Notes: generated by a model from the letters alone, not told the origin. A DNA stretch of 64,000 nt from Acidobacteriota bacterium (GCA_018001935.1 JAGNHB010000018.1:14286-78285), one strand, 5' to 3'; positions 1-64,000 are shown, counted from the first letter of the stretch. Program-made: numbers and translations.

Positions 1-1
1 A

Positions 2-148
2 ATGGCCGAAAAACGCTTTCCGGACCAGCCAGAGCAGCACGGTGGAGTCCTTCCCGATGGACCAGAGCATGCAGAGGCGGTCGAAGTGCTTGTAGGCTTC
101 CCGCAGGATGTAGACGGAGCGGTTCTCCAGTTCCGTCAGGTGTTTCAT
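2..148 (-). CDS. cysD: sulfate adenylyltransferase subunit 2, N-terminal 49 aa only (gene runs off the window start)
   Basis: reverse-strand translation [49 protein letters not shown] matches the CysD PAPS-reductase-like N-terminus; ATG overlaps the cysC stop (ATGA). Confidence 0.8.
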
Positions 149-798
149 GAAACCTCCTCCGCTCCCTGCCCGGGTGCACCCGCCCAGGACGGCCGCTGGC
201 GGGCTTCCAGGCCGTCCGTCAGGGCGAGCAGCCGGTCGAGGGCCCCGGCGGGGGACAACGCCTCGGTGTCCAGGACCAGCTCGGGCTCGAGGGGCTCCTC
301 GTAGGGGTCGTCGATGCCGGTGAAGCCGGGGAGCCCGCCGGCCCGGGCCTTCCGGTAGAGCCCGTTCACGTCCCGGCGCTCGCAGGTCTCGAGGCTGCAG
401 CGCACGTGGACCTCGGCGAACTCGCCCGGGGCGAAGAGGGCCCGGACCCGGTCCCGGTCCGCCCGGTAGGGGGAGATGAAGGCGGCGACCACGCCCAGCC
501 CGGCCTCCACCAGGAGCCTCGCGACCTCCCCGGCGCGGCGGATGTTCTCCCGCCGGTCCTCCGCCGAGAAGCCGAGCCCGGCGTTCAGGCCCGTGCGAAG
601 ATGGTCTCCGTCCAGGTGGAAGACCCGCCGCCCGCGGCGGTGAAGTTCGGCCTCCAGCATCCGCGCCAGGGTCGACTTGCCGGAGCCGGACAGCCCCGTG
701 AGCCAGACCAGCCAGGAACCGTGCCCGTTCAGGCGCCGCCGGTCGTTCACGCCGAGGGCGCGGGGGCAGGGGTTGAGTTCTTGCCGGGTGTCACACAT
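145..798 (-). CDS. cysC: adenylyl-sulfate (APS) kinase
   Basis: P-loop [13 protein letters not shown] and APS kinase core FHLDGDHLR; stop overlaps cysD start. Confidence 0.9.
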
Positions 799-825
799 CT
801 TCTATATCCTTCTCGCTCTCTCCCC

Positions 826-1050
826 TCGGTATCGGTATCGGTATCGGAATCGCCATCGGTATCGCTTTCGGTATCGCAATCGCCATCGATATCGGAATCG
901 GTATCGGTGTCGCAATCGCAATCGGTGCCGCCTGTTCCCCGGTCTGGAAGCCTAGATAGCGACAGCGACTGCGATACCGATACCGAATTCCGACCCCGAT
1001 AGCGATTCCGACCCCGATACCGGTGGGGTATCGGGGGAACCCCTCTCTGA
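826..1050. repeat. composite tandem-repeat element: inverted arrays of hexamers (CGGTATC/GGAATCG versus CGATACC/CGATTCC) forming a long imperfect hairpin
   Basis: read directly: ggtatcggtatcggtatcggaatcgccatcggtatcgc ... gcgataccgataccgaattccgaccccgatagcgattccgaccccgataccggtggggtatcgggggaacccctc. Confidence 0.85.
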
Positions 1051-1082
1051 AAAAACAGACTATAGCACGAGAAGGGGGGGCA

Positions 1083-1895
1083 TCACAAACCCCATCCCGA
1101 GCCCTGGGGCTCGTGGCCCCACCGTTCCTGGATCTTCCGCTCCAGGTAGCCGAAGACCAGGCGGTCGGCCAGCAGGCCCAGGAGCATGATGACGCCCATG
1201 ACGGCCACCACCTGGGGCATGTCGTGCAGTTCCCGCCCCGTGGTCAGCAGGGCGCCGAGGCCGGTGTCCACGTAGAGCAGCTCGGCGGCCATGAGGGAGC
1301 GCCACGCGAAGGACCACCCCATCTTGGCGCCGGTGACCACGGCGGGGAGGGACGCGGGGAGCACCACGTGGAGGTAGGCCTGCCGCGCGCCGGCGCCCAG
1401 CATGCGGGCCGCGCGAAGGTAGAGGGGCGGGATGGCCCGGACGCCGTCGCGCACTGACAGGGTGAGGGCCATCAGGGAGCCCATGACCACCACGAAGAGC
1501 ATCCCCTCCTCGCCCAGGCCGAACCACAGGATGGCCAGGGGGAGCCAGCAGATGCTGGGGATGGCCTGGAGGCCCAGCGCCAGGGAGCCGATGGTGGCGT
1601 CGGCCCACCGGACGCGCCCCAGGAGGAGGCCCAGGGGAACGCCGCCCGTCACGGACAAGGCGTACCCCAGCAGGAGCCGCTGCAGGCTGGCTGCCGCGGC
1701 CGCCGGGTAGCTCCCGTTGGCGAACCCCGTCCAGAAGGACTGCGCCACCTGGAGCGGCGAGGGGAAAAGCACGGGGTCCCAGATCCGGGCGGCGTGGAGG
1801 CCGTGCCAGAGGAGGACCAGGCCCCCGAAGAAGCCGACCTGCAGCAGGGCCCGGCCGAGACGTCCGCGGCTTTCCCCGGCGCGCGCGGTGCTCAT
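1083..1895 (-). CDS. ABC transporter permease (NitT/TauT family, SsuC-like)
   Basis: multi-TM permease with the ABC-2/BPD signature region; start overlaps upstream ATPase stop (ATGA). Confidence 0.8.
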   Translation of the reverse strand: MSTARAGESRGRLGRALLQVGFFGGLVLLWHGLHAARIWDPVLFPSPLQVAQSFWTGFANGSYPAAAAASLQRLLLGYALSVTGGVPLGLLLGRVRWADATIGSLALGLQAIPSICWLPLAILWFGLGEEGMLFVVVMGSLMALTLSVRDGVRAIPPLYLRAARMLGAGARQAYLHVVLPASLPAVVTGAKMGWSFAWRSLMAAELLYVDTGLGALLTTGRELHDMPQVVAVMGVIMLLGLLADRLVFGYLERKIQERWGHEPQGSGWGL

Positions 1896-2695
1896 GACCC
1901 GCCTCCCGCCGCCGGTGCCGAGGCCTCCGGCGCAACGGCCCCCGGGCCGGCCTGGGAACGGAGGTCGTCCCGAATCACGGAGGCGATCCGCACCAGCTCC
2001 ACGTCCTCGAGGTGGCGTCCGCGGGGGAGGTCGACCGGGTACTCCCGGTGGATCGACCCGCCCCGGACGGACATCAGGATCACCCGCTCACCGAGCCGGA
2101 CGGCCTCGCGGACGTTGTGGGTCACGAAGATCACCGTCTTGCGGGTGGTCTGCCAGATCCGCTCCAGTTCCTCGTGGAGTTCGTCGCGGGTCTGGGCGTC
2201 CAGGGCGGCGAAGGGCTCGTCCATGAGCAGGATCTCGGGGTCCTTGGCCAGGGCGGCGGCCAGGGCGACCCGCTGGCGCATGCCGCCCGAAAGCTCGTGA
2301 GGCCAGGCCCGGGCGAAGTCGGTCAGCCCCACCGTGCGGAGGAGCGAGTGGGCCCGCTCGGTGCGCTCCCGGGGGGGAAGGCCCGCCATGCGCAGGGCGA
2401 AGGCCACGTTCTGCGACGCGTTGAGCCAGGGGAAGAGGGGCGGTTCCTGGAAGATCATCCCGCACTCGCGCGAGGGTCCCGTGACGGGGACGCCGCCGAT
2501 GCGGACCTCGCCCCGGTCGGGCTTCTCCAGCCCGGCGACGAGATTGAGGAGGGTGGACTTGCCGCAGCCCGAGGACCCCACCACGCAGAGGAACTCCCCC
2601 GGGGCCATCGACAGGGTGACGTCCGTGGCGGCCGGCACGGGGCCGGAGCGCTGCTGGAAGCTCTTGGAGATGTGGTCGAGTTCGACGCGTTTCAA
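1892..2695 (-). CDS. ABC transporter ATP-binding protein (SsuB/TauB-like)
   Basis: Walker A GSSGCGKST, signature LSGGMRQRV, Walker B LLMDEPF; start inferred (TTG near 2695), while the longer upstream ORF extension is high-GC read-through. Confidence 0.75.
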   Translation of the reverse strand: MKRVELDHISKSFQQRSGPVPAATDVTLSMAPGEFLCVVGSSGCGKSTLLNLVAGLEKPDRGEVRIGGVPVTGPSRECGMIFQEPPLFPWLNASQNVAFALRMAGLPPRERTERAHSLLRTVGLTDFARAWPHELSGGMRQRVALAAALAKDPEILLMDEPFAALDAQTRDELHEELERIWQTTRKTVIFVTHNVREAVRLGERVILMSVRGGSIHREYPVDLPRGRHLEDVELVRIASVIRDDLRSQAGPGAVAPEASAPAAGGGS

Positions 2696-2724
2696 AGCTG
2701 CCGCCTGTGCACCGCGGTCCGCCG

Positions 2725-3807
2725 TCAGGGTTGGACCGGGGGAAGGTTCATCGCCTGCAGCACGGCACCGAGCGGGGCGAGCTCGAACAGTCCCCCGATG
2801 TCGTCGGGACCGTACCCCGGCGGCAGGTAACCCAGGTCCCGGGCCCGGGCCGCCGACTCCCTCATGGAGGCGACCCCCGGGTCCCAGGTCAGCTTCATGC
2901 GGGAAAACGCCTCCGACAGGATTTCCCGGGACAGGGGTTTCTGCATGACGGCCTCGAGGCCGGCCCGGATGACGTCCACCGCTTCCGCCGGGTGGTCCAG
3001 GGACCACCGGGTGGTCTCCACGTGGGCTTCGACGAACTTTCGGACCACGTCGGGGCGCTGCCGGACCCAGTCCTCCCGGACCACCAGGACCGCGGTGGTG
3101 AACCGGCCCCCGGGCCACAGGGAAGTCTCGTCGATCAGGATCTCCCCCCCCGCCTCCCGGCACAGGCGGGTGGCCCAGGGCTCGGGGACCCACGCGGCGT
3201 CCAGGCTCCCCTGGCGGAAGAGCATGAGGATCTCGGGGTTCTTCACCGGCTTGACCTTGACGTCCGTCCCCGGGGTGAACCCCTGCTGCTTCAGCCAGGC
3301 CCTCAGGGTGATGTCCTGGGTGTTGCCCAGTTCCGGCGAGGCCACGGTGCGCCCCTTCAGGTCGGCCGGGGCACGGAGGCCCAGTTCCCTGCGGACCACC
3401 AGCGAGGCCCCGCCCGAGGTGGCGCCGGCGACGATGCGCAGGGCGCCCTTGCCGGCGCGGAGGTAGGCGTTGATGGCGGGGTTGGGGCCGACGTAGGCGA
3501 TGTCGATCTCGCCGGCCAGGAGCGCCTCCATCTCCGTCGGGCCGGCGTTGAAGACCTTGTAGGCCACCGGCAGGCCCGTCTTCGCCTCGAAGGTCCCCTT
3601 GGCGCGTCCGATGATGGCCTGGGCGTGGGTGATGTTGGCGAAGTAGCCGACACGGAGGGTCCCCGAGGCGACGCCGTCCTTTCGACCGCAGGCGGCGCCG
3701 GCGAGCAGGAGGGCGACCACGGCGGGGACCGCGGCGAGGGATCGAAGGCCGGCGGCGCGCCGACGCGGTGCCGGGAGAAGACACAACGGGCTGAAATTAA
3801 AGGTCAT
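2725..3807 (-). CDS. ABC substrate-binding lipoprotein, aliphatic sulfonate/NitT-TauT family (SsuA-like)
   Basis: signal peptide with lipobox LLAGAACG; periplasmic binding protein fold typical of SsuA/TauA. Confidence 0.8.
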   Translation of the reverse strand: MTFNFSPLCLLPAPRRRAAGLRSLAAVPAVVALLLAGAACGRKDGVASGTLRVGYFANITHAQAIIGRAKGTFEAKTGLPVAYKVFNAGPTEMEALLAGEIDIAYVGPNPAINAYLRAGKGALRIVAGATSGGASLVVRRELGLRAPADLKGRTVASPELGNTQDITLRAWLKQQGFTPGTDVKVKPVKNPEILMLFRQGSLDAAWVPEPWATRLCREAGGEILIDETSLWPGGRFTTAVLVVREDWVRQRPDVVRKFVEAHVETTRWSLDHPAEAVDVIRAGLEAVMQKPLSREILSEAFSRMKLTWDPGVASMRESAARARDLGYLPPGYGPDDIGGLFELAPLGAVLQAMNLPPVQP

Positions 3808-3936
3808 GCTTGTCCTCTTTGAATCCGGAGACCGATTGACCGATCACTCTAGCAGGAACCCCCGGCCGCCGTCAACCCTCAATCCGGGGACGTCAAGGTT
3901 GGGGAGGGAGGGCGGGAACCCCTCTGCCGAGGGGTT

Positions 3937-6843
<2,907 letters not shown>

Positions 6844-6860
<17 letters not shown>

Positions 6861-7866
6861 GCAGCCGGAACGCGGGGAGGGCGGCGAGCATCCCCTCGTC
6901 CTCCAGGTCGAGGCCGCCCCGTTGCGCCACACGGACGACCCCCGGCATCTCGTGGAACGCGCCCGCGGGGTCGTGCAGCAGGATCTCCGGCCGCTCGTCG
7001 ATTCCGGCCTCGGAGCGGATCTCGGCGAAAATACCCCCGTCCAGGCGGATCTCCTCGTCCAGCGGGGCGCCGGCCACCGTGCGGAGGATGTAGTCCTCCA
7101 GTTTCCGCGGGTTAAGCAGCGCCGTGCGGTGCGAGAATACCGCCGTCAACCGGAAACCCGTCAGGGCCGGGCGGGAAACCGGTCCCCCGGGGGAGGGCGC
7201 CGCGCCGCAGGCCACCGGCGGCACGCTCCCGGTATCGCGTCCGCGGGGCGGGGCGGGGGTGACGGCCCCGGGGCAAGGGCCCGGGGCGCCGGCGTCGCCG
7301 GGGGGGGGCGGGGCACTCCGGCCCCCGTCAGCCCGGGGCGGCCTTTCCCGAAGGCAGAAAACGGTGGTCCGGTGCGGCCCCACGTGCACCCACGCCAGCG
7401 GGACGCCGCCGGGCAGACCGGCTTCCCGCGCCCGCGTCAGCCCCGCCGCCAGGGTGAAGTGCGGGGCGGGGGCGACGAGGGCGCCGGGGAGCTGGCGGAG
7501 CGCCTCGAGCTGGAGACCGGGGAAGGGGCGGTTCCGGTCGTGGTGGTACAGGTCCGCGACGCGACCGCCCGAGTCCAGGACATGGGAGAGGACCTGGCGC
7601 TCCGCGGACGGGGCGGCGTCGTCGAACCCCGGGGGGAGGTCCGAGCAGAGGGCCACGAGGCAGGCCGCGGGGCGTTCCGCCGCCGGCAGGCCCCGAAGGA
7701 AGGCGCCGAGGGGGACGCGTTCCTGCCGGCGGCCCGTTGGCACGCCGGGAGGGTCGAAGGGCGGGGGGCCCGGGAAGGATCGCCGGAAGGCGAGGTCGTC
7801 CTCCCGGACCAGGGTGAAGAGGGTCTCTTCCTCGAACAACCGGATGAGCAGGACGGCACAATCCAT
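6844..7866 (-). CDS. hypothetical protein with internal Pro/Gly-rich low-complexity insert
   Basis: ORF with conserved-looking N- and C-terminal segments; no family recognised. Confidence 0.45.
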
Positions 7867-8039
7867 GGATCAGGCAGGTCTCCCGTGCGATTTCGACCGG
7901 CGACGGGGAAACTGTAGCAGATTGGCGGGGGAAAGGGAAGGGGGCCCGACCGGTTCGGACCCCCTGAGGTTCCTCTGGTATGACGAAGCATCCGGGGTCG
8001 AGGGGTTGTCCTGCCTCCGACCTCGTCCGCTTCGCCCAC

Positions 8040-11000
8040 TCACGGGGTGAACGAGACGGGCGGGAAAAAGTCGATCCAGATGGGGTTGGTCAGGGCCCGT
8101 TTCCGCGGGTTGATGACCGACCGGACCTCGGCCCGGTAGTACAGGCCCGGCTTCACGTCCACCTGCCAGATGTGGGCCCCAAGGTAGCAACTGTCGGGGA
8201 CGACGGTTTCCGTTCCGCCGACGGTCCCCTTGTAGACCACGATGTCGAGGTTGGGGTTGTCCTGAAGGTTGGGGACCAGGACGTAGAGATCCCCCTTGTC
8301 GCGGAGGGGTTCGATGCTGGTGGCGGTGTACAGCGTCTGCCCCATGTGGAGGAAGCTCCCGTCGGTCCAGACGTTGTTCACCCGCTTGTACGGGAGCAGG
8401 TAGATGGCGATGTCGGGGCCGGTGGAGACGTAGCTGTAGCCGGACCTGACGGCGCTCAGGACGGAGGCGGTCGTGGGTTGGGGCGCGTAGGCCACCGTCC
8501 GGGTGGTGAAGAGGCTGTCGTGGCGTGCCGGGGCGGCGAGGTCACGGCACTCGGGGGGAAGCAGGCCGCTCCCGCCCACGATCCGGGTCTTGATGCCCTT
8601 CAGCAGCCGGTGTTTCACCCAGCTGTCGATGCTCTGCATGTCGTCCGTGTCGAAGCGGCCGTCGATGGCGACGAGGCCGTGCTCCCCGGAGAAAAAGGGC
8701 CAGGAGGTCGCCAGGACTTCGTCCGGGTCGTTCACCGCCCAGGCGCTCGTGGTCTCGCATCCCGGGTGGCTGATCAGGGAGAGCGCCCCCGGCTCCGTCT
8801 TCACCTGGTTGAGCACCCCCTGGGTGGATTGACCCGGCGCGATCTCGCCGGAGAAGTTGACCGCGTTCACGTGGATCTCGTCGGCGTTCACCGTGCGCTC
8901 CAGCAGGGTGGTCTTCACTTCCTGGCCGGGGATGAGCAGGCGGTCGTCGTTGGAGTAATAGCCGCAGTAGAGCCGGTGCCAGCCGAAGATGTCGCCGTAC
9001 CCCGAGTAGCCGAAGTTTTCCAGCGTGAGGTTGGCCCAGTCCAGGTAACGGTTGGTCAGGATGTCCGGGATGAGCGGGAAGCTCCAGTGCGGCCCGTTGC
9101 AGTCCCCGAGGTTCATCTGGGCGTCTCCCTCCCGCCAGTTCGCGTGAACCACCGCCTGGTCGAGCTTCCGGAAGCAGAAGTGAGGGAGCAGACTGTAGTG
9201 GACGTAAGGGTGCATGGGGAAATTGACATTGTATTCCCCCTCCGGGTCCCAGTCGTAGGCGTAGTGGCAGGCGTAGTCAGGTTCCCAGTGACGCCAGTCG
9301 GGGAACTCGTACCGCACTTTCGCCGCCGGCTTCCCCTTGGGGAAGAGGTCCCCCTTGGCCCGGACGAAGGCCCGGATCTCCCCCGGTCCGGACAGGTCGG
9401 CCGTGAAGAAGGTGTTCCGTGACCCCGAGGGGATGTCCCCCCGGAAGAGGAGCCGGTGGTTGGCCCCCGTCACGAAGCCTTCCAGGGGGACCGTGGAGCT
9501 GGTGCTCAGGCAGACCTGGGTCGGAAACTTCCACATGTTGGAGACCACCCCGCTGGCGGCGCTGTACCAGGGCGACAACGGGAGGTTCTCCAGAGGCGCG
9601 TACTTCCGGAACGCCAGGGAGGCGCTGGTGATGGCCGGGTTCGCGATGGACACGTCCAGGAACCCGGCGAAGAGCAGGTGGAAGACCTGGCCCCGGTACT
9701 CGGTGTTCCCCCAGAGCGGGAACCCCGCGGTCTTGAACCAGTCGCTCTCGTCGAAGCTGCCGATGAACTCCACGAGCGGGTGTTTTCGCCCCTCGTTGGT
9801 GTTGAACTGGCTCACGGGGCGGTTCAGGGCGCGGGTGAGCAGTTCGTCGGCCCCGGCATGGCCGATGAGCACCAGCTTCGACATGGCGAGGCTGTTGTAG
9901 AACGGCTCGAAGTTGTGGAGCAGGTTCTCGTCCGCGTTGTCCCAGCAGTCCATCCCCGCGGAACCGAAGTTCCCCAGCTCCCCGTTGATCCGGGCCAGGG
10001 CGTTGGGCGGGAAGAGGGGTTCCTTGATATAGTTGGCGGGGTTCTTCATCCAGGCCGCCAGCGTGTCGGGATCCTGGCCGGTGATCTCCTCGCAGAGCCA
10101 TTCCAGCACCCGGTCCTTGATCTCCTCCTTCAGGGCGGCGAGCGGGTCCAGGTACGCCAGGTAGTCCATGACGTCGCTGAACAACTCGTCCAGGGCCACC
10201 AGGATGTCCGGCTCCCCGCACATGCTGGACAGGTACTGGTCCGCCCAGGCCTGCAGGACGTCCACGGCGTCGTAGCCGTTCTCCCCCTTCTCGTCGTCGC
10301 TCAACACGAGCTTCCCCTGGGTGACGAGGCGGCCCACCTCCGCGTTGGCGTAAACCCAGGCGCTGAGCCCGGTGTCGATGTCGGCGACCCAGTTGATGCA
10401 GTACGTCCGGATCAGGTTCTGGAACCAGTCACCGGGGTTCAGCCGTCCGATGGCGTCCCCCAGCGATTGTCGCAGCCGTATGAACACGTCGAGGTGCTTG
10501 GGGAAACCGGTCTTCTGGAACAGCGGGTTGAACCCGGAGGCGACGGACCCGTTGAAGAGGATGGCCCGGAGGGAGAACATCCGGGGGGAGCAGCCCCCGT
10601 CGGCAGACCAGCCGATCTTCTGGTCCACGTAGGTTTCCACCAGCATGTGGCGGGCGATGTTCTGAGCCTCCGCGGACGTGATCCCGTCGGTGACCTTGGG
10701 AAAAGGGCCGCCGGCCCAGCTGTTCACCCAGGTGTGCCCGAAGAGGTCGCAGGCCCCGTGGACCATCATGCCCAGCACGAAAGCCTTGCAGGCTTTTTTG
10801 TACTGAGTGCGGGTCAGCCGCGACGCGGTGCGCTCGATGGCCACGTCCTCGAGCATCTGGGACCCCCGGCCCGTGTTGAGGGGGAGGTAGGCCCCCGCGG
10901 GCTCGTCGGTGGTCTCGCTGCCCTCCGGAAGGGCGCAGGCCTTGTCCCACAGGTACTTCACCCACTCGCCGGAGGTCGTCCCCTCCCGGGGGTGGATGAA

Positions 11001-11279
11001 GGCCTGGCCGATGTAGATGTCGGCGTAGGCGTCGGGCCCCACGGTGCCGCCCATGAAGTAGGCGTTGTAGGTGGTGATGAGTTCCAGATGCTCGGCCGGG
11101 ACCTTGAAGTAGCCATAGGGCGGGACCTCCACCCAGCCGCCGTGGTCGTTGCACTCCTTCACCAGCCGGTATCCCAGGAAGGAGTGGGTCTTGGGCTTCC
11201 AGGCGAGGGCGTCCGCCTGAAAGCAGGCCGAGAGGGCGAAAACGGCCAGGGTCATCAGAAATACGGATCGTCGGTTCAT
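8040..11279 (-). CDS. large secreted protein (1079 aa), possible zinc-dependent phospholipase C / S1-P1 nuclease-like N-terminal domain
   Basis: signal peptide MNRRSVFLMTLAVFALSA; mature N-terminus AWKPKTH...GPDAYADIY...H resembles the Zn-PLC Trp/His ligand pattern (weak); GGGAGG RBS upstream of ATG at 11279. Confidence 0.65.
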   Translation of the reverse strand: MNRRSVFLMTLAVFALSACFQADALAWKPKTHSFLGYRLVKECNDHGGWVEVPPYGYFKVPAEHLELITTYNAYFMGGTVGPDAYADIYIGQAFIHPREGTTSGEWVKYLWDKACALPEGSETTDEPAGAYLPLNTGRGSQMLEDVAIERTASRLTRTQYKKACKAFVLGMMVHGACDLFGHTWVNSWAGGPFPKVTDGITSAEAQNIARHMLVETYVDQKIGWSADGGCSPRMFSLRAILFNGSVASGFNPLFQKTGFPKHLDVFIRLRQSLGDAIGRLNPGDWFQNLIRTYCINWVADIDTGLSAWVYANAEVGRLVTQGKLVLSDDEKGENGYDAVDVLQAWADQYLSSMCGEPDILVALDELFSDVMDYLAYLDPLAALKEEIKDRVLEWLCEEITGQDPDTLAAWMKNPANYIKEPLFPPNALARINGELGNFGSAGMDCWDNADENLLHNFEPFYNSLAMSKLVLIGHAGADELLTRALNRPVSQFNTNEGRKHPLVEFIGSFDESDWFKTAGFPLWGNTEYRGQVFHLLFAGFLDVSIANPAITSASLAFRKYAPLENLPLSPWYSAASGVVSNMWKFPTQVCLSTSSTVPLEGFVTGANHRLLFRGDIPSGSRNTFFTADLSGPGEIRAFVRAKGDLFPKGKPAAKVRYEFPDWRHWEPDYACHYAYDWDPEGEYNVNFPMHPYVHYSLLPHFCFRKLDQAVVHANWREGDAQMNLGDCNGPHWSFPLIPDILTNRYLDWANLTLENFGYSGYGDIFGWHRLYCGYYSNDDRLLIPGQEVKTTLLERTVNADEIHVNAVNFSGEIAPGQSTQGVLNQVKTEPGALSLISHPGCETTSAWAVNDPDEVLATSWPFFSGEHGLVAIDGRFDTDDMQSIDSWVKHRLLKGIKTRIVGGSGLLPPECRDLAAPARHDSLFTTRTVAYAPQPTTASVLSAVRSGYSYVSTGPDIAIYLLPYKRVNNVWTDGSFLHMGQTLYTATSIEPLRDKGDLYVLVPNLQDNPNLDIVVYKGTVGGTETVVPDSCYLGAHIWQVDVKPGLYYRAEVRSVINPRKRALTNPIWIDFFPPVSFTP

Positions 11280-11484
11280 GTCAACCTCCCGCTCGATGGT
11301 GGTTGCATTGTCGCCGGGAGCGGGGGGAAACGGAACCGGGGGATATCACCGATCGCGTGGGAGGATTTACCGGTGCGCCGCCTTCGTCGATGCGATGGGC
11401 GAACGGGCCCAAAGCACGATCCCGCCCCGAAGGAGGCGGGATCGGCGGCGTTCTCGAGGCCTGTGCGTCGGGGCGGCCCGCCGG

Positions 11485-14349
11485 CTACTCCAGCTCCAGG
11501 CCGGGGTAACAGCCCAGGGCGGAGCCGTCCAGCGGGAGGATCCGGAGGTCCCCCGCCAACGGCTGGGTGCTCTCCGCCCTGATCCAGGCCACCTCCGGCG
11601 CTTCCGCCCCGAAGAGGTCCTCCAGGGAGGCCGACAGGACGGCCCCCGCCGGGAGGGTCGCCGCGTGGGCAGCACGTTGCGTCCCGGCGGCGTTGAAGCC
11701 CCGCAGGGTGACCTCCGCGGTGGACGCCGACACGTTGGTGAGCCGGAGCCGGGACACGGAAACCCCGGGTGTGCCCGTGAGCGGGAAGCAGAACTTCTTC
11801 AGACCGCTTTCGAAGGCCTCGAGGCCGTCGAAGCGGAAGGGGGCCGTCCGGGAGACCATGAGTTCGAAGCCCATCATCCGACGGGCGCCGTCCAGCCGGA
11901 ACCAGGCCGCCCCGGGGTAGTGGCCGCCCAGCACGGCCCAGACCTCGCGGGTGAGCTGCTGCCGGCCGTAGAGGCCCACGTAGGCGGTGGAGAGGGGGTT
12001 GCCGTCACGGTCGCGGATGTCCACGGTGCAGGTGTTGCCGGCGTTGTCCAGGTTGGTGAAGGTCACCCCGGTGAACCACTCGGCGTCGTCCGGGACCTCG
12101 TTGAAGACGAGGGTGAAGAGGGCGGAAGCGCCGGCGGTCTCCCCGTCCTTGGCCGACGCGTTGAGCGGGCGCGCCGGCAGCCCCGCGAGCCCCTGGTCGC
12201 CCAGTTTCCCGAAGAGTTCGAAGCCGAGGAGGGGCGTCTCGGCGTGGGCCCGGACGTACCGGATCCGGCCGGGGTCCTCGAGGTCGGCGAAGACCTGTTC
12301 CACCAGGCGGACCGCCTTGCCGTTCCCGGGAAGGAGGACCGACCGGGTGGCCAGTTTCTCGCCGGAGTCGGCGTAGGCGTCCAGGTCGGCCTGGACGGGC
12401 CCCGTGCCGGGGTTGACGAGGGTGATCCCCGTGTAGAAGGCCCCGGACTGTCCCGGGGAGACGAAGACGTAGGGGAAGACCAGGTCCGTGTCCCCGTCCG
12501 TCTCGTCGAGGGGAAGGGTCACCAGGGCCTGCCCGTCGGCGGTCCCGAAGGCCAGCACCCCCGCGAGGGCGGTGCGGGTGGAGATCGTCATCCAGGGGTC
12601 GCGGGCGAGGGTTTCCGGCGTGAAGTCGGCGGCGGCGTCCAGGGTGAACTGCTCGCCGGCCCCCAGACTGTCCAGGGTCCGGGTTTCGGCGGGCTGCCCG
12701 TCGGCCCCGTAGGCGTCGAAGCGGACCGGCCCCCCTACGGCGCCGGTGTTCACCAGGGTCAGCCGGGTCCACCAGCCGGGGGTCCCGGCGAGGTGGGCCA
12801 CCCGGTAGACCCGGTTGACGGTGAGGGTGACGGCGGCGCTGTCGGCGTGCCCGTAGGCGTTGCCGACCCGCACCCAGTAGACGGCCGTCTGCCGGGGCTT
12901 GACCTTGAGGGTGGCGGACGTGGCGCCGGAAACGGGGGTGGAGACGTCGCCCGCGGGGCCCGTGTACCACTGGTAGGTCAGCGGGTTGGTCCCCGTGGCC
13001 GTCACGCTGAGGGTTACCGACTGCCCGAAGCTGACCTCCTGGGAGCCGCTCTGGCTGGTGATGGCGGGCGGGACCGGGGGGGCGCCGCCCTGCTGGACCG
13101 TGTGAATCAGGGTCTGGAGGCCGGCGTTGAGACGAACGGAGCCCGTCCGGGGAACCGGGTCGTTGTTGGGGTCCACGGCGAACTGGACGGTCCCGTTGCC
13201 CGAACCGCTGTTGCCGCTGGTGATGTGGACCCAGGGGCTGTTGGTCATGGCGGTCCAGGTGCACCCAACGCCCGCGCTCACCGTGAAGCTCCCCGTCCCC
13301 CCGGTCCACCCCGCCGCGGACTGGGCGGGGTTCATCTGGTAGGTGCAGTTGGGGTCCACGTCGTAGACCAGGTAGCACACCTCGCACGCCACGATGGCGG
13401 AGGTGTACTTGATCCGCATGTAGCCCCCCTCGCCCCAGCCGGCTCCCCAGCTGTTCCGGAGGTAGAAGACGCCCTCGGCGTCGTTCCAGCCCACGAGGGC
13501 GATGGCGTGGTTGGTGGGGGTGTCGTAGCACGGGTTGGAGGAGCAGGCGGTGTTGGTGTCCTCGTAGATGCCGCCGCTGTACGCCTGGAAGGCACTCCCG
13601 GCGTAGACGGCGGCGTCCACCACGCCGTAGGTCAGGATGGCGGTCTTGATGGCGTCCACGTCGCCGCAGGGGACACGGTACCAGCCGGAGAACCGCGTCA
13701 CGGGGTCGCTCCAGTGCGTGCAGCTGCCGGGGTCGTTCTGCTGGTAGGGGAAGAGGGACTCGTCGCAGACGCCGTAGTCCACCAGGGCCTGAAGTTCACT
13801 GTAGGTGTAGTCCGCGCCGCTGCAGCCGTAGAAGTGGCTGCGGTACTCGGACAGGCGGCCCAGGCACCAGATGATGTAGGACTCGGAGAAGTCGGCGCAG
13901 TTGGCGTCGAAGCGCCCCGTGGCGAAGTTGTAGACCCCTTCCGCGGCGGCGTTGGCGCCGAAGGCGTAGCAGGAGCCGCAGCCGCCCTGGTTGCGGACGG
14001 GGCCGATGTAGGCGTGGCCGTTGACGTTCCGCCAGTCGAACTGGGCGGGGAGGCTCAGCTTGCCCAGCACGCCCTGCAGCGGGCCGGCGTCGGATGGCGC
14101 GGCCGGGTCGGCGGGCGTCGCCGGGGGCCGGCGGCTGAGGAACGCCCGCTTCTGTTCCGCCGGCATGTCGTAGACCCAGTTCCGGTCCACGGTGAACCGG
14201 TAGCCGTTGGCCTCGATCTTGGACCGGAGGGCGTCGAGGCTGTCGTCGTCGGCGAAGGGGAGCTTCGGCGACCCCTGGGCGGCGAGCGGGGCGGCCAGGG
14301 ACACGAGGAGGAGGAACCAAACGGCGGGGCGGGGGAAACTGGGCTTCAC
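11485..14349 (-). CDS. secreted papain-family (C1A) cysteine peptidase with Ig-like domain and about 480-aa C-terminal repeat module
   Basis: catalytic motifs QGGCGSCYAFG, NHAIALVGW, NSWGAGWGEGGYMRI; GTG start at 14349 with GGAG RBS and signal peptide VKPSFPRPAVWFLLLVSLAAPLAAQG; the ORF continues upstream only as 5' read-through. Confidence 0.85.
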   Translation of the reverse strand: MKPSFPRPAVWFLLLVSLAAPLAAQGSPKLPFADDDSLDALRSKIEANGYRFTVDRNWVYDMPAEQKRAFLSRRPPATPADPAAPSDAGPLQGVLGKLSLPAQFDWRNVNGHAYIGPVRNQGGCGSCYAFGANAAAEGVYNFATGRFDANCADFSESYIIWCLGRLSEYRSHFYGCSGADYTYSELQALVDYGVCDESLFPYQQNDPGSCTHWSDPVTRFSGWYRVPCGDVDAIKTAILTYGVVDAAVYAGSAFQAYSGGIYEDTNTACSSNPCYDTPTNHAIALVGWNDAEGVFYLRNSWGAGWGEGGYMRIKYTSAIVACEVCYLVYDVDPNCTYQMNPAQSAAGWTGGTGSFTVSAGVGCTWTAMTNSPWVHITSGNSGSGNGTVQFAVDPNNDPVPRTGSVRLNAGLQTLIHTVQQGGAPPVPPAITSQSGSQEVSFGQSVTLSVTATGTNPLTYQWYTGPAGDVSTPVSGATSATLKVKPRQTAVYWVRVGNAYGHADSAAVTLTVNRVYRVAHLAGTPGWWTRLTLVNTGAVGGPVRFDAYGADGQPAETRTLDSLGAGEQFTLDAAADFTPETLARDPWMTISTRTALAGVLAFGTADGQALVTLPLDETDGDTDLVFPYVFVSPGQSGAFYTGITLVNPGTGPVQADLDAYADSGEKLATRSVLLPGNGKAVRLVEQVFADLEDPGRIRYVRAHAETPLLGFELFGKLGDQGLAGLPARPLNASAKDGETAGASALFTLVFNEVPDDAEWFTGVTFTNLDNAGNTCTVDIRDRDGNPLSTAYVGLYGRQQLTREVWAVLGGHYPGAAWFRLDGARRMMGFELMVSRTAPFRFDGLEAFESGLKKFCFPLTGTPGVSVSRLRLTNVSASTAEVTLRGFNAAGTQRAAHAATLPAGAVLSASLEDLFGAEAPEVAWIRAESTQPLAGDLRILPLDGSALGCYPGLELE

Positions 14350-14580
14350 GGGATCACTCCGTCGGGGGATTTGGCGCCCGGGTGGGCAACCGTGCATTCT
14401 ACAACACCGGGTTCCGGGGTGGTGAGGCAAAAGCGGGGTGAACCGAAAAAACGGGCGAACGCCTGTGCGAGCTTGGCGCCAAGACCAGGCGGACCCGGAT
14501 CTGTCCCGCCAAGGAGCCAGGCTCGCAACGCAACGAAGGGAAGGGGGTTGCAAAAATGTCCATCGATCCGAAATTCGCCC

Positions 14581-14609
14581 TTGACCGGGGCGGGAAACGG
14601 GGGTATCTT
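14581..14609 (+). promoter_or_regulatory. candidate sigma70-type promoter (TTGACC, 17-nt spacer, TATCTT) for the 14654 gene
   Basis: cTTGACCggggcgggaaacgggggTATCTTcc, about 45 nt upstream of the AGGAGG RBS and ATG. Confidence 0.45.
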
Positions 14610-14653
14610 CCTTTTGAAAAAAACACGCAGGTTTCATCCTGTGACAGGAGGTT

Positions 14654-15406
14654 GTGATGAGGAAGCTTGTATTGGCCCTGTTCGTCGCCCTTTGCCTGAC
14701 GGCCTTCGTGGTGGGCATCACCCCCGAGGAGAAGCGCCAGTTCGACCTGGAGCACAGCGGTCACGGTTCCTCCCACCAGGTCGGGCCGGGGCTCCTGGGC
14801 GCCCACGCCCTGATCTTCTCCGAGGAATTCGAGGGCGCGGTCCCGCCGGCCGGCTGGACCATGGTCAACAACGCGGGGGGCGCGGTGGTCTGGAACACCA
14901 ACACCTCCTTCAGCGATGGAAACTTTACCGGCGGGGCGGGCAATTGCGCCGAGGCCTGCAGCGACTGTGTCGGGACCGCCGAGTTCGACGTCGAACTCCG
15001 GACCCCCGTCATCAACTGCACGGGCGTCACCAACGCCACCCTGACCTTCAACGCCAACTACCAGAACTTTGCCAACTACGATTTCTTCGCGGTGGACGTG
15101 AGCAACGACGGCGGGACCACCTGGAACAACGTCCTCTCCTGGAACGAGGACCACGGCGGTTTCGGGGCCCTGCCCGGCGTCCCCGTCAACCTGAACATCT
15201 CGGCCTACGCCGACAACCAGCCCAACGTCATGATCCGCTTCCACTACTGGGACCCCAACACCGCGGACTGGGACTGGTACGTGCAGGTGGACAGCGTGGC
15301 CGTCAACGGCGACCAGGCCCCCATCCCCACGGTGTCGCCCGCGGGCCTTCTCGGCCTGGTGGCGGTGCTGGCGGGCGCGGGCTTCCTGGTCTGGCGCCGG
15401 CTGTAA
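14654..15406 (+). CDS. secreted protein with PEP-CTERM-like C-terminal sorting signal
   Basis: N-terminal signal peptide; C-terminus PIPTVSPAGLLGLVAVLAGAGFLVWRRL (P-rich motif, TM helix, RR tail); AGGAGG RBS. Confidence 0.7.
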   Translation: MMRKLVLALFVALCLTAFVVGITPEEKRQFDLEHSGHGSSHQVGPGLLGAHALIFSEEFEGAVPPAGWTMVNNAGGAVVWNTNTSFSDGNFTGGAGNCAEACSDCVGTAEFDVELRTPVINCTGVTNATLTFNANYQNFANYDFFAVDVSNDGGTTWNNVLSWNEDHGGFGALPGVPVNLNISAYADNQPNVMIRFHYWDPNTADWDWYVQVDSVAVNGDQAPIPTVSPAGLLGLVAVLAGAGFLVWRRL

Positions 15407-15437
15407 CGAACGCTATTTGCAATGCTGCCGACCGCTC

Positions 15438-15480
15438 CGTCCCCAGCCGGGGACGGAGCGATCTGTTTTTCCGGGGCAGT
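15438..15480 (+). terminator. rho-independent terminator-like hairpin
   Basis: gctccgtcccc-agcc-ggggacggagc perfect 11-bp stem followed by gatctgttttt. Confidence 0.6.
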
Positions 15481-15660
15481 CAGAGCCGCGCGCGTAAGCA
15501 AGCGGCCATTTCTCCCTCAGAGCCGCGCGCGTAAGCAAGCGGCCATTTTCCCCTCAGAGCCGCGCGCGTGAGCAAGCGGCCATTTTACCTTCGTAAGCAA
15601 GCGTAAGAATTTCCATGATTTACCGCTCCCTAACGGTCGCGGCTCTGACTGTTTCCCGGA
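15470..15660. repeat. three tandem copies of an approximately 42-bp unit (cagagccgcgcgcgtaagcaagcggccatttt...) closed by an inverted arm (ggtcgcggctctg)
   Basis: read directly; the unit core GCCGCGCGCGTAAGCAAGCGG also occurs at 37012 and 52911. Confidence 0.8.
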
Positions 15661-15678
15661 GAGTTGAAAGCCTCCCGA

Positions 15679-17076
15679 TCAGGGGACCTCGCCCGAGGCG
15701 GCAGCGGGGTTTCCATTCCGGGGCGGGGCCGGCGCCCACGGGACCATGACGGAGACGGGGCCGTGGAAGGTGCGGGCCCCGGTGTCCTCGACGTCCTCGA
15801 GGCGGTACCAGTAACGGGTGCGGGGGAAAACGCCCGGGTCCGTGAAGGTGTACGCGGCCCCGCTGATCTCGGACTGTCCCCGGCCCGGGATGAGGGTCTC
15901 CGTGATCCGGGCGTAGGGCCCTTCTTCGGATTCCGCCCGCCAGAGGTGAAAGCCCGCGTTCCGGATCTCGGTTTCGGTGACCCAGTCCAGCCGGACCCCA
16001 CCCTGGCACGGCAGCGCCTCGAAGGAAACCAGTTCGACCAACAGCGGGGTGAGGTCCCGGGCCAGGCAGATGCGAAGGTCACTGCCGGAACCCGTCGGCG
16101 ACCCGCCGTAATACATCCGAAGGGACCCGTCTGGCGCGAGAATCACGTCCGGGGTGTAGGCCCTGCCCGCCCGGTAGGTCGGTGCACTGCCCCCCACGGC
16201 GAAGAGGGGGTTGTTGGCGTCCTTCGTCCAGGTGAGGCCGTCCGGGGACGAGGCGTAGCCGATCCCCTCGTGCGAGGCGGACTGGCCGCCGGAGTACCAG
16301 AGGTGGTAGCCGTTCTCGTCGCGGAAGACGGTGCCGAAGGTGGCGTAGGCGGCGTCCCACGACCCCGACCCGCCGTAGGGGAGAACCGCGCTCGTCGAGT
16401 AGGCGGTCCAGTCGATCCCGTCGCTGGAGTAGGCGAGGCCAAGGCTCTCCGTACCGCCGGAGGTCCCATCGTAGTACATCACGAAGCGGTAGTCCCAAGG
16501 GTCGGTTCCGCTGTTGGACGCGCCGGGTTGGTAGAGCACGCAGGCGGGACCGTAGCTGCCGCGGTTCCAGCCCGTCCCGGACATACCGGTGATGAGGGGG
16601 TTCGACGAACTCTGCGTGACGGCCTGGTCGTCGTCCCAGTCGATGCCGTCGCTCGATTGGGCGGTGTGGAGGTCGTCGAGGGTGTAGGTCATGTTGGACG
16701 TCCAGTACCAGACCCGATAGGGCGCTCCGCCGGTGATCCCGAACCCGTCGGCATCGTAGAGGACTTTGGCGTGCCCGGGGTTGGTCAGGCCCGTGGCGGA
16801 AACGGACGAACCCCAAGCCAGGCCGTCGGAGGACGTGACCATCCGGAGGGTGCCGCTCGCCCCGTACCACATCCGCCAGGTCGCCCCCCCCGACACGCCG
16901 AATGCCTCGTAATCGTAAAGAACGGAGGGGTAGTCCGCCCGCGAACCCGGGTCGACGAGCGGGTTGGCGGTGTAGTCCTCCCAGGCCGTGTAGTCGTGGT
17001 CCGCCCGGAGCGAGCCCACCAGGCAGAGGAAGGCGAGAACGAAGGCTGCCGACCGGATTTCACGCTGGGTTTTCAC
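15679..17076 (-). CDS. secreted BNR/Asp-box repeat beta-propeller protein (sialidase/glycosyl-hydrolase-like) with C-terminal beta-sandwich domain
   Basis: repeated Asp-box-like SSDGIDW, YSSDGIDWT, SSPDGLTWTK; GTG start at 17076 with GGAGG RBS and signal peptide. Confidence 0.7.
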   Translation of the reverse strand: MKTQREIRSAAFVLAFLCLVGSLRADHDYTAWEDYTANPLVDPGSRADYPSVLYDYEAFGVSGGATWRMWYGASGTLRMVTSSDGLAWGSSVSATGLTNPGHAKVLYDADGFGITGGAPYRVWYWTSNMTYTLDDLHTAQSSDGIDWDDDQAVTQSSSNPLITGMSGTGWNRGSYGPACVLYQPGASNSGTDPWDYRFVMYYDGTSGGTESLGLAYSSDGIDWTAYSTSAVLPYGGSGSWDAAYATFGTVFRDENGYHLWYSGGQSASHEGIGYASSPDGLTWTKDANNPLFAVGGSAPTYRAGRAYTPDVILAPDGSLRMYYGGSPTGSGSDLRICLARDLTPLLVELVSFEALPCQGGVRLDWVTETEIRNAGFHLWRAESEEGPYARITETLIPGRGQSEISGAAYTFTDPGVFPRTRYWYRLEDVEDTGARTFHGPVSVMVPWAPAPPRNGNPAAASGEVP

Positions 17077-17137
17077 GGGTGAAACGACCTCCGAGATTCG
17101 TGATGATGAAGGTTGATGCCCTCGAAAAAAGTCCTTT

Positions 17138-17223
17138 TCTCTCACGGAGGCACGGAGAGATGCAAATCGTATTTGATAGAATCAGCAATCCTTATATTTC
17201 TTCTCCGTGCCTTCGTGAGATCG
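17138..17223. promoter_or_regulatory. inverted pair of the conserved motif TCTCCGTGCCTCCGTGAGAGATGCAAATCG, 60-145 nt upstream of the 17076 gene
   Basis: the reverse copy at 17138-17169 is 30/32 identical to 37182-37213; a diverged forward copy lies at 17199-17223. Confidence 0.5.
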
Positions 17224-17508
17224 AAATCCGGACTTTTTCCGAGATCATCGCTCTGCGAAACCGCCGAAGTCACCCCCTTCAAAGCCCCGGCAGTGGACAA
17301 GCTGATCCCATTATAGGGGGGGGTGGATTGAAGTCAAGCCGAAATACGGTTAACTTATTGACGGATCTTGTGGATAATAGCGTTGGGCTTTCTTCGTCCA
17401 TTTACTGTGAAGCCCGAAACTCCCGGAACGATGCGGCCTGTTCCACCCGCGGCGGAAAGGGTGACGGCAACCCCGGGACCGCTCCAGGGCGATCCCGGGG
17501 CGCCGCCT

Positions 17509-19128
17509 TCACGGCAGGCCGAGGTAACTGACCAGGCGCGACTGGTCGACCGCTTCGAGGAACACGTCCCCGAAGATGGGGTGGTCGCTGGTGACCATCA
17601 TCCATACGGCGTCGTTCAGCATGCCCGGGAGGACCGTGACCATGTCTTCGGAACGGCTGCCGCCGGCGAGGAGGAACCCCGCCGGGGAGTCGTAGGTGCC
17701 GACAAGGCTCCCATCCGATGCGAAGGCCTTGACGGTATAAGTGGCGTCAAAGGCTGTCCGGTTGGTGAGGCGCAGCCAGGTCCGCCAGTTCGCAGTGCAG
17801 CGGACCACCGGGAAGAACAGAGCCTTCCGGGACTTGTCGGCTGCCGGCAGGCCGTCGAAGCGGAAGGTGGAGGCGGTTCCGCCGCGGGTCAGGTAGAGTT
17901 CGAAGCCGAGGGCCGGATCGGGCGATGAGACGGTCAGGTAATCGGCCTCGGGGTGGACCGTTCCGTCGAAGACGCTCCAGACTTCCCGGGTGTACTGCTC
18001 CATGGGGTGGATGAGGCGATCCGCCGAGGCCAGGAGGGCGCCGCCCGTGTCCCGCAATTCCGCGTGAAGCGTCTGGTCCGTGGTGGAGAGGTTGCAGAAG
18101 GTGACGCCGGTGTACCAGTTGGTGTTGTCCGGGATTTCGTTGAAGAGGAGTGCCGTGGTGACCCGGTCGGGAGCGCTCTCGAGGCTGCCCCCGCCGGGAA
18201 CCCCTGCGGTCAGGACGCCGCCGGCCCGGTTGAAGGCCGGGAGGCCGGCCAGGCCCGGGCTGCCGAAGTTCCCGAAGAGTTCGAAACCGATGAGGTTCCG
18301 GTCGGAGGCGACGTCCACCAGACGGATGGTGGAGGGGTCCGCCACGCCCGGGAAGCACTCGTTGATGAGACGGACATACTTGCCCATGGCGGGGATGGGC
18401 ACGCTCACGGTGCTCAGGAGGACGCCGGGCTCGCTGTAGGCCTTCAGCTCCACCGTCGCCGCCGCGGGCTTGGTGTTGATGAGGGTGAGCCCCGTGTACC
18501 ACCCCAGGGCCAGCACCACGTAGGGGAAAGTCAGGGCACGGCTGGAGCCGGCCACCATCGGCATGACCACCTGGGAGAGCCCGTCCGTGGTCCCGAACTC
18601 CAGGGCGCCGCGGAGGGGGGCTTCCGAGGACACGGTGATCCAGAGGTCCTGCTGGTACACCGCGGGGTCGAAGAGGGTGTTCACGTCGCGCTGCAGGTGG
18701 GCCCCGGGGGCCAGGGCCGGGGACTTGTACGTCTGGAGCGGTGTGCCCGAGGGGTGGTAGGCGGTGAAGACCACGGGCTCGGCGCCGGCGCCGGTGTTGG
18801 TCACCTGGAGTACCGTCCACCAGGTGGCGGAGCTGGCCGAGTGGGAGGCGTAGAGGAGGGAAGGCGCCGGGGTCAGGAAGCCCCCGGTGAGCTTGAAGGC
18901 GCCGCCGGCGGAAGGGCCGGCGTCGGCCTGGCCGATGACGCCGTCGAGGCCGAAGGGGCGGGCCAGGTCGTACGCGAAGCCCCCCCCGCCGTCCACGGTG
19001 TTCCAGCTCAGGTCGTAGGGCCCGCCGGTCTGGGCCGCGGCGGGGAGCAGCGCGGCGAGGACGAGGGCCGACAGCAGGCCCGGCCGGATTCTGAACGGGT
19101 GTTTCCACATGGCGCACCCCCCGCTCAC
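17509..19128 (-). CDS. secreted repeat-domain protein, paralogous to the C-terminal module of the C1 peptidase
   Basis: signal peptide; shared motifs LIGFELFGNFGSPGLAGLPA, LLFNEIPDNTNWYTGVTF, REVWSVF, LGFELYLTRGG...FRFDGL; GTG start at 19128 overlaps the upstream stop (alternative ATG at 19110). Confidence 0.7.
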   Translation of the reverse strand: MSGGCAMWKHPFRIRPGLLSALVLAALLPAAAQTGGPYDLSWNTVDGGGGFAYDLARPFGLDGVIGQADAGPSAGGAFKLTGGFLTPAPSLLYASHSASSATWWTVLQVTNTGAGAEPVVFTAYHPSGTPLQTYKSPALAPGAHLQRDVNTLFDPAVYQQDLWITVSSEAPLRGALEFGTTDGLSQVVMPMVAGSSRALTFPYVVLALGWYTGLTLINTKPAAATVELKAYSEPGVLLSTVSVPIPAMGKYVRLINECFPGVADPSTIRLVDVASDRNLIGFELFGNFGSPGLAGLPAFNRAGGVLTAGVPGGGSLESAPDRVTTALLFNEIPDNTNWYTGVTFCNLSTTDQTLHAELRDTGGALLASADRLIHPMEQYTREVWSVFDGTVHPEADYLTVSSPDPALGFELYLTRGGTASTFRFDGLPAADKSRKALFFPVVRCTANWRTWLRLTNRTAFDATYTVKAFASDGSLVGTYDSPAGFLLAGGSRSEDMVTVLPGMLNDAVWMMVTSDHPIFGDVFLEAVDQSRLVSYLGLP

Positions 19129-20171
19129 TTGAAGACTTCCTGCTTGATGACCAGGACGTTGAAGGTGATGCCGTCGTGCATGGACGCCAGGTCCTCGTTG
19201 AAGATCGTCCAGCGGTCCCGGAGGGGGTTGTACCAGACCCCGACCACGTGGTTGTGGTACGCGGCGCCCGTGATGAAGTTGCGGGTCACGAAGACCAGGG
19301 CGTACGGGTCGCCGTTGAGGAGCGGGTGATTGATTTCCGTGAAGTTGTCGTTGACATTGGATGTGGTGGTCAGGTGGGTGAACGCCATCCGGTGGTCCCC
19401 CGTGGTCCGGATGGCGCCGTTGCGAACCTCCAGGGCGGTCCCGCCGCCCTCCCCGCGGTAGACGGCGCGGACACCGGCCCCGTCGTACCCGTTCTGTACG
19501 GTTTCACCGTGGACCCCGACCCCGCCGCCGCCGGAGGCGTTGCTGGCGAAGCCGGCGGTCCCGACGGCGTGGGAGAGCGCGCCGCTGTTGCCGATGACGG
19601 CGTACCCCTCGTCGACGGCCGCGTTGTAAGCCTGTACGGTGGCACAGGCCTCCGGGCCGAAGGTCCCGCCGGAACCGGCGCCGCGCGCGGACACCGCCCG
19701 ACCGCAGGTGGTGGCGTTGTTCTCGACGTAGAGAGCGGAGGCGGTCCGGATTCCCCGGATCTCGGCGCCGCAGCGCAGGCCGAGGGCGTAGGGGGCGGCG
19801 GTGAGTAGCTGGCGCGGGGTCAGGTCGGTGTAGGCCCCGGCGTCGGCCCCGGGCCGGACGGAGATTTGAAGGTAGAGAATCTGCCCGTTGAAGATGCCTT
19901 CCCCGAAGTCCAGGAGGGTGCTGAACAGGCCGTTGGCCACCACCAGGTCGTTGACGGTGACGGTGGAGCCCACCTGGGAGCTTGTCGAGAGGCCTTCGAA
20001 GAGCTTGAACTCGAAGTCGTAGGCCCCGTTGGCGGGGAGGCCGTCGTCCGCCAGGCGGCCCTGGTAGGTGATGCCGGTGCCCACGGGAGCGGGTGCGAGG
20101 CGGAGTTCCCCCGCGGCCAGGCACCCGAAGGCGGTGAAAAGGACCCACAGCAGGCAGAGTGCTCGATACAT
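19125..20171 (-). CDS. secreted hypothetical protein with phage-tail-fibre-like N-terminal region
   Basis: signal peptide MYRALCLLWVLFTAFGCLAAG; N-terminal pattern ITYQGRLADDGLPANGAYDFEFKLF...VVANGLFSTLLDFG, common in tail-fibre-like secreted proteins. Confidence 0.65.
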   Translation of the reverse strand: MYRALCLLWVLFTAFGCLAAGELRLAPAPVGTGITYQGRLADDGLPANGAYDFEFKLFEGLSTSSQVGSTVTVNDLVVANGLFSTLLDFGEGIFNGQILYLQISVRPGADAGAYTDLTPRQLLTAAPYALGLRCGAEIRGIRTASALYVENNATTCGRAVSARGAGSGGTFGPEACATVQAYNAAVDEGYAVIGNSGALSHAVGTAGFASNASGGGGVGVHGETVQNGYDGAGVRAVYRGEGGGTALEVRNGAIRTTGDHRMAFTHLTTTSNVNDNFTEINHPLLNGDPYALVFVTRNFITGAAYHNHVVGVWYNPLRDRWTIFNEDLASMHDGITFNVLVIKQEVFK

Positions 20172-20299
20172 GGCAACCTCCTGGATCAGGTATTTTTCGG
20201 ATCTGTGACCGGGGATGCCCCGGTTTTCGGCGTCGATTCACGAAGTTGACAACATTATACACAGGACACGGCGGGGGGCGCAACCGGAAAGGCACTCCA

Positions 20300-20400
20300 G
20301 GGAGGGTGCCCGACACGGAAATGGAACCACGAAATACACGGAAGACACGAAAGGGAAAAGAACCACGAACCACACCAACCACACGAACCGCCTCCGCGGT
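20300..20400. repeat. CACGAAC/ACCACACGAAC short tandem repeat block
   Basis: ggaaccacgaaatacacggaagacacgaaagggaaaagaaccacgaaccacaccaaccacacgaacc; related blocks at 46560-46640 and 63240-63300. Confidence 0.7.
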
Positions 20401-20619
20401 CCCGGAGGGACCGAGGACATCAGTCGGTGGGAACACCGCCTCCGGCGGAGCACCCACCGGCCAGGCTCCCCCATCCCTTCGGGATGCCGCCGACCGCTCC
20501 CGATTTCTTGCTCATCCTGCCCAAGATCTTGCTTTGAAGGTACTGCGCTTTCTTCCGGGACTTCGCCCGGAAAAGTGGCCTCGGCAGGCAACCGGAATCG
20601 ACAACAGGTTGGCAAGAAC

Positions 20620-20680
20620 GCAGCCGCTGAAGCGCCTACCAGCCTTCAGCCTAACAGCCTTCAGCCTATCTCGCCTCCCC
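20620..20680. repeat. CCTTCAGCCTAACAG heptamer-pair repeat overlapping the stop of the 20666 gene
   Basis: cgcctaccagccttcagcctaacagccttcagcctatctcgcc; the TAG stop is inside cagcctatc. Confidence 0.8.
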
Positions 20681-21496
20681 CGCGAGGACCACGTCGGCGG
20701 GAAGGGCGCCGGAAGAAAGGGCCGTGGCCAGGACCCGGGCGTCCAGGAGGGACGGCAACCCGGAGATCATCCCCTGGTCGGTTATCCGGTCGCGGATGAC
20801 GGGGACGGAGAGGGCCCGGCCGTCCAGGACGATGGCCAGCCCCCGGCCGAGGCTCTTCGAGGTGGCGTCCCCGAAGATTCTCGCACCGGCAGGGTCCAGC
20901 GTGAACAGGATGACCGGCCGGCCGTAGGCGTTCTCCGGGGTATCGACCCGGGCGTCCTTCAGGTGCTCCCCGACGAGGACCGGCAGGGATTCCACCAGGA
21001 CGAACAGCCGCTCGGCCTCCCTCCCCTCGCCGACGAAGGGGACCGCCACGTAGCCGGCCGGGTGCTTTCCCTTGAACCGGGCCCGCAACTCGGCTTCCGG
21101 GAGCGGGCCCGGCGCCTCCGGGTGGGCGAGGTGAAACGACAGCAGGGCGCGGGTCGTCAGGAGACGTTGCACCGCCTCCCGGTCGACGGGGGCGTGGAGA
21201 AACACCCGCAGCCGATCCCGGCTTCCGGGTGCCCGGAAGACCTGGGCCTGCTGGCCGTATCGTTCCAGGCGGGACCTCAGGACGGCGCAGGTCCGGTCGA
21301 GGGTGCGGGTGACGGCTTCGGCGGAAAGGGCCGGGTCGAGCCTTACCTCCAGTTCGAGGCGGACCGACGCCTTTTTCCCGCCGGTCGTCGCCTGCGGCGT
21401 GCCGGGCGCTTCGCCGCCGTGCTCGGCTAGAGCCCCGGCCCACAGGGTCGCGCCGAAGAGGATCGCCGCCAATCCATGGAGCCCGTTTCTGTTCAT
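20666..21496 (-). CDS. periplasmic protein resembling the SecD P1-head domain, with no SecD/SecF membrane domain
   Basis: signal peptide MNRNGLHGLAAILFGATLWAGALA; C-terminal LAIVLDGRALSVPVIRDRITDQGMISGLP...SGALPADVVL matches the SecD periplasmic head consensus; GGGGAGG RBS; the ORF continues upstream only as read-through. Confidence 0.6.
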   Translation of the reverse strand: MNRNGLHGLAAILFGATLWAGALAEHGGEAPGTPQATTGGKKASVRLELEVRLDPALSAEAVTRTLDRTCAVLRSRLERYGQQAQVFRAPGSRDRLRVFLHAPVDREAVQRLLTTRALLSFHLAHPEAPGPLPEAELRARFKGKHPAGYVAVPFVGEGREAERLFVLVESLPVLVGEHLKDARVDTPENAYGRPVILFTLDPAGARIFGDATSKSLGRGLAIVLDGRALSVPVIRDRITDQGMISGLPSLLDARVLATALSSGALPADVVLAGEAR

Positions 21497-21556
21497 CCCA
21501 CGCCTCCCCACCCGTCGGCGGACCTTGCCTTGATGTCGTCTCTCATCATAGCACAT

Positions 21557-21572
21557 CCGTATTCTGCGGTTC
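21557..21572. repeat. solo copy of the CCGCAGAATACG inverted-repeat motif overlapping the stop of the 21571 gene
   Basis: ccgtattctgcggttcagtg is the reverse complement of the motif flanking the GxxExxY gene. Confidence 0.6.
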
Positions 21573-23403
21573 AGTGAAGGATGGCGGCCAGGTCGGCGGC
21601 GGTGACGCGGCCGTCGCCGTCGGCGTCGCCGCCGGAGCCGCCGGGGGGCAGGTCGGGGACGTTCCCGGCCAGGAAGGCGGACAGAAGGACGAGGTCGGCG
21701 GCCGTGCGCCGGCCGTCGCCGTCCACGTCCCCGGGGTGGGGTTGCGACACCCGCAGGCGGGACGGGCGGGCCGCGTCCTGGTAGACGGTGTTTACGGCCG
21801 GCCACGCGGGCCCCGCGACGTACAGGGGCCCGCCGTCGTTGCGGTTCAGATCGAAGTGCGGGTAGTCGGCGGAGCAGACCGCGATCCGCAGGCGGTGACC
21901 CGGCAGGACCGTCAGCGCCAGGTCCTGGAGCGTCACCTCCACCTCGTAAACCGCGCCCGGCGCCATCAGGTGCTCCGCCGTGAAGCCGTCCCGGAAGCGC
22001 AGGCGCCGGATCCCCTGGGCCAGGATGATCGACCGCCCGTCGGGGTGGACATCGGTGAGCCGGACGCAGAGGTCGGTGTCCGTCCGGTCGGAGGAGAAGA
22101 ACAGGCCGGCTTTCACGCTGCCGTTGATCCGGAGGGGGACGGCCAGGGACGGCGTCGACCAGGTTCGCACGTCCGGCCGGCTCTCCACCGGTCCCAGGTC
22201 CTGGGGGCCCACCGGGAGGTCCGGGGCGAAGGGGTCGAATCGGGACCCGCCCAGGGCCGGGGTCGGGTCGGCGGGGTCGTAGGTGAAACGCTCCGGGGCG
22301 CCGTCCGACGGCGGGGGCGACCCGGTCAGCGTCCCGCCGGGTTGGAGGTAGAGGGCCGTCTCCACCCGCGCACGGTCGGACCAGCTCTCGCCGGCGACCC
22401 AGGCGTCGGCCCCCACCTGGTAGAAGGTGACGGGCGGCTCCGCGACCCACCCGTTGGCGACGTTCCGCAAATGGTAGTCCCAGAAGCGCACGGTTTTCGC
22501 CTCCGCCACGCCGGCGGCTGCGGGGAAGGTCAGAATTCCCTGCTCCGCCCGGTCCACCTCCCCGTGGAGCCAGGGGCCGAAGAGGAGGCGGTGCTGTTCC
22601 CGGGCCGGCGCCGCGCTGCCTTCCCGGAGGTCGCGGAAGCAGCGGAGGACGTCGTCGGGGAAGTGGTCGAACCAGCCGCCGATGACGTAGCAGGGGACGG
22701 CGATCTCCGCCGCCATGTCGGAATTGGCTTCCATGAGCGCCCAGAAGGCGTCCCGCATCGGGTGGGCGAGGATGAAGCCGGCGTCCGTCAGGCCGAGCTT
22801 TTCCAGGCTCTCCACGTGCTCTTTCCGGTAGTCGCCGCCGAAGTAGTAATCGGAGTACTTGAACAGGAAATCCTTGACCCGCGGGACGCAGCAGACCAGG
22901 TGGGGCGGGCGGTGCCGGGCGGTCTGGAACTGGATGTAGCCCAGGGCGGAGGAGCCCCAGGTCCCCACGCGGCCGTCGCACCAGGGTTGGGCGGCGACCC
23001 ACTCCACGGCGTCGTAGCCGTCAAGCCCGCGGTCGTAGCCGGGGACGGCGGCGGCCGAGGACCCGTAGAAGCCCCGCCAGTCCAGCACCACGTAGTGGTA
23101 GTCCGCCGAGAGGGGGAACATCCCGCCGCTCTGGGGCGGAAAACCCGCCATGGCCCGGTAGAAGTTCTTGTTGTAGGGCGTTTGGATCAGGATCACCGGC
23201 CGGGGGACGGGGGTGGCCCCGTCGAAGGTGTGGACGTCCGCCGCCAGGGCCTTCCCGTCCCGGGTGGGAATGGACACGGCGGTCCAGGTGAGCCCGCGCG
23301 GGGAGGAGGGCCCCGCGCCGGCGCCCGTCCCGGCCGGCAGCGCCCCGCCGGCGACGCACAGGGAAAACAGCAGCACCCGGGTGAAGCGGTGTCGCGATAA
23401 CAA
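21571..23403 (-). CDS. CocE/NonD family (S15 X-Pro dipeptidyl-peptidase-like) hydrolase with C-terminal dockerin
   Basis: VILIQTPYNKN and GRVGTWGSSALGYIQ; C-terminal DVDGDGRRTAADLVLLSAFLAGN plus DADGDGRVTAADLAAIL dockerin repeats; TTG start at 23403 with GGGAGG RBS and signal peptide. Confidence 0.75.
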   Translation of the reverse strand: MLSRHRFTRVLLFSLCVAGGALPAGTGAGAGPSSPRGLTWTAVSIPTRDGKALAADVHTFDGATPVPRPVILIQTPYNKNFYRAMAGFPPQSGGMFPLSADYHYVVLDWRGFYGSSAAAVPGYDRGLDGYDAVEWVAAQPWCDGRVGTWGSSALGYIQFQTARHRPPHLVCCVPRVKDFLFKYSDYYFGGDYRKEHVESLEKLGLTDAGFILAHPMRDAFWALMEANSDMAAEIAVPCYVIGGWFDHFPDDVLRCFRDLREGSAAPAREQHRLLFGPWLHGEVDRAEQGILTFPAAAGVAEAKTVRFWDYHLRNVANGWVAEPPVTFYQVGADAWVAGESWSDRARVETALYLQPGGTLTGSPPPSDGAPERFTYDPADPTPALGGSRFDPFAPDLPVGPQDLGPVESRPDVRTWSTPSLAVPLRINGSVKAGLFFSSDRTDTDLCVRLTDVHPDGRSIILAQGIRRLRFRDGFTAEHLMAPGAVYEVEVTLQDLALTVLPGHRLRIAVCSADYPHFDLNRNDGGPLYVAGPAWPAVNTVYQDAARPSRLRVSQPHPGDVDGDGRRTAADLVLLSAFLAGNVPDLPPGGSGGDADGDGRVTAADLAAILH

Positions 23404-23540
23404 GGCAGGCCTCCCGTCTCGAAAAAACCGGTGGGGATTGCACAGACGCACGTGCCCCCTCGCAGCGTTCAACCTTCGAGGCCCGGAAAGGTTCCAGATG
23501 TTTTTCGCCAACGCCAAATGCCGTTGCCGGCTGGTCGGAG

Positions 23541-23672
23541 GAAAAGGACAAAAGGACCAAAAGGACATAAAGGACGGCACGGAGGGCAAACGGGTTACCC
23601 TGCGGACGCCCCTGCCCCCACCTGCTGTTATGAAGTCCTTTAAGTCCTTTAAGTCCTTCAAGTCCTTCCCGG
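23541..23672. repeat. inverted pair of AAAGGAC heptamer arrays with an approximately 56-nt loop
   Basis: ggaaaaggacaaaaggaccaaaaggacataaaggacgg ... gtcctttaagtcctttaagtcctttaagtccttcaagtcc. Confidence 0.85.
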
Positions 23673-23766
23673 GCGAAACGGTCCCGTGGGGGGAAGGCGG
23701 GAAAGCCACCGGCCTGGCCGCGTCGCGGCTGCAGGAACAGAAGCCGCCCCCCTCCCTCGGCCGCCG

Positions 23767-23845
23767 CCCCGATCGCCGCCGCCCATCGTCGCCCCCCGAT
23801 CGCCGCCGCCCATCGTCGCCCCCCCCGATCGCCGCCGCCCGCTGA
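23767..23845. repeat. three tandem copies of an approximately 28-bp unit CCCGATCGCCGCCGCCCATCGTCGCCCC
   Basis: read directly in the 5' region of the 23915 gene. Confidence 0.85.
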
Positions 23846-23914
23846 AAATGTTTGGCCGGTCCGGCGTTTTGTACTATCATGACTTGGAAAATTCGACGGT
23901 TGCGGGGAACGGCC

Positions 23915-26143
23915 ATGAGCAAATCGTACAGGCATGTCGGGCAGTCGGTGAGGCGGGGTGACGTGGAGGCCAAGATCCGGGGGACGGCCGGCTTCGGCGT
24001 GGACATCACCCCGCCGGGCTGCCTGTGGGGACGGGTCGTCCGGGCGAATGCGCCGCACGGGCGGATGAAGAAAATCGCCTTCGACCCCGCCTTCGACTGG
24101 GCCGGGTTCACCCGGCTGACGGCGGACGACGTCCCGGGGAAGAAAATCCTCCCTTACTTCCTCCAGGACCAGCCCTTCCTGGCGTTCGACACGGTGAAGT
24201 TCCCGGGCGACCCCGTGGCGCTGCTGGCCCACGAGGACCCGGACGCCCTGGAGAGGGCCCTGTCCCATGTCCACGTCGAGGTGGAGCCGCTCCCCGCCGC
24301 CTTCACCATCGAGGACTCCCTGGCGCTCGAGGCCGCCCTCTGGGAGGGGGACAACGTCTTCTGGGAGGTCCTCATCTCCAAGGGCGACCCGGGGCCGGTC
24401 CTGACGGGGCCGGGCGTCACCGTCTTCGACGAGGTCTACGAGACCGGGTCCCAGGAGCAGCTCTACCTCGAACCCCAGAACGTCATCGCCTTCAACGAGG
24501 ACGGGCGGATCCGCATCCTGGGGAGCATCCAGTGCCCCTACTACGTGAAACCCGGCGTGGAGGCCGCGCTGGGCGAACCCGTGGACGTGGAGCAGTCCAC
24601 CACCGGCGGCGCCTTCGGCGGCAAGGAGGACTACCCCACGCTCCTGGCGGCGTGGGCGGCCATGCTGGCGAAGAAGTCGGGGCGGACCGTGAAGATGGTT
24701 TTCGACCGGGACGAGGACTTCGCCTACACCACCAAGCGGCACCCCTCCCGGACCCGCGTCCGCTCCGCCGTGGGGCCGGACGGGAAGCTCCTGGCCATGG
24801 ACATCGACTTTGCCCTGGACGCCGGCGCCTACTGCACCCTCTCGCCGGTGGTCCTCTCGCGCGGCGCCCTCCACGCGGGGAGCGCCTACCTCTGCCCGAA
24901 CCTGCGCATCCTGGGGCGGGCGGTGGCCACCAACACCCCGCCCACGGGCGCGTTCCGCGGGTTCGGCGCCCCCCAGGGCCTCTTCGCCGTGGAGCGCCAC
25001 ATGGACGTCATGGCCCACCGCCTGGGCCGCGACCCCTTGGAATTCCGGCGCCTGAACCTGTTGCGCAACGGCGACACCAACGCCACCGGGCAGCTCTTCC
25101 GGTGGGAGAAGAACCTCCACGGCGTCCTGGACCGCGCCCTCGAGCTTTCCCGCTTCGAGGAGACCCGAAAGGCCGCGGAGGAGAACAACCGCTCCGACGC
25201 GTGGCGCAAGCGAGGTGTGGGCCTTTCCCTGTTCTTCCACGGGAGCGGGTTCACCGGCAGCGGCGAGACCAAGATGCGGAGCGTTGCCCGGCTGGAGGCG
25301 GACCCGGAAGGGTTCGTCGTCATCCGCGTGTCCAGCGTGGAGATGGGGCAGGGGGCCCGGACGGTCCTGGCCCAGATGGTGGCCGAGACCATGGGGATCG
25401 GCCTCGACCAGGTCCGCTACCCCAACCCCGACACGGCCCGGGTCCCCAACACGGGCCCCACGGTGGCGTCGCGCACCACGGCCGTGGTGGGCGGCATCCT
25501 GGTGAAGGCCGCGGAGGCCCTCCGCCGGCGCATCGAGGACGTCACGGGGCGTGTCTGGGAGGACGGCGAGGGCTTTGCCCGGACCCTTCGGGCGGTCCCG
25601 TACGGCATCGTGCCCCTGGCGGAGGACGCGGTCTACGAGCCGCCGCCGGGGCTGGTCTGGGACGAGGAGACCTTCCGCGGCGAGGCCTACGCCGACTACG
25701 CCTGGGCCTGCTACGTGGCCGAGGTGGAGGCGGACCTGCGGGACTACACCGTGACGGTGAAAACCTTCACCGCCGTCCAGGACGTGGGCACCGTCATCCA
25801 CCCCGAGCTGGCCCGCGGGCAGGTGGAAGGGGGCGTGGTGCAGGGGATCGGCTGGACGCTCACCGAGAAGGTCCACTTCAAGGACGGCCGGGTCCTCAAC
25901 CCCGGGTTCTCCGACTACATCATCCTGACCCCCGCGGACCTTCCCGAACTCCGGGTGGACTTCGTCCAGAACCCGTCCCCTCACGGGGGGTATGGGGCCA
26001 AAGGGCTCGGCGAACTCCCCATGGACGGCCCGGCGCCGGCCATCCTGGCCGCCCTGCACCAGGCCCTGGGCCGGGAGTTCAACCGCATCCCCCTGACCCC
26101 GTCCGACCTGTTCCGGGAGCTGGAGACGGACGGAAAATCGTGA
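23915..26143 (+). CDS. xanthine dehydrogenase / aldehyde oxidase family molybdopterin-binding subunit (CoxL-like)
   Basis: a/b hammerhead and MoCo-binding domains (GFGGKED, TLSPVVLSRGALHAGSAY, AFRGFGAPQG, GQGARTVLAQMVAE); no FAD or Fe-S subunit adjacent. Confidence 0.85.
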   Translation: MSKSYRHVGQSVRRGDVEAKIRGTAGFGVDITPPGCLWGRVVRANAPHGRMKKIAFDPAFDWAGFTRLTADDVPGKKILPYFLQDQPFLAFDTVKFPGDPVALLAHEDPDALERALSHVHVEVEPLPAAFTIEDSLALEAALWEGDNVFWEVLISKGDPGPVLTGPGVTVFDEVYETGSQEQLYLEPQNVIAFNEDGRIRILGSIQCPYYVKPGVEAALGEPVDVEQSTTGGAFGGKEDYPTLLAAWAAMLAKKSGRTVKMVFDRDEDFAYTTKRHPSRTRVRSAVGPDGKLLAMDIDFALDAGAYCTLSPVVLSRGALHAGSAYLCPNLRILGRAVATNTPPTGAFRGFGAPQGLFAVERHMDVMAHRLGRDPLEFRRLNLLRNGDTNATGQLFRWEKNLHGVLDRALELSRFEETRKAAEENNRSDAWRKRGVGLSLFFHGSGFTGSGETKMRSVARLEADPEGFVVIRVSSVEMGQGARTVLAQMVAETMGIGLDQVRYPNPDTARVPNTGPTVASRTTAVVGGILVKAAEALRRRIEDVTGRVWEDGEGFARTLRAVPYGIVPLAEDAVYEPPPGLVWDEETFRGEAYADYAWACYVAEVEADLRDYTVTVKTFTAVQDVGTVIHPELARGQVEGGVVQGIGWTLTEKVHFKDGRVLNPGFSDYIILTPADLPELRVDFVQNPSPHGGYGAKGLGELPMDGPAPAILAALHQALGREFNRIPLTPSDLFRELETDGKS

Positions 26144-26241
26144 CCGGAATGAAGGGCATTCGATGATATACTGCAAGGGGATGATGAAAACCGCTTTTGA
26201 ACGAGCCATTGACTCATCCACGCGGGCGTCGGGGGAAACCC

Positions 26242-26475
26242 ATGGTTCAAGCACTGAAGGAAAAAACGACGGTTCAGGCCGGAGGAACCATTCATCTTGA
26301 AATCCCGGGGCTTACTCCGGGAACACCCGTTGAAGTCGTCGTTTATATCGAAAGCAATTCAACCCCGAAGAAAAACTCTCTTGCAAACAGGGTCGGATCC
26401 GCCAAGGGAGGGTTTTATTCACCCGAAGCGGTTGACGGGTTTCTGTCACAGGAGCGCGGTGCGTGGGAAGATTGA
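26242..26475 (+). CDS. vapB: type II antitoxin VapB-like
   Basis: small ORF MVQALKEKTTVQAGGTIHLEIPGL... immediately upstream of and overlapping a PIN gene. Confidence 0.7.
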   Translation: MVQALKEKTTVQAGGTIHLEIPGLTPGTPVEVVVYIESNSTPKKNSLANRVGSAKGGFYSPEAVDGFLSQERGAWED

Positions 26476-26900
26476 GCGAGTTCTTCGGGAAAAAGATCTA
26501 TCTCGATACAAACGTATTGATCTATGCACTCGAAGGGTTCCCGGATTATTCCGGAGTTCTGACGGCTCTGTTCCAGGCGGTCGATCAGGAGCTTTTGAGG
26601 GCTTTCACCAGCGAGTTGACCATTGCGGAAGTGTTGGTGAAGCCATTCATTGATCGAAACCGGGAGAGGGAACATGCCTATCTGGAACTCTTTGACGGTT
26701 CCGGGCCCCTTCACGTCGAACCGGTTACCCGCAGCATCCTGATCGAGGCCGCCCGATTGCGGGCTTTGCACCCCCTTCGCCTTCCGGATGAAATTCACCT
26801 GGCAACCGCTTTTTTTTCAGAGTGTTCTTTCTTTATCACCAATGATTTCCGCATCAACCCCGTCTCCGGTCTGGATGTCATCCGTTTAAGCGAACTGTAA
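26463..26900 (+). CDS. vapC: PIN-domain toxin VapC
   Basis: KIYLDTNVLIYAL with conserved acidic residues, ITNDF; GTG start overlaps the vapB stop; locally lower GC. Confidence 0.8.
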   Translation: MGRLSEFFGKKIYLDTNVLIYALEGFPDYSGVLTALFQAVDQELLRAFTSELTIAEVLVKPFIDRNREREHAYLELFDGSGPLHVEPVTRSILIEAARLRALHPLRLPDEIHLATAFFSECSFFITNDFRINPVSGLDVIRLSEL

Positions 26901-26924
26901 CCTTCATTTTTCAGAGGTGAGTTG

Positions 26925-27998
26925 ATGAGATTATCCGAGATCGCCCGTCTGACGGGTTGCGAACACGTGGGGGAGGACTGCGGGATTGTCGGCGTTTCGG
27001 ACCTGAAGCAGCCGGAACCGGGCACCATCGCCTACGCCGACAGCACCGTCAACGTCCGCCGGCTCCTGGCGAGCCCCGTGGCGGCGCTCCTGGTGGGGCC
27101 CGGCAGCGCCTGCGAGGGGAAACCCCACCTGCGGGCGGCCAACCCCCGGCTGGCCCTGGCGCGCTTGCTGGGGTGCTTCCAGCGACCGTCGAGCCTGCGG
27201 AAGGAGGTCTACCCCGGCGCCTACGTCGAGGAGGGCGCGAAAATCGGGCGGGACGTCGCCATCCTCCCCTTCGCCTGCGTGATGGCGGGCGCCGAGATCG
27301 GCGACGGGAGCGAGCTTCACGCCGGCGTGTACGTCGGCCCAAACGCCCGGGTGGGGAAGGGGTGCGTCCTCAAGGCGGGGGTGGTCGTCGGCGACGGCGT
27401 GGTCCTGGGGGACCGGGTGATCGCCCACCCCAACGCCGTCATCGGCGGCGACGGCTTCGGCTACGCCCCGGACGGCGCGACCCTCGTCAAGATCCCCCAG
27501 ATCGGCACCATCGAGGTGGGGGACGACGCGGAGATCGGCGCCTGCACCACCATCGACCGGGCCACCCTGGGCCGGACCGTGATCGGGAAGGGGACCAAGA
27601 TCGACAACCTGGTGCAGATCGGCCACAACGTCACCGTGGGGGAGAACACCGTCATCATCTCCCAGGTGGGGATCGCGGGGAGCACCCGCATCGGGAACTC
27701 CTGCATCCTGGCGGGGCAGGCGGGGATCACCGACCACGCCGTCATCGAGGACCGGGTCGTCATCGGCGCCATGGCGGGGATCGAGTCGAAGCACGTCAAG
27801 GCCGGGAGCGTCCTCCTGGGGGCCCCCGCCCGGGACCACATGGAGACGAAGCGCATCTTCGCCTGCTTCCCGCGCCTGCCGGACCTGCTGAAACGGGTGG
27901 CGGCCCTGGAGCAGAAATTGCGGGAATTGGAGGGGGAGAGTTCCGGGCGAACCGACCTGGAATCCCCGGCGGCGGATCGGGAACATCGAGTTTTATGA
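26925..27998 (+). CDS. lpxD: UDP-3-O-(3-hydroxyacyl)glucosamine N-acyltransferase
   Basis: N-terminal [11 protein letters not shown]...[17 protein letters not shown] plus left-handed beta-helix hexapeptide repeats; GAGGTG RBS before ATG at 26925. Confidence 0.85.
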
Positions 27999-28109
27999 AA
28001 AAGTGCCATCGCCTCCCGGGCGACGGCTTGAAAAAGAGGTTACGACACTGTTTCGGTTCGTTTCCCGACTTTTTGCGAACCCATCAAACTTCATCCGGGG
28101 AGGCGCAAG

Positions 28110-28502
28110 ATGAGACTGGGTACCAGGCGGCGCGGGTGGGTGAGGGAGTGTTCCCCGGTCATTTGGGCAACGATTCTCGTGATGTTTCTGGGCGCCTGTG
28201 CCGGTCCGGCGGGCAGTTACGATGCGGACAGCATCATTTTCGTGACCGCGGGCGGCAAGATGGACTCCATGGGGAAGACCTCCGCCGACATGGAGGAAAA
28301 GGCCCAACCCGGATTCGGAGATGCCCTGAAGGGCACGATCGTGGTGTTTCGCAGCGATGAGACCTTCGGGGATACGGGCGAGAAAGGGAAGAAGGGCTGC
28401 GCCTACCGCATTACCCCCGAACAGCGTCTGGAATTCCTCGAGGAAGTGGACCTGAACCTGTCCAACCGCCAGCTGGCCGACCACTTCGGCATCCCGAAGT
28501 AA
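28110..28502 (+). CDS. small lipoprotein, hypothetical
   Basis: lipobox VMFLGACAG; GGGGAGG RBS. Confidence 0.5.
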   Translation: MRLGTRRRGWVRECSPVIWATILVMFLGACAGPAGSYDADSIIFVTAGGKMDSMGKTSADMEEKAQPGFGDALKGTIVVFRSDETFGDTGEKGKKGCAYRITPEQRLEFLEEVDLNLSNRQLADHFGIPK

Positions 28503-28565
28503 GCGTCCCGGCGGACAGGCCTCCCGCAAAGCCGGCAAGGCGCAGAACCTCGCGAAGAAATCATC

Positions 28566-28660
28566 GAATCAGGATCACGGACAACAGTCTCCCAGGACCG
28601 CCTCCAGGCGGTCACCGCCTTTCTCGCCAAACAGGCAGGCCAGCAGGGCCGATGCATCAA
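28566..28660 (-). pseudogene. truncated PIN (VapC) toxin remnant, 31 codons
   Basis: MIALDASALLACLFGEKGGDRLEAVLGDCCP then stop; ATG overlaps the antitoxin stop (ATGA); the remainder of the PIN domain is not recoverable in any frame. Confidence 0.5.
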
Positions 28661-28666
28661 GGGCGA

Positions 28667-28918
28667 TCATTCGTCCCCCGTCTCTTCCCGCCGTTCCGCG
28701 AGGAAAGCGTCCACGACGCCCGAGGGCTTTTGCCCGCCGTAGAGGCGATTAACCCACTCCGCAAGCGATTCACGAGGCCGGGCATCCTCTTCCGGACGGC
28801 AGGACTCGGTCAGGATCGCCCGGGCCTCCGCCTCCATGCTCCGATTGGCCCGGGCCGCCCGGAGCCTCGGCCGCGCATGGACCTCCGTTGGGAGATTCTG
28901 GATATTCAGGGTCGCCAT
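28667..28918 (-). CDS. RHH-type antitoxin (FitA/VapB, plasmid-stability family)
   Basis: MATLNIQNLPTEVHARPRLRAARANRSMEAEARAIL matches the Arc/MetJ-type antitoxin consensus. Confidence 0.7.
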   Translation of the reverse strand: MATLNIQNLPTEVHARPRLRAARANRSMEAEARAILTESCRPEEDARPRESLAEWVNRLYGGQKPSGVVDAFLAERREETGDE

Positions 28919-29106
28919 GGGGTCACCTCCTCCTTGCCATGCTTTCATTGTGGGCAATGACTACGATGATATCAAGTCAGTTCCAGGCTTTCACGTCCTC
29001 AGGGATCGCCAAGCGGAAAAACAGGTCCCCGCCGTGGACGGGTGTCGCCAGCGGGGACCTGTTGTGGACAGGTGTCGCGGAAATTCCGTCCGTGGGCGGT
29101 GAGCCC

Positions 29107-31572
29107 TCACTCGTACCGCAGGGCGGCCAGGGGGTCGATGCGGGTGGCGCGGAAGGCGGGGATGTAGCCCGCCAGGAGCCCCACCAGGGCCAGGATGACC
29201 GGGACCGCGACGAACGTGGCGGGGTCGGTGGCGGGGATCCCGAAGAGCATGCTCTCCAGGACGCGGGTCAGGGCGAGCGCACCCGCCAGTCCGAGAACGA
29301 GCCCCAGGGCGATGAGCAGGCCGGCCTGCCCGAGGATGAGCCGGAGGATATCGGCCCCCCGGGCGCCCAGGGCGATGCGGACGCCCATCTCGTGGGTCCG
29401 CTGGGCCACCGAGTACGACATCACGCCGTAGATCCCCACCGCGGAGAGCAGCAGGGCGAGCCCCGCGAAGACCGAGAGGAGCATCATGGAGAAGCGCTGG
29501 GACGCCACCACCTCCGACAGCCGGTCTTCCATCAGGCGGACGTCGGACAGGGCGAGTTCGGGGTCGAGCCGTTTCACTACGGCACGGATCTCGGGGAGGA
29601 ACGTCAGCGGGTCGACGTCGGAGGCCACCACGATCCGCTGGGAGCGGAGGAAGTCGCCGACGGGGAACTCCAGCCAGTCGTCCTGTTCCTGGGCGTAGGG
29701 AGAGTAGGAGCGGGGCTTCGGCTGCAGGTGAAGGGGGCCGTCCTTGACGTCCGCCACCGTCCCTACCACCGTGAGCCACTCCTTTCCCCAGCGAATCCGC
29801 TTCCCGAGCGGGTCCTGCGACGGCCAGTACGCCCGGGCCATGGACTCGCTCACCACGGCCACCGGAACTTGCCCCGCCCGGTCGGCCTCCGTGAAGACAC
29901 GGCCGCGGCGGAGCGGGATCTGCATGGCCTCGAAGTAATCCCCCTGGACCCAGGTCTGGGTGGCGGAGAGGGGGCCCTCCCCCTGGGTCGAATGACCTTC
30001 GACCTCTATGGCGTGCACTTCGCCGATTTCCAGGGGGACGGAGGAAGCGGCGGCCGCCTTGCGGACGCCCGGCAGTTCAGCGGTCCTGGCCAGGACCTGG
30101 TCGTAGAGGTTTCGGATCCTGGGGGCCTTGTCATAGGCATTGTGGGGGAGGGTGAGGGTGAAGGTGAGCACCCGGCGGGCCTTGAAGCCGGGGTCGGTGT
30201 CCAGCAGCCGGAGGAAGCTCCGGACGAGCAGCCCCGCCCCGGTGAGCAGGACCAGCGCCAGGGCCACCTGGACCACCACGAATGCCGATTGGAGCCGGCG
30301 CCGGCCGCGGGAGGCCCCGCCGCTCCGCCCGCCCTCGGCCAGGGCCTCCTGGAAGCTGGTCCGGGAGGCCATGAGGCCCGGGGCCAGGCCGAAAACCAGG
30401 GTGGTCAGGAGGGAGATCCCCAGGGTGTAGAGGAGGACGGTCCCGTCGATGCCGATCTCCTGGGCGCGGGGGAGCCCCTCGGGGACGAGGGAGAGGAACG
30501 CGTCCTTCCCAACGGCGGCCAGGAGGACCCCCAGGGCGCCGCCCAGGACGGAGAGGACCAGCCCTTCCGTCAGCATCTGGCGGACCAGCCTCGCGGGGCT
30601 CGCGCCGAGGGCCCCCCGGATGGCGATTTCCTTGCGGCGGGCCGCGGCGCGGGCCAGGAGCAGGTTCGCCACGTTGGCGCACCCGATCAGCAGGACCAGG
30701 GCCACGGCGGCGAGGAGGATGAACAGGGGGGTCCGGACGTCGCCCACCACCACGGCCTGGAGGGGTTCCACGGACAGGGCGACCCCCGGGAAGACTTCCC
30801 GCAATTTGGCCGGGTAGCTCTCGTCGATCCGCTTCGCCAGGGCGGCGGTTTCCTCCCGGGCGCGTTCCAGCGAGACGCCGGGCTTCAGGCGCCCCACGAC
30901 GCTGTTGTTGAACATGGATCCCTGGGATTCGAATTCCAGGGACGTGAAGGCGATGGGGAAGAACAGTTCCGCGGGCTCGCCGTTGTAAGGGAGACCCTTC
31001 AGGGGAAACTGGACTCCCTCGGGGAGCACTCCCACCACCACGGCGGTGTGCCGGTTCAGGCGGATGGTTTTCCCGACGAGGGCCGGATCGGCGCCGAACC
31101 GCCGCTTCCACAAGCCGTACGACAAGATCACCGCCCCTTCGCCCGGCCGGTCCTCCTCGGCTTGGAACGAACGTCCCCGGACCGGGTTGATCCCCAGCAT
31201 CGGGAAGAGGTTCACCGAGACGCGCGCCCCTTTCACCCGTTCCGGGACCCCGCCCCCGTCGAGATCCACGGTGACGCACTGGAACGCGGCCGTTTCCTCG
31301 AAGCAGGTCTGTTGTTCCTGGAACAGCCGGTAATCGGGCGCGGAGAAGGGGAGTACCGGGAGGTCGGCCTTGGGGATCCCCTCGTTGACGAGGACCAGTC
31401 GCTCGGCGCCGCGAAAAGGGAGCGGCCGGAGCAGGACCGCGTGGACGATGCTGAAGATCACCGTGTTGGCGGCGATCCCCAGCGCGAGGGTGAGGAGGGC
31501 CGCGCCGGCGAAGACGCGGTCCTTCATCAGCATCCGGAAGCCGTATCGAAGGTCTTTGAGCAGCGTGTTCAT
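29107..31572 (-). CDS. ABC transporter permease with duplicated FtsX domain and MacB periplasmic core (ADOP family)
   Basis: 821 aa; two FtsX 4-TM bundles each preceded by a periplasmic MacB_PCD-like domain. Confidence 0.85.
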   Translation of the reverse strand: MNTLLKDLRYGFRMLMKDRVFAGAALLTLALGIAANTVIFSIVHAVLLRPLPFRGAERLVLVNEGIPKADLPVLPFSAPDYRLFQEQQTCFEETAAFQCVTVDLDGGGVPERVKGARVSVNLFPMLGINPVRGRSFQAEEDRPGEGAVILSYGLWKRRFGADPALVGKTIRLNRHTAVVVGVLPEGVQFPLKGLPYNGEPAELFFPIAFTSLEFESQGSMFNNSVVGRLKPGVSLERAREETAALAKRIDESYPAKLREVFPGVALSVEPLQAVVVGDVRTPLFILLAAVALVLLIGCANVANLLLARAAARRKEIAIRGALGASPARLVRQMLTEGLVLSVLGGALGVLLAAVGKDAFLSLVPEGLPRAQEIGIDGTVLLYTLGISLLTTLVFGLAPGLMASRTSFQEALAEGGRSGGASRGRRRLQSAFVVVQVALALVLLTGAGLLVRSFLRLLDTDPGFKARRVLTFTLTLPHNAYDKAPRIRNLYDQVLARTAELPGVRKAAAASSVPLEIGEVHAIEVEGHSTQGEGPLSATQTWVQGDYFEAMQIPLRRGRVFTEADRAGQVPVAVVSESMARAYWPSQDPLGKRIRWGKEWLTVVGTVADVKDGPLHLQPKPRSYSPYAQEQDDWLEFPVGDFLRSQRIVVASDVDPLTFLPEIRAVVKRLDPELALSDVRLMEDRLSEVVASQRFSMMLLSVFAGLALLLSAVGIYGVMSYSVAQRTHEMGVRIALGARGADILRLILGQAGLLIALGLVLGLAGALALTRVLESMLFGIPATDPATFVAVPVILALVGLLAGYIPAFRATRIDPLAALRYE

Positions 31573-31639
31573 GGGATTCCCCTTGATTTCAGTGTTCGGC
31601 GATTCGGTGGCGCGAGAACGAAGTCAGGAGTCAGGAGGA

Positions 31640-31815
31640 AGAGGAGGGATGGGAATAGTGGGAGTTATGGGAATTCTGGGAGTTGTCAAGATGTGGGAGG
31701 AAAGGGGAGAGAAAGGGGCAAGAAGAGGCAAGAACCCCCCAGGCTCCCGCAATTGCCACGAATCCCATAATTCCCATAACTCCCATCATTCCCATCATTC
31801 CCATTCTCCCCTCAC
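31640..31815. repeat. inverted pair of 9-nt tandem arrays (GGGAATGAT/GGGAGTTAT versus CCCATAATT/CCCATCATT) between the ATPase and permease genes
   Basis: gggaatagtgggagttatgggaattctgggagttg ... cccataattcccataactcccatcattcccatcattccc. Confidence 0.85.
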
Positions 31816-31828
31816 CCTGCGCCAACCC

Positions 31829-32530
31829 TCAGTGCCCCCCTCGTGTCTCCTCCACGATCCGGCCGTCGAACAGGTGGATGACCCGGCCAGAGGCGGCGGT
31901 ATAACGGGGGTCGTGGGTCACCATGCAGATGGTGGTCCCTTCCGCGTTGAGCTGGTGCAGCAGGTTCATCACCACCTCGCCGTTCTTGGAGTCCAGGTTC
32001 CCGGTGGGCTCGTCCGCCAGCAGGATCTGGGGCTTGCCCGCCAGCGCCCTCGCCACGGCGGCGCGCTGCTGCTGCCCGCCCGAGAGCTGGGAGGGGTAGT
32101 GCTTCACCCGGTGGGCCAGTTCGACCCGTTCCAGGGCCTCCAGGGCGCGTTTCCGGCGCTCCGCCGCCGGCATCCCCCGGTAGGTGAGGGGAAGCTCCAC
32201 ATTCTCGAGGATGGTGAGGTCGCCGATGAGGTTGAAAGCCTGGAAGATGAAGCCGATCTCCCGGTTTCGGATACGGGCCCGCTCCCGGGCGCCCAGGTCG
32301 GACACCGCGTGGCCGTCGAGGAGGTAGGTCCCCTCCGTGGGGGAATCGAGGAGTCCCAGGAGGGACAGCAGGGTGGACTTCCCGCAGCCGGAGGGGCCCG
32401 CGATGGAGAGGTAGTCCCCCGGGCGGATTTCCAGGTGGATCCCCGCCAGGGCGTGGGTCTCCACCTCGTCGGTGTAGAAGACCTTGCGGATGTTCTCGAG
32501 CTTGATCAGGGATCTGCCGTTGTCGTTCAT
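31829..32530 (-). CDS. ABC transporter ATP-binding protein (MacB/LolD type)
   Basis: Walker A GPSGCGKST, Q-loop, signature LSGGQQQRAAVARAL, Walker B LLADEPTGNLD; ATG at 32530 with GGAGG RBS; the upstream ORF extension is spurious. Confidence 0.9.
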   Translation of the reverse strand: MNDNGRSLIKLENIRKVFYTDEVETHALAGIHLEIRPGDYLSIAGPSGCGKSTLLSLLGLLDSPTEGTYLLDGHAVSDLGARERARIRNREIGFIFQAFNLIGDLTILENVELPLTYRGMPAAERRKRALEALERVELAHRVKHYPSQLSGGQQQRAAVARALAGKPQILLADEPTGNLDSKNGEVVMNLLHQLNAEGTTICMVTHDPRYTAASGRVIHLFDGRIVEETRGGH

Positions 32531-32539
32531 GATATGTTC

Positions 32540-32925
32540 CTCCACTCGGAGCTGTTTTTCGATGGGCATGGGATGTTTATCGGAGTCGGAAAAGGACGAA
32601 AGGACCAAAAGGACCAAAAGGACCAAAGGGACGGCAAGAACCGAAAAACATGAAAGATATGAAAGACATGAAAGACATGATCCCCAACCTCCAGCCCTGG
32701 CCTTCCGCCTTGTGTCTGCAACATCTTTCCGCCTCGTGTCTCCGACAAGCCTTCCGCCTCGTGTCTCCCGCAAACCTTCCGCCTGTTTCCCTTGCGATGC
32801 CGATTGCGATGCCGATTGCGACTGCGATTGCGACTGCGATTGCGATACCGATACCGATACCGATTCCGACCCCGATGGGAAGATCCCCGGACCTTCAGCC
32901 TAACAGCCTTCAGCCTAACAGCCTA
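32540..32925. repeat. composite repeat element: AAAGGAC x5, ATGAAAGAC x3, approximately 21-nt CCTTCCGCCTCGTGTCTCC x3-4, GATKGCGA/GATACC hexamer array, CCGATGGGAAGATCCCCGGACC linker, TTCAGCCTAACAGCC x2
   Basis: read directly; fills the whole 390-bp spacer between macA and the ATPase gene; the macA TAG stop lies in the terminal cagcctac. Confidence 0.9.
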
Positions 32926-34176
32926 CTTCAGCTGTATCCGGTCCGCGTCGCCCAGGCGGGCCGTGTCGGAGAGGATCACCCGGTCGCCGGGGTTGAGGCC
33001 GCGAACCACCTCGATGGTGTTGACGGAGGTGCGGCCGAAGGTGACGGGAACCCGGACGGCAACCGTGCCGTCCCCCTCGAGGCGGAAGACGCTCGCCGTG
33101 CCGTTCTCCTGGGCGTAGGCGGGTCGGCCGACGTACACCACGTCGTCGAGGCGGACGATCTCCACGGTCCCGTCCACGCTGAGGTCGGGGCGCGCACCCT
33201 TGGGCAGTTCACCCTCGAGGGCGATGTCGAGGGTCACCGTGCCGTTGCGGACGGCGGGGTCGATCCGGGCCACGCGCCCGGGGATGACGCCGTTGCGGGT
33301 GTCCACCGTGGCGGGCTGGCCCACGGCCACGTCGCGGGCCTCGGTTTCCCGGACCTTGATCTCGGCCTTGAGCCGGCCGGGGTTGGCCACCCGGGCCAAA
33401 TTGGCGCCGGCGACTACCTGCTGGCCGACTTCCACGGGGACCTCCTGGATCACGCCGTCGATGCCGGCCCGCACCCGCAACGCGGCCAGTTGCTCCTCCC
33501 GGATCCGGCACTGGGCGCGGACCTGTTCAACCCGGGCGCGCTGGACCTCCAGCTGGGCCTTCATGGCGTCGGCGCCGATGGCCAGCCGCTTGACCTCGAT
33601 GGCGTGGCGGGTGTTGAGTTCCTCGGCCCGGAGGCGGGAGCGCTTGAGCTCGACGTCGGAGATGAGACCGTCCCGGGAAAGCTCGGAATTCACGTCGGCC
33701 TGCAGCTTGGCCTGGCTGAAGTCGGACAGGGCGCTGGCCTCCACCGCCTGCTGGGTCAACCGCTGGCTCTCCAGCTGGACCTGCAGGTTGTTGAGTTCCG
33801 CCAGGGAGGCTTTGAGCTGCATCCGGGCGTCCACGACGGTCTCCTCGAGTTCGGGGTTGCTCAGGACCAGGATCTCGGTGTCGGCGCTCACCCGCGCCCC
33901 CGGTTTCACCAGGATCCGCACCACCCGCCCGGACGTCAGGGCCGGGACCAGGGCGACTTCCTCGGTGACCAGGGTGCCCACGCCGCGGACCTGCCGCAGC
34001 ATCCGCCCGCGCTGGACGGTGTCGATCCAGACGGACGCCCTTTCCACCGAGGGAACCGCGGGTTTCATCCGCAGCACGAACCACGCCCCCGCGGCCACGG
34101 CGCCTCCCACCAGGAGGAAAACGGCGATCTGCCGAATCCGCTTCTTCGCCTTTGCCGGTCGATGTTGAATGTCCAT
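32923..34176 (-). CDS. HlyD-family periplasmic adaptor (MacA-like membrane fusion protein)
   Basis: N-terminal TM, long coiled-coil region, beta-barrel and MP domains. Confidence 0.85.
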   Translation of the reverse strand: MDIQHRPAKAKKRIRQIAVFLLVGGAVAAGAWFVLRMKPAVPSVERASVWIDTVQRGRMLRQVRGVGTLVTEEVALVPALTSGRVVRILVKPGARVSADTEILVLSNPELEETVVDARMQLKASLAELNNLQVQLESQRLTQQAVEASALSDFSQAKLQADVNSELSRDGLISDVELKRSRLRAEELNTRHAIEVKRLAIGADAMKAQLEVQRARVEQVRAQCRIREEQLAALRVRAGIDGVIQEVPVEVGQQVVAGANLARVANPGRLKAEIKVRETEARDVAVGQPATVDTRNGVIPGRVARIDPAVRNGTVTLDIALEGELPKGARPDLSVDGTVEIVRLDDVVYVGRPAYAQENGTASVFRLEGDGTVAVRVPVTFGRTSVNTIEVVRGLNPGDRVILSDTARLGDADRIQLK

Positions 34177-34339
34177 GTCTCACCCCCGCACGTCTCAATA
34201 CGCAGATCCCGTGCCAAAAACCGGGCATCGACCCCCTCTCTCGGCCGCCGTCAAATTCCGGGTTCAGACCGCCTCCGCCACCCGAAGTTCTCTAAATGTG
34301 AAAAACGTGAAGTTTAGACAATCGATCCCGCCTTCTGCG

Positions 34340-34389
34340 CCTTCTGTGTATTCTGCGGTCCCAGGCCGCGGAATACGCAGAACATACGG
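34340..34389. repeat. closely spaced inverted pair of the GCAGAATACGCAGAACA motif (hairpin, no ORF between)
   Basis: ccttctgtgtattctgcggtccc-agg-ccgcggaatacgcagaacatacgg. Confidence 0.7.
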
Positions 34390-34662
34390 AAAGCGATTCG
34401 CCTGCGAACGGGGACTCCGCCGGAAGGGGTGTCCGGTTCCGGGACGGGCTGTCCCGAAAGCGGACACTTTCTGGGGGCCCTCCCGCAAACTCTTCGATTT
34501 TCGGGGCCGTCTCCGGGTATAATAGGCCCGTAGGATCGATCGAAAAGGGGGGGAATGCCCGGGGGCCGGGCCGTTCAAGGTTTGGAACCGCCCCGGGTCG
34601 TGGGGCGGGCGGTCCTGGATCGCCCGGTTGCCCGTGTCCACCCCCTCGGGTCAGGATGGTTT

Positions 34663-36834
34663 ATGCCCCAGGTCGGCGACATGATCCGGGAGTACCAGCT
34701 GGAGGCCTTCGTCGGAAAGGGCGGGATGGCCACGGTCTGGAAGGCCCGCCAGACGCTGCTGGACCAGGTCCGGGCCATGAAGGTCATGTCCGAGGTCCTG
34801 GCGGCGGACGAGGGCTTCGGGCAGCGGTTCCGGGCCGAAGCCCAGAACATGGCCCGGCTCGATCACCCCAACGTCCTGTCCATCCACGAGTTTTTCGTCG
34901 AGCGGGGGCTGCACTGCATCGTCATGCCGTTCATCGACGGGGAGTCCCTGGAGGCGCACCTCCGCCGGGGCGGCCCCATGGCGGCGCCGGACGTGGCGCG
35001 GTACGCCCTGCCCGTCCTCAACGCCCTGGATTTCGCCCACGAGCGGGGGCTCGTCCACCGGGACGTCAAGCCGTCCAACATCCTGCTGGACCGGGCGGGG
35101 AAACCCCTGCTCGCCGACTTCGGGATCGCCCTCATGCTGGGCGAGGAGCGCCGGACCCGGACGGGGGCGTCCATCGGGACGCCCCACTACATGAGCCCCG
35201 AGCAGATCTTCCGCCCTCGTCTCGTGGACCGGCGCTCGGACGTCTACGCTTTCGGGTGCGTGATCTACGAGATGCTGGCGGGGCGTCCGCCCTTCATCCA
35301 GGAGGAGGGGGAGTCCACCGAAACGGTGATGCTCAAGCACGAGACCCGGCCGGTGGAACCGCCCGGGCGGTGGAACCCCGGCATCCTGCCGGGCGTCGAG
35401 GCCGTGGTGCTCCGGGCCCTCGCCAAGAAACCCGACGAGCGCTTCCCCACCTGCGCGGAGTTCGCCCGGGCCCTGGCCCGCGAGGCCCGGCCCGCTTCAC
35501 GTCACAACGGGGCCACCATCGTGAAGCCCTCCTCCGCCTTGGCGGCCACCGTCGTCACGCCGCCCCGTCTGCCGACCCCGCCGCCGGTCGCACCGGCCGG
35601 CCCGCCGCCTTGGCCGTCGCCGTCAATGACACCCCCGCCGCCGACCGTCCCGCCGCCGCCGATGACCCCCCCGCCGCTGCAGGGAACGGCGATGGGGGCC
35701 CAGGTCCCGAGCCCGCCGGAGGTGAGCCCCACGATCCGCGACCCTCGTGCCGCCCCCGCCCTTCACCCCGGCGTGCCGGCGGCGATGAAGCGGGCCTCCC
35801 CGGTCCCCCTGGTCGGCGCAGGTCCCCCGGAGACCACCCTTTCGACCCGGGCCGCGCCCCCCGTCCGCCGCGGCCGGGTCAAAGCCCTGGCCTGGTCGGC
35901 GGCGGCTCTGGCGATTGTCCTGGGCATAGTCTTCTTCTTCGTGTTCAGGCCCGGCGGACAGGCCGGCGCCCCCGCTGCGCCCGAGGCTTCGCCCGCCACG
36001 GGGACCGCCGTTCCCGCCGCCGGCCCGTCCGTCGCCGACGCGACCCTCTTCCCGGAAGCGGGCAGGCCGTTCCGCAACTCCCTGGGGATGGTCTTCGTCT
36101 GGGTCGGGCCCGGCGCCTTCAAGATGGGGTCGGAGGAGGACCCCAACGAGGGCCCCCCCCACGCGGTCCGCCTCACGAAACCCTACTTCCTCCAGACCAC
36201 GGAGGTCACCGTGGACCAGTTCCGCCAGTTCGCCCTGGCGGCCGGGTACCGCTCCGAGGCGGAAGTGAGCGGGACGGGTTTCGCCAGCAACGGCAAGGAC
36301 TGGGTCCCCACCGCCGGGGTGTCCTGGCAGAGCCCCGGCTTTCCCCAGAGCGGACAGGACCCGGTGGTCTGCATCACCTGGAACGACGCGCGGGCCTTCT
36401 GCGAGTGGCTGTCGCGGAAAGAGGGCCGGGTCTACCGGCTCCCCACGGAGGCGGAGTGGGAATACGCCTGCCGGACGGGCGCCCCGACCCGCTGGCCCTT
36501 CGCGGGGGACGAGTCCCAGCTCCCGTCCCACGCCTGGTACACCGCCAACGCCCAGGGCCGGACCCACCCCGTGGGGTCCCTCAAGCCCAATGCCTGGGGT
36601 CTTCACGACATGCTGGGGAACGTCTGGGAGTGGTGCGGGGACTTCTACACCGACGTCTACCCGTCCGACCAGGCGGCGACGGACCCCGCGGGCCCCGCGA
36701 CCGGCGACCGGCGGGCGATCCGGGGCGGCGGCTGGGCCGACGGCCCTTCGGACCTCCGGCCCGCCACCCGGTGGGGGTTGCCCCCCACCGACCCCGACAA
36801 CGACACGGGCTTCCGCGTGGTGCTCGTGCCGTGA
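34663..36834 (+). CDS. Ser/Thr protein kinase fused via Pro-rich linker and TM helix to an FGE-sulfatase (SUMF1/formylglycine-generating-enzyme-like) domain
   Basis: kinase motifs GKGGMATVWKA, HRDVKPSNILL, DFGIA, SPEQ; C-terminal FGE-domain hallmarks RGGGW and GFRVV; alternative start at 34681. Confidence 0.85.
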   Translation: MPQVGDMIREYQLEAFVGKGGMATVWKARQTLLDQVRAMKVMSEVLAADEGFGQRFRAEAQNMARLDHPNVLSIHEFFVERGLHCIVMPFIDGESLEAHLRRGGPMAAPDVARYALPVLNALDFAHERGLVHRDVKPSNILLDRAGKPLLADFGIALMLGEERRTRTGASIGTPHYMSPEQIFRPRLVDRRSDVYAFGCVIYEMLAGRPPFIQEEGESTETVMLKHETRPVEPPGRWNPGILPGVEAVVLRALAKKPDERFPTCAEFARALAREARPASRHNGATIVKPSSALAATVVTPPRLPTPPPVAPAGPPPWPSPSMTPPPPTVPPPPMTPPPLQGTAMGAQVPSPPEVSPTIRDPRAAPALHPGVPAAMKRASPVPLVGAGPPETTLSTRAAPPVRRGRVKALAWSAAALAIVLGIVFFFVFRPGGQAGAPAAPEASPATGTAVPAAGPSVADATLFPEAGRPFRNSLGMVFVWVGPGAFKMGSEEDPNEGPPHAVRLTKPYFLQTTEVTVDQFRQFALAAGYRSEAEVSGTGFASNGKDWVPTAGVSWQSPGFPQSGQDPVVCITWNDARAFCEWLSRKEGRVYRLPTEAEWEYACRTGAPTRWPFAGDESQLPSHAWYTANAQGRTHPVGSLKPNAWGLHDMLGNVWEWCGDFYTDVYPSDQAATDPAGPATGDRRAIRGGGWADGPSDLRPATRWGLPPTDPDNDTGFRVVLVP

Positions 36835-37011
36835 CGGCCCGGGCGGCGAGGGGTGCGGGCCCGGCCGGCTGGCCCCGGCGACGTAAACCGGGACGGGGGC
36901 CGGGAGGGGTCCGGGCGATTTTTCGGGAATCGGGGCAGGGCGTGAATCCCTGACCGGTCACCGGCCGTATCTGTAAAACGGGGTGGCGGTTGGGCCGACG
37001 GGAAACCCGTC

Positions 37012-37080
37012 AGCGCCGCGCGCGTAGGCAAGCGGTTGAAGATTTTGCAGTTGCCACCATTTCTCGGTCGCGGCTCCGTT
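37012..37080. promoter_or_regulatory. copy of the GCCGCGCGCGTA(A/G)GCAAGCGGTT(G/A)AAG motif with downstream inverted arm GGTCGCGGCTC
   Basis: cagcgccgcgcgcgtaggcaagcggttgaag ... tctcggtcgcggctccg; compare 52911-52940 and the 15470-15600 tandem copies. Confidence 0.5.
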
Positions 37081-37181
37081 TTGCCGCGGTAACTTTCGGG
37101 CCTGCAATAGCCCGGATTCTGATCTCACTGAGGCAGGGAGACACGGGGAAGAACCCTTACGATTGTTGAGCCCGTCAGATC

Positions 37182-37215
37182 CGATTCGCATTTCTCCGTG
37201 CCTCCGTGAGAGATG
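37182..37215 (+). promoter_or_regulatory. conserved 32-bp motif CGATTCGCATTTCTCCGTGCCTCCGTGAGAGA, 47-78 nt upstream of the sensor-kinase start
   Basis: 30/32 identity to the reverse complement of 17138-17169, which sits at a similar distance upstream of another gene. Confidence 0.5.
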
Positions 37216-37259
37216 AATACGCTTTACCGGGCCGTCAGACTGACTCGACAGGGGCGCCG

Positions 37260-40200
37260 ATGTCTCAACCGAACGAGAACGGGTATCCCACGGTTCCGGG
37301 GCGCCGCCCGGGAAGCCGGCGCGGGCGAATCCCCGGCTGCCCGGAGCCGTCCGGGCCCGCCCGCTTCGCCCTTCCCGCTCTTTTCACCCTGGTGGGGGCC
37401 CTCCTGTGGGCGCCCTTGATCCACGCCCGCGGCAAGGACCTGCTGTTTAACCACCTCTCCCTGGAGGAGGGGCTCTCCCAGGTCTCGGTCACCTGCATCA
37501 TCCAGGACCGGAAGGGGTTCATGTGGTTCGCCACCGAGGGCGGCCTGAACCGCTACGACGGCTACCGTTTCGTCAACTACCGGCACCGGCCCGCCGACCC
37601 GGGCTCGCTGGCCGACAACGCCGTCCACGCCCTGCTGGAGGATCGCCGGGGGAACCTCTGGGCCGCCGCGGGGACCCGGGGCCTGGATCGGCTCGACCCG
37701 GAGTCGGGGGCCTTCGACCATTTCCTGCCCGACCCCCCCAACCCCAACAGCCTGAGCGACGGGCAGGTCACCGCGCTCCTCGAGGGGGGCGCCGCCTCCT
37801 CCCCCTTCCTCTGGATCGGGACCCTCAAGGGGGGGATGCAGCGGCTGGAGGTCAACCGGCGTCGGTTCACCACCTACCGCCACCTCCCGGACGACCCCGG
37901 GAGCCTCGGCCACGACACGGTCAACGGCATCCTCGAGCAGCCGGGGAGCGGCGGCAACGTCCTGTGGGTCGCCACCGCCGGCGGCCTGGACCGCTTCGAC
38001 GTCCGGCTCAACCGCTTCACCCACTTCCGGGCCGGCCCGGGGGGGCTGAGCCACGATCACGTGAAGGCCATCGCGTTCACCGACCCTTTGACCCTCTGGG
38101 CGGGAACGCTCGGGGGCGGTCTCAACCGGCTCGACCTCCGGACCGGTGCGGTGACGGTGTTCCGGAAGGTGGAGCAGGACCCCGCGAGCCTCAGCGACGA
38201 CTTCGTCAACGTCCTGCTCCGCGACTCCGCCGGCCGGCTCTGGGTCGGCACCGACAAGGGGCTCAACCTCCGGGTGGAGGACCCGCCGGGCTTCGTCCGC
38301 TTCCTCCACAACCCCTTCTTCTCCGCCGGGCTCAACGACAGCATGATCGTCTCCCTCTGCGAGGACCGTTCCCAGGTCCTCTGGGTGGGGACGTGGAGCG
38401 GCGGCATCAACAAGGCCGACAACAAGGCCCCGATGTTCACGGCCGTGCTCCAGCGGCCGGGTGAAGCGAATTCGCTGATCCACAACACCGTGAGGGACAT
38501 CGTGCAGGACCGCCGGGGCGCCCTCTGGATCGGGACCACCGAGGGCCTGGACCGGTACGACCGGGCGACGGGCGTCTTCACCCACTTTCTCCGGGACCCT
38601 GCCCGTCCGGACAGCCTCAGTTTCAACTACGTCCTCGACCTCTACGAGGACGGCCAGGGGACGCTCTGGGTCGGGACCATGCGGGGCCTCAACCGCTACG
38701 ACGACCGCACGGGGGTGTTCCGGCGCCATTTCCACGACCCCGCGAACCCCGCGAGTCTCAGCTCCGACGAGATCCAACGGGTGATCGACGACCCGGTCGA
38801 GCCCGACCGGTACCTCTGGGTCGGGACCCGGGACCGCGGGCTGAACCGCTTCGACAAGGCGACCGGGGCGTGCGTCCGCTACCTGCACGACCCGGGCAAC
38901 CCCCTGAGCATGGGGAACGACAAGGTGTACGCTCTTCTTCCCGCGGGCGGCGGGAAGCTGTGGGTGGGGACCTGGGAGGGGCTCGACCGCTTCGATCCCG
39001 GCACGGGCGTCTTCGAGCACTTCCCCAGCGACCCGGGCAACCCCGCATCCCTGAGCAACGGGCGGGTGACCTGCATCGAGCGCGACCCCTCCGGGCACGC
39101 CGACGTCCTGTGGGTCGGGACCTGGGGCGGCGGCCTGAACCGGTTCGACGTGAAGGCCCGCACCTTCCGGAGCTACTCGGAGAACACGGGGTTCCCGTCC
39201 GACCTGGTGTCCGGCGTCCTGGCGGACGGCGACGGCAAGCTCTGGGTCAGTTCCCCCCGGGGCGTGGCCCGGTTCGACCCCGCCACCGGGGAGGCCCGGG
39301 CCTACACGGTCCCCGTGGGGGAGAAAAACAACGCCTACAACGGGGGGGCTTTCTTCCGGGGCGCGGACGGGGAGATGTTCTTCGGCGGGCTGTGGGGAAT
39401 GACGAGTTTCTTCCCCCGGAACGTCCGGGACAACCCCCACGTGCCGCCGGTGGTCCTGACCTCGTTCCGGGTGTTCAACCGGGAAGCCGCGCTTCCCCGG
39501 CCGCTTTCGGAGACCCGGGAGATCGTCCTCTCCCACGCCGACAAGTACCTCGCCTTCGAATTCGCGGGCCTGGAGTACACCGCACCGGGCCGGAATCGGT
39601 ACAAGTTCCGCCTGGAGGGGTTCGACGCCGACTGGGTCCAGACCGATGCCGGCCACCGGACGGCCACCTACACCAACCTGGACCCGGGCGAGTACACCTT
39701 CCGGGTCATCGCCTGCAACAACGACGGCGTCTGGAACCCGGAGGGCGTGTCCGTCCGGGTCGTCGTCGTGCCACCCTTCTGGCGGACCACCGGCTTCCGG
39801 GTCCTGACGGCGGCCGTGCTGGTGCTGGCCGTCTTCGGGCTCTACCGCCTGCGGGTCCGCCACATCCGCCGGCGGGCGCGCGAACTGGAGGAAACCAACC
39901 GGGTCCTGAACCGGGAGGTCCTCGAGCGGCAGCGGGCGGAGGCGCAGGTCCGCAAGAGCGAGCAGCGGCTCCTGACCTTCCTGGAGACCGCCCAGGAAGG
40001 CTTCATCGAGGTGGACGAGCAGGAGATCGTCCTGGACGTGAACCCGGAGCTGTGCCGGATCATGGGCCGCCCCCGGGAGGAACTCCTGGGCCGGAGCTTC
40101 TTCGACTTCATCCGCCAGGAGGACCTGGAGAGCTTCCAGGAGGAGGTGGGGAGGCGGGCGAAGGGGAAGACGGGCTCCTACGCCCTCACGCTCATCAAGC

Positions 40201-41513
40201 CCGACACCACCCCCGTCCACTGCCTGGTGAACGCCTCGCCCCTCTTCGACCCGGACGGCCGCCGGCGGGGCTCCTTCGCCCTGGTCACCAACATCACGGA
40301 GATGAAGCAGGCGGAGGCCCAGCTCCGGCAGGCCCAGAAGATGGAGACCATCGGCACCCTGGCCGGCGGGCTCGCCCACGACTTCAACAACGTCCTGGGC
40401 GGCATCTCGGGGACGCTGTCGGTCATCAAGTTCAAGTACCGCGGCAAATCGTCCATCGGCGTCCAGGAACTGGAGCCGCACCTCCGGGTCATGGAGGAGG
40501 CTTCCGCACGGGCGGCGGACATGGTGAAGCGGCTGCTGACCCTGTCCCGGCAGCAGGAACTGGCCTTCGAGAGCGTGGACCTCGGCGTGTCGGTGTCCAA
40601 CGTGATTACCCTCTGCGAGAACACCTTCGACAAGTCCATCGGGATCCGGTGGTCCCCGCCCGCGGAAGCGGCCCGGGTCCGGGCGGACGCCACGCAGGTG
40701 GAGCAGGTCCTCCTCAACCTCTGCGTGAACGCCTCCCACGCCATGACCCTCATGCGCCCGGAGACGGATCCGCCGGGGGGGACCCTGACGGTGTCCCTGC
40801 GGAAAATCCTCTCCGACAAGATCTTCTGCTACACCCACCCCGAGGCCGGGGAGCTGAAGGCGTTCTGGGTGGTCAGCATCAGCGACACGGGCGTGGGGAT
40901 GAGTTCGAAGATCATCGCCAAGATGTTCGACCCCTTCTTCACCACCAAGCAGAAAGGGGTCGGCACGGGGCTCGGCCTGTCCACGGTCTACAGCATCGTC
41001 CAGCAGCACGGCGGCTTCATCGACGTCTACTCCGAGCCCGGCATCGGCTCCACCTTCAACGTGTACTTCCCCGTCCCGGCGGGCGAGAAGGCGGGCGGGG
41101 CGGGGGCCGGGGAGGAGGAGCCCCTCCCGCGGGGCACCGGGACCATCCTGGTGGTGGATGACGAGAAGGCCATCCGCGACGCGGCGAAGGCCTTCCTGGA
41201 GTACTGCGGGTACACGGTCCTGCTGGCCGGGGACGGCCTGGAGGCGGTGGACGTCTTCCGCGCCCGGCACGCGGAGATCCGGGTGGTCCTGCTGGACGTG
41301 GTGATGCCGCGGATGTCCGGGCGGGAGGCTTTCCTCGAGCTGCGAAAGATCCGGCCGGACGTGCGGGTCATTGTTGCCTCCGGTTTCCAGATTGACGGCC
41401 GGGTCCGGTCGCTCCTGGACCTGGGCGCGCAGGACACCATCCACAAGCCGTTTGCATTAAACGAATTAGCCCACAAGATCGCCGCCCTCGCCCCCGACTT
41501 TACCGCCGAGTAA
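37260..41513 (+). CDS. hybrid sensor histidine kinase / response regulator with periplasmic two-component-regulator beta-propeller repeats and Y_Y_Y domain
   Basis: many LWVGT/GGLNR propeller repeats, TM helix, coiled coil, PAS, HisKA (LAHDFNNVLGGI), HATPase_c (ISDTGVGM...GTGLGLS), REC (ILVVDDE...VLLDVVMP). Confidence 0.85.
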   Translation: MSQPNENGYPTVPGRRPGSRRGRIPGCPEPSGPARFALPALFTLVGALLWAPLIHARGKDLLFNHLSLEEGLSQVSVTCIIQDRKGFMWFATEGGLNRYDGYRFVNYRHRPADPGSLADNAVHALLEDRRGNLWAAAGTRGLDRLDPESGAFDHFLPDPPNPNSLSDGQVTALLEGGAASSPFLWIGTLKGGMQRLEVNRRRFTTYRHLPDDPGSLGHDTVNGILEQPGSGGNVLWVATAGGLDRFDVRLNRFTHFRAGPGGLSHDHVKAIAFTDPLTLWAGTLGGGLNRLDLRTGAVTVFRKVEQDPASLSDDFVNVLLRDSAGRLWVGTDKGLNLRVEDPPGFVRFLHNPFFSAGLNDSMIVSLCEDRSQVLWVGTWSGGINKADNKAPMFTAVLQRPGEANSLIHNTVRDIVQDRRGALWIGTTEGLDRYDRATGVFTHFLRDPARPDSLSFNYVLDLYEDGQGTLWVGTMRGLNRYDDRTGVFRRHFHDPANPASLSSDEIQRVIDDPVEPDRYLWVGTRDRGLNRFDKATGACVRYLHDPGNPLSMGNDKVYALLPAGGGKLWVGTWEGLDRFDPGTGVFEHFPSDPGNPASLSNGRVTCIERDPSGHADVLWVGTWGGGLNRFDVKARTFRSYSENTGFPSDLVSGVLADGDGKLWVSSPRGVARFDPATGEARAYTVPVGEKNNAYNGGAFFRGADGEMFFGGLWGMTSFFPRNVRDNPHVPPVVLTSFRVFNREAALPRPLSETREIVLSHADKYLAFEFAGLEYTAPGRNRYKFRLEGFDADWVQTDAGHRTATYTNLDPGEYTFRVIACNNDGVWNPEGVSVRVVVVPPFWRTTGFRVLTAAVLVLAVFGLYRLRVRHIRRRARELEETNRVLNREVLERQRAEAQVRKSEQRLLTFLETAQEGFIEVDEQEIVLDVNPELCRIMGRPREELLGRSFFDFIRQEDLESFQEEVGRRAKGKTGSYALTLIKPDTTPVHCLVNASPLFDPDGRRRGSFALVTNITEMKQAEAQLRQAQKMETIGTLAGGLAHDFNNVLGGISGTLSVIKFKYRGKSSIGVQELEPHLRVMEEASARAADMVKRLLTLSRQQELAFESVDLGVSVSNVITLCENTFDKSIGIRWSPPAEAARVRADATQVEQVLLNLCVNASHAMTLMRPETDPPGGTLTVSLRKILSDKIFCYTHPEAGELKAFWVVSISDTGVGMSSKIIAKMFDPFFTTKQKGVGTGLGLSTVYSIVQQHGGFIDVYSEPGIGSTFNVYFPVPAGEKAGGAGAGEEEPLPRGTGTILVVDDEKAIRDAAKAFLEYCGYTVLLAGDGLEAVDVFRARHAEIRVVLLDVVMPRMSGREAFLELRKIRPDVRVIVASGFQIDGRVRSLLDLGAQDTIHKPFALNELAHKIAALAPDFTAE

Positions 41514-41628
41514 GAACAGCCGCACAAAACCCGAAAAAAAACTCGGAATTTCTTCCGCAGAAACGTTGATATAGGAGGGAGTGATTGCCCTGAGGTCATG
41601 ATTCTTCCCGTCGGCGATGATCTGTTCT

Positions 41629-41655
41629 GAACCGCAGAATACGCAGAACACGCAG
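41629..41655 (+). repeat. left inverted repeat GAACCGCAGAATACGCAGAACACGCAG flanking the GxxExxY gene
   Basis: about 21/27 identity to the reverse complement of 42328-42354. Confidence 0.7.
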
Positions 41656-41806
41656 ATGTAGAAGTGTAGCGATTATAGGGTTTGAGGATGGAAAGAGGTG
41701 ATGCCAGAGATGAGAAGAGAATTCGTGAAGGGGGTGGAAGAGATTTGAAAGATGTGGGAAGTGGGCCGGAGGAGGGTGTGAAAAGAACTTGAGGAAGAGG
41801 AGGTGG

Positions 41807-42262
41807 ATGATGGGGGTCAGGCAGAGTGCTTCCGATTCGGACGGTTTTCCTTTGAAAGACGAGGGATACGCAATCCTGGGTGCCGTGTTTGAAGTGTACA
41901 AGGTGATGGGGTGTGGTTTCCTTGAGGCTGTTTACCAGGAGTGCCTCGAGTACGAGTTCGAAGACCGGGGAATTCCCTTCGAGGCGAACCCGAACCTCAC
42001 CATCGATTTCAAGAAGCGACGCTTGAAGAGGAAATATCAACCTGATTTTCTGTGTTTCAGCCAGATTGTGGTGGAACTCAAAGCGGTCTCGGCGCTGATT
42101 CCCGAGTATCGTGCCCAGCTTCACAATTACTTGAAAGTTTCCGGCATGACCGTCGGTTACCTTGTCAATTTCGGGCATTTCCCCCTTGTGGAATACGAAC
42201 GCATCATCCGGACCGACCCGGAGAAGGGACGCCAAAACGGGAGCACGAACGGGGAACCGTGA
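41807..42262 (+). CDS. GxxExxY family protein (PD-(D/E)XK nuclease superfamily)
   Basis: LKDEGYAILGAVFEVYKVMGCGFLEAVYQECLEYEF...QPDFLC...IVVELKAV; strong GAGGAGG RBS; AT-richer flanks. Confidence 0.75.
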   Translation: MMGVRQSASDSDGFPLKDEGYAILGAVFEVYKVMGCGFLEAVYQECLEYEFEDRGIPFEANPNLTIDFKKRRLKRKYQPDFLCFSQIVVELKAVSALIPEYRAQLHNYLKVSGMTVGYLVNFGHFPLVEYERIIRTDPEKGRQNGSTNGEP

Positions 42263-42327
42263 TGGCCTTCCGATGACACCATCTCCGTCTCTCAGATAGA
42301 CCGAAAAAATAGATAATATAACTCTTT

Positions 42328-42354
42328 CTGCTTATTCTGCGTATTCTGTGGTTC
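42328..42354 (-). repeat. right inverted repeat (reverse complement GAACCACAGAATACGCAGAATAAGCAG) flanking the GxxExxY gene
   Basis: ctgcttattctgcgtattctgtggttc; overlaps the stop codon of the sensor kinase gene. Confidence 0.7.
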
Positions 42355-43774
42355 ACTCAGGATTGGGCGGGGGGGGAGGTGCTGGGGCGGGGAGGGCGGG
42401 GATGCGGACCCGGAACACCGCCCCCTGGCCCGGCTCGCTCTCCACTTCCACGCTCCCCCGGTGCAGCTCCACCAGGTCCTTGACGATGGAGAGCCCCAGG
42501 CCCGTGGAGTGCTCGCCGCCCGTCGGCCGGGCGCTGAGGCGCTGGAATCGCCCGAAGACCCGCTCCCGGTCGCCCTCCGACAGGCCGGGCCCCCGGTCGT
42601 GGACCTCGAAGCGGACTTCCCCGTTCTCCCGGCACAGCCGCAGGAAAATCACCCCCCCCGGCGGCGAGAACTTGACGGCGTTGCTCACCAGGTTGTCCAT
42701 GACCTGCTGGAGGCGCAGCCGGTCCCCCCGCACGCGACACCCCTCCCCGGGCTCCAGCACGAGGGTCTGCCCCTTTCGCGCCGCCAGCGGCCGGTTGAGG
42801 CTGACCACCGACTCCGCCAGCGGCCCCAGGAGCAGTTCCTCCTCCACCAGCTGGAGGCGGCCGGTGTCGATGACCACGGTGTCCAGCAGCTCGTTGATGA
42901 GGGTCACCATCTTCTCGGAGGCGCTGATGATCATCTCCAGCTGTTCGATCCCCTTCCGGTCTTCCTTGATCCGCCGCCGGAGAAGTTTCGAGAACCCGGT
43001 CACGACCTGGAGCGGGTTCTTCAGGTCGTGGGCGGCGACGGCGAGGATGGAACTCTTGAGGTCGTTCACCTGCCGAAGTTCCTCGTTGGTCCGCCGCAGC
43101 TCGTCGGCCGTGGTCTCCAGGCTCCGGTTGGCCTCCATGAGCTTCAGCTGCACCCGTTGGAGCTGGATGTTGCTCAGGTGGATGGTCTGCTGGGCGACGA
43201 AGTTGTCGCGGCGGGCCCGTTCGAGGAGAACGGCCGCCACGACGGCGATGAGCGTCGCCTCGGCGAAGTTGAACAGCCCGTAGAGCCGCTGGGGGGTGTC
43301 GAAGCGCATCCCCCGGCACAGGCCAAGGGCGGCGAAGAGGGCGATGGAAAGGGCGATCAGCCACAGGGAATTCTTGCGGCCCAGGGGCGCCATGGGGAGG
43401 ATCAGCAGGATGATGCTGAAGCCGCCGAGGTACACGGGGTCGCCGCCCACCAGCCCGAGGATGGCGCCGGCCGAGAGGTTCAGGTAGGCGAAGAGGGCCA
43501 GGAGGAGGACGTGGCTGTTCTCGCGGACCCGGGGGAGGGCCAGCAGGGCGAGGACGCCGGCCCCGACGACGGTGAGGCCGAGCCTCAGGGCGGTCACGAG
43601 GTCGTTGCCGGGGAAGAGATGGCGGTCCACCAGGAGGAAGGGGATCCAGGCCGCCAGGGAGGCCAGGGCGGCGGGCAGCACCAGGGGCCGGCTCAGGCGC
43701 TCCAGGTCCATCCCGAAGGCGTAGTCGCCGAACAGTTCCTCGTGCCCCGCGAGGTCGGGCGCGTCGTCGTGCAT
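42353..43774 (-). CDS. membrane sensor histidine kinase (orphan, no cognate regulator adjacent)
   Basis: 6 TM helices, coiled coil, HisKA AHDLKNPL, HATPase_c N/G boxes (HDRGPGLS, GLGLSIV); ATG at 43774 with GGAGG RBS. Confidence 0.8.
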   Translation of the reverse strand: MHDDAPDLAGHEELFGDYAFGMDLERLSRPLVLPAALASLAAWIPFLLVDRHLFPGNDLVTALRLGLTVVGAGVLALLALPRVRENSHVLLLALFAYLNLSAGAILGLVGGDPVYLGGFSIILLILPMAPLGRKNSLWLIALSIALFAALGLCRGMRFDTPQRLYGLFNFAEATLIAVVAAVLLERARRDNFVAQQTIHLSNIQLQRVQLKLMEANRSLETTADELRRTNEELRQVNDLKSSILAVAAHDLKNPLQVVTGFSKLLRRRIKEDRKGIEQLEMIISASEKMVTLINELLDTVVIDTGRLQLVEEELLLGPLAESVVSLNRPLAARKGQTLVLEPGEGCRVRGDRLRLQQVMDNLVSNAVKFSPPGGVIFLRLCRENGEVRFEVHDRGPGLSEGDRERVFGRFQRLSARPTGGEHSTGLGLSIVKDLVELHRGSVEVESEPGQGAVFRVRIPALPAPAPPPPPNPE

Positions 43775-43949
43775 GACCGGGATTTCCTCCCCGTGGGCGG
43801 CCGCGATCCCGGATTTCACGCCGGGCGGCTCCCGGCGGCCGCGCCTGTCCGAATTGTACCCCAGAGTCGAGGGCTTGTTCAACCGGTCTGAAAAGCCCGC
43901 AACGTTGACCGTTCCTGCGCTCGTGCCGCCTCCCTGGCGATTCGTTTTC

Positions 43950-44300
43950 CTTCGCGATCTTGGCGCCTTGGCGAGAGCCGACCCGGATCTTGATCTCGTA
44001 AAGGCGCAAAGATCGCAAAGGAAGACTGCAAAAGGAAGGGAGAAGATCGAGGGTTGCGGGCTGTAGTCGACAAGGGGGCCGCCGATCCCGGTCGCGAGCG
44101 CGTCCCCGGTCGAGTGCGACAGCGCGTGCGAGTGCGGCTGCGACAGCGCATGCGATTGCGATTGCGATTGCGATTGCGACGGCGATTGCGACGGCGATTG
44201 CGATACCGATAGCGATTGCGATACCGACCCCGATACCGATACCGACCTCGATGGGAACCCCTCCGGACCTACAGCCTACAGCCTATAGCCTACAGCCTAA
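43950..44300. repeat. composite repeat element: GCAAAG block, long GCGAYWGCGA/GATACC hexamer array, CTCGATGGGAACCCCTCCGGACC linker, CCTACAG x4
   Basis: read directly; lies immediately downstream of the 44312 gene. Confidence 0.9.
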
Positions 44301-44311
44301 CCCGGCGGCGG

Positions 44312-45715
44312 TCAGGCGGGGTCGAGTTCGGAGCAGAACGGGACCACCTTTCCGCCCGGTTGGTCGTCACCGAGGCGCTCGTCGATGCGGACGGTGATCC
44401 TGACCCCCTTCCCGAAAAGCGCCCGGAGCCGCTTCGCGATGGCGGCGGGGTCCAGGGGGCAGCCCGGGGCGGGGCGGAGGGCGAGGGTGCACGACCCGTC
44501 GCGGTGCTGCACGAACGCGTGCTGCAGGACGATCCACTCCCGGATGACCCGGCCGATGTCCACCGGCCCCACCCGGCTGCCGTCCGCCGCGCGGAACGTC
44601 ACCGGGGCCCGGGCCTGGAGGTCCAGCAGGCGCGGGACGGGGTCGGCCCCCGGCGGGTCGCTCCAGGAGAGGCGGGCGACGTCGCCGGTCCGGTAACGGA
44701 GCAGTGGGAGGTAGGGGTTTCGCCCGCCGGTGACGCTGATCTCGCCCGGTTCACCCTCGGGGACGGGTCGGCCGTCCGCGTCCACGATCTCGACGTAGAG
44801 GTCGGCGGGCAGGAGGGTGAAACCGGGGGCGTCGGGGGCGGCGTAGCCGATGACGCCGGTCTCCGTAGTGGCGTAGGTGTCGATCACCGGACAGCCGTAC
44901 GCGTCCTCCAGTCGCCGCTTCAGGCCGGAATCCAGGGCGACCGCCGAGCTGATCATGGCGGCGGGCTTCACCGGGATTTCCCAGGCCAGCAACCGGGCGT
45001 ATCCCAACGGGTCGCCCGTCAGGAAGAGGGGCGCAAGGTCCGCGAGGAAACGGCGGGCCGCCGCGGGGGTCCAGGCATGCGGGTGCAGGTTGACCTTGGC
45101 GAAGGCGGCGTTGCCCCATACCGCGAAGACGGTGGCAAAGACGACCGTGGTTCGGTGGGCGCTGAGGTTGACGCAGGCCGTGACCGTCTCGTCGAAGGAA
45201 AGCCGGACGCCGTGGCGTTCCAGCACGAATTCCAGGAAGGCGTGGTTCGTCGCCATGGTGACGGGGTGGTGGGGGACGTAGAGGGCGTGGCCGGTCACCC
45301 CCGAGGTCTCGTAGGTGATGAGGCGGGAAAGGTCGGCGTCGCGGGGAACGATCCGCTCGAGGCGGGCGGCGAGGTCCGCACGGCGCATCGTGGGTACCCG
45401 GGCCCAGTCGCGGGCCAGATTCAGCCCTTTCGGCAGCGCGTCCGCGAACCAGGGCGAGCGGCGGCGCATCGCCCGCGCCCAGGCGCGGATCGCGGCCGGG
45501 GGGCGGCCGTCGCCGGGGCGGCGGCCTTCCCGGATCGACCGGCGCACGACGTCCACGGCGGGGAGGTCTCCCGGGAGCAGCCGGTCGCCGGTGGCGAAGT
45601 TCCACGCCGGGGCGTCGGGGTGCTGGAGAATCCCCCGGAGCCGCTCCCAGGCCCCGACCGTGATCAGGGGGTTTCGCTCTCTCTGCTCAGCGGGGATGAA
45701 CTGTTCCGTCTCCAT
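44312..45715 (-). CDS. phenylacetate-CoA ligase-like adenylate-forming enzyme (PaaK/CapK/F390-synthetase family)
   Basis: adenylation-domain core YETSGVTG (AMP-binding TSGTTG-like); other conserved segments match the family only loosely; ATG at 45715. Confidence 0.7.
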   Translation of the reverse strand: METEQFIPAEQRERNPLITVGAWERLRGILQHPDAPAWNFATGDRLLPGDLPAVDVVRRSIREGRRPGDGRPPAAIRAWARAMRRRSPWFADALPKGLNLARDWARVPTMRRADLAARLERIVPRDADLSRLITYETSGVTGHALYVPHHPVTMATNHAFLEFVLERHGVRLSFDETVTACVNLSAHRTTVVFATVFAVWGNAAFAKVNLHPHAWTPAAARRFLADLAPLFLTGDPLGYARLLAWEIPVKPAAMISSAVALDSGLKRRLEDAYGCPVIDTYATTETGVIGYAAPDAPGFTLLPADLYVEIVDADGRPVPEGEPGEISVTGGRNPYLPLLRYRTGDVARLSWSDPPGADPVPRLLDLQARAPVTFRAADGSRVGPVDIGRVIREWIVLQHAFVQHRDGSCTLALRPAPGCPLDPAAIAKRLRALFGKGVRITVRIDERLGDDQPGGKVVPFCSELDPA

Positions 45716-45789
45716 GCCTTGCCTCGCTATCCCAACCCGGATGAACCGGAAAAGCACCACGGATGAATACGGATCACGCGGACTCACCA

Positions 45790-45900
45790 GAAAAAAACAG
45801 GCGATCTCAACCTCTCGCGAAGGCGCAAAGCCGCCAAGCCTCGCAAAGTCGGAACCGGGAAAAGAGGGACCTTTGCGAAGCTTTGCGTCTTCGCGCCTTT
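45790..45900. repeat. GCGCAAAG-type inverted repeats
   Basis: gaaggcgcaaagccgccaagcctcgcaaagtc ... cctttgcgaagctttgcgtcttcgcgcctttgcg. Confidence 0.7.
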
Positions 45901-45954
45901 GCGTGAAACCGAGGAAACGATCCTCGTCCAGGGTTGTTCAGAGACCAATCGCCT

Positions 45955-46539
45955 CTACCAGTCGCTCGCGGCCCGGGCGGCGGCTTCCCGGGCCTTCTCC
46001 GCCCGGAGGCGTTCCCGCAGTTCCCGCGCCCGCTCCTGCTGGGCCCGGGTGGCTTCGATGAGCTGCGCCCGGCGGACGCTGTCGAGGGTGGCGAGGCGGT
46101 CCGCCGCCTGCTCCATCGTCTCGCCCGGCGGTTCGATCCCCAGCGACCGCAGGCAGAGGCGAACCAGCTCCTCCCGACGGTCCGGGTCCCCGACGAAGGC
46201 GTCGGCGTTGACCACGGTCGCCAGTTCCCTCAGGCGATCGTCGAGGAAGGCCTGGACGCGGGCGGGCGGGGGCGGTGGCTGCCGGAGGCTCTCGTCCGCC
46301 AGGAGCCAGCAGCCGACCAGCACCAGCCGGAGCCAGTCGCGGTCGCCCTTGCCAGGCCCCGTGAAGGCGCGGAGTTCCAGTTCGGAGAGTGACACGCCCG
46401 CCAGGTCGAGGACCAGGTCGTGCACCACGGCGTCCACCCGGACGGCGCCCTTCCCCCGCAGGCAGGGCTCCGCCAGGAAGTCCGGGGGGCACTCGCTCAG
46501 TCGGTGCATCAGGCGGTCCAGGGACATCTCAGGAAGCAT
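45955..46539 (-). CDS. hypothetical protein with C-terminal coiled coil
   Basis: ATG at 46539 (MLPEMSLDRLMHRLSE); no family recognised. Confidence 0.45.
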   Translation of the reverse strand: MLPEMSLDRLMHRLSECPPDFLAEPCLRGKGAVRVDAVVHDLVLDLAGVSLSELELRAFTGPGKGDRDWLRLVLVGCWLLADESLRQPPPPPARVQAFLDDRLRELATVVNADAFVGDPDRREELVRLCLRSLGIEPPGETMEQAADRLATLDSVRRAQLIEATRAQQERARELRERLRAEKAREAAARAASDW

Positions 46540-46559
46540 GCCAACCTCACTCGGAGTAT

Positions 46560-47030
46560 AAACCAAGAACCACACGAAACAGCGACCACGAAACACTTGA
46601 AAACGGAACCGCAAACCGCACGAAAGAGAACCGCCCCTTGTTTGTCGGGAAGGCGGACCGAATTCCCGCGAAGAAACAGGACAGGCCGGAAATCAACCGC
46701 TCGAGGGCGTTCTGGTTTTCCGGGAAAGGACGAAAGGACTTAAAGGACCAAAACGACCCAAAGGACAGGGTGGGCGGCCACTTTTTCTCCGCGGTCCGGT
46801 TCGGGGATCCCGCACCGTGATCCGTTTCTTCTCATCGCTCCCCTTCATCCCCTTCATCCCCTTCATCCCATTCATCCCATTCATCCCATTTATCCCATTT
46901 ATCCCATTCATCCCATCATTCCCATTCTCCCCACTCTCTGCTTTCTTCTCTCTTTTTCTTTGCTTTCTTTGCTCTCTTTGCTTTCTTTGCGGTTTCTGCT
47001 CTCTTTGTGGCTTCCCCCGGTTTCGCGCCC
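46560..47030. repeat. composite repeat region: CACGAAC block, AAAGGAC x5, CCCATTCAT 9-mer x10, CTTTGCTTT array
   Basis: read directly. Confidence 0.9.
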
Positions 47031-47031
47031 G

Positions 47032-48807
47032 TCACTTCCTGTAAAGTCGGCGGGCGAAGGCGCGGGCGAAGTCCACCATTTCCTCCTGGGTGTTGACGAA
47101 GTGGACGTTCCAGCCCTGCTCCCGGAGTCGTTGAACCTCGGGCGATGCGTAAGACTCCGGCATGTGCAGCACGAAGGTGCCGCCCCCCCTCGCCGCCGCC
47201 AGGGCCCGGGCGGCGACCCCCCAGCCGTCCGGTGCGTCCTCCAGCATGTGGAAGATGTCGTGGTCGGACACCACCATGACGTGGACGGGATTGCGGGGGG
47301 GCGGCCCTTTCAGGAACGCATCCTCCAGCCGGAGGACCCCGAAGGCGTAGCCGGTGCCGAGGTAGTTGACCAGGACCTCCAGGACTTCCGCCGGGTTGCG
47401 GATGAACCCGCGGGTCTGGTGGAATTTTCCCGGTTCGCCGGAGAGGCACGCCATCACCCGCGCCCCGGCCCGCAGCGCCGACAGGGCCACGATGGCGCCC
47501 GCCAGGACCGGGTGGGAGAGATGCGCCGCCGGGTTGAGCATGGAGCCCGAGCAGTCGATGCCGAGGTAGAGGTCGGTGGGGACCCGGGCGGGCTCGGGGC
47601 CCTCCACCGCCCCGTGGAGCCGCCGGACCGTGGTCACGCCGGGGATCACCACCGGACTGCGGACGGCCGTCTCCACCCAGTCGATCTCCTGGGGGCTTCG
47701 GCCCGTGTCCCACACGTCCACGCCCTCGGGTTGGGGTTCCATGGATTTCCCGAGGACCTTGACGGGAAAGCGGATCAGGTGGGGAATGGCCCGCTCCCGG
47801 TAGTAGCGGGCGACCAGGTCCTGCTCGGGAACGTCCACCCCGAGGCCCCGCATCAGCGCGGTGTACGCCTCGGGGTCGCGGTACGTCTTCACCCCGCCCA
47901 CGGTCTCCTTCCCGTCACCCGCCACGGGCGCCTTCTCGGGGGCCGCCGCCTCCCCCGTCACCAGCGGGTCCTCGGCGGGGTGGACGGCGGCCTCCTCGTC
48001 CGCCTCGATCTCGGCCAGGCCGTCGGGGACCTCGATCCCGGCGCCCGCCTGCGCGGTGTCGAGCCAGATCATCCGCCCCCGGCCCAGGCCTTCCTGCTCC
48101 GGTATCTCCAGAAAGTAGGGGAGCAGCAGCGCGGCGAAGCGGCCAGCGCCCTTGAGCCAGTCCTTCGCGTAGACGCGGACGACCCGGGCCCCGAGGCCGG
48201 CGTCCACCTCCAGGGCGGGGTCGGGCGGCCCCGCCGCCGCCAGCGTCCCGCCCGGCAGGGCCCACAGGACCTCGTAGATCCGCATGTAGAGGCGCCACAG
48301 CCGGTCGTCTTCCCTCGTTTTGCCCCTGAGCGCCCGGTAGACGGCGGCCATGTCGAGGCCGGCGCCGCGCTGGAGACGGTCGTTGACCAGGAGGTCGGCG
48401 TAGAGGTTGGCCGCCAGTCCCGCGAAGGCCTCGCGGGTGGGGAGGCCCGCGCGCATGCGGGCCAGGAGGCGGCCGTTGTCGGCCAGGTCGGCGGGGCACA
48501 GGGCGTGGTGCCCCGCCTCGTGGGCCAGGATGGCGGTGGCCAGGGCGTGGTGACCGGCTTCGTGGGCCGGGATGGCGGGGTCGCGCTGGTCCAGTCCCAG
48601 TTCCTGGATTTTCCGGAGGTTGATCACCACGGTGTGGTCGAGGAGCCGGATCATGGCGATGGAATCGTAGATCCCCTCGTCCTCCTCCCTCAGGCGCCAC
48701 GTGGGCGGCCTCAGGCGCAGGAAGGGGCTCCAGGCCGCCAGGGCCGCCGGCCAGCACGCCTCCCACCCGGCCTGCAGGGAAGCGAGCGCGGCGTCCTTCG
48801 CCCTCAC
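47032..48807 (-). CDS. vWA (MIDAS) domain protein with N-terminal HExxH metallopeptidase-like motif (DUF2201-like architecture)
   Basis: MIDAS DLYLGIDCSGSM; duplicated HEAGHHAL; GTG start at 48807 overlaps the upstream stop (GTGA); alternative ATG at 48654. Confidence 0.7.
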   Translation of the reverse strand: MRAKDAALASLQAGWEACWPAALAAWSPFLRLRPPTWRLREEDEGIYDSIAMIRLLDHTVVINLRKIQELGLDQRDPAIPAHEAGHHALATAILAHEAGHHALCPADLADNGRLLARMRAGLPTREAFAGLAANLYADLLVNDRLQRGAGLDMAAVYRALRGKTREDDRLWRLYMRIYEVLWALPGGTLAAAGPPDPALEVDAGLGARVVRVYAKDWLKGAGRFAALLLPYFLEIPEQEGLGRGRMIWLDTAQAGAGIEVPDGLAEIEADEEAAVHPAEDPLVTGEAAAPEKAPVAGDGKETVGGVKTYRDPEAYTALMRGLGVDVPEQDLVARYYRERAIPHLIRFPVKVLGKSMEPQPEGVDVWDTGRSPQEIDWVETAVRSPVVIPGVTTVRRLHGAVEGPEPARVPTDLYLGIDCSGSMLNPAAHLSHPVLAGAIVALSALRAGARVMACLSGEPGKFHQTRGFIRNPAEVLEVLVNYLGTGYAFGVLRLEDAFLKGPPPRNPVHVMVVSDHDIFHMLEDAPDGWGVAARALAAARGGGTFVLHMPESYASPEVQRLREQGWNVHFVNTQEEMVDFARAFARRLYRK

Positions 48808-49823
48808 GCCGGCACCGCCGCCAGGAGCCACACGACGTGGCTCCGTTCCAGGGCCACCGCCAGGGTCTCGCCGTCGGCGGCGGCGGTGCCGGCGCCGGAC
48901 AGCTCGGGGACGCACGCTTCCAGGCCCCGGAAGCGCACCCGGCCCCCGGGCTGAAGGTGGGCCGCCACCGCCGTCCCGGACGGCCGGGGCGGGACCGGGT
49001 CGTCCGCCCGGGTGAGGGTGCAGCCGAAGTGGTCGGCGTGGATTTCCCGGACCGTTTCGCCGTCGGTGGCCAGGAGGCGGCGGCCGTCCGCGGCCACCCA
49101 CGGCGGGCGGGCGAAGGGGCCGCCGAAGCCGCGAAAGGCGCCCGTTCGCGCCATGACCCGGAGGGCCAGGCTTTCGGCGGGCCCCGGTCGGCGAGGGTCG
49201 TACCACCGGCTGATGCACAGGCCCTCCAGCGCCCGGCGCACCCCGGCCTCGTCCACGCCGGGGGTCCCCAGGACCGCGGCCTGCAGCGGCGGGGGGAGCG
49301 TCCGGCACACCGCCAGGGCCGACGGGCGATAGTGGGCGAGACCGACGGTCCAGGCCAGGACCTGCCCCGCCGCCAGCAGTTCGCCGGGGTTGCGGGCCAG
49401 GGGGGAAACCCCGGCCAGGGCCGCCGTCCAGCGCTCCAACGCCGGTCGCCCGTGTTCAGCCACCGCCAGGGCGCCGTTGAAGACCGCCGCCAGGACCTGC
49501 CGCGGGGCCGCCGCCAGGTGGGGCAGGAGCCGGGGCAGGGCCGTCTCCCAGGCCCGGGCGGGGAGGGGCGAGACGGCCCGGGGACCGAGCAGCCGCAGGG
49601 CGAAGAGGTCGAGGGAGACGTCGCAGAGGGCGTGGACCAGCGCGTCCAGGTTGGGGAGACCCCCGCCGGCGGCCGCCGACACCAGGCGGTCCACCGGGCC
49701 GCGGAGGTGCTCCAGGTACTCCCCGGCGTCGAGTCCGGGCCAACGCTCCCGGGCCTCGGCGAAGCGTGCATTGAAGGCGTCGCGGTCCCGGGCGAGGACG
49801 TTTTGGAAGACGGGGTGGATCAC
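48804..49823 (-). CDS. hypothetical protein encoded between the AAA+ and vWA genes (candidate vWA-MoxR-associated component)
   Basis: GTG start at 49823 overlaps the AAA+ stop (GTGA), and the stop overlaps the vWA start; mostly alpha-helical, Ala/Leu-rich. Confidence 0.55.
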   Translation of the reverse strand: MIHPVFQNVLARDRDAFNARFAEARERWPGLDAGEYLEHLRGPVDRLVSAAAGGGLPNLDALVHALCDVSLDLFALRLLGPRAVSPLPARAWETALPRLLPHLAAAPRQVLAAVFNGALAVAEHGRPALERWTAALAGVSPLARNPGELLAAGQVLAWTVGLAHYRPSALAVCRTLPPPLQAAVLGTPGVDEAGVRRALEGLCISRWYDPRRPGPAESLALRVMARTGAFRGFGGPFARPPWVAADGRRLLATDGETVREIHADHFGCTLTRADDPVPPRPSGTAVAAHLQPGGRVRFRGLEACVPELSGAGTAAADGETLAVALERSHVVWLLAAVPA

Positions 49824-51409
49824 GGCTTCCACTTCAGCCAGCGCAGGTAGTTGGTGTAGCGCTGGTGGAGGTACTTCAGCTTCAGGATCCGGTCGTACAT
49901 GTGGCCGTAGAGCTTGCGGGAGGCGCTCCACTCCCGGAGCACCTTCTCCACCTTCGCCAGGCGCCTGCGCACGTCGCCCTCGGCGACCCCCACGAGGCCG
50001 CTGCCGAACTCCTCCTCCAGCGGGGTCAGCGGGTCCGCGCGGTCGAGGTCGAGGCGGTCGTACTCCTTGCACGCGGCGTCGAAAAGGCTGCGGATCCAGC
50101 TCACGCGGTCGGTCCGGAGGGCGGCGTTGCGGCCCTGCTCGAAGAAGGGGCTCTCGGGGTTGGGCACCAGTTTGTCCTGGAGGACGAAGGGGAGGACCTG
50201 CCGGACGTCCTCGAAGTCGACGCTGGGTCTCCCCCGGAACCAGGCCGCGGCCTTGACGTAGGCCAGGGCCGTCATGAGGGCGCGCACCGAGAGGCCGTTC
50301 AAGGTCTGGCCGCCCAGGTCCACGGCGCGGTCGCGGCCGGTCTCCCCGGCGGCGAGGGCGACGAGGTCGGCGCCGGCGAGCTTGACGGTGTCCTTGGTCA
50401 TGTACTCCACCTGGTGGGCGGCGGGCTCGAAGAACTCGAAGTGCCCCGCGAAGAACTCCAGACGCTTCAGGAGCGGGGCGGGGAAGCCCACGGCGCGGAC
50501 CTGGGCCTCCGCGGCGTCCAGCTCGGTCTCGGTGAAGACGAGGCGGGACGGGACCACCTCCTCGGGGCGGACGTTCTCCTCGAGGCGCGTCAGCAGCTCC
50601 CCGAGGAAACGGGTGTTGAAGTGGAGGGCCCGGACCACCACGTCGATACGGTCGCGCAGGGCCTCGATCACCTGGTAGGTCCCGCCGCCGGCGTCGTCGT
50701 TGGCCGTGAGGTACCAGGCCGCCTCGGGGCACTCGAAGACCTGGTCGTACATCTCGGCGTAGTTGTCCGCCATGACGGTGAGGAGGGCGGACTGGGTGCG
50801 GGTGGGGATGCGGTTGTACTCGTCGATGATCTTGATGCGCATCCCGAGCCACTTCCGCCAGGCGATGCGGATGTCCTCGTTGCTGGCGGCGCTCACCATG
50901 GAGCTGGGGAGGGGGTTGCCCAGGAGGTCCGCCACGGTCATCTGGGGCTGGCCGTGCTGGATGGCCCGCCGGATCTCCCGCAACGAGTAGCCCGACAGGA
51001 CGCCCATGAGGATGGCGATGGCGGTTTTCCCCCGCCCGGGGCCGCCCACCAGCAGGCAGCGGCGCCGCACCGCCAGGGTGAGGAGGGGCAGCAGCACGAA
51101 ACTGGAGTAGCTCTGGTCGCTCGGAAGCCGAACGGTGACCTTCGCGTCGCCGAACTCGTAGGAGAGGGGCGGCGTGTCGTTGTACTCGATATCGTAGTGG
51201 GGGCTGATGATGGCGTGGTTGGTGACCCAGAAGTACACCTGGCGGAACTTCTCGTCCAGCGGCACCGCGCCGGGCTCCGCGGCGCGGCCGTCGTCCACGG
51301 GGCCCTGGTAGAGGTCCGCCACGTCGAAGCGGGGCCGCCCCGCCGCCGGCGACGCCGGGTGCGTGGGCGCCTCGGAGACCTTCTCGTAGTCGCGCTTGAA
51401 AAACCCCAT
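49820..51409 (-). CDS. MoxR-like AAA+ ATPase with long N- and C-terminal extensions
   Basis: Walker A GGPGRGKT, Walker B/sensor IIDEYNRIPTRTQSALLTVMAD (MoxR signature); GGAGGG RBS before ATG at 51409. Confidence 0.8.
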   Translation of the reverse strand: MGFFKRDYEKVSEAPTHPASPAAGRPRFDVADLYQGPVDDGRAAEPGAVPLDEKFRQVYFWVTNHAIISPHYDIEYNDTPPLSYEFGDAKVTVRLPSDQSYSSFVLLPLLTLAVRRRCLLVGGPGRGKTAIAILMGVLSGYSLREIRRAIQHGQPQMTVADLLGNPLPSSMVSAASNEDIRIAWRKWLGMRIKIIDEYNRIPTRTQSALLTVMADNYAEMYDQVFECPEAAWYLTANDDAGGGTYQVIEALRDRIDVVVRALHFNTRFLGELLTRLEENVRPEEVVPSRLVFTETELDAAEAQVRAVGFPAPLLKRLEFFAGHFEFFEPAAHQVEYMTKDTVKLAGADLVALAAGETGRDRAVDLGGQTLNGLSVRALMTALAYVKAAAWFRGRPSVDFEDVRQVLPFVLQDKLVPNPESPFFEQGRNAALRTDRVSWIRSLFDAACKEYDRLDLDRADPLTPLEEEFGSGLVGVAEGDVRRRLAKVEKVLREWSASRKLYGHMYDRILKLKYLHQRYTNYLRWLKWKP

Positions 51410-51499
51410 GGGGCCCTCCGTCTTTTTCGATGTTCCGCGGACACCATCGAACGACCGTCATTCGTCGCTCACCGGTGCTTCCTTCGGGGTTGGTTTCGC

Positions 51500-51830
51500 T
51501 GTCACCGGCGGTTTCGAGGCGAAAGGACGAAAGGACCAAAAGGACCCAAAGGACCAAAAGGACCGCGACAAGCCGGTGCCGGATGCAACGAGACCGTAAC
51601 CGGCATTGCCATCGCTGTGGGTATCGCTGTCGCCGTCGTCGCTGTCGCCGTCGTCGCAGCCTCCGATCCCGTCTCCCTCATCGTCAGCCCCTGGCCGTCC
51701 TTTGCGTCCCTTTGGTCCCTTTGGTCCTTTCGTCCTTTGATTCCGACCTCGATCCCGATTGCGACAGCGACCCCGATCCCAACCCCGATGGAAAATCCGA
51801 AAAGAACCGGTGTACGTCCCGAAACATAGG
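51500..51830. repeat. composite repeat element: AAAGGAC array, GC-rich hexamer block, inverted GTCCTTT array, GATYCCGA hexamers, CCCCGATGGAAAATCCG linker
   Basis: read directly upstream of the AAA+ gene. Confidence 0.85.
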
Positions 51831-52115
51831 GCGAATCCGCCGGGATGTCAACGCGAAAACGGGTCGTAACCCATTCCGGACAGGGGAGGTCGGAACCACG
51901 GACCACACGCAAGAGAAAGGTTGTTCTGCCTGTTCTCTGTCCGTGAAGTTTTGCCGAGGCACGAGTGAGGATTATCCTAATTTGTGGCTCGAAATACGGT
52001 GGGCATCGCGATACAATGAATCTTGAAGAAAAATGGGGAGGATGTTCGGGCTGCGAAACAAAGAGGGACCACTTTCTTTCGGTCGGAGAAGTTTGAACCG
52101 CACGAGGTGAAGTTC

Positions 52116-52415
52116 ATGTTGGAGATTGACAAGATCAAACCAGAGATCGCCGCCCTCTGCAAGCGCTTGTATGTCAGGCGCCTGGAACTTTTCGGCTCGG
52201 CGGTTACGAAGGAGTTCGGTCCGGGGAGCGATGTGGACTTTCTTGTCGAATTCGACCGGGGAAAGGGGGATCTCTTCAACTGGTTTTTTGAGTTGAAAGA
52301 GGAGCTGGAGAGACTGGTATCAAGGCCGGTGGATGTCATCGTCACAGACGCGATCCGGGATTCTTTCTTCAGGAAAGTGATAGAGCAAACCCGGACGTTG
52401 CTGTATGCCGCTTGA
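52116..52415 (+). CDS. minimal nucleotidyltransferase (MNT) antitoxin
   Basis: LELFGSAVTKEFGPGSDVDFLVEF nucleotidyltransferase-fold motif (GS...DxD); ORF may begin at 52023. Confidence 0.7.
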   Translation: MLEIDKIKPEIAALCKRLYVRRLELFGSAVTKEFGPGSDVDFLVEFDRGKGDLFNWFFELKEELERLVSRPVDVIVTDAIRDSFFRKVIEQTRTLLYAA

Positions 52416-52617
52416 GATCAAGAAAACTCTTTTTGACATCGTGGCTCCCTCTTTGTTTTCAAGGATTACAAACGCCCAGCGGATTGCAGGCTTCCGCAAT
52501 ATTATCGCCCACGGATACGATGCGGTCGATGAAGCCATTGTCTGGGAGGCGGCTACCGTCCACTTGCCAATTCTGAAGGCGGAAATCGAGCACTGGATGG
52601 AGGCTGACGAGAGGTGA
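52405..52617 (+). CDS. HepT-like (DUF86) toxin, apparently short or N-terminally truncated
   Basis: Rx4HxY motif RNIIAHGYD; only 70 codons versus about 115-140 typical. Confidence 0.5.
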   Translation: MPLEIKKTLFDIVAPSLFSRITNAQRIAGFRNIIAHGYDAVDEAIVWEAATVHLPILKAEIEHWMEADER

Positions 52618-52865
52618 ACCTGATGCAGGAATTCGAGGTGGCGGTGGAGAAGGGGGAGGACGGCAGCTACCGCGCGTCCGTTCCCGGTCTGCCGGGCTGC
52701 GAAGCCCGGGCGAAGAACCTGGAGCAGTTGATGCCCCGGGTGCGCCAGGCTGTCCTGTCCCGGCTCGCGGAGGAAGGCGGCGGGCCCGGCGCCGGGGACG
52801 AGCTCGTGTTGCGGGTGTCCATCTCGCTGCCCGCGCCCTGGGCCCCCTTCCCGCGCGAGTGCTGA
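52614..52865 (+). CDS. HicB-family antitoxin-like protein (no HicA found)
   Basis: EFEVAVEKGEDGSYRASVPGLPGCEARAKNLEQL matches the HicB N-terminal consensus. Confidence 0.6.
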   Translation: MNLMQEFEVAVEKGEDGSYRASVPGLPGCEARAKNLEQLMPRVRQAVLSRLAEEGGGPGAGDELVLRVSISLPAPWAPFPREC

Positions 52866-52910
52866 GACGTTCGCCGCGGGGGCGGCCATCCGGCAGGTCG
52901 GAAACCAGCC

Positions 52911-52940
52911 GAAGCCGCGCGCGTAAGCAAGCGGTTAAAG
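52911..52940 (+). promoter_or_regulatory. copy of the GCCGCGCGCGTAAGCAAGCGGTTAAAG motif, 30-60 nt upstream of the 52970 start
   Basis: about 26/30 identity with 37012-37042. Confidence 0.45.
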
Positions 52941-52969
52941 ATCTGTTATTTACCACTTGGAGGTGCGTA

Positions 52970-54199
52970 ATGGTGAGACGGAGCGTGTTCCGCGTTTCGG
53001 CGGTCGGCGTGTGCCTGCTGCTGGCCGTCCTGGCCGCGACCCCGTGCCCGGCCCAGAAAAAGGCCGCCACGGCCCCGCCAAAGCCGGCCCCCGCCGCGCA
53101 GAAAGCGACCCCGGCCGCGGCCCCGGAGAAGATCGTGCCGTGTCCGCCCGACTTTGTGCTGGAAAAAGAACTCCCCGGCGAGGACCCCTTCTGGGTCTAC
53201 CGGCCCACCTTCTCGCCGGACGGCCTCACCGCCGCCGGTTTCCTCCACTCCAGCCACAAGATCCTGATCTGGGACCTCAAGACGGCGAAGGTGATCAAGG
53301 AGTACGACGAGTCGGTCCACGGCATGCCGGCCCTGGACGGGTTTGAGTACACCGCGGACGGCAAGATGCTGATCCTGATCTACCGGGACCTCCCGCTGAA
53401 GTTCCTGGACCTCGCCGCGGGGAAGGTGGTCCGCACCCTGCCCACCGCGGCGGACCCCAAGAAGGTCTACGACTACGCCTTCAGCCCGGACATGAAGCTC
53501 CTGGCCTTCGGGACCACCACCGGCATCAAGCTGTGGGACCTGGAGAAGGGCGCCCAGATCGCCACGTACCTCGACGGGAAGACCGTCAGCGGCCTGGACA
53601 TCGTCTACTACAAGACGAAGGAGGGCAAGCTCGTCCGACTCATGGCCTACGGGCTGTTCCTGGGGAAAGGGGCCGAGTTCCGCGACGTGGCGGGGATCAT
53701 CGATCTCGACACCGGGGCGGTGAAGCCGGTCCTCAACGACGTTCCGAAGGAGAAGGTGAAACTGGGCGACATGACCCTCTTCTGGGTCTCCTTCGAGCAC
53801 GGCGGCGGCTACCTGATGGTGGGCTACTCGGTCTTCCCGCCCCAGGTGACCGCGGGCGTCTACCTGGTGGGGACGGCCACCGGCAAGTACCTGGCCGACC
53901 ACGCCCTGGAGCAGTACATCCTGATGTACGACGCCTGCTACCTCTGGAAGCCCTTCTACGGCTATCTGGTCTGCACCAGGAACATGAAAGTGGACCCCTA
54001 CAAGGTGAGCACGGAGTTCCTGGTGATCACGAAGACGGACGGGCTCACGGCCATCGACTGCACCCGCGAGGACAAGCTGGCGGTGCAGTCCGTCACCGTC
54101 GCCCGGGACCAGTCCCGGGCGCTGATCGCCACCAAGGCCTCCCAGGCGGCCCCCAGCAAGGTGTACCTGTACCGCCTGGTGCCCAAGACGCCGAAGTAG
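52970..54199 (+). CDS. secreted WD40/beta-propeller-like protein
   Basis: signal peptide MVRRSVFRVSAVGVCLLLAVLAATPCPA; repeated LxxWDL/FSPD blade-like motifs; GGAGG RBS. Confidence 0.65.
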   Translation: MVRRSVFRVSAVGVCLLLAVLAATPCPAQKKAATAPPKPAPAAQKATPAAAPEKIVPCPPDFVLEKELPGEDPFWVYRPTFSPDGLTAAGFLHSSHKILIWDLKTAKVIKEYDESVHGMPALDGFEYTADGKMLILIYRDLPLKFLDLAAGKVVRTLPTAADPKKVYDYAFSPDMKLLAFGTTTGIKLWDLEKGAQIATYLDGKTVSGLDIVYYKTKEGKLVRLMAYGLFLGKGAEFRDVAGIIDLDTGAVKPVLNDVPKEKVKLGDMTLFWVSFEHGGGYLMVGYSVFPPQVTAGVYLVGTATGKYLADHALEQYILMYDACYLWKPFYGYLVCTRNMKVDPYKVSTEFLVITKTDGLTAIDCTREDKLAVQSVTVARDQSRALIATKASQAAPSKVYLYRLVPKTPK

Positions 54200-54213
54200 T
54201 GGCGCAAGCCAAA

Positions 54214-54240
54214 GTGGTGGCGCAAGCTTCAGCTTGCGCG
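54214..54240 (+). terminator. hairpin gcgcaagc-ttca-gcttgcgc after the 54199 gene (no T-tract)
   Basis: perfect 8-bp stem; between convergent genes. Confidence 0.35.
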
Positions 54241-54494
54241 GGAACTCAATCGGCGGCTCTCTGTCTCCGGAAGGCCTTTCCCGGCCGCTGCCGCCCAGAT
54301 CGGACCGATCGGTCGGATCCGACGGATCGGTCCGATGCTGCCCCTCCCCGTCCTCGGCCGTTCAGGCTCCGGCGGCGTGCGGGTCCTTCGCAACCCGGGC
54401 CGTCTGGGGCCGACCGCGCCGCTCCGCGGACTGCGCGGCGCGGGGAAAGCGGCGCTCCGGCAACCTGCGCACCGCACTCCGCAGCGGAGACGGC

Positions 54495-54650
54495 GGCGGC
54501 GATCCCGATTGCGACAGCGATCCCGATTACGACAGCGAGAGCGATTGCGATACCGATACCGATACCGATGGGAACCCCTCCGGACCTACAGCCTACAGCC
54601 TTCAGCCTTCAGCCTTCAGCCTAAACCCCTTCAGCCTATCCCCTACCTTC
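54495..54650. repeat. composite repeat element: GATCCCGATTGCGACAGC hexamer array, CCGATGGGAACCCCTCCGGACC linker, CCTACAG/CCTTCAG heptamers
   Basis: read directly; the giant gene's TAG stop lies in the terminal ccctacc. Confidence 0.9.
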
Positions 54651-57600
54651 CCGGCGGTGCGGCCTCCTTCACCACGGCGCCGTCGGTGTCGCTGAGGACG
54701 AGAATGGCGAAGCGGTCCGTGCGGTCCAGGTCGTCGGTGCTCAGCGAGGCGTAGTCGAAGCGCCCGCGCAGGTCGGTGTAGCCGTCCTTGTAGAAGTTGA
54801 CGGAGCCGTCCTTCCACCGGGCGTACACCTTCACGTAGGCCTTGGACACGGGCCGGCCGCCGGCCTCGCGGGTCACCTTGACCTGCCCGAAGGCCTCCAC
54901 CACCTGCACGGTGAGCGCGCCGCCGTGGCAGGGGGTGGTCCGGGTCACGCCGCCGCCCTCGGCCGAGACCACCACGTCGGCGTTCTGCAGGCCGGGCGGG
55001 AGGTCCACCACGGTCCGGGTCGCCCCCGGCGCCGGCTTGACCACACGTGTCTCCTTTGCCCTCACGACCGCGGCCTGCCCGGCGGTGGCCCCCCCGAACG
55101 GGTCGCGGGAGAAGAGCACCTCGGCGTCCGTGGGGTGGAAGCCCAGGCGGATCTCCGGCACGTTGCGGTGCTCCAGGACGATCTTCCGCCCCTCCACCTT
55201 CAATTCCAGCGAGGGTTCCGTGGACGCCAGCGCCTCCTGCCGGCGGTTGCGGTCGTTGCGGTCGGGGGCCGCCGCACCCGCGCGCCCCTCCATCTCGTCC
55301 AGCTGTGCCAGGACGTCGCCGAAGCGTTCGGCCCAGCGCTTGACGGGGTGGCTTTTGTAGCCCTGCGCCAGGGCCCGGGCCGTGGCGGGCGTGTCGGTGA
55401 AGAAGGCCAGCCAGGCGGCGCAGTAGTCGTACTGGAGCCGGGTGGCGAGCTTGCCCGCATCCACCTTGGCGAAGAGGTCCCGCCCCTCGGGGATGCGGTC
55501 CTGCAGGAGCAGGTAGTAAGCCGCCTCGAGCCGGTCGGCGTCGGTCAGTGTGGGCCTGAAGGCCAGCAGGTTCAGGAAGGCCTGGTACTGGGCCGACAGG
55601 CGGTCGTTGGGGATGGTCCGCTGCTTCCCGAAGGTGTGGGCGCGGGCGTTGACCAGGGGCTCGTACTCCAGGTGCCGGTAGGCGCCGATCGCGGCGGGGT
55701 CGAGATCCAGGAGCGGGCTCTGGAGGAAGGGCCCCAACCGGTCCCGGAAGTCGGGGCGGTGGAGGAGGAATTCCCGGATGGCGGGCACGTCCTTGTGGCG
55801 GACGCCGTAGGAAAAGAGGTCGGCGTCGTAGACGTGGCGCCGGGTCAGGACGTCTAGGGCGGCCCGGTAGAAGGCCGCGTCCTTCACCCGCCAGGCGATC
55901 CGGCCGAGGCGGACCCCGTTGAGGTTCTCTTCGCCCAGGTAGCGCAGGACATCCTCGGGCGGCGCGTCCTGGGAGATGTAGGACCAGGAGGTTTTATCGA
56001 TGACGCTGGGCGTCTCCACCACATGCAGGGGCTTCGCCTCGCAGGCGGCCAGGGGGACGCCGCCCGCCGAGACCTGGGCCGGGTAGTGGGCGAACTCCCC
56101 GGGCTTCGGGAAGTAGAAGAAGTACATGAGCTGCCTCGTGGCGTAGGGGTCCAGCAGGACCGGGACGCTTCGGGTGACCCTGCCGGCGCTGACGGGGACC
56201 GCTCCCCGCGGCACCTGGAGCAGCACGTCCAGGCGCTTGCGCAGCCCGCCCGGGTTGGTCAGGACCACGCGGCAGCCGTAGACCACCCGCGGCAGGAACT
56301 CGCCCTCCACGTACTTCTCCTGGGGCTCGCCGTTGATCATGACGGTGTCCTCATCGGGGCGGAAGAAGCGCTGGGTGGCCAGGATGGAGGCCCCCGCGGG
56401 CTTGCTCTCCCCGGCTTCCCGGATTTCCCGCACCACGGCCAGGGCGGGACTCGCCGCCTTGAGGGTGAAGGCGGTCCCCTCCGCTTTCGTCTCGGGTTTT
56501 TCGGCCTTGAAGGGGACGTCCAGGACCGCCAGGGCGGCCAGGGTCTCGGTCAGGCTCCCCGGCGCCTCCAGGACGTGGGGCGAGCGGAAGCCGTCGCCGC
56601 CCTCGTGGAGGACGAAGTCGAGCCAGAAGCGGTTCGGGCGGACCCGCCCGGGGGACTCGGCCGCGGGGGCGAGCCGGTAGTAGTCGCTCTCGGCCAGTTC
56701 CCTGGTCCGCTCCACCTGGCGGAAGGCGGCCGGGGCGTCCATGCGCCGGGCCTTCATGGCGGCGGGCGCCGGGCGGGGCGCGGACGGCTGCATGGCGGCC
56801 TTCTCCTTCTTGGCGAAATAGCCGTCTCTAGAGCTTTCATCCGCCTCTTCACTCGCCAAGGGCGCGGACGACGCGACCGTGATCTGGTCCGCGGAGATGC
56901 CGGCCTCCGGCATGCCAGAAATCTGGTCCTCCGCGGCTTCACGTGCCTCCTCGAGCCCCAGCCGGTCGCCGGCGTCGAGGCCCTCGATGCCCAGGGCCGT
57001 GTCGAAGCGGAGGACCAGTTCGTCCACGGAGGGAGGGTTCGACTCGAGGTGTTTTCGAATCCAGTCCGCCACCGCCTTGCGCTCCTCGGGGACGCGCACC
57101 GCCAGGAACGCCTTCTCCAGGGTGTTGAGCCGTTCGAAGGCGAAGGGTCGCCGGTACGCGGCCAGGTCCTCCTCCAGCAGGAACTTGTCGATGAAGGTCT
57201 TGGTGAGCTTGTTCTTCAGGTAGGGGCGCACCACCCGGTCGAACCAGGGGCGGTCCTTGAAGTAGAGGAAGAGGTGCAGCTCGTGGGAGGCGCAACGGCC
57301 GTAGGCCTCCGCCCGCTCGGCTTCGCTCATCTTGTCCCAGCGCGGGAGGAAGGCGAACTCGCCGAGGGCGCCGTCGGGGCTGACGGCGGAGAAAAGCCGG
57401 TAGGCCCGGTCGAGGTCGTCCACCAGGACCAGTTTGGCGCTGGTGAGGTCGGCGATGGCGACGGACTCGCCCGCGGCGAGGGGCCGGACCGCCTTCTGCT
57501 CCGTGAAGCGCTTCGCGGGGTCGAGCCCCTCGGCGAGGCACAGGTCGCGGAAGGCGGCGGGCGTCTCGGGAAAGGGGAAGACCCGGCAGGCGGACCGTCG

Positions 57601-60600
57601 CTCGTCGACGGCCAGGACCCGCACCAGTTGGGCGTCTCCCAGGTCCTTGCGGGGGACGGTCACCACACCGTTGGCGTCGGGCCGGAGGTTCGCCAGGAAG
57701 ACGCCGGGGTTGCGGAGGAACTCCAGGGATTCGTAGCCCCCCGGAAGGGCCACGGAGAGCTTGGTTCCCGCATCGCCCCGGGATGCGCCGGCCCATCCTC
57801 CCGCAGCGCCCGCGCCGTACCCTTCGCCGGCCATGCCCGCCTGGACGCCCGTCTCGGTCTTCTCCACCGCCCAGGGGTTGAGGAGGAGCCCCGGCCGGGG
57901 GAGCGTGTTCCCCGGCAGGCGAGGCGCGCGCTGCCGTTCCAGGATGTAGCGCATCTCGTCGTCCAGGGCGCGCCCGCCGGTGTAGTCCGAAAGGGGGACG
58001 CCCACCAGGGCCGACGCCGGGCCCGGGAAGGCGAAGGGCGTCAGGTCGGCGAACAGGTCGTGGTCGGGGAGGAATCGCGAGGCGGCGACGTGCACGCGCG
58101 TCCCGGCCGTCCAGTTCGCCAGCTGGATGCGGACGGCCTCGGCGCCCGCGTCCAGGCGGATCACCTGGAGCGGCTCGGGCGTGGCGGCGTCCCACCGCCG
58201 GTCGCCGTCGCGCAAGCGGCCTTCCGCGCCTTCGGGCGGGGCCAGCCGCACGCCGATCACCCGGCCATCGTCGGGAAGGTACAGTTCGTAGGCGCCCGCC
58301 GGGAGGTCCTTGAGGACGAGGAAGCCGTCCTCCCGGCCGAGGGCGGCGGAGCGGTCGTGCAGGGCCACCCCGCGGTCCCCTCGCTCCAGGAGGAAGGGCG
58401 GCGGGCCGTCCGCCGCCGCGCCGGGGATGCGCACGGGCGCCCCGGCGGGGCGGACGACGGGGGACTCCAGGAGGTAGCGGTCCGTGGGGAGCGTCCAGGA
58501 GCGCTGGACGGGTTCCGCCTGGGCCTGGACGGCCGTGACGCCCGGGAGCTTCCCGAGCCGGACGCGCCCGTTCGCGTCGGTCCGCAGCAGGAAGTCCAGC
58601 GTTTCCTTGAAGTCCCGGTGGGTCAGCTGCACCATCACGGCCCGGCCGACCCGCGCTTCGCCGGACTTCCCGAGAAGGTCAACGGCGTAACCGCCCTCGG
58701 CGAGGGAGAGGAAGAGCGCCTCGGTGGCGTCGGTGGCGTCGATGCCGTTGAGGGGGAAGCTCGCCGTGCTGGAAAGGTCCCGGGGCTCCCCGCCCTGGGC
58801 GGGCCTCACCTTCGCCTTCAGCGTGAAGGTGATGGACGTCAGCCGCTCGGGGACCTGGAAGGCGTAGACCGGCTCGAGTTCCCCCTTGAGCGCAAAGTTG
58901 GGGACCTCCCGGACCGATTGGGCGCGGTCCAGGTCCCCGGTGGCGACGACCAGGACCGGGGACTCCAGACAGTCGAGCCCGATCGGTTTGCCGTTGATCG
59001 TGAGGACCGGCCGGACGGCCACGGTGGCCGTCTTCCCGGCCAGGAGCGCCTCCCGCTCCACGTGGAAGCCGGCGTCCAAGCGGTAGTTCTCGGCGAGGTG
59101 GTCCAGGGTGCCCAGGGAGACGGACTCCCCGGCCAGGAAGGCGACGTTTTTCGTCCCGGGCCGCTCGGAGTAGGGGAGGACGATCGTCCCGTCCGCCGCG
59201 GAACGGTAGAGGCGGTTTTCCATCCACAGGCCGGCGTCCTTCACGATACGGCCCGACTCGTCCAGGACCGTGACGTGCTGGCCGTCAGCGGCAGGTTCCG
59301 TCAGGGCGGTCAGGCGCCCCTTCTGGACCAGGGCGCGCACGCTGCGGCCGTTCCCGATGAAGTCCACCACGTACAGGCCCCGCCCGGACAGCTCGGGGAA
59401 GTCGTAGGACCGGACCACCCGCCGCACCGGCGGTTCCTCGTAGGTGAAGGAGCGCTCGGCGGTGGGGAGGATCCCCTCCAGGTCGGCGTTCCGCTCGAAG
59501 GCGGCCGCGGTGCCCGCCCGGCGGAAGGCCAGCAGGTCGACGGCGTAGACCTTGACCAGGAGGGTCTTGATGTTCTTGACGGCGAGGGAGAGCTTCACCG
59601 GGTCGGCGGCGCCGAAGGTCCGCGGGTTGACGGGGAGGAACTCCAGGTCCACCCGTTCCTTCAGGGCGTCGGCCACCACGGGGGTCAGAACGGCGGTCAG
59701 GCGCTGGGGGTCCCCCTTGCCGGCCAGGAGCCGGGTCTCGGCCCAGAGTTTCTGAAGGTACCCGCTCTCGATGAACTCCGCGAACTCGGCGGGCGTGTCG
59801 GCGTCCTCGAGAAACCGGGCCAGGTAGTCGCGGACCAGGGGCTCGTCGTCGCCCGCGCCCAGCAGGGCGAGCTGGCTCCCCCACGAGGAGTTCATGTCGC
59901 CCAGCGACTGGCGTCCGCCGGACTTGGCCCGGAAGTCGGGGTTGACGTAGCCGGCGGCCTTCGGCAGGCGCAGGTAGGCCAGGAAACGGGCCCGGTCGTA
60001 GGTGCCCCGGGTCCGGTCCTCGAGGAGGCGGTGGTAGAGGACGAGGGCTTTCAACCCGTCGAAGGCGGGGGCCAGGCGTTCAGCGAAAGCTTGAAGACGC
60101 TCGAGATACGCCATGCGCTCCGCGGGGGAGGCCTCCAGCTGGGCGGCGCCGTCCCGCGGGCGCAGGCGGACGAGGCAGGCGCCCACGTAGTTGGTGTTCC
60201 GGAGCAGGGCGGGCCGGAGTGCGGCCAGTTCGTCCAGCTGCTCCTGTGTCAGTTGACGGTGGACCATGTAGTCGCCGAAGCCGCGCTCGGGGTGGGCGTC
60301 CAGGTCCTCGGCGACCCAGCGGGCCAGGTCGGGGAGGATGGGGAGTTGAAGCCGCTTGAGGATCTCGTGCTTGAGGCGGGCGTCCGGGTTCAGGGCCGCC
60401 AGGCGGGGCAGGGCCGAGTCGTTGAAGCGGGAGAGCCCGGGGTCCTGCGCGAGGTACTTCGCCGCCAGTTTCCCGAAGTCCAGGGCGTCCGGGGCGAGGG
60501 TGGACGGCGTGGTGTCGGCCCCGGCCGCGTTCTCGCGCTCGTGGTCGAAGCGCAGGCCCAGCTCGTCCTTCAACCGGGTCAGGGATTTCTCCGGGTCGGC

Positions 60601-60912
60601 GCTGTAGAGCAGGAGGATCTGCCGGCACAGGAGCTGCCGGCGCCGGTCGGAGTCGCCGAGCGCTTCGCGCCACTGCTGGAGGAGGGTGTCCGCCTCGGCG
60701 AGCTTGCCCTGGTGCTGGTACAGGAGGCATCGGTAGTAGAAGTGCTCCTCGGAGCCCGGCACCAGCTGGGCCAGCGCGGCCTCGCGGTCGGGGGCCAGGG
60801 CGAAGGTCTCCTCGAAGCCCACGGGGCTCTGGGCGCAGAGGGCCCCCGTGAAGACCGGAAGTCCCAGGAGCCAGAACAGGGCGGTGAAGGCAAGGCGGGA
60901 AGCGTGGCGCAT
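54643..60912 (-). CDS. giant secreted protein (2089 aa) with N-terminal helical/TPR-like region, multiple beta-sandwich (macroglobulin-like?) domains and C-terminal transthyretin/CarboxypepD_reg-like domain
   Basis: ATG at 60912 with GGAGG RBS and signal peptide MRHASRLAFTALFWLLGLPVFTGALCAQ; no thioester CxEQ seen. Confidence 0.75.
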   Translation of the reverse strand: MRHASRLAFTALFWLLGLPVFTGALCAQSPVGFEETFALAPDREAALAQLVPGSEEHFYYRCLLYQHQGKLAEADTLLQQWREALGDSDRRRQLLCRQILLLYSADPEKSLTRLKDELGLRFDHERENAAGADTTPSTLAPDALDFGKLAAKYLAQDPGLSRFNDSALPRLAALNPDARLKHEILKRLQLPILPDLARWVAEDLDAHPERGFGDYMVHRQLTQEQLDELAALRPALLRNTNYVGACLVRLRPRDGAAQLEASPAERMAYLERLQAFAERLAPAFDGLKALVLYHRLLEDRTRGTYDRARFLAYLRLPKAAGYVNPDFRAKSGGRQSLGDMNSSWGSQLALLGAGDDEPLVRDYLARFLEDADTPAEFAEFIESGYLQKLWAETRLLAGKGDPQRLTAVLTPVVADALKERVDLEFLPVNPRTFGAADPVKLSLAVKNIKTLLVKVYAVDLLAFRRAGTAAAFERNADLEGILPTAERSFTYEEPPVRRVVRSYDFPELSGRGLYVVDFIGNGRSVRALVQKGRLTALTEPAADGQHVTVLDESGRIVKDAGLWMENRLYRSAADGTIVLPYSERPGTKNVAFLAGESVSLGTLDHLAENYRLDAGFHVEREALLAGKTATVAVRPVLTINGKPIGLDCLESPVLVVATGDLDRAQSVREVPNFALKGELEPVYAFQVPERLTSITFTLKAKVRPAQGGEPRDLSSTASFPLNGIDATDATEALFLSLAEGGYAVDLLGKSGEARVGRAVMVQLTHRDFKETLDFLLRTDANGRVRLGKLPGVTAVQAQAEPVQRSWTLPTDRYLLESPVVRPAGAPVRIPGAAADGPPPFLLERGDRGVALHDRSAALGREDGFLVLKDLPAGAYELYLPDDGRVIGVRLAPPEGAEGRLRDGDRRWDAATPEPLQVIRLDAGAEAVRIQLANWTAGTRVHVAASRFLPDHDLFADLTPFAFPGPASALVGVPLSDYTGGRALDDEMRYILERQRAPRLPGNTLPRPGLLLNPWAVEKTETGVQAGMAGEGYGAGAAGGWAGASRGDAGTKLSVALPGGYESLEFLRNPGVFLANLRPDANGVVTVPRKDLGDAQLVRVLAVDERRSACRVFPFPETPAAFRDLCLAEGLDPAKRFTEQKAVRPLAAGESVAIADLTSAKLVLVDDLDRAYRLFSAVSPDGALGEFAFLPRWDKMSEAERAEAYGRCASHELHLFLYFKDRPWFDRVVRPYLKNKLTKTFIDKFLLEEDLAAYRRPFAFERLNTLEKAFLAVRVPEERKAVADWIRKHLESNPPSVDELVLRFDTALGIEGLDAGDRLGLEEAREAAEDQISGMPEAGISADQITVASSAPLASEEADESSRDGYFAKKEKAAMQPSAPRPAPAAMKARRMDAPAAFRQVERTRELAESDYYRLAPAAESPGRVRPNRFWLDFVLHEGGDGFRSPHVLEAPGSLTETLAALAVLDVPFKAEKPETKAEGTAFTLKAASPALAVVREIREAGESKPAGASILATQRFFRPDEDTVMINGEPQEKYVEGEFLPRVVYGCRVVLTNPGGLRKRLDVLLQVPRGAVPVSAGRVTRSVPVLLDPYATRQLMYFFYFPKPGEFAHYPAQVSAGGVPLAACEAKPLHVVETPSVIDKTSWSYISQDAPPEDVLRYLGEENLNGVRLGRIAWRVKDAAFYRAALDVLTRRHVYDADLFSYGVRHKDVPAIREFLLHRPDFRDRLGPFLQSPLLDLDPAAIGAYRHLEYEPLVNARAHTFGKQRTIPNDRLSAQYQAFLNLLAFRPTLTDADRLEAAYYLLLQDRIPEGRDLFAKVDAGKLATRLQYDYCAAWLAFFTDTPATARALAQGYKSHPVKRWAERFGDVLAQLDEMEGRAGAAAPDRNDRNRRQEALASTEPSLELKVEGRKIVLEHRNVPEIRLGFHPTDAEVLFSRDPFGGATAGQAAVVRAKETRVVKPAPGATRTVVDLPPGLQNADVVVSAEGGGVTRTTPCHGGALTVQVVEAFGQVKVTREAGGRPVSKAYVKVYARWKDGSVNFYKDGYTDLRGRFDYASLSTDDLDRTDRFAILVLSDTDGAVVKEAAPPGR

Positions 60913-61379
60913 GACATCCTCCGTTTGGGCGACAGTCGTGGCGGGGGCGCAAGCCTCGACCTCGCGCAGCGCCGCGAAGTCGCAACACCTCGCAAGGAAG
61001 CCATGAGGTTTGGGCCGGATCCAGGGCCTCGGAGGGGATCGTCGCTGCGAAACCTCGGAGCCATCCTGTTTTTCCCTGCGGGCTGTCTTGCGCGTCCACG
61101 TGTATTGGACACCCATCCGGACGTTTTCACCAGATATTTTTTGCAGGGTTTTTCACCTCCGGTCCTGACCTGGCCGGAAAACGCCTCGATCCCCGCCGGG
61201 GGATCAATTTGAATGGACCGATGGGGAGTGCGGCGCGGAGGCTTGCCGGAGCGCCGCTTTGCGACAAGCCCCAGGCGCAAGGCGCGCAGGCCGCCGGAGC
61301 GCCGAATTCCCGTCGCCGCCGACCCGTCGTTTCGGCCTCGGGTCCGACCCAATGCCGCCACCCCGCAGGATACGGGTGC

Positions 61380-61702
61380 CAGGTGTTGGTTAACTTCGCT
61401 TCCACCAGTTCGTCGACCGCCCCGTCGCGAACCACGACGAAATCGACCTCGCGGCCGTCCCGGTCGCGCAGGAACGCGAGCTCCCACTCCTCGCCGGTGT
61501 AGTCCTCCAGGAAGTCGATCTTCTTCCGCAGGTGCGTGGCGACCAGGTTCTCGAACCGTGCGCCCGGTTGCCGGTCCTCGGGGCAATCAACGTCCAGGTT
61601 GTCGTAGAAGTACGCCTTGAAAGGTCCCTGCACGGCCCGGGCCACGTTGACCGAGTAGGGCCGCACCACGAAGACCAGGTACATCCGGCTGAGGATCTCC
61701 AC
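61380..61702 (-). pseudogene. 5'-truncated fragment of a DUF4143-containing AAA+ ATPase gene
   Basis: PFKAYFYDNLDV...ARFENLVATHL...EVDFVVV...VEAK matches the DUF4143 C-terminal domain; no AAA domain upstream; the ORF tail runs into low-complexity sequence. Confidence 0.5.
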
Positions 61703-61840
61703 CCAGTGGGGAAGATGGGCGACCTGTTACGGCAATCTCCCAATGAAATCCAACCGTCCTTTGCGCACATAGGCCATTCCCGTTTCCACGAATGATCGAA
61801 AAAAGCCCGCACAGATCAGACGGTCGAGATCGCCGTACCG

Positions 61841-62668
61841 TCACAGCCCGCCACGCACCGGCCACACGGAGGAGGAGACCGTTTTTAAGCCCGCCACAGG
61901 GGTCAAGACGCCGTCCGACAGCCTCACGTACCAGGCGTACGTTGGCACGTCGGTGTAGGTGGTACTCGTCCACGCGAAGGCCGGGACGCCGGTGAAGGGT
62001 GGGCCAGGAGGCCACCCCGGGCCCAAGCTGTGCAACTCGTTTGCGTTGGGCAGCCGCCAGTCTCCCTCGGCCGACCCATCACTCAAGTTGCACTCGCCGC
62101 TGTGCAGCGTCTTGGCGGAACTCAAGGCCGCAGTCCATGTCTGCGTACCAAGGCAAGAAGCGTCCTTCAGCCAGATCAGCGCCGTCAGGTTATCGGTGAC
62201 CGTGCCGTCGCCGTTGTCTGTGAAGCGCACCCCCGTCCACGCCGGCGTGTTGTACCCACCACCGCTCATAGTGGGCACCACGGCTGGATCGATGCCCGCC
62301 CGGTACTCACCGTCCTGGCCTGTTCCCGAGCAGGCGATCACGTTGCCCGCCTCATCGTAGCACGTTGTCTGGCCGGTCTTGGCCACGCGCTTCGCCAGCG
62401 CGCGCGGCTGCGCTTTGGCCATGATCTCGTCCAGCGTATGCATCGTGCTCCCCGGCCCGCTCGTCGGCTCCGTGAACCCGCTCAGCTTCACGAAGTAGTA
62501 GCCCGTCGTCAGCCGCTGGTAGATCTGCTCCAGCGTGTACATCCGCGAGCCGGGATCGGCCGGCCCGGCAACCGGCTCCAGCTCCCCAGCCCGTACGACG
62601 CCGGCTGCCGCGAGCAGCAGGCCGATGATCAAACCGATCACGACAACAAACAGGGTTTTGCTGCGCAT
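61841..62668 (-). CDS. DUF1566 (Lcl C-terminal domain) protein with N-terminal TM anchor
   Basis: TGQTTCYDEAGNVIACSGTGQDGEY...RFTDNGDGTVTDNLTALIWLKD...DWRLPNANEL; ATG at 62668 with GGAGG RBS; lower-GC region. Confidence 0.7.
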   Translation of the reverse strand: MRSKTLFVVVIGLIIGLLLAAAGVVRAGELEPVAGPADPGSRMYTLEQIYQRLTTGYYFVKLSGFTEPTSGPGSTMHTLDEIMAKAQPRALAKRVAKTGQTTCYDEAGNVIACSGTGQDGEYRAGIDPAVVPTMSGGGYNTPAWTGVRFTDNGDGTVTDNLTALIWLKDASCLGTQTWTAALSSAKTLHSGECNLSDGSAEGDWRLPNANELHSLGPGWPPGPPFTGVPAFAWTSTTYTDVPTYAWYVRLSDGVLTPVAGLKTVSSSVWPVRGGL

Positions 62669-63239
62669 TGTGAACCTCCCCGGTGCTGTTCCCGGATGCT
62701 TGGGTGAATCATCCTGATCCACGTTACCTGTCTCCTGCCACGCAACTCTACCCGAATTTCCCGGCGTTGGTGCGTGGATCCACATTGAGCGGCGAGGTGG
62801 GGGTCGTACACCGCGGCTCGCCGGGGATCGTCCCGCACGTTACGGACAGGAAGTCGGTTTTTCGATGATCCGTGGGCATGGGTGGAAAATATTCGGAAAT
62901 GGGGAAGCAGTCAAGAGAATTCCGAGCTGACAATAGCTTCATCATCGGCCGCCACCTGGGCGTCCCGGAAGCGGAGGTGGACAAGCTCATCCGGCAGTAC
63001 ATCGAATCGACCCGGGTGGACTTCCCGGACCGCCCGGACGTTTTTCCTCCGGGGTTGTAGCGACCGTAGGCCAGGTGCCCTTTGCCACTCGAAGTGTCGT
63101 GAGTCCGTTGATCCATTTTCGGCGAATTTGAAGTCTGAGTCAAATCTGCCGCGGCAATTTGCAACTCCAGTCAAGTGATGCCGTCAACGGTGCCCCATTC
63201 ACTCTTGGACCCATCTTCGACAGTTGGAGACCAACCTAA

Positions 63240-63300
63240 CCCGGATAAACCGGAATGGAACCACGAACCACACGAACCACACGAAAAAGATCGGACAGGA
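63240..63300. repeat. CACGAAC-type short tandem repeat block
   Basis: ggaatggaaccacgaaccacacgaaccacacgaaaaag. Confidence 0.7.
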
Positions 63301-63438
63301 AATCTTTGCCAATATGACAAAAAGTGCACTTTGAAGGTACTACCGCTCAACCTCCAAACCAACGTGTCGAAGATGGGGTCGATATGTTGGAAACGGAACC
63401 GGGTTACCCACATTATTACCCAGATAATTGGATCTTAC

Positions 63439-64000
63439 CTACATTCTCCGCCAACGGGCGTTACGTCCCATGCCGAGGCATTCCAGTTGGCCGGCCGCTT
63501 TGCGGGCTTTGATCGTCCTCCGGATCAAATCGATACTCACTTCCGGGCAGGCGCGCCGAACGTCCCCCACGCTGAACTCACCCATGACTTGCTGGAGAAA
63601 ACGATCAACCCTCTCGGTCTTCTCCCCCCGCAGCGAATCGAATGATCCGACTCTTTCGATGAACTCGTCGTAGGCCTTTTTCAAGATGAACAACAGGTAG
63701 CCGATGTAGGGCCAGGGATCGTGATTTCCCTCATGCCACCCTTGGGAGCTCTCTTTCAAGGTCTCGTAATACCTCTCCTTGTTTTCTTCGATCAAGCGTT
63801 CGAGGCTGATGTAGCGGCCTACTTCGATCCCCAGATGGTAACAGGTCAAAAGTAACAGCAGGCGGGAGACCCGGCCATTTCCGTCCCGAAAGGGGTGAAT
63901 GCAGAGGAAGTCCAGGTTGAGCGCGGCGATGAGAACAACGGGGGCAATGGCGTGTTCCTTGATTTCTTCCTCCCACAGCGCGAACGCGGACTGCAGGTAA
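63439..64000 (-). CDS. Fic/Doc family protein, C-terminal part (5' end beyond the window)
   Basis: Fic motif IHPFRDGNGRVSRLLLLL in the reverse-strand translation near 63880-63930; C-terminal winged-helix-like tail. Confidence 0.8.
   Translation of the reverse strand, partial: YLQSAFALWEEEIKEHAIAPVVLIAALNLDFLCIHPFRDGNGRVSRLLLLLTCYHLGIEVGRYISLERLIEENKERYYETLKESSQGWHEGNHDPWPYIGYLLFILKKAYDEFIERVGSFDSLRGEKTERVDRFLQQVMGEFSVGDVRRACPEVSIDLIRRTIKARKAAGQLECLGMGRNARWRRM

Follow-up and report, generated by a model that had tools for sequence, protein, structure and literature searches.

A widespread five-gene bacterial operon encoding a MoxR-type ATPase and an HExxH-vWA protein, with a possible link to NAD

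Extent, surroundings and distribution of the operon

The window, a stretch of 64,000 nucleotides from an Acidobacteriota bacterium (GCA_018001935.1 JAGNHB010000018.1:14286-78285), carries on its minus strand an operon of five genes (44312-51409), here called G1 to G5. They encode a MoxR-clade AAA+ ATPase (G1), a protein of a new family (G2), a protein with an HExxH motif and a vWA domain (G3), an all-helical protein of another new family (G4) and an adenylate-forming enzyme (G5). A preliminary description had treated the three minus-strand open reading frames G1, G2 and G3 as the complete unit, and its GTGA start/stop overlaps are indeed present at 49820-49823 (G1/G2) and 48804-48807 (G2/G3). 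However, synteny across 27 loci adds two genes, since G4 and G5 lie downstream of G1-G3 in unchanged order at 22-25 of these loci. The order of the five genes is retained in 22-27 of the 27 cases, and stop/start overlaps between them are usual.

The operon is widespread among bacteria and has no name. The 27 loci come from at least 10 phyla, and the carriers include Acidobacteriota, Gammaproteobacteria, Myxococcota, Thermodesulfobacteriota, Kiritimatiellota, Planctomycetota, Verrucomicrobiota, Bacteroidota, Chloroflexota, Actinomycetota and others. Flavobacterium limicola DSM 15094, Microbacterium sp. Leaf159 and Thiorhodovibrio frisius are carriers available in culture. Identity across phyla is 58-70% for G1 and 39-57% for G3. 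There is no match between G2, G3 or G4 and any Pfam, NCBIfam or PADLOC model, and the combination of an extended MoxR protein, this middle protein and an HExxH-vWA protein lacks an existing name, as had been suspected. All-vs-all clustering of the open reading frames at the 27 loci reveals only G1-G5 and the NAD-salvage genes PnuC and NadR as common families, with no further common family or conserved biosynthetic genes in the flanks. Split or partial copies occur at loci L028, L003, L009 and L029, and several genomes carry the operon in decayed or partial form. No copy was found among PLSDB plasmids, INPHARED phages or IMG/VR viral contigs. Locus L022 holds only a three-gene relative, whose middle gene shows no homology to G2.

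Overlaps of 1-14 nucleotides join G3 and G4 in most other genomes. In the window the two genes are separated by a spacer of 492 bp within the operon (46540..47031, no strand assigned) that is filled with short tandem repeats, among them TCCCATTCA (10 copies) and TTTCTTTGC (4 copies). This spacer has no promoter-like site, and its one weak hairpin is not above chance. The three genes had been described as a block bracketed by repeats, but the repeat at 46560-47030 sits inside the operon, between G3 and G4, and no mobile block is bracketed. Many intergenic regions of the window contain the same short repeat units, and thus this repeat is not a specific bracket. The region 5' of G1 is likewise rich in repeats (51410-51830) and includes the surroundings of a candidate sigma-70-like promoter (TTGACA-17-TATGTT, 51823..51851, minus strand), which is a consensus match only (10 of 12 positions) and the sole match upstream of G1.

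The five proteins

G1 (49820..51409, minus strand; 529 aa) scores above threshold with the Pfam models AAA_3 (32.4 bits against 27, E 9.6e-8) and AAA_lid_2 (34.7 bits against 22.7, E 1.5e-8). The small margins indicate that it is a divergent member of the MoxR clade, and its structure match is to MoxR 2r44 (E 1.7e-4). The canonical MoxR signature noted earlier is borne out by a Walker A motif GGPGRGKT (51023-51046, minus strand) and a Walker B motif IIDEYNR (50810-50830, minus strand), which are accompanied by TANDDxGGGTY, EALRDRID and NGLSVRA. In an alignment of 17 G1 sequences with a mean column identity of 67%, the Walker A, Walker B, Arg-finger (EALRDRID) and sensor-2 (NGLSVRA) boxes are invariant or nearly so. 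The same alignment identifies three family-specific regions, of which the N-terminal one is ~117 aa, against the ~110 aa first estimated. The C-terminal one is ~109 aa rather than 200 aa, and an insert of ~115 aa separates the AAA core from the lid. The C-terminal domain terminates in an amphipathic helix, LKLKYLHQRYTNYLRWLKWK. There are also weak NCBIfam matches of G1 to BchD/cobaltochelatase. The vWA partner G3 is found two genes downstream of G1 in 24 loci.

G2 (48804..49823, minus strand; 339 aa) begins with a GTG start codon that overlaps the stop codon of G1. The gene is real, because it is conserved across phyla with the invariant motifs GAFRGFGG.F..PP and AGQ..AW..GLAHYR, and the earlier view that its product belongs to no recognizable family holds, with no Pfam match at E<=1. 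In the AlphaFold (AF2) model (pLDDT 94, pTM 0.91), residues 1-205 form a repeat-like domain of 12 helices, and residues 219-338 form an 11-strand beta domain that resembles about three blades of a beta-propeller. A natural G2-G3 fusion protein (P0292) exists.

G3 (47032..48807, minus strand; 591 aa) also uses a GTG start codon, overlapping the G2 stop codon. Its zincin-like N-domain (approximately residues 1-245; 48073-48807, minus strand) is followed by an acidic, Pro-rich linker (approximately residues 250-310) of low model confidence, with pLDDT <50 at residues 251-267 and 290-308, and by a vWA domain (approximately residues 345-591; 47035-47775, minus strand). Both of the motifs first reported, HExxH and the MIDAS sequence DCSGSM (47539-47556, minus strand), are present. 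Across 54 G3 sequences, the MIDAS residues D418, S420, S422, T465 and D515/D517 do not vary, and the vWA domain has the expected Rossmann-like alpha/beta fold. Pfam VWA models nevertheless match 0 of 20 members at threshold, with VWA_2 as the single best match (E 0.0082). The nearest fold is that of NorD.

In the N-domain of G3, HExxH and E179 are invariant among homologues, and Peptidase_M48 matches the isolated N-domains of three distant members with E values of 0.0026-0.054. Fold search did not confirm a zincin fold for this domain, as all top matches were vWA domains. An assignment to the DUF2201_N-plus-vWA architecture had been proposed and does not hold, given that PF13203 has no match in the window protein or in 19 homologues. 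When N-domains alone were searched, a distant relative from Actinobacteria, L020, gave the one sub-threshold match (12.8 vs 23.2 bits, E 0.089). The HEAGHH motif does occur twice, as first observed, but the second occurrence results from a lineage-specific tandem duplication (42 bp x 2.4; 48481..48580, minus strand; TRF) and is missing in 53 aligned homologues. Copy 1 lies in a loop (48547-48564, minus strand) and copy 2 at the family-invariant position (48505-48522, minus strand). The resulting 14-aa insertion is found in the window sequence only and not in 81%-identical homologues (P0002/P0003). The duplication is also present in two independent Logan assemblies with 0 mismatches over 7.1 kb.

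G4 (45955..46539, minus strand; 194 aa) is 46% identical to its Thiorhodovibrio neighbour, and there are 332 homologues, with P0213 being the window protein. Its globular N-terminal part, with DPDRREEL and PxGE motifs, leads into a helix of ~45 aa rich in E, R, K and A and then into a conserved C-terminus. The family ends in [W/Y]xRE-COOH. A free C-terminal Glu is present in 116 of 120 homologues, 100 of which end in RE, and it extends to Actinobacteria, where a Microbacterium homologue terminates in YSSE. The remaining four end in (E/D)W, and the window copy terminates in ASDW.

G5 (44312..45715, minus strand; 467 aa) is a PaaK-like adenylate-forming (ANL) enzyme that is 50% identical to its Thiorhodovibrio neighbour and carries an additional N-terminal region of ~100 aa. 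It passes the Pfam AMP-binding threshold (42.7 bits against 29.9, E 4.2e-11) and contains the motifs TSGVTG, TTETG, RYRTGD and GGK, which reduce to TSGxTG, TE, RYRTGD and GK as the family-conserved core. In the PDB, phenylacetate-CoA ligases are its best matches (E 1e-7). Compared with PaaK and coenzyme F390 synthetase-like ANL enzymes, G5 falls far below every equivalog cutoff, including that of the nearest NCBIfam model, the DVU_1553 family (104 bits vs 300). Identity as a PaaK equivalog was rejected (TIGR02155, 26.4 vs 646 bits; NF041878, 34.2 vs 700 bits). Many loci show translational coupling of G4 and G5, and at L008 the two genes are duplicated as a pair (G4'-G5') with a NadR-like gene directly after.

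Neighbouring genes and related systems

There are genes for nicotinamide-riboside salvage, encoding PnuC and a NadR-like NMNAT/kinase, adjoining the operon in 12 of the 27 loci. The PnuC neighbours exceed the TIGR01528 cutoff. The NadR-like neighbours match TIGR01526 (E 1e-45 to 1e-51) with full-length NMNAT and RNK domains, but they have no HTH domain and do not reach the equivalog cutoff. At L013 the PnuC gene and the end of G5 share 4 nucleotides, and at L028 a fused PnuC-NadR gene begins 1 nucleotide after G5. No such genes adjoin the operon in the other 15 loci or lie near the window copy. The link between PnuC-NadR salvage and G1-G5 is one of gene neighbourhood only.

Other genes are embedded in individual versions of the operon. 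Two planctomycete versions (L006/L007) include a TIR/NDT-like gene (Pfam Nuc_deoxyrib_tr, 7e-7; PADLOC TIR effector model, 1e-12), and an isochorismatase-TCAD9-DSP phosphatase gene (kinase-phosphatase) is embedded at L018. Toxin-antitoxin genes are located just upstream of the operon in three loci (the window, L005 and L026). These embedded and flanking genes, together with the decayed or partial copies, support indirectly the proposal of a conflict or defence module, for which a role is plausible. Standing against it are the conserved metabolic neighbours and the lack of plasmid, phage and viral copies. In addition, PADLOC-DB 2.0 defence models recognize no core protein: G2-G5 have no match at all, and G1 has P-loop-level matches only (E 0.004-0.08). 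PADLOC matches are confined to the accessory genes of L006/L007 and of L022, where one gene matches pVip (4e-12). The core is without a classical toxic effector, and the identity of G1 and G3 across phyla, judged by their sequences, is unusually high for an arms-race system.

The operon resembles several known systems in part. Ternary systems built from MoxR, vWA and VMAP, iSTAND, FtsH or beta-propeller components share with it the MoxR-vWA core joined to specific components, the occasional embedded effector or signalling gene and, in G2, a partial propeller-like beta domain. However, this operon has no VMAP, iSTAND or FtsH component and no hypervariable effectors, its core is highly conserved and its spread is not centred on multicellular bacteria. 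WxhapG and PsWRxa are described as motifs near the N-terminus of the MoxR proteins of VMAP systems (Kaur et al. 2020, PMC7159879). A regular-expression search over residues 1-125 of 19 G1 proteins found neither motif in any of them. Because the Pfam set used for G2 includes TCAD9, whose name matches ternary systems, VMAP models are presumed to be included in it as well. The MoxR-vWA-VMAP assignment fails on the missing Pfam match of G2, the missing G1 motifs and the differing taxonomic spread.

Pairs of MoxR with a metallopeptidase-vWA protein, as described in jumbo phages (Iyer et al. 2021, PMC7824862), are alike in coupling a MoxR ATPase to a vWA protein whose N-terminal domain bears HExxH. 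Here, by contrast, the operon around the pair has five genes, one of them for an ANL ligase, 0 of 20 full-length members match DUF2201_N and there are no phage or viral relatives. The operon differs from the MoxR-vWA maturation chaperones NorQ-NorD, CbbQ-CbbO and CoxD-CoxE in the invariant HExxH of G3, in the extra conserved genes G2, G4 and G5 and in the family-specific domains of G1. None of the 27 loci has a client gene of the nor, cbb or cox type nearby, and these and bch/cob client-enzyme genes are not among the families common to the loci. Conserved metabolic neighbours, which the preliminary description had named as evidence against its proposal, were found in the form of the NAD-salvage genes.

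Possible functions

We tentatively favour, with a probability of roughly 45%, the explanation that the operon is an accessory, horizontally spread and self-contained system, not a housekeeping one, and that it constitutes an NAD-linked variant of MoxR-vWA remodelling machines. Its accessory nature is supported by the split or partial copies and by the toxin-antitoxin genes upstream at three loci. The anatomy of the operon is observed, and from it we infer each step of a mechanism. The AAA+ hexamer of G1 would dock on G3 at its vWA domain and pull the long flexible linker of the same protein, much as NorQ acts on NorD (PMC13036017). This pulling may gate the zincin-like N-domain. G2 would be a structural partner of G3, given that the pair occurs fused in nature. 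G4 might present its free C-terminal Glu on the tip of the long charged helix as the handle of the system, and either the MIDAS metal of G3 would capture this Glu, or G5 would adenylate it and link it to an amine. Adenylation of protein C-termini is not known for ANL enzymes. A functional tie to NAD is suggested by the PnuC and NadR-like genes, which are contiguous with the operon in about half of the genomes and often co-directional or overlapping, and by versions that embed a TIR/NDT-like gene of a putative NAD-cleaving type. The most probable role would be a regulated response to stress or conflict in which NAD is consumed or guarded.

A second, less probable explanation is that G1-G3, with G2 and G4 as adaptors, form a dedicated chaperone, housekeeping or metabolic, that matures, re-activates or metallates the ANL enzyme G5, in parallel to NorQD for NOR, CbbQO for Rubisco and the BchID/CobST chelatases. 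In that case PnuC would import, and NadR process, the material from which G5 makes a metabolite derived from pyridine/nicotinate or from a nucleoside. The conserved salvage neighbours argue for this possibility, as do the origin of G5 in a metabolic enzyme superfamily, the NorD-like fold of G3, the BchD/cobaltochelatase matches of G1, the very high sequence conservation and the blank PADLOC result. The acidic, Pro-rich linker ahead of the vWA domain also fits, because BchD presumably carries a similar one. However, the surroundings of the operon hold no additional conserved biosynthetic genes, its occurrence is patchy, with partial or decayed copies in several genomes, and the embedded TIR-like and TCAD9-kinase/phosphatase genes are non-metabolic. 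A pure chaperone also leaves the invariant HExxH and the C-terminal Glu of G4 unexplained.

Another possibility, which we consider improbable but which can nest inside either of the two explanations above, is that G4 is a modifier or is itself modified. Perhaps G5 adenylates the terminal Glu and attaches it to a small amine or a lysine, and the zincin domain of G3 trims the modification or takes it off again. Such trimming would, for example, expose Glu in those G4 proteins (3%) that have an extra terminal Trp. G1-G3 would recognize and remodel the conjugates. The near-universal Glu end of G4 with (E/D)W as its sole variant, and the coupling and joint duplication of G4 and G5, are consistent with this, as is P0362, in which a putative and different ligase-like N-terminal region (KxNG motif) is fused to G3. 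[quoted passage not shown] This co-encoded set resembles the Pup system by analogy only and without homology, since its ligase is ANL rather than glutamine-synthetase-like and its ATPase is MoxR-type. In Pup-type systems, a small disordered tag ending in GGQ/GGE is handled by the GS-like PafA/Dop and a proteasome, whereas G4 is a mostly folded helical protein of 194 aa. No target is evident, and no PafA/Dop or proteasome genes were found in eight Pfam-labelled loci or as a family common to the 27. ANL activation of a protein C-terminus would be without known precedent, and the C-terminal Glu may simply be a MIDAS ligand.

The original proposal of a repeat-bracketed ternary conflict system with MoxR, VMAP-like and HExxH-vWA proteins and a peptidase effector is very unlikely, considering that the conserved unit has five genes, that neither G2 nor G1 bears the expected VMAP match or motifs, that one supposed bracket lies within the operon and its repeats are window-wide, and that the middle gene of the three-gene relative is unrelated to G2. 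Some features do recall such systems, namely the MoxR and vWA pair with a third protein of no recognized family, and the L018 gene, whose product matches the Pfam model TCAD9, 'ternary complex associated domain 9'.

Anatomy and distribution of the operon

Five minus-strand genes are located between positions 44312 and 51409 of the window, which has a G+C content of approximately 70%. The MoxR ATPase gene G1 (49820-51409, 529 aa) is followed by G2 (48804-49823, 339 aa) and by the HExxH-vWA protein gene G3 (47032-48807, 591 aa). Both G2 and G3 have a GTG start codon, which overlaps the preceding stop codon as GTGA at the G1/G2 and G2/G3 junctions. Further downstream are G4 (45955-46539), encoding a helical protein, and G5 (44312-45715), encoding an ANL enzyme, which are 46% and 50% identical, respectively, to proteins of Thiorhodovibrio. 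The products of G1-G3 are identical to gene calls of an Acidobacteria MAG (P0001, P0121), and two independent Logan assemblies reproduce the whole locus, over stretches of 7.1 kb and 5.9 kb, without a single mismatch.

A preliminary description of this DNA had placed three ORFs, G1-G3, at these coordinates, had noted their start-stop coupling, and had proposed that they form a three-gene conflict module. The observation is confirmed in part, with the ORFs and both coupled junctions present, and the interpretation is partly supported. However, the conserved unit has five genes rather than three, and a comparison of gene neighbourhoods, which the same description proposed as a check, reveals that the order G1-G5 is maintained across 27 distinct loci, which represent 10 phyla or more. 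We consider the anatomy of the five-gene MoxR-vWA operon secure: it encodes an adaptor that combines HExxH with vWA, an ANL enzyme and members of two new protein families. Its accessory distribution and its repeated linkage to NAD salvage are equally secure.

A scan of contigs for the operon yielded at least 18 loci. G3 is present in all 27 compared loci, G5 in 25, G1 and G2 in 24 and G4 in 22, and neighbouring operon genes mostly share 1-14 nt. The G3 homologue has G1 and G2 in front of it in Thiorhodovibrio, Anaeromyxobacter, a Kiritimatiellae MAG and a Thermodesulfobacteriota MAG, and behind it come a protein of about 195 aa lacking a Pfam match and then an AMP-binding enzyme. Identity to the window proteins is 38-57% for G3, 30-56% for G5, 27-55% for G4 and 22-45% for G2. 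For G1, it is 58-70% in the 16 loci wherein G3 is at least 38% identical, and 41-54% in three distant loci (L020-L022). The diverged G2 and G4 proteins of Microbacterium were recovered by hhalign with probabilities of 96.6% and 99%. Cultured carriers include Flavobacterium limicola DSM 15094, Microbacterium sp. Leaf159, Cellulosimicrobium cellulans and Thiorhodovibrio frisius.

There are at least 1959 relatives of G3 at the 90% clustering level, and 571 clusters at 50% identity (152 of them at E<=1e-30) among 1.84 billion representatives. Judged by sequence comparison, this family is compact and well separated from generic vWA proteins. Searches of plasmids, phages and IMG/VR viral contigs with G3 returned no relatives, and thus there is no evidence that it rides on known mobile elements.

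Partial or decayed copies occur in four loci (L028, L003, L009 and L029). In a Myxococcales MAG (L028), G1 is split into ORFs of 334 and 203 aa (5400-6982) and G4 is cut down to 66 aa (10155-10355), and in Anaeromyxobacter (L003) G5 is reduced to 225 aa (13033-13710). An Acidobacteriota MAG (L026) carries an AF2212-like gene and two tiny ORFs inserted between G3 and G4 (9890-10536). We view these changes in L028, L003 and L026 as signs of operon decay or invasion. Locus L022 (2963-11397) holds a distant three-gene relative with G1 and G3 proteins that are 42% and 26% identical to those of the window, a middle gene of 286 aa, and neither G4 nor G5. Upstream of it are a radical-SAM protein with a match (4e-12) to the viperin (pVip) model of PADLOC and a weakly TIR_2-like protein, and downstream is a divergent Hsp70 gene. 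This arrangement is not a minimal version of the system, because its middle gene is non-homologous to G2.

Features of the encoded proteins

No usable match to G2, G3 or G4 was found in Pfam, NCBIfam or PADLOC (for Pfam and NCBIfam, the G3 scans covered the window copy and 19 homologues), and sequence and profile searches of the PDB with these three proteins returned only chance matches or designed helical proteins. In an AF2 model of G3 (pLDDT 82), the N-domain is helical and includes a small sheet, the C-domain is alpha/beta, and the linker between them has a pLDDT below 50. Both match lists from fold searches of G3 are filled by vWA domains, so that these searches did not reach the N-domain. 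The MIDAS residues, an A-H-E-x-G-H-H motif and E179 are invariant among 54 G3 sequences. We refer to the N-domain as 'zincin-like' from this motif and the placement of helices, without a fold match. A DUF2201_N architecture had been suggested for this protein, which by Pfam is not a member of DUF2201; the signals for DUF2201_N and Peptidase_M48 are sub-threshold and occur in distant members only.

The HEAGHH motif is duplicated in the window copy of G3, as had been noted from the sequence. The second copy is the product of a 42-bp x 2.4 tandem duplication (48481-48580), and the resulting 14-aa insertion is absent from 53 of 53 homologues, including the 81%-identical P0002 and P0003. The duplication is real in the window population; an assembly artefact is ruled out by its presence in both Logan assemblies. 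In addition, residues ~36-50 of the window protein read PTWRLREEDEGIYDSIAM, whereas the family consensus is PRWCLTxxxEKxExLxxSFAM, and a nearly invariant Cys and Phe have been lost. On the basis of such sequence differences, G3 may be drifting in this lineage. Another relative, P0362 (1114 aa), carries an N-terminal region of approximately 440 aa fused to a G3-type protein. This region includes a KxNG motif (YHKYNGFLG) that is reminiscent of RNA/DNA-ligase nucleotidyltransferases.

G1 clears the AAA_3 and AAA_lid_2 cutoffs of Pfam by a narrow margin, and among solved structures only the MoxR-like protein 2r44 (E 1.7e-4) is a meaningful relative. Pumilio scores slightly better (E 6e-5), but that match lacks a significant aligned stretch and is treated as chance. 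Walker A, Walker B, the Arg-finger box and sensor 2 are invariant. Family-specific parts include an N-domain of ~117 aa, an insert of ~115 aa ahead of the lid, and a C-terminal domain that ends in the amphipathic helix LKLKYLHQRYTNYLRWLKWK.

The possibility that the middle ORF is non-coding, raised in the preliminary description, can be set aside. G2 is clearly coding, with homologues that carry invariant motifs in many phyla, and the absence of a recognizable family holds. In the AF2 model (pLDDT 94, pTM 0.91), an 11-strand beta domain comes after 12 helices. There is also a natural G2-G3 fusion, the 927-aa protein P0292, which matches G2 over residues 11-307 (BLASTP E 1e-27) and G3 over residues 349-924.

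The C-terminus of G4 is conserved. The last residue is Glu in 116 of 120 homologues, and 100 of the 120 end with Arg-Glu, typically as [W/Y]xRE-COOH. The remaining four end with (E/D)W, and the window copy (ASDW) is among them. The ~45 residues ahead of the C-terminus form a helix rich in E, R, K and Ala. The ANL motifs are retained in G5, among them the catalytic Lys region at its C-terminus. Its closest families are the PaaK-type enzymes and DVU_1553, although its scores fall far below their cutoffs. A Verrucomicrobia MAG (L008, 12955-15469) carries a second, overlapping G4'-G5' pair ~1 kb past the first G5, wherein G4' ends with ...AAAKYNRE. This second pair argues that G4 and G5 act together.

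Association with NAD salvage and possible functions

The preliminary description had counted conserved metabolic neighbours against a conflict role, and such neighbours were indeed found. Gene clustering of the 27 loci reveals only one family in common besides G1-G5, namely PnuC together with a NadR-like protein, and this pair adjoins the operon in 12 of the 27. PnuC passes the cutoff of TIGR01528. Its NadR-like companion spans the domains for NMN adenylyltransferase and for ribosylnicotinamide kinase (E 1e-45 to 1e-51), lacks an HTH domain and scores under the equivalog cutoff. The genes lie upstream of G1 and co-directional with it in Flavobacterium limicola, Cellulosimicrobium, Microbacterium, a Propionibacteriaceae MAG, an Anaerolineae MAG and L012, and upstream and divergent in Thiorhodovibrio. 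They are found directly past G5 in L013 (with a 4-nt overlap), L011 and L028, where a fused PnuC-NadR gene starts 1 nt past G5, and are convergent in L009. In L008, a NadR-like NMNAT gene alone was detected, ~3 kb downstream of the first G5 and directly after the G4'-G5' pair. Neither PnuC nor NadR was matched within the 64-kb window. An NAD riboswitch as the link is ruled out, given that Rfam finds no riboswitch or other RNA in window positions 44000-52600 and only one tRNA in eight PnuC-containing loci. A tRNA gene (L015, 3491-3565) is located ~280 bp upstream of the seven-gene PnuC-NadR-G1-G5 cluster of Flavobacterium limicola DSM 15094. Such genes are common landmarks of island insertion sites.

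In NorQD, the ATPase engages a finger and the C-terminus of its vWA partner and remodels the partner's linker (PMC13036017). By analogy, G1 would act on the linker of G3. In the model that we adopt, G1 would remodel G3, and G2 would stabilize the latter. A NorQD-type, client-specific chaperone is ruled out by the 27-locus gene clustering, wherein only PnuC/NadR-like proteins are common. The nearest published architectures are a jumbo-phage pair of MoxR and a metallopeptidase-vWA protein (PMC7824862) and the ternary conflict systems (PMC7159879). Assignment to the VMAP ternary systems, as had been proposed, is ruled out by the lack of a Pfam match for G2 and by comparison of G1 with the motifs in PMC7159879. 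A literature search found no published description of the five-gene cluster. A catalogued defence system is ruled out by PADLOC.

A predicted MoxR-like ATPase and a vWF-domain protein are likewise encoded in Pseudomonas aeruginosa Arc2 (PA4317-23). The Arc2 paper holds nothing that links it to the G1-G5 operon, and we presume that Arc2 is a different, Bat-like operon. The actinobacterial Esr pathway differs from G1-G5 in architecture.

We prefer a role in conflict or stress over a dedicated NR-derived metabolic function. In the adopted model, the free C-terminal Glu of G4 would serve as the handle, which would either be bound at the MIDAS site or be adenylated by G5, and the output of the operon would be tied to NAD. 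One specific and rather unlikely version, to which we assign a probability of roughly 15%, is a previously unknown chemistry of protein C-terminal carboxylates. In this scheme, G5 would adenylate the invariant C-terminal Glu of G4 and join it to lysine or to an amine or hydroxyl derived from NAD or nicotinamide riboside, the zincin domain would reverse or mature the modification, and the MoxR-vWA motor would read it through the MIDAS site. If true, this would represent a cycle of the Pup or tubulin-tyrosination kind, with a tie to NAD homoeostasis and possibly to immunity.

To our knowledge, MoxR-vWA pairs are among the commonest and least understood AAA+ machines, and only a handful have a known client. 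The present operon is a compact and strongly conserved form, in which the likely partners are all encoded together: an adenylating enzyme, a vWA protein unrecognized by Pfam, and two new families, G2 and G4, the latter with its invariant free C-terminal Glu. With this five-protein set, what a MoxR-vWA motor grabs and does becomes directly testable. Both the embedded TIR-like genes and the recurrent adjacency or fusion of PnuC-NadR point towards an unrecognized link between such motors and NAD supply. Such a link is timely, as the depletion and restoration of NAD play a central part in conflicts between phages and bacteria. The operon merits experimental follow-up.

Embedded genes, toxin-antitoxin neighbours and repeats

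Genes are embedded within the operon in three loci. Two are from Planctomycetes (L006, 5907-6929; L007, 5903-6916) and carry a gene for a 337-340-aa protein between G1 and G2, whose C-terminus matches Nuc_deoxyrib_tr (7e-7) and a PADLOC TIR effector model (1e-12), while about 200 aa at its N-terminus have no assignment. In L018 (5390-7777), a 795-aa gene located between G4 and G5 combines Isochorismatase, TCAD9 (PF19974, 2.9e-58, with an overlapping match to an APH-type kinase) and a 'Swiss Army Knife' phosphatase domain of the DSP-PTPase type, and has no PADLOC match.

Toxin-antitoxin genes are found immediately upstream of G1 in three loci. In the window, these are a plus-strand MNT-type nucleotidyltransferase gene (52023-52412; NTP_transf_2, 2.6e-13) and a plus-strand HicB-like antitoxin fragment (52614-52862; 1.1e-4), both divergent from G1. 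The same relative position is occupied by HepT/MNT and HicAB in L005 and by BrnTA in L026.

The repeats that had been described as bracketing the block do not mark a mobile cassette. The repeat block at 46560-47030 fills the 492-bp spacer between G3 and G4 and therefore sits inside the operon, and the short tandem units recur in intergenic regions throughout the window (826-1022, 6397-6761, 23542-23840, 31649-31804, 32590-32924, 44111-44299, 46839-47007, 51522-51777 and 54190-54638). These units are AAAGGACC and its complement, TGCGAT/CGATTG and TGCGAT/CGATTGCGAT, CCTACAG/CCTTCAGCCTACAG, and TCCCATTCA. Several are often side by side, and they also occur in inverted pairs (e.g. 51522-51564 versus 51697-51739). 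As a whole they resemble a mosaic repeat element that would occupy intergenic regions across the genome of this acidobacterium. Approximately 3 kb upstream of the operon is a minus-strand ORF of 2157 aa (54646-61116) with no Pfam match at E<=0.001, and adjoining it is a gene for a WD40-like protein of 446 aa (52859-54196).
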